Positions 1 to 25,508 of a stretch of DNA of 25,508 nt are shown here, one piece after another (the first letter of the stretch is position 1; every line of letters begins with the position of its first letter). The notes beneath the pieces are model-generated. The model did no database searches and was not told the DNA's origin. It saw only the letters and a program-made list of their open reading frames with translations. The position numbers were made by a program, and so were the translations under genes. The DNA comes from Nitrospirota bacterium (GTDB lineage Bacteria > Nitrospirota > UBA9217), in NCBI GenBank assembly GCA_036391375.1, contig DASWAB010000161.1, forward strand, positions 1 through 25,508, written 5' to 3'.

Positions 1-146
1 AAAATGCGGTTCCGCGTCGTCTGCGGTTTGTCGGAAATGATCGCGATCTTCTCGCCTAAAAGCGAATTCAGGAGCGTGGACTTGCCCACGTTCGGCCTGC
101 CGATGATCGAGATGAATCCGGATTTGAATTTTTGCCCCTCAGCCAT
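1..146 (-). CDS. era: GTPase Era, 5' part only (runs off the window)
   Basis: Not in the ORF track. Manual translation from ATG at 146: [48 protein letters not shown], i.e. the G1 motif GRPNVGKS plus the Era-typical KPQTTR G2 motif. Confidence 0.93.
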
Positions 147-153
147 TTAAGAC

Positions 154-182
154 AGAATACCCGAAATCGTCGCCTCACGCAA
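154..182 (-). promoter_or_regulatory. Putative sigma70 promoter of era (TTGCGT-N17-TATTCT)
   Basis: Minus strand: -35 at 182-177, -10 at 159-154, 17-nt spacer. Only 7 nt separate the -10 from the ATG and there is no SD. Confidence 0.55.
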
Positions 183-230
183 CAGAAAAGCCTTTCGGGC
201 GCGCTATGCCCTCTGCGTTCCAATTTTCAT

Positions 231-260
231 TTGACAAGCCCCCGCGATTGCCGGTATTAT
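231..260 (+). promoter_or_regulatory. Putative sigma70 promoter of nadA (TTGACA-N18-TATTAT)
   Basis: Perfect -35 at 231-236 and TATTAT at 255-260; the ATG lies 9 nt later at 270, with no SD. Confidence 0.6.
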
Positions 261-269
261 CACGTACCT

Positions 270-1268
270 ATGACAGCACAGAAGACAAATAGCAACGCTC
301 TCCGCGAGAAGATTCTCAAGCTTAAAAAAGACCTGAACGCAATCATCCTGGCCCATAATTACCAGCGTCCCGAGGTGCAGGACATCGCCGACATCACCGG
401 AGACTCACTGGAACTTTCGCGCGCGGCCGCGAAGACGGACTATGACGTGATCGTTTTCTGCGGCGTGCACTTCATGGCCGAGAGCGCGTCGATCCTCTCT
501 CCGGACAAGACCGTGCTGCTTCCGGAGATGGGCGCGGGCTGCCCCATGGCCGACATGGTCACGGTCAAGGGCCCCCGCAAAACAAAGCCAGAACTCTATA
601 CGAACCTCATGGGCATTACCTTCCAGTTCGCTGACGACTTCACGCTTCTGGACATGAAGAAACAGCACCCCGGCGTTCCGGTCGTGGCGTACGTGAACAC
701 CTCCGCCGCGGTCAAGGCAGAAAGCGATATCTGCTGCACCTCGGCCAATGTGGTCAGGGTCGTGGATTCCCTCAGGGAGGACACCGTCATCTGCATCCCC
801 GACCGGAACCTCTCGGCCTACGCGGCTAAGCGGACTAAGAAAAAAATCATTTCCTGGGACGGCTTCTGCAATGTGCACCATGCCCATCTTGACATCGAGG
901 ACGTGAAGGCGGCGAGGGCGGAACATCCAGGGGCCTTGCTTATCGTCCACCCCGAGTGCCCCCCCGAGGTTCAGGACATGGCCGACCATATCACGAGCAC
1001 CTCCGGCATGCTCAGGTACTGCAAAGAGTCGGACCAGAAAGAATTCATCATCGGCACGGAAGAAGGCATCCTGCACCGCCTCAGGAAAGACAGCCCGGAG
1101 AAAAAATTTTATATTCTGAACAGAGAGATGGTCTGCCCCAACATGAAGCGGACCAGGCTCGAAAGCGTTCTCGCGGCGCTGGAGAAGCGTCAGCACGTGA
1201 TCAAGGTGCCCGAAGACATCCGGATAAAGGCAAAGCGGGCGCTGGACAGGATGCTTGAGATACGATAA
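270..1268 (+). CDS. nadA: Quinolinate synthase NadA ([4Fe-4S])
   Basis: Motifs [20 protein letters not shown] and YVNTSA; the three cluster Cys in GCPMADM, GFCNVH and CPNMK; HPEC. Start moved from the ORF-track 132 to ATG 270 because the upstream 46 codons are not NadA-like and contain the promoter. Confidence 0.95.
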
Positions 1269-1281
1269 AGGCGTTTTAGAA

Positions 1282-1368
1282 ACGATGAACACGAATTATA
1301 ATAAAAGAGAATATGATTTTTGATAAGTTTGTCTTGTTGTTTTTTTCGCGCGAATTCGTGAACATTCG
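1282..1368. repeat. Degenerate REP-like inverted repeat in the nadA-rmuC spacer
   Basis: ACGATGAACACGAATT (1282-1297) faces TTCGCGCGAATTCGTGAACATTCG (1345-1368) across an AT-rich spacer. Complementarity is only partial (CACGAATT/AATTCGTG). Confidence 0.3.
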
Positions 1369-1391
1369 AGGCCTAAACGGTTTTTTAAAAA

Positions 1392-2525
1392 ATGCAAACT
1401 GCCATTCTCATACTACTTGCAGCCGTCCTTCTCATCCTCCTCTGGTCGGTCCTTCAGTCGCGCACGAAGACCGCTGACCCGGCTGTTTCCCTGCTCCAGC
1501 GGGAGGTAGAGTCCCTTCGCGGCCAGTTGACCGACGCCATGCTCAAAAGCCAGGAGACCGTGAACCAGCAGCTTGGACAGATCACCAGCCAGGTGAACGC
1601 GCAGTTAGGACAGGTGTCGTCTCAGATGAACGTCCGCCTGGGTCAGGTGACGGAGCAGCTCCAGAAGTCAACGGGGGACCTGAACACGCGGCTCGACAAC
1701 GCGGCAAAAGTCGTGGCCAAGGTGAGCGAAGGACTGGGCGGCCTTTCCGAGGCGACAAAAAAAGTCTTCGACGTCGGGAAGGACATCGCAAGCCTGCAGC
1801 AGATTCTTCGTTCGCCCAAACTCCGGGGCGGGCTGGGCGAACTCTTCCTGGGCGACCTCCTCGCGCAGATTTTTCCGCCCGCGCACTATGCGCTTCAGCA
1901 CCGGTTTAAGAGCGGCGAGGCCGTTGACGCGGTGATCAAGCTGGGAAGCGGGCTCGTGCCGATCGACGCCAAATTCCCCCTTGAGAACTTCAGACGGGTT
2001 ATCGAGGCGGCGGCCGAGGACGAGCGGAAAGCGGCCAAGAAAAAGTTCCTCGGCGACGTGAAAAAACATGTGGACGCAATCGCCGGCAAGTACATCCTTC
2101 CCGACGAAGGGACGTTTGATTTTGCTTTGATGTACATCCCTGCCGAAAATGTCTATTATGAGCTTATCATTAAAGACGAGACCGTGGACGCCGACAAGTC
2201 GCTGTTAAACTACGCTTTCGCCAGACGCGTCATCCCGGTGTCGCCAAACAGCTTCTATGCCTATCTTCAGACCATCCTCCTTGGGCTTAAGGGGATGCAC
2301 ATCGAGGAACAGGCCCAGGAAATCCTGAAAAATCTGGCCCGGCTGTCGGGAGATTTTGAAAAGTTCAGGGCGGACTTCGAACTCGTTGGAAAACACCTGA
2401 CGAGTACGAAGGCGAGATACGAAGACGCGGACAAGCGGCTGGAAAAATTCGGCAACCGGCTTCAGCTATTGAGCGGGACGGAGGCCGGCCACACGATCGA
2501 AGAGACGAAAAAACTGCCGGTATAA
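1392..2525 (+). CDS. rmuC: DNA recombination protein RmuC family
   Basis: N-terminal TM anchor, Gln-rich coiled coil, then PKLRGGLGE, VPIDAKFPLEN and GTFDFALMYIPAENVYYE (RmuC PD-(D/E)xK-like core). Confidence 0.9.
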   Translation: MQTAILILLAAVLLILLWSVLQSRTKTADPAVSLLQREVESLRGQLTDAMLKSQETVNQQLGQITSQVNAQLGQVSSQMNVRLGQVTEQLQKSTGDLNTRLDNAAKVVAKVSEGLGGLSEATKKVFDVGKDIASLQQILRSPKLRGGLGELFLGDLLAQIFPPAHYALQHRFKSGEAVDAVIKLGSGLVPIDAKFPLENFRRVIEAAAEDERKAAKKKFLGDVKKHVDAIAGKYILPDEGTFDFALMYIPAENVYYELIIKDETVDADKSLLNYAFARRVIPVSPNSFYAYLQTILLGLKGMHIEEQAQEILKNLARLSGDFEKFRADFELVGKHLTSTKARYEDADKRLEKFGNRLQLLSGTEAGHTIEETKKLPV

Positions 2526-2552
2526 CCTTGCGTCTGATCTATTCACGAGCAA

Positions 2553-2759
2553 TTACGCCTTTTTTTCTTCTTCTTTTTTCTGCTCTATAGCGGTGGTGTT
2601 ATCGGTCTTCTCGGATCCTTCTTTCATCGCCTTTTTAAAGGCCTTGATGCTCTTCCCCAGGCCTTCCCCCAGCTCCGGAAGTTTTCCGGGCCCGAAGATG
2701 ATGAGGACGATTAAAAGAATCAGTATCAGATGCATAGGCTGAAAAAGTCCTTCAAACAT
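2553..2759 (-). CDS. tatA: Twin-arginine translocase subunit TatA/E
   Basis: 68 aa: TM helix, [10 protein letters not shown] hinge, [11 protein letters not shown] amphipathic helix and charged tail; strong AGGAGG SD. Confidence 0.93.
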
Positions 2760-2785
2760 GCTTCTCCTCCTTCTCTCTAAAATGC

Positions 2786-2814
2786 ATTATAACCGCCGTC
2801 CCCTCCCCTGTCAA
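2786..2814 (-). promoter_or_regulatory. Consensus sigma70 promoter of tatA
   Basis: Minus strand TTGACA (2814-2809), N17, TATAAT (2791-2786): a perfect consensus. Confidence 0.85.
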
Positions 2815-2877
2815 CACGGATATTTCCGAGGAACATCTTGACGTCGGCAGGATATGCCTCCCGCCGAAGCGGAAAAT

Positions 2878-5460
2878 TCACGGCCCGTGCGCATCTTTTC
2901 CCGCCTCGGCAAGCTCGTAGTTTCCATCGAGAAACGACCGCGCGTACCGCTCGACTGCGCTGTCGTCGTTCAGCACCGCGTCAAGCTGGCGCGTGTAGGA
3001 AAACAGCCTGCCCAGTTGATCGAGAACAGCCTCCGCATCACGCTGTTCGATGTTTGCGAGCCGGGCGACGATCAAGTCCCCTTTTGTCTTGATGTTGAAC
3101 CCGTACTCGCCCAGGATCATTGCAAGGAGCTGCAAGCGGCGCGAGCGCTTGGTCATGTCCGTCGCGCCGCCCGCAAACCGGAAATAGATGTGGTTGTTCT
3201 TCGCCCGTTCGCCGCAAAAACAGTCCATTACGATGAAGTGATAGCCGAATTTGAGGCTTATGTTCGCGTAGTCCCGCGAGATGACCGCCAGGTTCCGTTC
3301 CACGCGGCCTCCCGAGTCCGTCGTGATATCGGGCACGCGGAGCATGCTGGTCATGAAATCATTCACCCGGAGCGGGACCGCATCGGAGCGCCACAGCCCG
3401 GGCCGCGTCATGCCGTTTATCACGGCCCGAAACGGAATGGACTCGATCTGTTCGGCGGCGACTTCCGGCGCGTTGTCCGGGTTCCGCAAGCCGCCCCCGA
3501 TGTCGATCAGCATGAGGTCCGCCGGAACGGACAGGTTCAGCCTGACCGCGCCGGTGCTGCTGCCCCGGCCTGCGCCGTCGACCAGCTCCGCAACGGACTT
3601 CTCGTGGATAAAGCGAAGGACATCGTGCATGGTTCTGCAGGCCTTCGGGGTAAATTCGTCCTTGAGCGGGTCCACGAGGTTGAGCGGCACGATATACCGC
3701 AGGAGGTACCGCTTTTTCCGGAACTCAGCAATCGCCTCCATCCGCGTGGAGTCGTCCTGGGAGTCCTCGACGATCTCGGCAATCCGTCCCTCATAAATTG
3801 TCGCGCCTTCGGCATCCACCCGGACCGTGACCTCCTGACCAGCGGTAAGGGCGCGCGCCGCGTGACCAGCGTTCACCACGGTCGGGATCCTGAACTCGCG
3901 GCAGAGGGCTGCCATGTGGCTTGTGGGGGTCCCCGTGTCCGTGATGATCGCGGACACGTCGGTCATCAGCCGCACAAACTGAGACGAGTCGCGGCGAGCG
4001 ACCAGAACGGCCCCTTTCGGGACGGAAGAGAGGTCGCGATCGTTCGCGAGTATGAACACCCTGCCCGAGGCCGCGCCTTTCTGAACCACGACGCCGATGT
4101 TTCGCGCAAGCGCCTTTGCGTCGGCCGCGGCAACGGATGCCTGCGTTTTCCCCTCGGGGATCCTCAGGGGCCGCGATTGCAGGATGAAAATCTTTCCATT
4201 CGCGTCGATGGCCCACTCGATGTCCTGGGGTTTCCGGAAATGACTTTCGAGCGAGACCGCGATTCGGGCGAGCTCGGCGGCCTGATTGCGCGAAATGCTC
4301 GGGGTGTTTCTCTTGTCTTCCGGGATCGGAACGGCTGCGACGCCTCCCTCCCCGCGCATGGCGACCATGCTCGTCTTAGCGCCTATACGGGATTCCACGA
4401 TATCGCGGGCGCCGTCCTTCCTTATTCGGAAAAAATCGGCGTCCACCGCGCCTTCAACGACCGCTGTGCCGAGTCCCCGCGTCGAATTTATGACGAGCGT
4501 GCCCTGGTCTTTCTCGGGATCCGTGGAGTAGACGACCCCGCTCGCCTCGGCGTCCACCATGACAACGCCTGCCACGGCCATTTTCATGTCCCGGACATCG
4601 AAGCCCAGGCGCTGCTGATAGGCGGCAGCCTTGTCCGAATAGAGGCTGGCAACCACCTTGCGATAGGCTTTTCCCACTTCCCCGGGATCGAGGGGCACGT
4701 TCAGAATGGTTTCGAACTGGCCGGCAAAGGAAAATTCGCTGTCTTCTTCGCCTGCGCTGCTCCGGACCGCGAGGCTGCAAGCTGCGCCGCAGCGGGACTG
4801 GACCTTCCTTACGGCCTTTTCGATCGCGCGGCTGAGTTCCGGCGGCATAGTCCCGGCGAGGACCTGTTCCCGCAGAGTTTGAAGCGCGTTTTCCGGCATC
4901 CCGGAGCCGGCCGGCGGAAGAAGAACTTTCTCGAAAATGCGGTTATGCCGCATGAACAGGTCGAAGGCGCCCGTCGTAATGGCAAAGGCATCCGGAACGC
5001 TGAGTTTGACGGCGTTTTTCACCTCGGCAAGGTTGCTGTTTTTCCCGCCCACGATCCGCGCCATGTCTCCCGTGATCCGGTCGTAGGCGATAACGAGCGC
5101 ATCAGGGACCGGGACGGTCTCGTCGATGACATGCCTGATCCGTTCGTCGAGCTCCCAAAAACGTTTGTCGAGTTCCGTATAGCGGCCGCTGGTCAGCCCA
5201 TCGAAGAGGCGAAGCGAAGTCCCGATGTTTTCCTTGAGCCGGGAGTATGCATTCCGCACGTACACGATGTCGAAGAGATACTCCCCGCCCAGCTTTTCGC
5301 CCATGTCCGTGATCGTTTCCAGGGCGCGGTTGTTGCTGTCGAGCACGTTCTGAAACGTGTCGAAGAAGGCCCTGAATTGAGCGGCGTCTCTCGGCGGCCG
5401 GTGAAGGAAAGCCCTTCTCAGCGACGACAGGGCGGATTGTATGAATTCCGGTTGCTTCAT
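2878..5460 (-). CDS. PEP synthase/PPDK-like dikinase (ATP-grasp + phospho-His swivel domain + uncharacterised C-terminal domain)
   Basis: ATP-grasp motifs GGKNSNLAE, AVRSSAGEED..SFAGQFET..NV, GVVYSTDP and PQDIEWA..ILQSRP; mobile domain TDTGTPTSHMAALCREFRIP (His codon at 3916-3918). No recognisable PEP/pyruvate-binding TIM barrel follows it. Confidence 0.85.
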   Translation of the reverse strand: MKQPEFIQSALSSLRRAFLHRPPRDAAQFRAFFDTFQNVLDSNNRALETITDMGEKLGGEYLFDIVYVRNAYSRLKENIGTSLRLFDGLTSGRYTELDKRFWELDERIRHVIDETVPVPDALVIAYDRITGDMARIVGGKNSNLAEVKNAVKLSVPDAFAITTGAFDLFMRHNRIFEKVLLPPAGSGMPENALQTLREQVLAGTMPPELSRAIEKAVRKVQSRCGAACSLAVRSSAGEEDSEFSFAGQFETILNVPLDPGEVGKAYRKVVASLYSDKAAAYQQRLGFDVRDMKMAVAGVVMVDAEASGVVYSTDPEKDQGTLVINSTRGLGTAVVEGAVDADFFRIRKDGARDIVESRIGAKTSMVAMRGEGGVAAVPIPEDKRNTPSISRNQAAELARIAVSLESHFRKPQDIEWAIDANGKIFILQSRPLRIPEGKTQASVAAADAKALARNIGVVVQKGAASGRVFILANDRDLSSVPKGAVLVARRDSSQFVRLMTDVSAIITDTGTPTSHMAALCREFRIPTVVNAGHAARALTAGQEVTVRVDAEGATIYEGRIAEIVEDSQDDSTRMEAIAEFRKKRYLLRYIVPLNLVDPLKDEFTPKACRTMHDVLRFIHEKSVAELVDGAGRGSSTGAVRLNLSVPADLMLIDIGGGLRNPDNAPEVAAEQIESIPFRAVINGMTRPGLWRSDAVPLRVNDFMTSMLRVPDITTDSGGRVERNLAVISRDYANISLKFGYHFIVMDCFCGERAKNNHIYFRFAGGATDMTKRSRRLQLLAMILGEYGFNIKTKGDLIVARLANIEQRDAEAVLDQLGRLFSYTRQLDAVLNDDSAVERYARSFLDGNYELAEAGKDAHGP

Positions 5461-5500
5461 CGTATTTCAGACGTGAGCTTCGTGGTGAGGCGTTTCCGCT

Positions 5501-5878
5501 TCACGCCGCGCTCGTTTTCGCCAATGCCCGCCGGATCGACTCCTTCAGTTCTTTGATCTTGACGGGCTTGGGGAAAAAGTCGTGCACGTCGCCGCGCAGC
5601 GCCTCGATGGCGGCGTCGAGGTTCGCAAACGCCGTAATCATGATGACCGTGGTCCCGGGATATTGTTTTTTTACGGTCCGGAGAACTTCCATGCCGTCGA
5701 TCCCCTTCATTTTGTAATCAGTCACGACGACGTGGAATTTTTCCTCCTTCAGCCTCGCCAGCGCGGGCTCCGCGTTCAGGAAAGTCTCGACCAGATACCC
5801 GTCCTGCTCGAGCGACAGTTTCGCCATGTCGCCGACGATCTTCTCGTCGTCAATGACCATGATCCGGTAATTACTCAT
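5501..5878 (-). CDS. Single-domain response regulator (receiver only)
   Basis: 125 aa with IMVIDDE, VVVTDYKM (acceptor Asp), ITAFA and KPVK; overlaps the kinase stop codon by 8 nt. Confidence 0.92.
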   Translation of the reverse strand: MSNYRIMVIDDEKIVGDMAKLSLEQDGYLVETFLNAEPALARLKEEKFHVVVTDYKMKGIDGMEVLRTVKKQYPGTTVIMITAFANLDAAIEALRGDVHDFFPKPVKIKELKESIRRALAKTSAA

Positions 5879-7286
5879 TGTTTATCTCCTTGTTTTTATA
5901 ATGGGCGGGGATTTCTACGGTAAAGGTTGTCCCTACGCCCACCTTGCTTTCGACCCGAATCTCCCCCCTGTGATTTTTTATGATGCCGTAGCTCACCGAC
6001 AGCCCGAGCCCCGTTCCTCCCTCTCCCTTGGTGCTGAAAAAGGGATCGAAGATGTGCGGGAGAAACTCGGGCGGTATGCCCCTGCCGGTGTCCATGACCG
6101 TGATCTCGACGGAATCGCCGCCTTTCCCCGGCCTCGACGCGATAAAAAGCCTGCCTCCGTTAGGCATGGCCTGAACGGCGTTGGTAACAAGGTTCACGAG
6201 CACCTGCTGGATCTGGTGGGCGTCAACAAAAACATGAGGAAGACCGTCCGTAAGGTTTACCATCGTGTCGATATTCGACACATCGATCATGTTTTGGACC
6301 AGGGTGAGCGTCTTGTGGATAACGCTGTTGATGTCCTCTTCCTTCGGATTGGCGTCCTTGGGCTTGGAGAAATCCAGAAGGTTCTTCACGATCTGGCGGA
6401 TCCGCTCCGTCTCCGCGTCGACTTTGCCCATGAATTCAATACGGTCTTTTTCGCCGAGTTTGTCGTACAGCTCCGCGTACGTCTGCGCGATCATGGAGAT
6501 GTTGTTCAGCGGGTTCGTGATCTCATGCGCGACGCCGGCGGTCAGGATGCCGAGGGAGGCGAGCTTTTTGGACTGGAGGATCTGCTCTTCGCGGTGCGCC
6601 AGCTCCTCGGACATGGAGTTGATCGCCGTGATGACCGACCCCAGTTCGTCCCGCGGGCGGACGCCGTCGAGGGGATGGAAGTTCCCTTCCGATATGGACT
6701 TCGTCATCTTCTCGATTTCCCGGAGCGACTGAACGATTTTCTGCGAAATAAAATGGCCGATCAGGAGAGCGGACGCGAGGATCGCCCAGAAGGAAAAGAT
6801 CAGGATGCGCTTGGAGCTCATGATGATGTCATTTACGCGCTTTCGCTCGAGTTGGGTGATGGAATCAGAGTATTCACTGAGTTTCCTTCCCGCGGCACGG
6901 ATCTTCGACTCCAGTTCCTGGAACGGATGGCCCGTGGCCTCAGTCTCCCCAATGGCGTCCGAATAGGCCTTCAGGTTTGATTCGAGCTTCTGGAGGTCTG
7001 CCTCTCCGATTGCCGGGATGATGTCCTTTTTCGCGGCATCGAGCGACTTCATCGTGCCCGAAATCTTCTCCCGGATCTCGTTGAGCGCTTTTTTGTCATG
7101 GTAGAGGAAAAAGTTCTTCTCCGAAAGCCTCATTTCGAGGAACGACGCGTTGAGATCATCGGCGATTTCCACGAACCGGAGTTTGGTCAGCACCAGGTTC
7201 ATGTTTTGAAAGGCAAAGAAACCGATCAGGATCAGAAACGCCCCGTTGATAACGTTCGAGAGGACAAGTTTATGCTCGATTTTCAT
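5871..7286 (-). CDS. Sensor histidine kinase 1 (TM, helical extracytoplasmic sensor, TM, HAMP, HisKA, HATPase)
   Basis: Two TM segments, EMRLSEKNFFLY, HAMP (DELG..INSM), H-box GVAHEITNPL, N-box NLVTNA, G1 DTGRGI, F-box PFFSTK, G2 GTGLGLS. Confidence 0.93.
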   Translation of the reverse strand: MKIEHKLVLSNVINGAFLILIGFFAFQNMNLVLTKLRFVEIADDLNASFLEMRLSEKNFFLYHDKKALNEIREKISGTMKSLDAAKKDIIPAIGEADLQKLESNLKAYSDAIGETEATGHPFQELESKIRAAGRKLSEYSDSITQLERKRVNDIIMSSKRILIFSFWAILASALLIGHFISQKIVQSLREIEKMTKSISEGNFHPLDGVRPRDELGSVITAINSMSEELAHREEQILQSKKLASLGILTAGVAHEITNPLNNISMIAQTYAELYDKLGEKDRIEFMGKVDAETERIRQIVKNLLDFSKPKDANPKEEDINSVIHKTLTLVQNMIDVSNIDTMVNLTDGLPHVFVDAHQIQQVLVNLVTNAVQAMPNGGRLFIASRPGKGGDSVEITVMDTGRGIPPEFLPHIFDPFFSTKGEGGTGLGLSVSYGIIKNHRGEIRVESKVGVGTTFTVEIPAHYKNKEINNE

Positions 7287-7295
7287 ACAATGAAT

Positions 7296-7324
7296 ATTAT
7301 ACTCTTTTATAACGTGTTTGAAAA
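7296..7324 (-). promoter_or_regulatory. Possible internal sigma70 promoter for kinase 1, receiver and dikinase
   Basis: Perfect TATAAT (7301-7296) 9 nt before the ATG; weak -35 TTTTCA at a 17-nt spacer; no SD. Confidence 0.45.
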
Positions 7325-7491
7325 CAGAGATGCATCGGCGGGCGCGTCATGGATATTCGCCGTCTCCGAAAACAATACCCTGCCGACGCCGCCGTCGTCG
7401 GCGTCATCGAGACCGAAAACCTCGATTACCGGCAGGCAAGGGGAAAAGTGCTTGCTGCCTTCAGAAAAGAGGAAGAAAAAAATAAATTCAC

Positions 7492-8733
7492 TTACTCGGG
7501 GTAGGCTATGCCTCTCGGGACTTCCGCCTGTTCCTTCCGCACTGGCCAGTACCAGAGAACGCCGTCGACCGTCATCAACAGCCCCGCGGCGATAAGCCAG
7601 AGATTGAACGACGTCAGAAGACCGAAACCGAAATAGCTGATGATGCCGATGCCGATGCTGAGAAACGAGAAACCGGTGCGGATGAACGCCAAGCCGGTCC
7701 TCGCCCGCGCATAGATGGTGCGATAGCACGCCGCGATGGTCCGCTGGGCGGCCAGCACATTCCGCTCGCGCGCGAACATGGTGCGCGTTTTGGAGGAAGG
7801 AGACGGATTGAGGTATGTGCTGAAATCGGAAAGAAAATCCCCCATCCTCGCCAGCATGGTGCCTTTCAGCGATTGCATGACGGGCGCGTTCTCGACAAAA
7901 TGATAATTTTCGAGGAACTGGATCGTCGCCCCCGTCACTTCCACGATCGTCTGGTTCCCCGGCGGCGTCATTCTCGACTTTCGCACGTTCAGGTAGATCG
8001 GAAGGCCGTAGAAGGAGATCGCGATGCCGGCCGCGAGGACCGAGAAATAAAGAAGCGGATGATACGCGATGTTCTTGGATTTAAGCAGCGCGTTCGACAG
8101 CGCGATCGTCCCCAGCCCCCAGCGCAGAAAAGCGAGGCCGGTCCGCGCCTTTGCCATGTCCGTGCGGTAGCAGGCCATGCGCGTGCGCCACTGGGCCATG
8201 ATGTTTCGCCAGAATGCCAGGCCCGTCCGTTCGGTGCCGATCAAAAGCCCCACCTTCGCGTGGAGGAAGTCCTGGATGTACCACTGGATGTCCGCGTCGA
8301 GCGAGACCCTGAATTCGTACCGCTCCGCCGTGATGTGCTTTTTTACGTCATCCCGCATCGCCTGGTTCTGCGGATTCCTTGCTGCGATGACGACGGCGCC
8401 CGATTTGTCCTTCATGACGGGCATCCACTGGTACGTCGACAGCGAGTCCGGGCTGAGGCCCGCCAGGAGCTCCGGCGGGATCGGCAGGCGTTCGTCGTAC
8501 TCGATCGAGGGGCAGGCATAATATTTTGCAAGCGCCGCAAGCAGATCCTGCTTGGGCACCTTGTACTCTTTCAGCAGGACCTGCTCGAGCGCGACTCCTC
8601 GCGCCTGCGCCCTGCTCGACGCTTCTTCCAGGTCGCCGCGGCTCAGGATGCCCCGATCCGCCAGAAGGGAGAATTCCTGACCAGCCGGCGCGGCCGTTTC
8701 CTCGAGCTCGCCGTTTAAAAGTTCATTTTGCAT
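7492..8733 (-). CDS. MshEN/T2SSE_N-like domain fused to two DUF202-like membrane repeats (protein B, 413 aa)
   Basis: The N-terminus resembles the GspE/PilB N-domain (LLADRGILSRGDLEEA..LEQVLLKEYKVPKQDLLAALAKYY..WMPV..VVIAARNP). Two repeats of (R-T-x-[LMF]-A-x-x)n..RTGLAF each lead into two hydrophobic helices. ATG 8733 overlaps the stop of protein A and is preferred to the ORF-track start 8778. Confidence 0.8.
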   Translation of the reverse strand: MQNELLNGELEETAAPAGQEFSLLADRGILSRGDLEEASSRAQARGVALEQVLLKEYKVPKQDLLAALAKYYACPSIEYDERLPIPPELLAGLSPDSLSTYQWMPVMKDKSGAVVIAARNPQNQAMRDDVKKHITAERYEFRVSLDADIQWYIQDFLHAKVGLLIGTERTGLAFWRNIMAQWRTRMACYRTDMAKARTGLAFLRWGLGTIALSNALLKSKNIAYHPLLYFSVLAAGIAISFYGLPIYLNVRKSRMTPPGNQTIVEVTGATIQFLENYHFVENAPVMQSLKGTMLARMGDFLSDFSTYLNPSPSSKTRTMFARERNVLAAQRTIAACYRTIYARARTGLAFIRTGFSFLSIGIGIISYFGFGLLTSFNLWLIAAGLLMTVDGVLWYWPVRKEQAEVPRGIAYPE

Positions 8734-10375
8734 ATTGATCAAAAACAACCTTTCCCCATTCTGAGTTGGGCCTTCCATAATCGGGGATCGTTATCTCCAT
8801 GTCCCCGTAGCAGTACGGGTATTCTTTCCGCATGCGTTCGGCGGGAACCGTCCAGCGGTATCCGTCCGCGATCAGCACAAGTCCTCCCACGATCATGACC
8901 GCGTTAAAGACCGTCCAGCCGGGCGAAGCGACGCCGAAATACGCCATCAGCCCCGCGCCGACCGACGTAATGCTCATGCCTGTTCTGATGTACGCCATGC
9001 CCGTGCGGGAAACTGCCATGACCGTCCGGAGCCTCGCCATGACGCCGCGCCGGTCGGCAAGCACCGTCCGTTCGAGAGCGTGGCCCGTCGTGGCCCAGAT
9101 GCCGGGCTTTTGGGCCGCGGTAACAGGCGGCCCAGGCCTGTCCCTTCCCGGTCCGGAGCGTTTGTGCCCGAGTGGAAATACGAGGTCCCAGATAGTTTCC
9201 TTGTTGAGCGCATCAAGCACGGAGCGCCGCCCTTCGATTCCGGACCTGCGCCCGCCGAAATACCAGTAAAAGCCCTCGGCGGACATGAGAATGCCCGCCC
9301 CAATCAGCGCCACATCGAAGACCGACCACGCCGTCCATGCGCTGGCTTCGAACTGTCGCATCAACCCTATCCCGAGCCCTGCAAAGGCGATTCCGGTGCG
9401 CGTAAAGGCGAGACCGGTCCGCGCACGGGCAAGCCTTGTCCGATGCCCGGCCAGCGAGGTCCGCTCCTCCGCCATGTCCGTCCGGTCGCTGGCCAGGAAC
9501 CTCCGCCGCATGACCGGCGACAGGTTCTCCCATCCGGCCCGGAGCTCGGCAGCGCCCTGTACCTCTTCGGTCCTGCTGATGACGGGCCGTCCGTTCCTCA
9601 CGTCAGCATTGAGCACGCAGGTGCCCCATGTCGGCTTCGTGCTGGACGAATCGACCGGTTTCGCGGCGATCTTTCGCGCGGGCAGATACCATTTGATCCC
9701 ATCATAAACCATGATGATGCCGGCCACGAAGAGCGGCGCTTCCAGGAAGAGATAAAAACCGGAGCCCACCACGCGCAGGAACAGCAGCGAGATGACGATG
9801 AAGGAGACGCCGGTCCGGATGAAAGCGAGTCCGGTCCTTCCCTTGGCGAACAGCGTCCGGTAATGGGCATAGGTGGACCTGCGGTAGGCTAAAAACGTCC
9901 TGACGCGCGCGAGCGGCGTCCTCCCGCCGCAGCCGGCGAAGCGGGGGTTCACGTCGAAATTGTGTTCGATGATGCGGATGATGTCATGAGGAAGCGCGAC
10001 GCGGAAATCAACATGGTCCACGTCAAGCGTCTTTCTGATGTCCTCCGCGACGCGGGGGTTGTCAGGCCGGTAGGCGATGACCTCGGCGCGCTTTTCCCTG
10101 ACCGAGAGCGGGAACCAGAGGGCCTGTTTAAGCTTCTCCAGGTCGAGACGCAGCACAAGATAATATGAAGCGATCACGCTTTCCTCATACTCCACGAAGG
10201 GGAGCCCGTAATATTCCGACAGGGAGAAAAGGACCTCGTGTTTCGGCACCCCGCGTTCGATCAGGATATCTTCAATCGCAACGCCGGAAGCGGTTGCCTC
10301 CAGCGCGCATTTTTCGAGCTCGCTCCGGGAAAGCAGCCCTCGTCTTATAAGTCTTTCAAATTTGTTCATATCCAT
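8723..10375 (-). CDS. MshEN/T2SSE_N-like domain fused to three DUF202-like membrane repeats (protein A, 550 aa)
   Basis: N-terminus KFERLIRRGLLSRSEL..IEDILIERGVPKHEVLFSLSEYYGLPFVEY..WFPL..VIAYRPDN; three Arg-heptad/RTG[LM]A[FY]xRTG repeats, each followed by two TM-like helices. The start could be 10375 or 10369. Confidence 0.8.
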   Translation of the reverse strand: MDMNKFERLIRRGLLSRSELEKCALEATASGVAIEDILIERGVPKHEVLFSLSEYYGLPFVEYEESVIASYYLVLRLDLEKLKQALWFPLSVREKRAEVIAYRPDNPRVAEDIRKTLDVDHVDFRVALPHDIIRIIEHNFDVNPRFAGCGGRTPLARVRTFLAYRRSTYAHYRTLFAKGRTGLAFIRTGVSFIVISLLFLRVVGSGFYLFLEAPLFVAGIIMVYDGIKWYLPARKIAAKPVDSSSTKPTWGTCVLNADVRNGRPVISRTEEVQGAAELRAGWENLSPVMRRRFLASDRTDMAEERTSLAGHRTRLARARTGLAFTRTGIAFAGLGIGLMRQFEASAWTAWSVFDVALIGAGILMSAEGFYWYFGGRRSGIEGRRSVLDALNKETIWDLVFPLGHKRSGPGRDRPGPPVTAAQKPGIWATTGHALERTVLADRRGVMARLRTVMAVSRTGMAYIRTGMSITSVGAGLMAYFGVASPGWTVFNAVMIVGGLVLIADGYRWTVPAERMRKEYPYCYGDMEITIPDYGRPNSEWGKVVFDQYAK

Positions 10376-10452
10376 ACGCTTTTACGTCCACCGGAAAAAA
10401 GAAAGAGGAAAGGCGCTGTGGAAAGAATTGTGCCGGCGTGCCGGGGGAAAGA

Positions 10453-10474
10453 GGGAGACGCAGTTGCGTCTCCC
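10453..10474 (-). terminator. Strong hairpin after the USP genes (partial terminator or processing stem)
   Basis: GGGAGACGC-AGTT-GCGTCTCCC just downstream of the USP stop; only a weak U-tract (CUCUUU) on the minus strand. Confidence 0.4.
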
Positions 10475-10484
10475 CGCAACGCAG

Positions 10485-10907
10485 TTACACTCCGACGATG
10501 TATACCGGGCAGGGCGCGCGGTCGATAACTTTTTCCACGACATGATCGCCGAACAGCCTGCTCCAGATGTCTTTTTTCTTTTTCGATCCCATGATGATAA
10601 GATCGCACTTTTCCTCTTCCGCCACTTCAACAATTTTTTGCGACACATCGCCTTCTTCAAGCCTCGTCTTGATCAGCGCGCCCTCGACGGCCGCCATTTT
10701 GCGCGCCTCGGAAACGGCCTTGTCCCCCCCGTCGTCCAGCACATCGTCCAGGTTCTTGATGCCCGTCAGGTTCAGGTCTCCCTCCCAGGGCTGGACGACT
10801 TTCACCACGGTAATCCAGGTTTTCTCGTCTTGGGCGAGCCTGATGCCCTGTTCAAGGACTTTCTTGCGCCCGTTCAGGGCAATGAGGACTTTTCGATACC
10901 CCTTCAT
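10485..10907 (-). CDS. Universal stress protein, single domain, lacking the ATP-binding motif
   Basis: MKGYRKVLIAL..DLIIMGS..VVEKVIDRAPCPVYIV. The real start ATG 10907 has a GAGGTG SD; the 406-aa ORF-track entry includes a spurious N-terminal extension. Confidence 0.88.
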   Translation of the reverse strand: MKGYRKVLIALNGRKKVLEQGIRLAQDEKTWITVVKVVQPWEGDLNLTGIKNLDDVLDDGGDKAVSEARKMAAVEGALIKTRLEEGDVSQKIVEVAEEEKCDLIIMGSKKKKDIWSRLFGDHVVEKVIDRAPCPVYIVGV

Positions 10908-10912
10908 GATTT

Positions 10913-11776
10913 TCACCTCGCAATCAATACGGGACAGGAGGCCTGGGCGATGATCCTCTCCGCCGTGCTCCCCAGAATGGCCTTGTTCACGCCGCGCCAC
11001 CCGTGCGTCCCCATGACAATGAGATCGTTTTTCAGTTTCGCGGATATATCCAGAATCTTCTCGTCCGCCCTTCCCTCCTGGACCACCGCCTTGATCTGCG
11101 CCCCGAGCCCCGCTGCCAGTTTTTTGGCGTCTTCGACGATTTTTTCCGCCGCCTGGTAGAGGGACTTCGTGATGGACTCGGTCTTGATGAAATCCATCAT
11201 TTCCTCGTACCGGGGGATCACGTAGAGGACCGAAATCTCGGCGCCATCGGCCCTCGACAGGGCGCAGGCCCGTGACAGGGCCTTCTTGCTCGAGTCGGAC
11301 CCGTCGAAGGGAACCAGAAGGGACGCATAGCTGCCGGCGCACGAGGTGCAGGGTTTTTTCACGATCAGAACATCGCAGGGCGATTTCAGGATCACCTGCG
11401 AAGTCACGCTGCCCATGAGCAGCCGCTTGAGCCCCCGCCTGCCGTATGTCCCCAGGGCGATGAGTTCGGCCTTCGTTTCCCGCGCGGTGTCCACGATGAC
11501 TTCCGGCGGCTCCCCCTCGCAGACAAGCGACTCGACGCTGCCGTCCAAGCCGAAGTCGGACAGGAGCGCGCTCTTCGCCTGACGGCACATTCCCGCGCCA
11601 AGCTCCAGCCTCGTCTCCATCTGCGAGGGCAGGATGGCGAATTCCTCCTTGTCGAAATACACTGCATGGACGAGCGAAATCCTGCCGCCGTGCTTCTTTA
11701 TCCAATGGGCGGCCTCCGAAAGGGCGGCCTTGCTGAATGCCGATTCATCAAAACCGACGACGATGGAGTTATACAT
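10913..11776 (-). CDS. Universal stress protein, tandem domain
   Basis: Two USP folds, both with G-x2-G-x9-GS (GTYGRRGLKRLLMGS and GTHGWRGVNKAILGS); TAATG overlap with the upstream gene. Confidence 0.92.
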   Translation of the reverse strand: MYNSIVVGFDESAFSKAALSEAAHWIKKHGGRISLVHAVYFDKEEFAILPSQMETRLELGAGMCRQAKSALLSDFGLDGSVESLVCEGEPPEVIVDTARETKAELIALGTYGRRGLKRLLMGSVTSQVILKSPCDVLIVKKPCTSCAGSYASLLVPFDGSDSSKKALSRACALSRADGAEISVLYVIPRYEEMMDFIKTESITKSLYQAAEKIVEDAKKLAAGLGAQIKAVVQEGRADEKILDISAKLKNDLIVMGTHGWRGVNKAILGSTAERIIAQASCPVLIAR

Positions 11777-12609
11777 TAATGAGCGCCTCCGCCTTTTCTG
11801 AATACCAGGCCCACGCCGAACCCGGCGCCCAAAGCCATGCCGATCGAAAGCAGCCCGTAGAATGCGGCGTTGTTTTTGGCCATGGTCGCCAGCGACTTGA
11901 CGATGCCGACCTGTTCCACGTTCACTTTTGTTTCCGCCTGTTCCATGACCTTGTTGTCTTTTACCGCGTAGACCGTCACGAGGTAATCGCCCGGCGCGGC
12001 CTGGTAGGGCCAGTCGGTCAGGATATAATATTCCTGACGTCCGTTCGGCAGCGACGTGGTCGTGATCTTTCCGGCCAAGGAAGCGTACACCTTCGAGTCT
12101 TCCTTATACCTGATAAACTCATTGAACCATTTTATCTTTTCTTCCCCGCTTGCGGCGGGGCTGATCTCCACGTGCTTTGCGAGCGCCGGGTATCCGAGCA
12201 GGTATTTTTCACGCTCGTCCTGCGCCAGGATATCGTCGATCTTCTTCGTGCTGAACACCTCGTAGAAGTTCGGCGTGTTTTCAAATTTGAGCTGCCCGAC
12301 GTTCATCCAGAGCATGCCGCCGACCTTTCCCTTCTGCTTCATCACCTGGTGCCCTTCGGGAGAGGTGATCTTGATGATCAGGTCTACGCCCGAGTCCGCC
12401 TCGCCCTTTACGCTCACCGAGCCTCCATGGTAAAAAAAGCCGATGGTAATGTGATCATGGTTCGCCTTGGCCGTGAGCATGGCCGATGCCGGTTTGGCGC
12501 TGACGAGCTGGAACAGGGAAAACAAGAGCATGAGCGCCAGTGCCCCTAAGACCCTTGCATTGCCGAAGAGCCTGGCGTAGTAAGCCAACGAGTGAATGTG
12601 AATATGCAT
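11776..12609 (-). CDS. TIGR02186-like (Alph_Pro_TM) membrane-anchored partner of the TSUP transporter
   Basis: N-terminal signal/TM, soluble region (ITIGFFYHG..V.V.G..GKVGGMLWMN..APGDY.V.VYA), C-terminal TM. Coupled to the TSUP gene by a TAATG overlap; position is typical for this family. Confidence 0.75.
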   Translation of the reverse strand: MHIHIHSLAYYARLFGNARVLGALALMLLFSLFQLVSAKPASAMLTAKANHDHITIGFFYHGGSVSVKGEADSGVDLIIKITSPEGHQVMKQKGKVGGMLWMNVGQLKFENTPNFYEVFSTKKIDDILAQDEREKYLLGYPALAKHVEISPAASGEEKIKWFNEFIRYKEDSKVYASLAGKITTTSLPNGRQEYYILTDWPYQAAPGDYLVTVYAVKDNKVMEQAETKVNVEQVGIVKSLATMAKNNAAFYGLLSIGMALGAGFGVGLVFRKGGGAH

Positions 12610-13532
12610 TAGTGTCCTCCTGCCTGTGAGATGAGTAATGATGGAGTCAACGTCAGTTCGAAGACGATCTTTATGGTCACAACGAGCACGATGCACGCCA
12701 GAAGGATCTTGAGCTGGTCGGCCTTGAGTTTCCTGCCGAATACCGCGCCGATCTGCGCGCCGATGGTGGAGCCCAGGAGCAGCAGGACCGCAAGGATGAA
12801 GTCCACGCTGTGGTTCGTGTAGGCCTGCAGGAACGTGACCTCGATGCAGGTGAAAAGGATCTGGAACAGGCTCGTGCCCACGACGACGTGCATCGGCATC
12901 CGGAGCATGTAGACCATGATCGGCACCATCAAAAACCCGCCTCCCACGCCCATGATCGCGGCAAGCACGCCGACGAACCCGCCGAGCACGATCGGCACCA
13001 GGATGGAATGGGTGATGCCGGACTTTTCAAAATGGGTCTGAAGCGGGAGCGATTTCAGGAACCTGCCGACGGCCGACTCCTTTTCTTCCTTCGGCGCCGC
13101 GACCGCATCCTTTTTCTTCTTCATGCTCTGGAGGCTTTCGATGAACATGTAAACGCCCACGATGCCGAGCATGAGCACATAAGTCATCTTGATCACGAAG
13201 TCCGCGTTGCCCATGGCATGGAGCAGCTTGATGGCCTGAACGCCCACGAGGCCTCCCAGGAACCCGCCGACAAGCAGATAGATGCCCATCTTGAAGTCCA
13301 CGTTGCCGACCTTCCAGTGCGCATAGGTCCCGGAGGTTGACGCCGCCACGATCTGGTTCGAATCCGTCGCCGCCGCAACGGTCGAAGGGATGCCGAACAT
13401 GATAAGAAGCGGGGTCATGAGAAAACCGCCGCCCACGCCGAAGAGGCCGGAAAGCAGCCCAACGGCGAGCCCGAGCCCTACCGGGATCAGGATGTTGATA
13501 CTCGTCAATGCTACAGGTAGATACAGATACAT
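12609..13532 (-). CDS. TSUP (TauE/SafE family) transporter 1; substrate unknown
   Basis: Highly hydrophobic with the two pseudo-repeat motifs GLFGVGGGFLMTP and AAIMGVGGGFLMVP, plus VVVGTSLFQ; AAGGAG SD. Confidence 0.92.
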   Translation of the reverse strand: MYLYLPVALTSINILIPVGLGLAVGLLSGLFGVGGGFLMTPLLIMFGIPSTVAAATDSNQIVAASTSGTYAHWKVGNVDFKMGIYLLVGGFLGGLVGVQAIKLLHAMGNADFVIKMTYVLMLGIVGVYMFIESLQSMKKKKDAVAAPKEEKESAVGRFLKSLPLQTHFEKSGITHSILVPIVLGGFVGVLAAIMGVGGGFLMVPIMVYMLRMPMHVVVGTSLFQILFTCIEVTFLQAYTNHSVDFILAVLLLLGSTIGAQIGAVFGRKLKADQLKILLACIVLVVTIKIVFELTLTPSLLISQAGGH

Positions 13533-13580
13533 CTTTCACGCTCCTTTTTAGATGAAATTTCTAAGAACGAAGTACGGGAC

Positions 13581-13646
13581 TCTGAACACCATCGGCACGC
13601 AAACGGCGCTCGGCATTGTGCGTTTCACGATGCGATGCTGTTCAGA
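13581..13646. other. 66-nt imperfect inverted repeat upstream of TSUP 1
   Basis: On the transcript strand: UCUGAACA/UGUUCAGA, CAUCG/CGAUG, GCA/UGC, CGU/GCG and AAACG/CGUUU stacked with small bulges. Confidence 0.45.
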
Positions 13647-13672
13647 AATCCGATATTCGCCATTAGCATTTG

Positions 13673-14167
13673 CTACGCCATCACGGTCTGCTTCGTCATG
13701 GTCACGATCGGCCTCGACGCGGTCCGGACGAGCCGGCTCAAGTCCCTGGCCGAGACGTTTCCATTGCCGGTCACCGCGGGACTCAGAACCACCTTGTCGA
13801 TCCCGGCATGGCCCTTGAGGAACGTCCGTATGCCCGAAACCGGGTCCTGGTCCGTTTCCTCAATGTTGACCTGGACGCCCTCTGCGCGGCATTTTTCCAC
13901 GAGCCCCGCCATTATCATCTCGTGCCTTTTTTCGGCGTCATCTGAACCGCCCGCCATGATCCGGCGCGCTGTCTCATGCTCATCAGCTTCGGCGAAGGTC
14001 ACGGCGGTCATCAGGTCCCCCAGCTTCTCCATGAGGTTGGTCTGCTTCCAGACCAGCAGAAAGGTAATGTCTTCATACATCGCCTTTGCCAGCTCAATTG
14101 CGTACGAAACGCCCTCTTCGATGTTCTCATCACGGTACGTAACGAACAGCAACTGTCTCTTTCCCAT
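13673..14167 (-). CDS. Conserved hypothetical, degenerate USP-like fold with internal AVTFAEADEHETAR motif (164 aa)
   Basis: Beta-alpha-beta start (LLFVTY..SYAIELAKA..ITFLLV); AAGGAGG SD before ATG 14167. The ORF-track start 14227 lies in the sigma54 promoter. Confidence 0.7.
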   Translation of the reverse strand: MGKRQLLFVTYRDENIEEGVSYAIELAKAMYEDITFLLVWKQTNLMEKLGDLMTAVTFAEADEHETARRIMAGGSDDAEKRHEMIMAGLVEKCRAEGVQVNIEETDQDPVSGIRTFLKGHAGIDKVVLSPAVTGNGNVSARDLSRLVRTASRPIVTMTKQTVMA

Positions 14168-14210
14168 ACAAGGTCCCTCCTTGCCTTTAAACGTACTTAT
14201 TGCATATAAT

Positions 14211-14226
14211 TGCAACATGGGTGCCA
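14211..14226 (-). promoter_or_regulatory. Sigma54 (-24/-12) promoter, cassette I
   Basis: Minus strand TGGCAC-CCATG-TTGCA is a perfect match to TGGCAC-N5-TTGCW, ending 43 nt upstream of the first gene. Confidence 0.85.
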
Positions 14227-14231
14227 ATACA

Positions 14232-14244
14232 TAACATATTGTTT
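14232..14244 (-). promoter_or_regulatory. Possible IHF site, cassette I
   Basis: AAACAA-TATG-TTA versus WATCAA-N4-TTR (1 mismatch), at about -32 to -44 in an A/T-rich tract. Confidence 0.45.
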
Positions 14245-14279
14245 TTTTACATTAATTTTAATTAAGAGCATATTTACTG

Positions 14280-14296
14280 TGTTTCATATTTGAACG
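14280..14296. promoter_or_regulatory. Candidate enhancer (UAS) site
   Basis: TGTTTCA-TAT-TTGAACG resembles the 17-bp pseudo-palindrome seen upstream of both sigma54 promoters. Confidence 0.3.
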
Positions 14297-14432
14297 ATGA
14301 TGAACACCATGGGGCATGCAAAAGGATACATTGCATCGAAAAAAGTGATTTAAGGCTTTATTTATGAGAGTGGGCGCGTATAATCAGGGGCTTGACTGAA
14401 TGAATCAGGATGGGGTTTACTGATGATAATAT

Positions 14433-14449
14433 TGTTTAAATTTGGAACA
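14433..14449. promoter_or_regulatory. Candidate enhancer (UAS) site
   Basis: TGTTTAA-ATT-TGGAACA. Confidence 0.35.
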
Positions 14450-14529
14450 AAGATATTGCCTTTTCGGGATACTGGATTTAACGCGCCTGACGGGGACATT
14501 CATTTTTTTGCTCAATGCAGCTCAACCAC

Positions 14530-14558
14530 TTGACAAGCCCATTCTGTTCCGTTAACAT
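14530..14558 (+). promoter_or_regulatory. Putative sigma70 promoter for the hypothetical ORF and pal
   Basis: TTGACA (14530-14535), N17, TAACAT (14553-14558). An isolated TATAAT is also present at 14577-14582. Confidence 0.55.
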
Positions 14559-14600
14559 GCGCCGACACTACGACTCTATAATCAATTTCAGAGTTCATTT

Positions 14601-15035
14601 ATGATCTCAGGCAAAAAACAGGCATTCAGAATATTCCTCATCTACTTTTTCATTTACGCGATTTCCCCCCTGACCTATACCGTTGTTCCCGGCGCAGATG
14701 TTGGAGAAAGCAAAAGCGCGCCGAAAGGAACCGCTTCGGTCAGAGAAAACGCCCGTTTATTGCTCTGGGAATTCATCATCGGCGAAATGGCCGCGAAAGA
14801 AGACGCTTCGCCCCATCAGGAAAAAGAGGTCATCATCAGGAAAAAACGCGCAATCATGCCGGAGGACGAGGCTGCAAAATTGTTCCCGGTCGAAAAAACG
14901 TTCACGCCGAAAAGCGGCTGGATATTTTCCATCCGATCAACGCTGAAGAGAAACAATTCCTCCATCGTACCGCAGGGCACCCGTGAAGGGTTTCACCCTC
15001 TCTATGCGGGCCACTCACCTCCGGTTTTGTCATAG
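14601..15035 (+). CDS. Hypothetical protein (144 aa) with an N-terminal hydrophobic segment and C-terminal GHSPP
   Basis: The ORF fills the space between the promoter and pal. FRIFLIYFFIYAISP is a TM/signal-like segment. No family recognised and no clear SD. Confidence 0.55.
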   Translation: MISGKKQAFRIFLIYFFIYAISPLTYTVVPGADVGESKSAPKGTASVRENARLLLWEFIIGEMAAKEDASPHQEKEVIIRKKRAIMPEDEAAKLFPVEKTFTPKSGWIFSIRSTLKRNNSSIVPQGTREGFHPLYAGHSPPVLS

Positions 15036-15181
15036 AAATCCGTCACGGTATCGTCCCAACTCGTCCGGTACAAGCTGTCTGCCGGCGGCGCAATGCGGCA
15101 ATTTGTCCTGCGCCCGGCCCCCGGCATGCGCTTCACGGACGGAACAAATCCATTATTCTGACACAACGAGGAGAACTCATA

Positions 15182-15724
15182 ATGAAAAAGAACAGCATAC
15201 TTTACTACGGAGTCGTTTTGACGATAAGTTTGTTCGCCCTCTGGGGCTGCCCCAAGAAGGCGGAAGTAACCGCCTCCCCGGAAACGCAAAACAGCGGGGC
15301 GGCGACTGCGGCGAAAACCCCGCAGGCCGACACGCAACCGGTCAGGGAGCGGGAAAGCGGGGCGACAGAGCAGGCCTCCCCAGTCCAAACAGGCCTTCAG
15401 CCGGTGTACTTCGACTATGACAAGTCCTTCATCCGCGACGATGCCAGGCAGGCCATGAAGAGCAACGTCGCGTGGCTCAAGTCGCATCCCGCGGCCAAGA
15501 TCAAAATCGAAGGCAACTGCGACGAGCGCGGGACCAGGGAGTATAACCAGGCGCTCGGCCAGCGCCGCGCCGCAAGCGCAAAGAAATTTCTGACGGACGG
15601 AGGGATCGCGGCAGGCCGGATATCCCTCATCAGCTACGGAAAGGAAAAACCGATGTGCAGTGAAGGCGCCGAGAGCTGCTGGCAGAAAAACAGGAGGGAC
15701 GATTTTATCGCGGTAAACAAATAG
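15182..15724 (+). CDS. pal: Peptidoglycan-associated lipoprotein (OmpA-like C domain)
   Basis: Lipobox-like LWGC, flexible linker, VYFDYDKS, IEGNCDERGTREYNQALGQRRA, ISYGKEKP and NRR; GAGGAG SD. Confidence 0.9.
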   Translation: MKKNSILYYGVVLTISLFALWGCPKKAEVTASPETQNSGAATAAKTPQADTQPVRERESGATEQASPVQTGLQPVYFDYDKSFIRDDARQAMKSNVAWLKSHPAAKIKIEGNCDERGTREYNQALGQRRAASAKKFLTDGGIAAGRISLISYGKEKPMCSEGAESCWQKNRRDDFIAVNK

Positions 15725-15737
15725 CGGCGGAATTGAA

Positions 15738-15785
15738 CGGCGTGAATCTGCGGCGGCAGCGCCGCAGGTTCATGCCGCGCTTTTT
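15738..15785 (+). terminator. Intrinsic terminator after pal
   Basis: 18-bp stem CGGCGUGAAUCUGCGGCG/CGCCGCAGGUUCAUGCCG with two G-U pairs that work only on the + strand, GCAG loop, followed by CGCUUUUU. Confidence 0.7.
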
Positions 15786-15801
15786 CCTCCGGGAAAGAAT
15801 C

Positions 15802-17133
15802 TTACTCTTCCTTCAGTATTCTCCACAGGCTCGTCCTCGAAATCCCGAGCACCTCGGCGGCCTTGGACTTGTTGCCGCCGAACAGATCGAGCACCTTTTC
15901 CGCGTATTCCTTGTTCAGCTCTTCGATCGTCTTCACGCTGTCGGGCTCAATCGTGTCAATCTGGAACATCTTGATGGTCTGGGGCAGGCTTTCCGGGGTG
16001 ATCATCTGGCCCTTTTCGAGGATGATGGCGCGCTCGATGATGTTTTCGAGTTCCCGCACGTTCCCGGGATAACTGTAGTGGGCCAGCACGTCCAGCGCCT
16101 CTTTCGTGAATCCCGTGACTTTCTTGCGGGAGCTGGGAAGGTGTTTTTCCAGAAAATATTCACAGAGCGGCTGGATATCGTCCTTCCGGTCTCGCAGCGG
16201 CGGAATGAAGATCTCCATGATATTCAGCCGGTAGTACAGGTCCTCGCGGAACCTGCCCTCGTTGATAATGGACCGCACGTTCTGGTTGGTCGCCGCGATG
16301 AACCGCACGTCGACTCTGATGGGTTTGGTCCCTCCCACCCGGTAAAACTCCCCCTCTTCGATCACCTTGAGGAGCTTGGCCTGAAGGTTCGGGGCCATTT
16401 CCGAGATCTCGTCCAAAAACAGCGTGCCGGTGTCCGCGATCTCCACAAGCCCCTGCTTTGTCCTGACCGCGCCGGTGAACGCCCCTTTCTCGTGGCCGAA
16501 AAGCTCGCTCGCCAGCAATTCCTCCGTCAGGGTCGCGCAGTTGATGGAAAGGAACGGCATGGCCTGCCGCCTGCCCGTGTAGTGGATGATCTTGGCAAGG
16601 AGGCTCTTCCCCACCCCCGTCTCGCCGGTCAGCAGCACGTTGCAGTCGGAATCCTTCATCCCCTCGATCGTTTCGAGGATGCGGTTCATGCTCTTGCTCT
16701 TGGCGATGATTGAGACTTTCTTGTCCATCCCCGCGTAGGCCTTGAGGGCGATGTTTTCCTTCCTGAGCGCCTTCTGTTCGCGGATCTTCTTTACCTTGAG
16801 GAGCAGTTCGTCGAGATTGAAAGGCTTGGTCACGTAATCATACGCGCCCTTCTTCATGGCATCCACCACGGACCCGATGCTGCCGAATCCGGTGACGATG
16901 ATCACTTCCGCCTCGATCTGTTTTTCCCTGATCTTCTCGAGGAGCTCGATCCCGGTCATCCCCGGCATCTTGATGTCTGCGATCAGGAGGTCGAAGTGGT
17001 CGCTCTCGATCTCCCGGAACGCATCCGCACCGTTCTGCGTCCCGACGGCGGCGTAGCCCTCTTTCCGGAGCGCATTCACCAGGTGCTTGAGCGTTATTTC
17101 CTCGTCTTCCGCTATGAGAATTTTAAATGCCAT
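15802..17133 (-). CDS. Sigma54-dependent response regulator (NtrC/AtoC family: REC, AAA+, Fis HTH)
   Basis: ILIAEDE and ADIKMPG; Walker A GETGVGKS; ELFGHEKGAFTGA; LFLDEI; FREDLYYRLN; YPGNVRELEN; HTH NKSKAAEVLGISRTSLWR. Confidence 0.95.
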   Translation of the reverse strand: MAFKILIAEDEEITLKHLVNALRKEGYAAVGTQNGADAFREIESDHFDLLIADIKMPGMTGIELLEKIREKQIEAEVIIVTGFGSIGSVVDAMKKGAYDYVTKPFNLDELLLKVKKIREQKALRKENIALKAYAGMDKKVSIIAKSKSMNRILETIEGMKDSDCNVLLTGETGVGKSLLAKIIHYTGRRQAMPFLSINCATLTEELLASELFGHEKGAFTGAVRTKQGLVEIADTGTLFLDEISEMAPNLQAKLLKVIEEGEFYRVGGTKPIRVDVRFIAATNQNVRSIINEGRFREDLYYRLNIMEIFIPPLRDRKDDIQPLCEYFLEKHLPSSRKKVTGFTKEALDVLAHYSYPGNVRELENIIERAIILEKGQMITPESLPQTIKMFQIDTIEPDSVKTIEELNKEYAEKVLDLFGGNKSKAAEVLGISRTSLWRILKEE

Positions 17134-17156
17134 GACGGCTCCCCTGTCGAAGGACG

Positions 17157-18743
17157 TTATCCCGCCGGATCCTGCCGTACCGGCAAAACGATCGTGAACG
17201 TCGCGCCCTTGCCTTCATCGCTTTCGGCGGCGATATCGCCGCCGTGCTTTTTGATGATATTATACACAATGGCCAGTCCCAGCCCGGTGCCTTTGTCCTT
17301 GGTCGTAAAGAAGGGCTCGAAAATCTTGTCCAGCGACTCCCGCGGGATCCCCCTGCCCGTATCAGCGATCCTGATGACGACCGCTTCGTCCGCCTTTTTT
17401 ACCGTAACGGAAAGGGCTCCCTTCCCCTGCATCGCATCCACGGCGTTTACGAAAAGGTTGGAAAAAACCTGCTCCATCTGCCCCTGGTCCGCGGAAACAA
17501 TGATCTGCCGCGGCTCCTGCTCGAGTGAGAACCGGATATTTCCGAGATCGCGGCCGCTGCCGAGGCGGAGGTAGGAGTCCTGAATCAGTTCCGCAAGCTC
17601 GACATCCTTGAACTGCGGCTCTCTTCCGCGCGCAAACTCGAGGAGTTCGCCCACGATCCGCTTCACCCGCTCGGACTGGCCCACGATGTCGTTCACCGCC
17701 TCCTTCACCTCGTCGGTGCATCGTTCCCCCGCCTCGCGCGCAAGCACCTGCGCCGCGATATAGATGTTGTTCAGCGGATTGTTCAGCTCGTGCGCCACGC
17801 CCGAGGCGAGCGTGCCGATGGCCGCGAGTTTCTTTGCCTGCATCAGTTCCCGGTTCTTCAGCTCGATCTCCCGCTCGTGGAGCGCGAGCTGGTCCTCCAT
17901 GGTGTTGAACTTGTCGATCAGGATGCCCACCTCATCATGCGCGTTTCTGCGCGAGCGCGGGAGGGACAGATGGGGGTAGGAGCCCTTCCCCGTCTTTTCC
18001 ACGACGCTGATCAGCAGCATCAGGCGCTTTACCACGTTCGTGGTGATAAAAAACAGCAATCCGATGCCCACCGCGAAAAACAGCGGGAAGAATATCAGGA
18101 TGGCGATCTGGGAAAGCCGGATCATGGCGTCCGCGTTCTCCCGCGCGACCTTGTCGAGGTCCTTGGAGATGACGAGGATGTCCTCGCCGGTTTTCCGGAG
18201 CGCCGCGATGTCCGTATCGAGCTCCCGGAGCCCGGAGATCAGCGGATGCGCGGGGGAGACGGAGAACACGTTCGTTAAAAAATCCGCGGATTGCGCAGGT
18301 CGCTCGAGAAACGTTGCTTCCACGAGCGCGAGAAACCGTCCGTTCTTTTCCAGGGCGGTCCTCGCCTTTTTGAATTCTCCGGACAGCCTTTTCGCGGACG
18401 ACTCGATTTTCGAGAAGCGCTGCTCGTAGTCGCTGATCCTGTCGCGAAGCGACAGCTGGTCGGCCCTGTCGATACCCGGGTTCCGCACCAGGATGTCCTT
18501 AAGGTCGGCGAGATACGCGCGGACGAACCCCGTTTCCTCGTCGGCCTTTTGGGGGGCATAGAGAAAGAAGTTTTTTTCGTGGCGACGGAGCTGGAGCGAT
18601 TTCCGGCTTATGGTGTCCGTTACCTCGAGGTAACGGATCTCCTTTCTGATCTCGATGAAATTGACGTATTCGAAGGCGGCAAGGATGGCAATGATGAAAG
18701 CGCTGATGAAAAAACTGAGGGCTATTTTTTTTTTGAGCGACAT
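17157..18743 (-). CDS. Sensor histidine kinase 2 (larger helical sensor, HAMP, HisKA, HATPase)
   Basis: Two TM segments, LQLRRHEKNFFLY, H-box GVAHELNNPL, NLFVNA, DTGRGI, FFTTK and GTGLGLA; directly upstream of the sigma54 regulator. Confidence 0.93.
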   Translation of the reverse strand: MSLKKKIALSFFISAFIIAILAAFEYVNFIEIRKEIRYLEVTDTISRKSLQLRRHEKNFFLYAPQKADEETGFVRAYLADLKDILVRNPGIDRADQLSLRDRISDYEQRFSKIESSAKRLSGEFKKARTALEKNGRFLALVEATFLERPAQSADFLTNVFSVSPAHPLISGLRELDTDIAALRKTGEDILVISKDLDKVARENADAMIRLSQIAILIFFPLFFAVGIGLLFFITTNVVKRLMLLISVVEKTGKGSYPHLSLPRSRRNAHDEVGILIDKFNTMEDQLALHEREIELKNRELMQAKKLAAIGTLASGVAHELNNPLNNIYIAAQVLAREAGERCTDEVKEAVNDIVGQSERVKRIVGELLEFARGREPQFKDVELAELIQDSYLRLGSGRDLGNIRFSLEQEPRQIIVSADQGQMEQVFSNLFVNAVDAMQGKGALSVTVKKADEAVVIRIADTGRGIPRESLDKIFEPFFTTKDKGTGLGLAIVYNIIKKHGGDIAAESDEGKGATFTIVLPVRQDPAG

Positions 18744-18761
18744 GGCGTCCCTTTTTTGGTT

Positions 18762-18791
18762 ACCTTAACATATTTCCGGTTTTCCGTGCAA
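18762..18791 (-). promoter_or_regulatory. Putative sigma70 promoter for kinase 2 and the sigma54 regulator
   Basis: TTGCAC-N18-TAAGGT with an extended -10 (TGT-TAAGGT), immediately after the terminator. Confidence 0.5.
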
Positions 18792-18794
18792 CTC

Positions 18795-18829
18795 AAAAAA
18801 AAGCCGAAGGAACGAGACGCTCCTTCGGC
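18795..18829 (-). terminator. Intrinsic terminator ending cassette II
   Basis: GCCGAAGGAGCG-UCU-CGUUCCUUCGGC (12 bp, one G-U) followed by U8. Confidence 0.85.
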
Positions 18830-18849
18830 CGGCCATGCATCAAAAATCC

Positions 18850-19704
18850 CTACGATTTCACGACCAGGACCGGGCATGCGGCATAACCGATGACTTTCTC
18901 GGCCACGCTTCCCATCAGAAGCCTGCGGAGCCCGGTCCTGCCGTGCGAGCCGATGACGATCATGTCCGCCTTCTGTTCCTCTGCGAGGTTGTTGATCGCC
19001 TCGAAGGCCTCGGCCTCGCCCACAAAGGTGTCCGCTTTTACTCCCGCCTCCGCTGCCCTGCTCTTGACGTCCGCAACGAACCCCTTTGCCTTGCGCACAA
19101 GGTCCTCGACAGCCTCGGGCGCCTCCGCATAAAATTCCGGGGGAACATCCACGACGGACAGGACCTTCAATTCCCCGCCGTAGGACTTTGCAAAAACGAT
19201 CGCGCGCTCGGTCGCCGCGGCGCTATGCTTCGAGCCGTCGGTCGCGAGCACGATCGTTTTCCAGCCTACCTTCGTTTCGTTCGGCACGACCAGCACATCC
19301 TGTCGGGAATGGCCGATGACCCGCGCCGTCACCCGCCCGACCAGCATGCGTTCGACCGGACGCAGGCCCCTGCGGCCCATGACGATCAGATCGCAGTTCT
19401 CGGCGTCGGCCAGGTCGACGATCCTCTCATGGATCTCGCCTTCCTCGCAGACCGTCTTGATGAGCGCCCGCTCCTGATCGGCGAGACGCCGCGCCCCGGC
19501 CAGGGCTTCTTCGCAGGGCTTTCGAAGCGCGGCGCGAATGTCTTTGACCCCGAGGATTTCGATCTCGCCGTCGTAGGGGGGCACGACCGACGTGACCGTG
19601 ATCCAGCATTTTTCATCGACTGCGAGCCGAAACGCCTGCAAAAGCGCGTTCCGACCCGAGTCGGACCCGTCTATCGCAACGAGGAGCTTCCTATACTTCC
19701 CCAT
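18850..19704 (-). CDS. Universal stress protein, tandem domain
   Basis: YRKLLVAIDGS..MGRRGLRPVERMLVGRV and WKTIVLATDGS..IGSHGRTGLRRLLMGSVAEKV..CPVLVV. ATG 19704 overlaps the end of the TSUP gene. Confidence 0.92.
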   Translation of the reverse strand: MGKYRKLLVAIDGSDSGRNALLQAFRLAVDEKCWITVTSVVPPYDGEIEILGVKDIRAALRKPCEEALAGARRLADQERALIKTVCEEGEIHERIVDLADAENCDLIVMGRRGLRPVERMLVGRVTARVIGHSRQDVLVVPNETKVGWKTIVLATDGSKHSAAATERAIVFAKSYGGELKVLSVVDVPPEFYAEAPEAVEDLVRKAKGFVADVKSRAAEAGVKADTFVGEAEAFEAINNLAEEQKADMIVIGSHGRTGLRRLLMGSVAEKVIGYAACPVLVVKS

Positions 19705-20773
19705 GCTCCATGGCCCCCGACGCAAGCCGCAGTTTTTCGGCCTGCCGCCCCTGCCACATGGCTTTGAGGACGATGAAAGCGCCGAGCAGCAATGCGAATA
19801 TCATTATACCAAAGCTCACGGTCTTGAGCAATGACACCGTGCCGCCCTCGAGCTTCGCGATGAGGCCGAGCTGCGAGAGATAAACCGGGACCATCAGGCC
19901 GCGGCTGAAAAGAACAATCACCATGATCACGCCCATCACGACCTTGATCATTAAGGGCTTCACGTAGGTGGTGCCGATGGCGCCGAGCTGGATGCCGAAG
20001 AGTGAACCCGCCAGGATGATCATGGCAAGCCGGATGTCGACCAGTCCGTGCATGGCATACTTGAACGAACCGCCGAGGCCCATCACGAAAGCGATCACCA
20101 GCTCCGTGGCGGATGCCATGAGGCTCGGAGCGCCAAGGACATAAATCATGGAGGGTACGCCGACAAAGCCGCCGACCGCAATCGTGGCCGCCAGCATGCC
20201 GGTGGCAAAACCGAGCGGAATGGTGAAGAGCACCGACACTTTGGCATTCAGGCTCTTGAAGTATACCATGGTGCCGGGTATATTGATTGATTGGATCCAC
20301 TTGGCCAGTTTGGTAGTCTTTTCTTCCGCGTGGGCATCGCCCGACTTATAGCTCTTCCACGCGTCATAAAGGACAAATCCGCCGACCGTTGCGAGGATCA
20401 CGACGAAGGCGACGCTCACATAGAGGTTGGAGCCCGCGTCACCGAAGGCCTTCTTGATGTTTTCCTGAATCTGCGCCCCGTACAGCACGCCCGCTTCCGC
20501 CGAGATGCCGAGGACGATGCCGAGTTTCACGTCCACCTGGCCGTACTTGGCGCGTTTGAGCGCGCCCACGAGCGCCTTGGGGAATTTGTGGCACATGTTG
20601 CTCGCAACCGCCACGAGGCCGGGGACGCCCAGGCTCATCATGCCCGGCGTCAGGACGAAGGCCCCGCCGGAGCCGATAAACCCGCTGACGAGGCCGCCCA
20701 CAAAACCGACCCCGAACAGGTACAGGATCGTTACGGCGTCAAGATTGATGAAGTTCGATACGATGTCGTGCAT
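19691..20773 (-). CDS. TSUP (TauE/SafE family) transporter 2, different subfamily from TSUP 1
   Basis: SGFIGSGGAFVLTPG and ATIAVGGFVGVP repeat motifs, many TM segments; AGGAGG SD before ATG 20773. Confidence 0.9.
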   Translation of the reverse strand: MHDIVSNFINLDAVTILYLFGVGFVGGLVSGFIGSGGAFVLTPGMMSLGVPGLVAVASNMCHKFPKALVGALKRAKYGQVDVKLGIVLGISAEAGVLYGAQIQENIKKAFGDAGSNLYVSVAFVVILATVGGFVLYDAWKSYKSGDAHAEEKTTKLAKWIQSINIPGTMVYFKSLNAKVSVLFTIPLGFATGMLAATIAVGGFVGVPSMIYVLGAPSLMASATELVIAFVMGLGGSFKYAMHGLVDIRLAMIILAGSLFGIQLGAIGTTYVKPLMIKVVMGVIMVIVLFSRGLMVPVYLSQLGLIAKLEGGTVSLLKTVSFGIMIFALLLGAFIVLKAMWQGRQAEKLRLASGAMEHGEV

Positions 20774-20774
20774 C

Positions 20775-21026
20775 TTACTTAACCTCCTTTTTCTTTTTCG
20801 CGGCCTCGATGCCGAGCACCGTCCAGAAGCTGCCGGTAAACGAACCATGGATATACGAAAATACGAACGCCGTCAGGATCGGGAGAAACGCATACAGTCC
20901 GCCTTTGGCGAAGGTATCGTTCACCAGATCCTGCTTGAGCAGGAGGGCCGCATAGAGCGCCACGGAAATGATCCCCATGACGATCATGGAGCCTACCGGC
21001 TTCCTTTTTGTGCTGCTTTGTGCCAT
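20775..21026 (-). CDS. Small two-TM membrane protein (83 aa) directly upstream of TSUP 2
   Basis: Two hydrophobic segments and SYIHGSFTGSFW; TAAGGAGG SD; its C-terminus carries the SD of the TSUP gene. Confidence 0.8.
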   Translation of the reverse strand: MAQSSTKRKPVGSMIVMGIISVALYAALLLKQDLVNDTFAKGGLYAFLPILTAFVFSYIHGSFTGSFWTVLGIEAAKKKKEVK

Positions 21027-21050
21027 GATAATTCCTCCTTAGGATTATTT

Positions 21051-21117
21051 ACCACTAAGTCACTAAGACACGAAATGAACGACCTTGTGTTATTTCGTGA
21101 CTTCGTGCCTTCGTGGT
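21051..21117. repeat. REP-like inverted repeat built from 8-nt units
   Basis: ACCACTAAGTCACTAAGACACGAAAT, 15-nt spacer, ATTTCGTGACTTCGTGCCTTCGTGGT; 22 of 26 positions complementary; three CAC(T/G)AA units per arm. Confidence 0.7.
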
Positions 21118-21131
21118 GAAAGTTTTTGGTT

Positions 21132-21626
21132 CTACGCCCTTGCCCCGTCCATTACCACGACCAGAGGGCATTTCAACTTCTGCCACAGCTCCGAAAGCAT
21201 CGTGTCCTTCCTGTCGCAGTCCTCGTTCAGGCTGTTGTGCGATTCGACGACGGCAAAGAGTATCTCTTTTTCCCTGCTCGTGTAATCGATCACCGCCTGC
21301 TTCAGGCAGCCCGATTTGCGGATCAGCCGGTATCTCACGCCTTCCGCCGAAAGCTCGGACTCGAGGCCCCGCATTCCCGCATCGGCATGCCCTTCCAAAG
21401 GCGAGACATACAGGATGTCGAGGTCCGCGCCGATCCTCTTCGAGGAATTGACGGCGTACTTCAGGGTTTTGGCGTCGATCCTTCCTTCTTTGAGGGCGAG
21501 CAGGACCCTCCGCCCTTCCTTGAGCAACGAACGGGCCGCTTCGCTTTCCCCTTCTTCAGCGAACGATGCGGCGGTCAGCGTGTTCTCAACCTGTTTCATC
21601 ATTTTTTTCAGTTTCGTTGTTTCCAT
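21132..21626 (-). CDS. Conserved hypothetical, N-terminal AASFAEEGESEAAR motif + degenerate USP-like domain (164 aa)
   Basis: RRVLLAL..TLKYAVNSSKRIGADLDILYV..KCPLVVV resembles a USP without the ATP motif. Confidence 0.7.
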   Translation of the reverse strand: METTKLKKMMKQVENTLTAASFAEEGESEAARSLLKEGRRVLLALKEGRIDAKTLKYAVNSSKRIGADLDILYVSPLEGHADAGMRGLESELSAEGVRYRLIRKSGCLKQAVIDYTSREKEILFAVVESHNSLNEDCDRKDTMLSELWQKLKCPLVVVMDGARA

Positions 21627-21656
21627 GCGCCCCTCGCGGAATTCGCTCTTCGAGCA

Positions 21657-21833
21657 TTAGTCAACGCGCAGTTGTTTTCTCGCTGCCGGCCTCTGGAAAT
21701 CTCGCGCCGACGGCCGGTCGGCTTTTCTCGGCCGCTCTTCGTTCATGATCCGGCGCGCGGTGTCGAACTCACCCGCTTCCGCAAACGATGCAGCCACCAT
21801 TGCGGTTTCAAATTTTTTCAGCAAACCTTTCAT
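21657..21833 (-). CDS. Small protein (58 aa) consisting mainly of the AASFAEAGEFDTAR motif
   Basis: AGGAGG SD before ATG 21833; first gene after the sigma54 promoter; the motif is shared with two other ORFs in this window. Confidence 0.65.
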   Translation of the reverse strand: MKGLLKKFETAMVAASFAEAGEFDTARRIMNEERPRKADRPSARDFQRPAARKQLRVD

Positions 21834-21873
21834 GATTGATTCCTCCTTTCCTTGGGATTTCACTAATTGGTAT

Positions 21874-21889
21874 TACAACTACCATGCCA
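21874..21889 (-). promoter_or_regulatory. Sigma54 (-24/-12) promoter, cassette II
   Basis: Minus strand TGGCAT-GGTAG-TTGTA: correct GG and spacing, with GT instead of GC at -12. It ends 40 nt upstream of the first gene, similar to cassette I. Confidence 0.65.
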
Positions 21890-21904
21890 GAAGACTAAGA
21901 TATA

Positions 21905-21917
21905 CAACGCTTTGAAA
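21905..21917 (-). promoter_or_regulatory. Possible IHF site, cassette II
   Basis: TTTCAA-AGCG-TTG versus WATCAA-N4-TTR (1 mismatch) at about -42 to -54. Confidence 0.4.
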
Positions 21918-21963
21918 ATATGGACGTATTTATTCTGATTGGGAATCTGTTTGCGGTTTATAC

Positions 21964-21980
21964 TGTTTTAGAATGCAATA
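21964..21980. promoter_or_regulatory. Candidate enhancer (UAS) site
   Basis: TGTTTTA-GAA-TGCAATA. Confidence 0.3.
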
Positions 21981-22032
21981 GGTATATCAGAGAAAAGTGC
22001 TATCTATTTAATTTATAAATAAATTTTGCATG

Positions 22033-22061
22033 TTGCATTGATAATGAAAACGTTGTAAAAT
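22033..22061 (+). promoter_or_regulatory. Putative sigma70 promoter of lon and kinase 3
   Basis: TTGCAT (22033-22038), N17, TAAAAT (22056-22061). Confidence 0.55.
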
Positions 22062-22067
22062 GCAACC
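22051..22067. promoter_or_regulatory. Candidate enhancer/operator palindrome overlapping the lon -10
   Basis: CGTTGTA-AAA-TGCAACC; the GTTGYA-N3-TGCAAC core has one mismatch. Confidence 0.4.
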
Positions 22068-22090
22068 ATTCAAACTTTTCACGGTGCGGA

Positions 22091-24097
22091 ATGAAATTTT
22101 TTCAAAAATCCGAAGACAGTAATCAGGAACTCATCATAGAAGAACTCCGTCGGGAAATTTCCGCCGCAGCCATGCCGCGCCCGGTCCGGAAAATCGCGGA
22201 GCAGGAACTCGACCTCCTGACCAGGATAAGCCCTGCCGCGGCGGAATACACCATCGGCCTTGCCTATATTGATTACCTTGTCGCGCTGCCCTGGAACAAA
22301 AAAACCGAGGACAACCTCGACATCGTCCTTGCGGAGCGCATCCTGAACGAAAGCCACTACGGCCTGGACAAGATCAAGGAGCGGATCATGGAACACCTTG
22401 CGGTCAAGGTGCTCCTGATGAACAGGAAAGCGCGGGTCCTTATCGCCGACGACGAGGAAATCGCGCGAAAAAACCTCGAGCACATCCTGACCAAGGAACA
22501 GTACGAGGTTGTCGCTGTCCCGGACGGGGAAAAAGCGGTCCTGGAGTTGGAGGGCTCGGCCTTCGACGTGGTGCTGACCGATCTTCGCATGGGGAAGACA
22601 GACGGCATGAATCTCCTGGAGCACGTCAGGATCAAATATCCTGACACGAGGGTCATTGTCGTGACCGGCTACGCCACGATCCCCTCGGCCATCGAGTCCA
22701 TGCAGAAAGGCGCCTTCCACTACATAGCAAAACCCTTCAAGCTCGACGACGTGCGCGAGACCGTAAAACGGGCGGTCGAACAGAAGGCCCGGACGCCCCT
22801 CACCAAAGGGTCGGTGCTCTGCTTCGCGGGCCCTCCGGGAACAGGGAAGACGTCGCTCGGGCAATCCATCGCCCGCGCGCTCGGCAGAAAATTCACGAGA
22901 ATCGCCCTGGGCGGGCTCAAGGACGAGGCGGACATCCGGGGGCACCGCCGCACCTACGTGGGCGCCAAGCCCGGCAGGGTGATCGAGGAACTCCGGAGGG
23001 TGGAATCCGCGAACCCCGTGATCATGCTCGACGAACTCGACAAAATCGGCGGCGACTTCAAGGGCGACCCCGCGTCCGCGCTCCTCGAAGTGCTGGACGC
23101 GGAACAGAACCGGGCCTTCGTGGACCACTACCTCGACGTTCCGTTCGATCTCTCGAACGTCATGTTTATCCTGACCGCGAACGTGCTCGACGCCGTCCCT
23201 GCCCCGCTCCGCGACCGGATGGAGATCATCGAGTTCGCAGGGTACACCGAGGAGGAAAAGGCCAACATCGCTTTGCAGTTTCTCTGCCCCAAACAGATCC
23301 GCGAAAAGGGGCTCTCTTCGGGCCGCGTCATCTTCCGGGACGAGGCCGTCGGCGCGATCATCCAGGACTACACCCGCGAGGCGGGCATCCGCAGCCTTGA
23401 GCGGAGGATCGCCACGATCTGCCGGAAGATCGCGCGGGAATCGCTCAGGAGCGGAGACGGCGGGGAGGCCGTTACCATCACCCCCGGATCCCTGGAACGC
23501 TACCTCGGCAGGAAAAAATTCCGTTTCGACGTAATCGAGGAGCGGGACCGGGTCGGCGTGACGACCGGCCTCGTGCGCACCGAAAACGGCGGCGAGATCA
23601 TCTTTGTCGAGGCCGCCAGGATGAAGGGAAAGAAGGAACTCATCATCACGGGCTCGCTGGGCGACGTGATGCGGGAGTCTGCGCAGGCGGCGCTCAGCTA
23701 CATCCGGAGCAACGCCGGGGCCTTCGGCATCTCCGAGGATTTCTTCGAGCGCCAGGACATCCACATCCACGTGCCGTCCGGCGCCATCCAGAAGGACGGG
23801 CCGTCTGCCGGCGTCACCATCCTCGCCGCGCTCGCGTCGCTTTTGACCGGGCGACCGGCCCGCAGGGACGTGGCCATGACCGGCGAGATCACCCTGACCG
23901 GACGGATCCTGCCCGTCGGCGGCATCCGGGAAAAAACCCTCGCGGCGAAGCGCGCACGGGTCAAAACCGTGATCATCCCCGGGAAGAACCGGGCCGACGT
24001 GGAGGAGCTGTCCGACGACATGAAAAAAGGCCTCGACATCCGCCTCGTGGAAACGGCGCCCGAGGTCATCGAGGCGGCGCTCACGGCGAACCTATGA
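22091..24097 (+). CDS. lon: Lon (endopeptidase La) protease lacking the N-domain, with an inserted receiver domain
   Basis: YIDYLVALPW, HYGLDKIKERI, Walker A GPPGTGKT, RGHRRTYVGA, Walker B IMLDELDK, PLRDRME, catalytic KDGPSAG (Ser) and GGIREK (Lys). REC at about aa 113-232 (LIADDE, LTD164, VTGY, KPF). A specialised paralog, not the housekeeping lon. Confidence 0.92.
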   Translation: MKFFQKSEDSNQELIIEELRREISAAAMPRPVRKIAEQELDLLTRISPAAAEYTIGLAYIDYLVALPWNKKTEDNLDIVLAERILNESHYGLDKIKERIMEHLAVKVLLMNRKARVLIADDEEIARKNLEHILTKEQYEVVAVPDGEKAVLELEGSAFDVVLTDLRMGKTDGMNLLEHVRIKYPDTRVIVVTGYATIPSAIESMQKGAFHYIAKPFKLDDVRETVKRAVEQKARTPLTKGSVLCFAGPPGTGKTSLGQSIARALGRKFTRIALGGLKDEADIRGHRRTYVGAKPGRVIEELRRVESANPVIMLDELDKIGGDFKGDPASALLEVLDAEQNRAFVDHYLDVPFDLSNVMFILTANVLDAVPAPLRDRMEIIEFAGYTEEEKANIALQFLCPKQIREKGLSSGRVIFRDEAVGAIIQDYTREAGIRSLERRIATICRKIARESLRSGDGGEAVTITPGSLERYLGRKKFRFDVIEERDRVGVTTGLVRTENGGEIIFVEAARMKGKKELIITGSLGDVMRESAQAALSYIRSNAGAFGISEDFFERQDIHIHVPSGAIQKDGPSAGVTILAALASLLTGRPARRDVAMTGEITLTGRILPVGGIREKTLAAKRARVKTVIIPGKNRADVEELSDDMKKGLDIRLVETAPEVIEAALTANL

Positions 24098-25508
24098 TGC
24101 ACTATACCCCCAGCATCCGGCAGAAAATTACGTTCGGCTACTACGCCATCACGGCCCTGATCATCGGCCTCTCGGTGTTCACCTTCGTCGAGCTCCGCTA
24201 CGTCGAGAAGAAGATCATGTTCGGCGAGGCCATTTCCGAATTCTTCGACACCACCCTCGAGATCAGGAGGTTCGAGAAAAACTTTTTTCTCTACGAACAG
24301 CGCTCCGATTACGAAGAGAACGTCAGCTACGTTTCCCGCTCCCAGGACCTCATCGATGACAACATCAGGGGGTTTGCCACAGTCGCGTCGCCCGACCAGC
24401 TGGGGGCTCTCCAGGCCAACCTGAAAACATACAAGGACCTCATGGAAGAGTACGCAGCGCTCGGCGGGCGGCACACGGCTCGCAAGAGCATGCTTGCCGG
24501 CAGGATCCGCCAGACCGGCAAGGACATCATCACCACGGCCGAGGAGCTTTCCCGCACGGAGCGAAGGAGCCTGCAGCAGATTTTAAACAACTCGCAGCGC
24601 ATTCTCATTGTCTCAATCATTTTCCTTTCCCTCGCGGTGATCGCCGTAGGCCAGATCCTGTCGCGCATGGTGGTGAAGCCCCTGAAGTCGCTGGAGGAAA
24701 GCATGGGGGTCATCGCGGAGGGAAAGTTCGAGCGCGTGGCAATCGACTCCAAGGACCGGGAGATCGTCTCGCTCACGAGCGCGTTCAACAAGATGCTGAA
24801 GGAGCTCGAACTGCACGAGCGGCACCTGATCCAGTCGGAGAAGCTCGCGTCCCTGGGCACGCTCCTCTCCGGCGTGGCGCACGAGCTGAACAATCCGCTG
24901 TCGAACATTTCGTCGTCGAACCAGATCCTGAGGGAGGAGCTCTTTGAGGGTCACGGGGCAAAAGCCGAGGGGCAGGGAAAAAACGATGCGGAGACCGGCG
25001 TCGCTCCCGGCCTTACCCATCCTGACCCCGCTTTCATCAAGGAGCTCATCTCGCAGGTCAACGAGCAGACGGACCGGGCGAGGAACATCGTCCGCTCCCT
25101 CCTCGATTTCTCGCGCAACCGCGAGTTCAAAAAAGAGTCCCTCTCGCTCAGGAAGCTTCTTGAGGAGACCCTTCAGTTCATAAAGGGCCAGGTGCCTGCG
25201 GGGATCACGATCACGTTTTCCCTGCCGGAGGACATCGAGATCTTCGCGGACAAACAGCGGATCCAGCAGGCGTTTCTGAACCTGATTAAAAACGCCGTCG
25301 AGGCGATCGGCGAGGACGAAGGGGCCGTCTCCGTCAGCGCCGGGAAACGCAGGGCCATGGACGATCTCGAAGATGAAAAAAAGATCGGCATTTACAACTA
25401 CCTCAAATACCGCGGCAAGTGCACGCTCGACCAGGACACGGTCGATATCGAGGTGCGGGACAGCGGCTCGGGGATCCCGCAGGACATCCTGCCGAAAATC
25501 TTCGACCC
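24094..25508 (+). CDS. Sensor histidine kinase 3, 3' end truncated by the window
   Basis: Not in the ORF track because it has no stop. Manual translation is open for 471 codons from the ATGA overlap with lon: TM, LEIRRFEKNFFLY, TM, HAMP, GVAHELNNPL, NLIKNA, DSGSGIP..KIFDP. Confidence 0.92.
   Translation, partial: MMHYTPSIRQKITFGYYAITALIIGLSVFTFVELRYVEKKIMFGEAISEFFDTTLEIRRFEKNFFLYEQRSDYEENVSYVSRSQDLIDDNIRGFATVASPDQLGALQANLKTYKDLMEEYAALGGRHTARKSMLAGRIRQTGKDIITTAEELSRTERRSLQQILNNSQRILIVSIIFLSLAVIAVGQILSRMVVKPLKSLEESMGVIAEGKFERVAIDSKDREIVSLTSAFNKMLKELELHERHLIQSEKLASLGTLLSGVAHELNNPLSNISSSNQILREELFEGHGAKAEGQGKNDAETGVAPGLTHPDPAFIKELISQVNEQTDRARNIVRSLLDFSRNREFKKESLSLRKLLEETLQFIKGQVPAGITITFSLPEDIEIFADKQRIQQAFLNLIKNAVEAIGEDEGAVSVSAGKRRAMDDLEDEKKIGIYNYLKYRGKCTLDQDTVDIEVRDSGSGIPQDILPKIFD

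Follow-up and report, generated by a model that had tools for sequence, protein, structure and literature searches.

A conserved gene pair encoding three plus two arginine-ladder DUF202 hairpins in sulfur-cycling Nitrospirota and Desulfobulbales

The gene pair and its neighbours

The window, by which we mean the whole 25,508-nucleotide stretch of contig DASWAB010000161.1 from a Nitrospirota bacterium (UBA9217), contains two overlapping genes on the minus strand, A (8723..10375; 550 aa) and B (7492..8778; 428 aa from ATG 8778). The overlap is 56 nt with this start of B and 11 nt with its alternative start, ATG 8733. Gene A codes for an amino-terminal domain of the GSPII/MshEN fold (9953..10375, residues 1–141) followed by three arginine-ladder hairpins of the DUF202 family, and gene B for a similar domain (8260..8673, residues about 36–173) followed by two such hairpins; both amino-terminal domains are recognized by Pfam and by Foldseek. 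An earlier interpretation made from the letters alone (the sequence-only reading) had described two overlapping ORFs, each with an MshEN-like domain and tandem DUF202 units, and had proposed a profile search with PF02656 (DUF202) and PF05157 (MshEN). Both ORFs are present and both families match both proteins above cut-off, MshEN at residues 56–141 of A (E 2.2e-9) and 96–173 of B (E 2.4e-11), and DUF202 in three stretches of A (E 1.6e-17, 64.1 bits) and two stretches of B (24.6 bits, barely over the curated cut-off of 23.4 bits). When the whole genome is searched in six frames, the five units are the only DUF202 matches; taken singly, three score above the cut-off (33.1, 29.9 and 26.6 bits) and two just below it (22.8 and 21.0 bits).

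All five units are encoded on the minus strand. Unit A1 (9665..9922) has ladder arginines at R152, 159, 166, 173, 180 and 187 and helices at residues 152–203 and 209–237; A2 (9248..9505) has R291, 298, 305, 312, 319 and 326, with helices at 287–341 and 349–390; and A3 (8822..9091) has R436, 443, 450, 457 and 464, with helices at 424–480 and 485–518. In B1 (7978..8232) the ladder extends from R184 to R219 and RWG is found instead of RTG, and in B2 (7522..7797) the ladder arginines R332, 339, 346, 353, 360 and 367 are all invariant. Units A1, A2, A3 and B2 carry the motif G-x5-[DE]-G-x2-W, which the sequence-only reading had noted in four of the five units; B1 reads FYGLPIY instead. The unit positions given in that reading (A 152–232, 291–374 and 429–511; B 184–264 and 332–412) coincide with the units delimited here.

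Downstream of B, and also on the minus strand, are a sensor histidine kinase (5871..7286; HAMP, HisKA and HATPase_c domains), a receiver-only response regulator (5501..5878) and a PEP-synthase-like dikinase (2878..5460), and these three are the conserved partners of the pair. The kinase is located downstream of A/B in 34/39 and 14/14 loci, the regulator is 68–93% identical across both phyla, and a dikinase orthologue is present in 27 of the 30 host-class genomes with A and B and in one of the 24 without them; up to four dikinase paralogues occur per Desulfobulbales locus. The dikinase is composed of an ATP-grasp domain (PPDK_N), a phospho-His swivel domain and, at the C-terminus, a conserved domain of some 290 aa for which there is no relative in Pfam (E<=10) and none in the PDB (29-sequence profile). 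A PDB search with the whole protein matches PEP synthases in their ATP-grasp and swivel regions only.

The genes upstream of A are lineage-specific and include, again on the minus strand, a TauE permease (12609–13532), a TIGR02186/Alph_Pro_TM protein (11776–12696), a tandem USP (10913–11776) and a single USP (10485–10910). The TauE/TIGR02186/USP set is found upstream in 23–25 of 39 Nitrospirota-type loci, and TauE itself in 25/39 of these versus 2/19 of the Desulfobulbales type. A gap of 109 nt separates the USP gene from A in the window and contains a GC-rich hairpin with a 10-bp stem, as predicted by folding (z = -1.8 for the whole gap); the hairpin is not listed by a consensus terminator scan because its T-tract is weak. 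The sequence-only reading had the pair co-transcribed with an anion transporter and USPs; the association with these neighbours holds in most Nitrospirota-type loci, but it is lineage-specific, and the hairpin-containing gap precedes A.

Hairpins, arginine ladders and repeat number

AlphaFold2 (AF2) models of A (pLDDT 80.1, pTM 0.71) and B (pLDDT 73, residues 1–32 disordered) depict each unit as two helices in succession, one of 51–57 residues that comprises the ladder and TM1 and another of 27–42 residues; there is no third helix per unit in either model, and hydropathy also gives two membrane helices per unit. The ladder helix is cytoplasmic, about 35 residues long with an arginine at each seventh residue, and forms an unbroken run into TM1. 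This continuity, together with the two membrane helices, indicates that both ends of each hairpin are cytoplasmic, so that all repeats can share one orientation, upholding what had been proposed from sequence. The linkers between units are 51–60 residues long in the models, which is enough to span the way back from the membrane to the top of the following ladder. The monomer models look like closed helical bundles, and their Foldseek matches are weak and low-scoring, to ABC-exporter membrane domains for A and to designed 4- and 6-helix bundles for B. A fused A–B chain was considered as a pseudo-dimer for folding and was rejected; locus L046 alone has the two genes in frame, with 15 stops between them.

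The ladder in each unit is built from the heptad R-T-x-L-A-x-x, with 5–6 rungs at strict 7-residue spacing and 29 arginines in total. Among 68 sequences of A and 59 of B, drawn from two phyla, 26 of these arginines are invariant and the other three are at least 90% conserved. Heptad positions 1, 2, 4 and 5 are occupied by R (100%), T (77%), L/M (83%) and A (95%), and positions 3, 6 and 7 are variable. A four-position pattern of this a/d/e/g type typically marks helical barrels with at least five helices rather than coiled coils with two to four.

The same heptad and the same two-helix hairpin are found in long-ladder single-hairpin DUF202 proteins (e.g. P0192, P0199 and P0261), with DUF202 matches of up to 47.7 bits. 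These differ from A and B in having one hairpin per chain with up to about 20 heptads ahead of it, in lacking a GSPII domain, and in being encoded outside the A–B–kinase–regulator–dikinase locus. Three further candidates for single-unit proteins, P0195, P0201 and P0218, were set aside; each is almost the same in sequence as B's second half, and they are probably gene-call fragments.

The A/B architecture recurs at 80 loci in genomes and in over 1000 proteins of the databases, which argues against a chance arrangement. Its carriers are sulfur-cycling Nitrospirota and Desulfobulbales, cable bacteria among them; the culturable isolate Hydrosulfovibrio ferrireducens CB1MN is also a carrier. In the host class A and B are adjacent in all 30 of the 30 positive genomes. 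There are three repeats in 80/81 A homologues and two in 77/79 B homologues, and the count of three plus two reported in the sequence-only reading is thus strictly conserved. Whether homologous loci always total five, a check that the same reading had proposed, has a divided answer: the 3+2 pair lies side by side in 70 of the 80 loci, spanning Nitrospirota and Desulfobulbales, but five loci have the arrangement 3+3+2, so five is not always the locus total. The remaining loci comprise contig ends, a single frameshift, and one case (L073) in which B is cut off within repeat 2 and continues in frame into the kinase as a fusion.

In a tree of the repeats, strongly supported clades that span phyla are recovered for four of the five positions, and a single origin also fits B2. 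B1 is the most divergent unit and has a long branch, and B2 is the slowest-evolving. The cross-phylum clades indicate that each of the five positions is an old lineage of its own and that the positions are non-equivalent.

Relationships to VTC, YidH and GSPII domains

The yeast VTC complex is a 3:1:1 pentamer of three Vtc1 subunits, one Vtc3 or Vtc2, and one Vtc4, with a pore lined by five DUF202 TM1 helices; basic rings lie seven residues apart (K24/R31 in Vtc1, K622/R629 in Vtc4), and each subunit has three membrane helices, of which TM3 is part of the subunit interface. The sequence-only reading's description of VTC as a DUF202 heteropentamer with five basic TM1 helices agrees with the published structures. 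A and B resemble VTC in that their membrane units belong to the same Pfam family and number five in all, in the heptad spacing of basic residues on the helix entering TM1, and in the non-equivalence of positions around the presumed ring; the alternative long subunit in the 3+3+2 loci recalls the alternatives Vtc2 and Vtc3. They differ in having two rather than three membrane helices per unit, in the fusion of units three plus two into two chains, in having 5–6 arginine rungs rather than two basic rings, and in lacking the SPX and TTM polymerase domains; a domain scan of A, B and neighbouring genes found no SPX or VTC/TTM polymerase domain. A profile of the repeats matches no VTC chain among PDB sequences at E<=10, and the fold comparison with VTC that had been suggested earlier gave no VTC chain in the best 50 Foldseek matches for A or for B. 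Of the sequence and fold comparisons, the Pfam profile is the only one that connects A/B with VTC.

E. coli YidH is one DUF202 unit of three membrane helices. It shares the family with A and B, but lacks their long ladder, their GSPII domain and a fixed gene partner. YidH was picked up in a screen for D-alanine export, but the transport assay did not confirm it. No description of the paired A/B architecture was found in the literature searched, in line with the sequence-only reading, which had known of none.

The amino-terminal domain of A has fold matches to the PilF GSPII-B domain (8pdk), MshE (5htl) and XpsE-N (2d28) with TMt of 0.62–0.69, and that of B to PilB-N (7lko) and MshE (5htl). The fold is that of the MshEN/GSPII (T2SSE_N) domains of MshE, PilF, PilB and GspE/XpsE (TMt 0.6–0.69), with Pfam matches above cut-off, and A retains the 29-residue spacing of two helical hairpins known from these domains. 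Unlike in MshE, PilF, PilB and GspE, there is no ATPase domain following; in A and B a membrane domain takes its place.

Possible functions of the pair

We propose that A and B are obligate partners in one inner-membrane complex that acts as a regulated, positively charged conduit, to which we assign a probability of about 0.4. In its favour are the domain architecture and topology, the conserved arginine ladder with its heptad pattern, the fixed pairing and repeat number, the old and non-equivalent repeat positions, the length of the linkers, the conserved partners, and membership in DUF202, given that the published VTC pore is formed by five TM1 helices with basic rings at heptad spacing. 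Against it are the resemblance of the monomer models to closed helical bundles, the two rather than three membrane helices per unit, the failure to match any VTC chain, the two repeats that score below the Pfam cut-off, and the 3+3+2 loci. One A and one B would together supply five ladder-TM1 helices to a pseudo-fivefold helical barrel, with A2B2 as an alternative stoichiometry. The lumen of such a barrel would display about 29 arginines over some 50 Å into the cytoplasm and lead into a membrane pore like that lined by the five TM1 helices of VTC, and it may bind or conduct an anionic substrate, possibly a polymeric or phosphorylated one. The amino-terminal domains would dock soluble partners, the likeliest being the co-conserved receiver-only regulator, the PEP-synthase-like dikinase, or both, and such docking would put the conduit under the control of the adjacent sensor kinase.

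A rather less probable explanation, which we nonetheless take seriously, is that there is no transport and that A and B are membrane-anchored accessory subunits of a kinase–regulator–dikinase phosphorelay, with the ladders as rigid coiled-coil stalks that space the GSPII domains from the membrane or relay a signal. A signalling scaffold of this kind fits the near-constant presence of the kinase and the receiver-only regulator after A/B, the in-frame B–kinase fusion in L073, and a distant relative (P0188) in which a ladder and one hairpin are joined to a receiver domain; moreover, GSPII is a known protein-docking module, as in the PilB-N/PilZ complex (7lko). However, a stalk leaves unexplained why arginine should occupy one heptad position at 100% over 29 rungs in two phyla, why exactly five non-equivalent hairpins are retained, and why the units are homologous to a pore-forming module.

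It is unlikely that the pair is a bacterial counterpart of VTC that translocates polyphosphate, whether known kinases make the polymer or the adjacent dikinases do so as a novel type of polymerase. In favour of this are the module and the total of five, as in the VTC channel, the co-inheritance of an ATP-using phosphotransfer enzyme whose acceptor domain is unassigned, the multiplication of this enzyme in Desulfobulbales loci, and a Ppx/GppA homologue in 49 of the 54 host-class genomes. Against this, no VTC chain shows direct similarity, phosphate polymerization is known for no dikinase, and Ppx/GppA may use pppGpp instead of polyphosphate. In a search for PPK1, PPK2, the VTC polymerase (PF09359) and CHAD, PPK1 was found in one of the 54 host-class genomes, many of which are 96–100% complete, and the other three in none (0/54 each); both PPK1 and PPK2 are also absent from three of the five Desulfobulbales carriers. 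The near-absence of these proteins weakens the polyphosphate reading, and ordinary polyphosphate is probably not the cargo in this lineage. A more speculative idea, and equally a long shot, is that A, B and the co-inherited dikinases act together as a bacterial machine in which a phosphorylated or polymeric anion would be synthesized from ATP and passed through a five-helix barrel lined with arginines. If true, such a machine would be analogous to VTC in function but made of different enzymes, and would be a new route to polyphosphate or another exported polyanion in lineages without PPK1, PPK2, VTC polymerase and CHAD.

Gating by c-di-GMP, as the MshEN name might imply for a channel or receptor, is very improbable. 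Pfam MshEN matches both proteins and the nearest structures by fold are GSPII domains with c-di-GMP bound, but the NCBIfam c-di-GMP_motif model (NF053729), which has a cut-off of 38 bits, gives 12.3 and 18.8 bits, and both half-motifs are degenerate, with other residues in place of their RLG triads. The motif of Wang et al. 2016, whether strict or relaxed, matches 0/68 A and 0/59 B sequences, and the Desulfobulbales A proteins wholly lack the first half-motif region. The GSPII domains of A and B have thus lost the c-di-GMP-binding residues, and we rejected this reading on the lack of even a relaxed motif in all 127 family members; of the regulatory caps envisaged in the sequence-only reading, the GSPII fold stands and the c-di-GMP sense does not. 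Least credible of all is a stator-like pentamer of the ExbB/MotA/ZorA kind, with five subunits whose long cytoplasmic helices surround a partner, which the five helical units would fit and to which B has weak Foldseek matches (ExbB 9ddo_A and 5sv0_B, probability 0.20–0.25), but these matches are insignificant, the conserved locus has no ExbD/MotB-like partner gene, and Pfam assigns DUF202 rather than MotA_ExbB.

DUF202 is a widespread membrane module whose sole understood role is as the pore of a eukaryotic polyphosphate polymerase. The A/B pair is a genetically fixed, three-plus-two form of a five-unit assembly with 29 in-register arginines that are easily mutated, and with its defined set of partners (kinase, receiver and dikinase) it opens the pore function of bacterial DUF202 proteins to testing. 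The pair bears on the origin of pseudo-symmetric pores by repeat fusion, and its locus on the substrate of orphan dikinases. As the carriers are sulfur-cycling Nitrospirota and Desulfobulbales, the cargo of the proposed conduit may matter for the cycling of sulfur or phosphorus in sediments.

Genes A and B and their repeats

A and B are paralogues, inherited together and translationally coupled. Between them they have five ladder hairpins that are not equivalent to one another and two GSPII docking domains in degenerate form, and their module also contains a two-component system and a dikinase. Both genes lie on the minus strand. A (8723-10375) codes for 550 aa and B (7492-8778) for 428 aa; the two ORFs overlap by 56 nt with B read from ATG 8778 and by 11 nt with B read from ATG 8733. 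The B start is uncertain, because residues 1-32 of the long form are modelled as disordered by AF2. Pfam assigns both domains to each protein, as expected from the sequence-only reading: an MshEN domain and three DUF202 repeats in A (64.1 bits), and an MshEN domain and two DUF202 repeats in B (24.6 bits, barely over the 23.4 cut-off). The positions first proposed for the five units (A1, A2, A3, B1 and B2) are right to within a few residues, and the G-x5-[DE]-G-x2-W motif is indeed found in four of the five, being absent from B1. In a six-frame search of the 2.48-Mb, 91%-complete genome these units are the only DUF202 matches.

Every unit opens with a strict heptad, R-T-x-L-A-x-x, repeated as an arginine ladder that leads into the first membrane helix (TM1). 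There are six rungs in A1 (R152 to R187), A2 (R291 to R326), B1 (R184 to R219) and B2 (R332 to R367), and five in A3 (R436 to R464); 26 of the 29 ladder arginines are invariant across the aligned 68 A and 59 B sequences, and the remaining three reach at least 90% conservation. Taking the ladder heptads together, R occupies position 1 in 100%, T position 2 in 77% (N in 11%), L/M position 4 in 83% and A position 5 in 95%, with positions 3, 6 and 7 variable. The conserved positions i, i+1, i+3 and i+4 form a d/e/g/a pattern, which in designed coiled coils is associated with barrels built from at least five helices and not with coiled coils of two to four; the ladder pattern would thus point to such a barrel. 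In the AF2 models (A: pLDDT 80.1, pTM 0.71; B: pLDDT 73, pTM 0.50) the ladder and the next hydrophobic segment form a single unbroken helix of 51–57 residues in each unit, with a second helix of 27–42 residues and no third helix in either protein. Hydropathy and AF2 concur on two membrane helices per unit, as originally proposed, and both ends of each hairpin therefore lie on the side of the N-terminal soluble domain (cytoplasmic). The ladder stretch outside the membrane is about 35 residues (~50 Å) per unit, and the conserved linkers between units are 51–60 residues long.

A separate DUF202 group in the protein library (P0192, P0199, P0208, P0224, P0261 and P0188) has one two-helix hairpin per protein, preceded by up to ~20 consecutive (E/Q)-R-T-x-L-A-x-x heptads, a helix that would be ~200 Å long. 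Pfam recognizes only DUF202 in these proteins, at up to 47.7 bits, and P0188 has a receiver domain C-terminal to the hairpin.

Both N-terminal domains group with GSPII/MshEN domains in Foldseek searches with the models (TMt 0.6–0.69), matching PilF GSPII-B (8pdk), MshE (5htl), PilB-N (7lko) and XpsE-N (2d28). In A the two glycines are still 29 residues apart and the RLG triads are replaced by x-K-F and x-P/L-E; in B they have become x-x-F and x-L-E, with loss of the second glycine. The first 35–40 residues are entirely missing from the Desulfobulbales A proteins. Not even the relaxed c-di-GMP motif of Wang et al. 2016 matches any A (0 of 68) or B (0 of 59) sequence, and both proteins score far under the cut-off of the NCBIfam c-di-GMP_motif model; these are GSPII-fold docking domains rather than c-di-GMP receptors.

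Distribution and conserved neighbours

A matches over 1000 database proteins; where these carry a name, it is only 'DUF202/YidH' or hypothetical. The family is small: among the 1.84 billion representatives of one library, 42 proteins match at E<=1e-30, and full-length A-type clusters there all have three units and B-type clusters all have two. We retrieved 80 genome loci from Nitrospirota (Thermodesulfovibrionales, Ca. Sulfobium and Dissulfurispiraceae) and Desulfobulbales (Ca. Electronema, Desulfurivibrionaceae and Hydrosulfovibrio), which are related genomes and not independent samples, and units were counted in all six frames with a repeat model derived from the window. A total of five holds for the 70 of 80 with 3+2 units and fails where a tandem duplication of A with a single B gives 3+3+2 (L042, L043, L048, L057 and, with a frameshift, L046), which suggests alternative long subunits. 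Contig ends cut three of the 80 loci, and B is frameshifted in L014. In L073 (11532-14150) B ends inside the repeat 2 ladder and runs in frame into the sensor kinase; this 873-aa ORF may represent a genuine fusion, or an artefact of assembly or deletion in a MAG. None of the 80 loci has an unpaired B, an unpaired A despite space for B, or any other combination. The pair is accessory and patchily distributed, since it is present in only 30 of 54 host-class genomes (11 of 18 genera), always adjacent.

When 40 units from eight loci are placed in a maximum-likelihood tree, A1, A2, A3 and B1 each form a clade with 97–100% support, and B2 forms a basal grade with short branches, compatible with one origin; the five positions therefore predate the family's spread to two phyla, and each evolves under constraints of its own. 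Of the units, B1 has diverged most and B2 is the most conserved.

The minus-strand order in the window is TauE, Alph_Pro_TM/TIGR02186, tandem USP, USP, A, B, HAMP histidine kinase, receiver-only regulator and PEP-synthase-like dikinase. Counting only loci with sufficient flanking sequence, the kinase and regulator lie downstream of B in 34/39 Nitrospirota-type and 14/14 Desulfobulbales-type loci, and the dikinase in 32/39 and 10/14, respectively; the regulators are 68–93% identical across phyla. This linkage defines A-B-kinase-regulator-dikinase as the conserved functional unit. A dikinase orthologue (E<1e-120) is encoded by 27 of the 30 class genomes with A and B versus one of the 24 without; remoter paralogues are present in both groups, including proteins of ~1060–1090 aa in genomes without the pair.

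The dikinase has ATP-grasp and phospho-His swivel domains, as in PEP synthase, and a conserved C-terminal domain of ~290 aa (2878-3750, minus strand) for which no Pfam or PDB relative was found and which is presumed to bind the acceptor. Its invariant His, Asp and Arg residues include H42, D43, H49, E50, D83, H171, D176, H187, R191, R202 and R205 (domain numbering), and it contains the motif NNHIYFRF-GGATD-TKRSRR. Nine Desulfobulbales-type loci have a four-dikinase layout. The Hydrosulfovibrio ferrireducens cluster (L068, 347-17120) reads dikinase, regulator, kinase, dikinase, dikinase, A, B, kinase, regulator, dikinase, and L058, L061, L063, L067, L069, L071 and L072 share this layout. Each of these clusters holds two two-component pairs and four paralogous dikinases, which are 30–45% identical to that of the window.

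The anion-permease and USP neighbourhood emphasized in the sequence-only reading is lineage-specific: in 25/39 Nitrospirota-type loci A has TauE and Alph_Pro_TM upstream, as against 2/19 (TauE) and 3/19 (Alph_Pro_TM) Desulfobulbales-type loci. In the window (11776-13532, minus strand) the TauE/SafE-family permease gene overlaps the start of the Alph_Pro_TM (TIGR02186) membrane protein gene, and some Desulfobulbales loci also have the pair at a distance of a few kb. The 109-nt gap between USP and A contains, just past the USP stop codon, a hairpin with a 10-bp GC-rich stem (GGGGAGACGC-AACU-GCGUCUCCC; 10440-10475, minus strand); its T-tract is weak and it is not statistically remarkable. It may act as a partial terminator or as a processing site.

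Relationship to VTC and a possible mechanism

VTC, the eukaryotic polyphosphate polymerase complex, is as published a 3:1:1 heteropentamer with three membrane helices per subunit, a pore lined by five TM1 helices and two basic rings seven residues apart at the cytoplasmic mouth (K24/R31 in Vtc1, K622/R629 in Vtc4) (PMC9911596; bioRxiv 10.1101/2023.01.27.525886); this bears out the heteropentamer and TM1-lined pore of the sequence-only reading. SPX-VTC-DUF202 is a recognised architecture (PMC12388464); no paper with both DUF202 and MshEN was found in the literature searched, and for bacterial DUF202 (YidH) the one tie, to D-alanine export, is unconfirmed. The sole link of the A and B repeats to VTC is a common Pfam profile: searching the PDB with a profile of 40 repeat sequences gave no VTC chain at E<=10, and the proposed likeness does not extend to fold, with no VTC chain among the top 50 matches of either model. 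TM3 of VTC is part of the subunit interface and bears the R83 'ionic lock' (bioRxiv 10.1101/2023.01.27.525886), whereas the A and B units lack TM3. A and B could reasonably work like the VTC pore, short of being identified as a VTC-type channel.

We propose, with a probability of roughly 0.4 for the whole, that the five ladder-TM1 helices of one A and one B would assemble into a pseudo-fivefold barrel whose arginine-lined lumen leads into a membrane pore, and which would bind or conduct an anionic substrate; the docking domains would recruit the receiver protein, the dikinase or both, placing the conduit under control of the sensor kinase. The main rival, a pure signalling scaffold, fits the constant linkage to kinase and regulator, the joining of B to the kinase in L073 and the structure of P0188, where ladder and hairpin are followed by a receiver. 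We regard it as somewhat less likely than the conduit, and it leaves the absolute conservation of 29 arginines unexplained.

As cargo of the proposed conduit, polyphosphate was surveyed in 54 host-class genomes (>=85% completeness, many 96–100%; absences in MAGs are provisional). PPK1 is present in one, PPK2, the VTC polymerase domain and the polyphosphate-binding CHAD domain in none, and a Ppx/GppA homologue in 49; neither PPK1 nor PPK2 was found in the window's own genome (91% complete). The pair is therefore independent of known polyphosphate machinery. Among five Desulfobulbales carriers, two Electronema genomes have PPK1 and PPK2, which were not found in the Hydrosulfovibrio isolate and two MAGs. 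Carriers of A and B without known polyphosphate genes make the polyphosphate reading less likely, and polyphosphate could be the cargo only if made by a non-canonical enzyme, either the dikinases or a PPK3-type kinase; there is a small chance of a new dikinase-coupled polyphosphate route. The host class either makes no polyphosphate or uses an unrecognised route to it.

Follow-up and report, generated by a model that had tools for sequence, protein, structure and literature searches.

The window, i.e. the whole stretch of 25,508 nucleotides that was analysed, ends with two genes on the forward strand. The first (22091..24097, +; identified as an ORF with its translation) encodes 668 aa plus a stop codon, and its product is a Lon protease with a response-regulator receiver (REC) inside its AAA+ module, referred to here as REC-Lon. 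The second (24094..25508, +) encodes a sensor histidine kinase with TM-sensor-TM, HAMP, HisKA and HATPase_c parts. Its start overlaps the Lon stop in an ATGA at 24094, as the earlier note had pointed out, and the gene is cut by the contig end. The genome is metagenome-assembled and fragmented (430 contigs). An exact 141-bp overlap links the end of the window to the start of another contig, C206, which completes the kinase to 520 aa and then encodes a 452-aa σ54 NtrC-type response regulator. Through this contig join, the transcription unit is Lon-kinase-regulator.

On the reverse strand lies a divergent, conserved operon of four ORFs (19691..21833, −). It encodes a 58-aa protein (21657-21833, −), a USP-like protein of 164 aa with a weak Pfam Usp match (21132-21626, −), an 83-aa membrane protein (20775-21026, −) and a TauE/SafE-family anion transporter with a Pfam TauE match (19691-20848, −). 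Co-folding of full-length REC-Lon with its 58-aa neighbour returned 0.00 in three runs, with a partner pLDDT of about 35. The proposal of the earlier note, that proteins of the locus are the likely targets, gains no support from this outcome, which according to the calibration of the tool is not evidence against binding either.

The region between the divergent genes was aligned with its counterparts, ten intergenic regions in all. A conserved block with a σ54-type −24/−12 element, TGGCAYGG-N3-TTGTAAT (21872..21889, −), heads the small-protein/USP/TauE operon. The −12 part of this element is off consensus (GT for GC), and the pattern by itself is no more frequent than chance in the window, where 19 matches to σ54-like patterns were found against 21 expected. 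Three further blocks of the TGCAA/TTGCA type (21964..22066, no strand assigned) stand out by invariant or near-invariant columns: the first at 21964-21979, the second, TGTTGCAT, at 22031-22038, and the third, the palindrome GTTGTAAAATGCAAC, at 22052-22066. They sit between the divergent promoter candidate and the Lon start, and by analogy they may be sites of the σ54 activator. As a σ54 promoter of the Lon operon itself, TGGGAATCTGTTTGC at 21940-21954 was considered and rejected, being absent from the ten closest relatives and of a pattern that occurs at chance level. A conserved TTGCAT-N17-TAAAAT upstream of Lon was tried as a σ70 promoter and fell below the criteria of the scan.

The inserted receiver and the missing N-terminal domain

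REC-Lon scored 724.8 bits against TIGR00763 (lon), where the curated equivalog cutoff is 608.05, and the match falls in two stretches with the receiver between them. Pfam assigned Response_reg to residues 116-225 (E 2e-27), AAA to 243-383, Lon_lid to 405-454 and Lon_C to 463-665 (E 9e-84). An AF2 model was obtained with a pLDDT of 84.3 and a pTM of 0.75; its best Foldseek matches are LonA structures, with TM-scores, normalised to the target, of up to 0.92. Conservation was followed over REC-Lon proteins of 41 species, which are 48-82% identical.

Residues 1-88 (22091..22354, +) form a three-helix bundle and one more helix (3-25, 30-45, 51-65 and 78-88 in the model) and are all that is left of the N-terminal region of LonA. 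The protein starts with a conserved pattern, MxFFKKSED, in which M1, F4 and K6 are each kept in at least 90% of the 41 species. Helix α0 of the AAA+ module follows (HYGL..KERI..EHLAV, residues 89-112, 22355..22426, +); according to the structure alignment and the model it stops three residues short of the first receiver strand, and its residues H89, G91, K96, R98 and L103 are invariant. The inserted receiver (PF00072, residues 113-233, 22427..22789, +) is modelled as a (β-α)5 fold whose strands and helices span 115-233. Its residues D120, D121, D164, T192 and K214 are invariant and the switch aromatic Y211 is kept in at least 90% of the species; the codon of the phospho-acceptor D164 lies at 22580-22582. 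From receiver helix α5 a linker (residues 234-241, 22790..22813, +), with a pLDDT below 50 at 236-240, leads to AAA+ strand β1. This linker is variable in sequence and constant in length (33 residues from K214 to G247 in 39 of the 41 species), and the spacing from R98 to D120, at 22 residues, is likewise the same in 39/41.

The AAA+ core and lid (residues 242-460, 22814..23470, +) contain Walker A GPPGTGKT (247-254), pore-loop Y289, Walker B D314/E315, the Arg finger R376 and sensor-2 R434, all of them invariant. So is the dyad of Ser572 (23804-23806) and Lys615 (23933-23935) in the S16 protease domain (residues 461-668, 23471..24094, +). The five receiver residues, Walker A, D314/E315, S572 and K615 are all at the positions that the earlier note had claimed for them. 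Judged by its sequence, REC-Lon is a genuine LonA-type protease with intact ATPase and protease sites.

The insertion point was located with solved Lon structures. Residues 16-109 of REC-Lon align to residues 10-103 of the B. subtilis Lon construct (E. coli-type Lon 252-341), and residues 235-665 to 103-531 (E. coli-type 343-771). Because these flanking blocks align contiguously, the receiver is a clean single-point insertion of about 125 aa, with nothing deleted, between helix α0 and the strand β1 that precedes Walker A. Pfam and the structure alignment thus agree on what had been proposed from the sequence, a complete receiver between the HYGL..ERI helix and the first strand before Walker A.

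The absence of the substrate-recognition N-domain was also borne out. No match to LON_substr_bdg (PF02190) was found in REC-Lon with Pfam, while this domain is present in both canonical LonA paralogues of the same genome. The structure alignment begins at E. coli-type residue 252, i.e. the N-terminal globular domain and the long coiled-coil helix of LonA are absent. Since the frame is open for just 24 codons upstream of the ATG, no N-domain is hidden 5' of it. The two canonical LonA genes with N-domains lie within the same set of 430 contigs, and REC-Lon is about 57-59% identical to their products over residues 238-665. It is therefore an additional, specialised third Lon paralogue.

Distribution and conserved neighbourhood

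Since the genome is a fragmented, metagenome-assembled one of 430 contigs, an assembly chimera, a pseudogene or a degenerate pseudo-receiver devoid of a signalling role had to be considered. The earlier note had named a chimera as what would overturn its reading, and had asked how the architecture is distributed. We found REC-Lon loci in 61 species-representative genomes of Nitrospirota and Desulfobacterota, closed chromosomes among them, and the same junctions occur in cultured Desulfovibrionaceae. The frame is intact and the phospho-acceptor residues are all invariant, so that this explanation is refuted and we assign it next to no probability.

With the first 300 residues of the window REC-Lon as the query, 120 of the 120 matches listed have the Pfam domains of a receiver as well as those of Lon. 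A Desulfovibrionaceae REC-Lon, likewise searched with its first 300 residues, matches 1,107 protein clusters (90% identity) at E ≤ 1e-40. When representatives at 50% identity were searched, the top matches were mostly tandem-AAA Lon and canonical Lon, with a handful of REC-Lon proteins, fragments included; so few among these representatives indicate a compact family. It is widespread in sulfate reducers and in Nitrospirota, Nitrospira among them.

Neighbourhoods were counted over the 35 REC-Lon loci that are flanked by 5 kb or more on both sides. An orthologue of the NtrC-type regulator lies beside REC-Lon in 26/35 of these loci, the kinase in 23/35, and each gene of the USP/TauE set in 24-25/35; kinase or regulator is non-adjacent in 9-12/35. 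The earlier note had taken the locus for a two-component system with Lon as its output. The kinase is indeed a conserved neighbour, but the simple pair does not hold: because the contig join adds the NtrC-type regulator, the system has one kinase and two receivers, with a probable transcriptional and a probable proteolytic branch.

The family is already on record in Desulfovibrio. For D. vulgaris, a 'three-component system' made up of DVU3303, DVU3304 and DVU3305 was described, in which the intergenic region between the divergent genes is bound by DVU3305 (Rajeev 2011, PMC3333781). The system is also covered by Kazakov 2015 (PMC4641369). In RB-TnSeq experiments, DVU3303-3305 mutants were beneficial in chlorate with pairwise cofitness >0.9, with the anion transporter DVU3299 as the target (Trotter 2023, PMC10102598). 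It has thus been shown that these orthologues act as one functional unit in D. vulgaris; their common mutant phenotype may be due in part to polarity of transposon insertions in the first gene of the operon. The earlier note knew of no functional characterisation. That statement has to give way to these mutant phenotypes and holds for biochemistry, since no biochemical study of DVU3303-family proteins was found in a literature search. The window REC-Lon belongs to this DVU3303 family.

One kinase and two receivers

The receiver of REC-Lon is 52-55% identical to that of the partner regulator, and at most 42% identical to any other receiver in the genome. The two have in common the α1 motif NLEH and the stretch FDVVLTDLRM. 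In a receiver tree (138 receivers, 122 columns, hence a short alignment, and with some 'Lon' rows mislabelled by a location filter), they are sister clades within Nitrospirota, with weak support (54/87), and those of Desulfobacterota Lon proteins are placed apart from the Nitrospirota ones. Whether the insert arose once, from the receiver of the partner regulator, was considered as well. With a support of 54/87, with the Desulfobacterota Lon receivers elsewhere, and with monophyly rejected for the rows labelled 'Lon' (some of them mislabelled), the tree is no more than suggestive of such an origin. The likeness of the two receiver sequences suggests that both are most likely served by a common kinase.

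We consider it probable, at about 0.8, that REC-Lon is a Lon paralogue acting as a response regulator, driven by the kinase alongside the NtrC-type regulator, with phosphorylation of D164 altering proteolysis. The membrane sensor kinase would phosphorylate the receivers of both proteins. The NtrC-type regulator would then turn on the divergent σ54 operon, with its 58-aa, USP-like, 83-aa membrane and TauE-type products, while phosphorylation at D164 would alter the ATPase or the hexamer state of Lon and hence the proteolysis of a pathway component. Both the phosphotransfer to D164 and a substrate within the pathway are inferred, and activation would be the favoured direction of the regulation.

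Two very similar receivers served by one kinase could also be read differently. Branched pathways with one kinase and two regulators, in which one receiver is a sink, are an established design. On that precedent, the Lon receiver would mainly be a drain on the phosphoryl groups of the shared kinase, tuning the supply to the σ54 regulator, with proteolysis constitutive or secondary. However, a pure sink has no need of an AAA+ motor and a Ser-Lys dyad, both of which are invariant in the 41 species. It also predicts a phenotype opposite to that of the regulator mutant, whereas the D. vulgaris phenotypes are the same, with cofitness >0.9 and subject to the caveat of polarity. We regard a sink as improbable.

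To about the same degree it is unlikely that the Lon receiver is a docking module, forming a phospho-dependent heterodimer with the receiver of the σ54 regulator and so delivering the regulator to the protease for negative feedback or adaptation. Neither of the two receivers has a closer relative than the other, and in Nitrospirota they form sister clades (on the weak 54/87 support). NtrC-type receivers commonly dimerise via their α4-β5-α5 face, and this habit, too, would fit docking, as would the loss of the usual substrate-recognition domain, which calls for a new recognition element. Yet the similarity of the receivers is equally explained by common kinase specificity, and degradation of the activator predicts opposite phenotypes for the Lon and the regulator mutants; this is not as reported, again with polarity as a caveat.

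As to how a Lon acting as response regulator would be switched, we tentatively suggest, at slightly less than even odds, that receiver phosphorylation acts directly on the motor, by way of hexamer assembly, the nucleotide pocket at α0/β1 or pore access, so that a specific pathway component is degraded in parallel with σ54 transcription. In a variant, the Lon receiver would also recruit the sister receiver of the NtrC-type regulator as a substrate. The earlier note had suggested that six receivers on the ring would take the place of N-domain gating. With its receiver fused into the motor through linkers of fixed length, REC-Lon offers a system for asking how phosphorylation gates a Lon ring that lacks the N-terminal gate. 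It also raises the question of how a two-component pathway benefits from having a proteolytic branch in addition to the transcriptional one. The chlorate phenotype of DVU3303-3305 in D. vulgaris is an existing genetic handle.

Comparison with known systems

The nearest known counterpart is the DVU3303 system, with which the comparison was made through a congeneric Nitratidesulfovibrio contig. The orthologue there is 47% identical to the window REC-Lon over residues 19-644 and carries its receiver at the same site. The order is the same in both, a receiver-bearing Lon, then a histidine kinase, then a σ54 response regulator, and DVU3298-DVU3305 likewise include a divergent operon (DVU3298-3302), which encodes small proteins along with a USP-type protein and an anion transporter of the TauE type; the Nitratidesulfovibrio locus has the identical eight-gene layout. 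In contrast, the window copy comes from an uncultured bacterium and has its nearest relatives in Nitrospirota genomes. The Desulfovibrio protein is longer (749 vs 668 aa), with additional low-complexity inserts in its lid and protease regions, and the Desulfovibrio operon ends with a 292-aa Usp protein that is absent in the window lineage, where the USP-like protein has 164 aa. The window adds one more family member, with details on how the genes are arranged and how the receivers are related, and its value in this respect is modest.

Canonical LonA (MEROPS S16; E. coli, B. subtilis 3m6a, Meiothermus taiwanensis 4ypl and 7fd4) resembles REC-Lon in its three-helix bundle, its AAA+ core with pore-loop Tyr, Arg finger and sensor 2, its lid and its Ser-Lys protease. 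It differs in possessing an N-terminal globular domain and a long helix, the latter building a gating 'helix triangle' (PMC8519571), and in having a short loop only between α0 and β1, where REC-Lon has its 121-aa receiver.

With NtrC-family enhancer-binding proteins REC-Lon has in common the order of receiver, short linker and AAA+ P-loop. Its receiver is of the NtrC/AtoC type, and a TIGR01818 match (116-266) extends from it into Walker A. However, no match to PF00158 (σ54-interaction, GAFTGA loop) or to HTH_8 was found in REC-Lon with Pfam, both of which were found in the neighbouring regulators; its AAA+ module is of the Lon (HCLR) clade and serves a protease, and REC-Lon is not an NtrC-family member. 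Proteins of the NtrC family assemble their AAA+ ring under the control of phosphorylation. For the possible switching of REC-Lon this is the best available analogy, a likeness in working principle only.

Regulated proteolysis by AAA+ proteases usually depends on adaptors that act in trans, RssB and CpdR among them, or on substrate degrons. RssB and CpdR are separate receiver-domain adaptors which act in trans on ClpXP, and as in REC-Lon, it is a receiver that ties two-component phosphorylation to regulated ATP-dependent proteolysis. In REC-Lon, by contrast, the receiver is covalently part of the protease's own ATPase, and if the motor is indeed switched by it, REC-Lon would be, among AAA+ proteases, the first for which cis control through two-component phosphorylation is shown.

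Domain layout of REC-Lon and the insertion point of the receiver

REC-Lon, the Lon protease with an inserted receiver (REC), is encoded at 22091-24097 on the plus strand, and its translation gives 668 aa free of internal stops. Pfam assigned Response_reg to residues 116-225, AAA to 243-383, Lon_lid to 405-454 and Lon_C to 463-665. The NCBIfam endopeptidase La model was matched above its cutoff, in two separate stretches. In a search against solved structures, residues 16-109 were aligned with residues 10-103 of the B. subtilis Lon construct (E. coli-type 252-341) and residues 235-665 with residues 103-531 (E. coli-type 343-771). Since these alignment blocks abut, the receiver amounts to about 125 aa inserted at a single point, with no Lon sequence lost, and this interruption explains the split endopeptidase La match. 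The receiver lies after the HYGL..KERI helix (α0) and before strand β1 preceding Walker A. An earlier note, made from the sequence alone, had placed a complete REC here, and both Pfam and the structure alignment bear this out.

The same note had described the substrate-recognition N-domain as absent, and the results agree. First, no LON_substr_bdg match was found in a Pfam search of the 668-aa protein. Secondly, the frame 5' of the ATG is open for 24 codons only, and the DNA there is conserved intergenic sequence, the genes of that region being on the opposite strand; therefore, REC-Lon has no hidden N-domain. The AF2 model (pLDDT 84.3, pTM 0.75) has helices at 3-25, 30-45, 51-65 and 78-88, then α0 at 93-111, a canonical (βα)5 receiver at 115-233, a low-confidence linker at 234-241 and, next, the Lon core. 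Foldseek matches to this model were LonA structures only (target-normalised TM-score up to 0.92), and the inserted receiver was present in none of them. In canonical LonA, six N-terminal globular domains and a long-helix triangle select substrates and control pore access (PMC8519571). There the globular domains and long helices stand above a three-helix bundle, whereas REC-Lon begins at the bundle, so that this platform is missing. Two ordinary LonA proteins with N-domains are encoded in the same genome; REC-Lon is thus an additional, specialised paralogue.

Residues 1-9 (22091-22117), MxFFKKSED, are kept across Nitrospirota and Desulfobacterota (M1, F4 and K6 in at least 90%) and are of low confidence in the AF2 model. 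They could form a functional tail, for example one contacting the pore or a partner.

Spread and conservation of the architecture

With the first 300 residues of REC-Lon as query, all of the 120 matches listed have receiver and Lon Pfam domains, and the first 300 residues of a Desulfovibrionaceae member, as a second query, matched 1,107 clusters (90% identity) at E ≤ 1e-40. The earlier note had allowed that the junctions might be an assembly chimera. They recur, however, at 61 REC-Lon loci of species-representative genomes, for the most part in Nitrospirota (Thermodesulfovibrionales, Nitrospira) and also in Desulfobacterota (Desulfovibrionaceae, Desulfobulbus, Desulfopila, Desulfosoma). Cultured species carry the architecture as well, including Desulfovibrio inopinatus, Desulfocurvibacter africanus, Solidesulfovibrio fructosivorans, Oceanidesulfovibrio marinus and Fundidesulfovibrio magnetotacticus.

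Residue conservation was analyzed in an alignment of REC-Lon from 41 species (48-82% identity). D120, D121, D164, T192 and K214 of the receiver are invariant, and every residue named in the earlier note carries the number it was given there. The switch aromatic Y211 is kept in at least 90% of the alignment. Also invariant are Walker A, Walker B, pore-loop Y289, the Arg finger R376 and sensor-2 R434 of the motor, together with the protease dyad S572 and K615. A less likely alternative, in which the Lon receiver acts as a phosphate sink, is hard to square with motor and dyad being so strictly conserved. The spacings from R98 to D120 (22 residues) and from K214 to Walker A (33 residues) are each kept in 39 of the 41 species. 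As read from the alignment, such near-constant linker lengths argue for a rigid mechanical connection between receiver and ATPase, not a loose tether.

Two Nitrospirota loci (L025:6001-8175 and L027:4404-6578) encode a REC-Lon of 725 aa, which at its C-terminus runs on for about 55 aa past the protease domain. Metagenomic proteins P0122, P0125-P0130 and P0133 are Lon proteases of 890-1380 aa with 2-3 tandem AAA+/Lon_lid modules, a single Lon_C and no receiver; this tandem multi-ring architecture outscored canonical Lon in a search of representatives.

Kinase, partner regulator and gene neighbourhood

The REC-Lon stop and the kinase start overlap in ATGA, as the earlier note had it. The window is an entire contig of a genome in 430 contigs, and its last 141 bases (25368-25508) are identical to bases 1-141 of C206, another contig of this genome (locus L004). 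The two were joined on these identical ends, which completes the kinase (520 aa). The next gene (L004:491-1849) encodes a σ54 response regulator of 452 aa with REC, σ54-interaction AAA+ and HTH domains. The two-component system proposed in the earlier note was therefore right as far as it was taken, but this regulator past the contig end was missed.

The best genome-wide match of the Lon receiver is the receiver of the partner regulator (52-55% identity; every other at most 42%), and the two have in common the α1 segment NLEH and the stretch FDVVLTDLRM. Both lie in regions that usually fix kinase specificity. In a tree of 138 receivers taken from the fetched loci, Nitrospirota Lon receivers are sister to partner-regulator receivers with weak support (54/87), and Desulfobacterota Lon receivers fall outside these sister clades.

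The divergent upstream set comprises a 58-aa protein, a 164-aa USP-like protein, an 83-aa membrane protein and a TauE/SafE-family transporter. Of the 35 REC-Lon loci flanked by 5 kb or more on both sides, the regulator orthologue is present at 26, the kinase at 23 and each of the four divergent genes at 24-25. The commonest layout (14 loci), which is that of the window, has the transporter set divergent from Lon-kinase-regulator; in the second (6 loci) kinase-regulator is divergent from Lon, which the transporter set follows. Lon therefore invariably comes first next to the common control region. A third layout was seen in Nitrospirota (L029, L041, L049, L065), where the σ54 regulator directly follows REC-Lon with no kinase between. 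The control region carries a conserved σ54-like element, TGGCAYGG-N3-TTGTAAT (21872-21889, minus strand), as the putative promoter of the divergent set. Three TGCAA-type blocks are also conserved there, one of them the palindrome GTTGTAAAATGCAAC (22052-22066); they are candidate binding sites of the σ54 activator.

The helix motif FAExGExETAR is common to the 58-aa protein (21657-21833, minus) and the USP-like N-terminus (21132-21626, minus), and is the sole strongly conserved stretch of the former across 42 loci. Co-folding of REC-Lon with the 58-aa protein scored 0.00, a value uninformative on binding.

Elsewhere in the window, at 5501-18743 (minus strand), this signalling and transport module has a paralogue, which lacks Lon and has a perfect σ54 consensus, TGGCACCCATGTTGC, at 14212-14226 (minus). 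The paralogue comprises a USP-like ORF, TauE, Alph_Pro_TM, a 406-aa Usp protein, two MshEN-DUF202 proteins, a kinase with a single-domain receiver, and a kinase/NtrC-type pair at 15802-18743. Two very long ORFs overlap on opposite strands: 2854-5556 (plus, 900 aa), with no Pfam match at E ≤ 0.001, and 2878-5460 (minus, 860 aa), read in a separate earlier note as a PEP-synthase-like dikinase.

Relation to the DVU3303 module and to NtrC-type activators

A Nitratidesulfovibrio contig has the eight-gene arrangement of the DVU3298-3305 region of Desulfovibrio vulgaris: Usp, TauE and three small genes lie divergent from REC-Lon, kinase and σ54 regulator. The Lon encoded there shares 47% identity with that of the window and carries its receiver at the matching site. 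By layout, identity and receiver site, the window locus is an orthologue of the published module of Desulfovibrio vulgaris Hildenborough (DVU3303, receiver-Lon; DVU3304, kinase; DVU3305, σ54 regulator), and its REC-Lon is a DVU3303-family member. The earlier note, which knew of no functional characterisation, missed this literature. Among the papers our search found, none describes phosphotransfer, ATPase activity, proteolysis, a structure or substrates of a family member. DVU3305 binds between two operons, DVU3302-3298 for membrane and UspA-type proteins and DVU3303-3305; several stresses induce the operons, and orthologues stand alongside the Lon-type regulator in Thermodesulfovibrio, Thioalkalivibrio and Dechloromonas (Rajeev et al., PMC3333781). 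The regulon was listed by Kazakov et al. 2015 (PMC4641369). Insertions in DVU3303, DVU3304 and DVU3305 were all beneficial in 6.25 mM chlorate and showed pairwise cofitness above 0.9; this was linked to the transporter DVU3299, a target of the system (Trotter et al. 2023, PMC10102598).

Because these mutant phenotypes are concordant, we favour a positive role of Lon in the pathway, for example clearing an inhibitor, with the caveat that insertions in a first gene may be polar. A docking role, in which the Lon receiver would bind its sister receiver on the σ54 regulator, matches the phenotypes poorly and is less likely. In our preferred reading, the shared kinase would place phosphate on D164 of REC-Lon; the short linkers of fixed length would relay the change in the α4-β5-α5 face to the ATPase or adjacent subunits; and proteolysis would be switched, probably on. 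The family should be of moderate interest to those who work on AAA+ proteases or two-component signalling.

The NtrC model aligns to REC-Lon from the receiver into Walker A. NtrC-type activators have the same domain order, with the receiver directly before β1 of the P-loop domain, and in them receiver phosphorylation governs assembly of the AAA+ ring.
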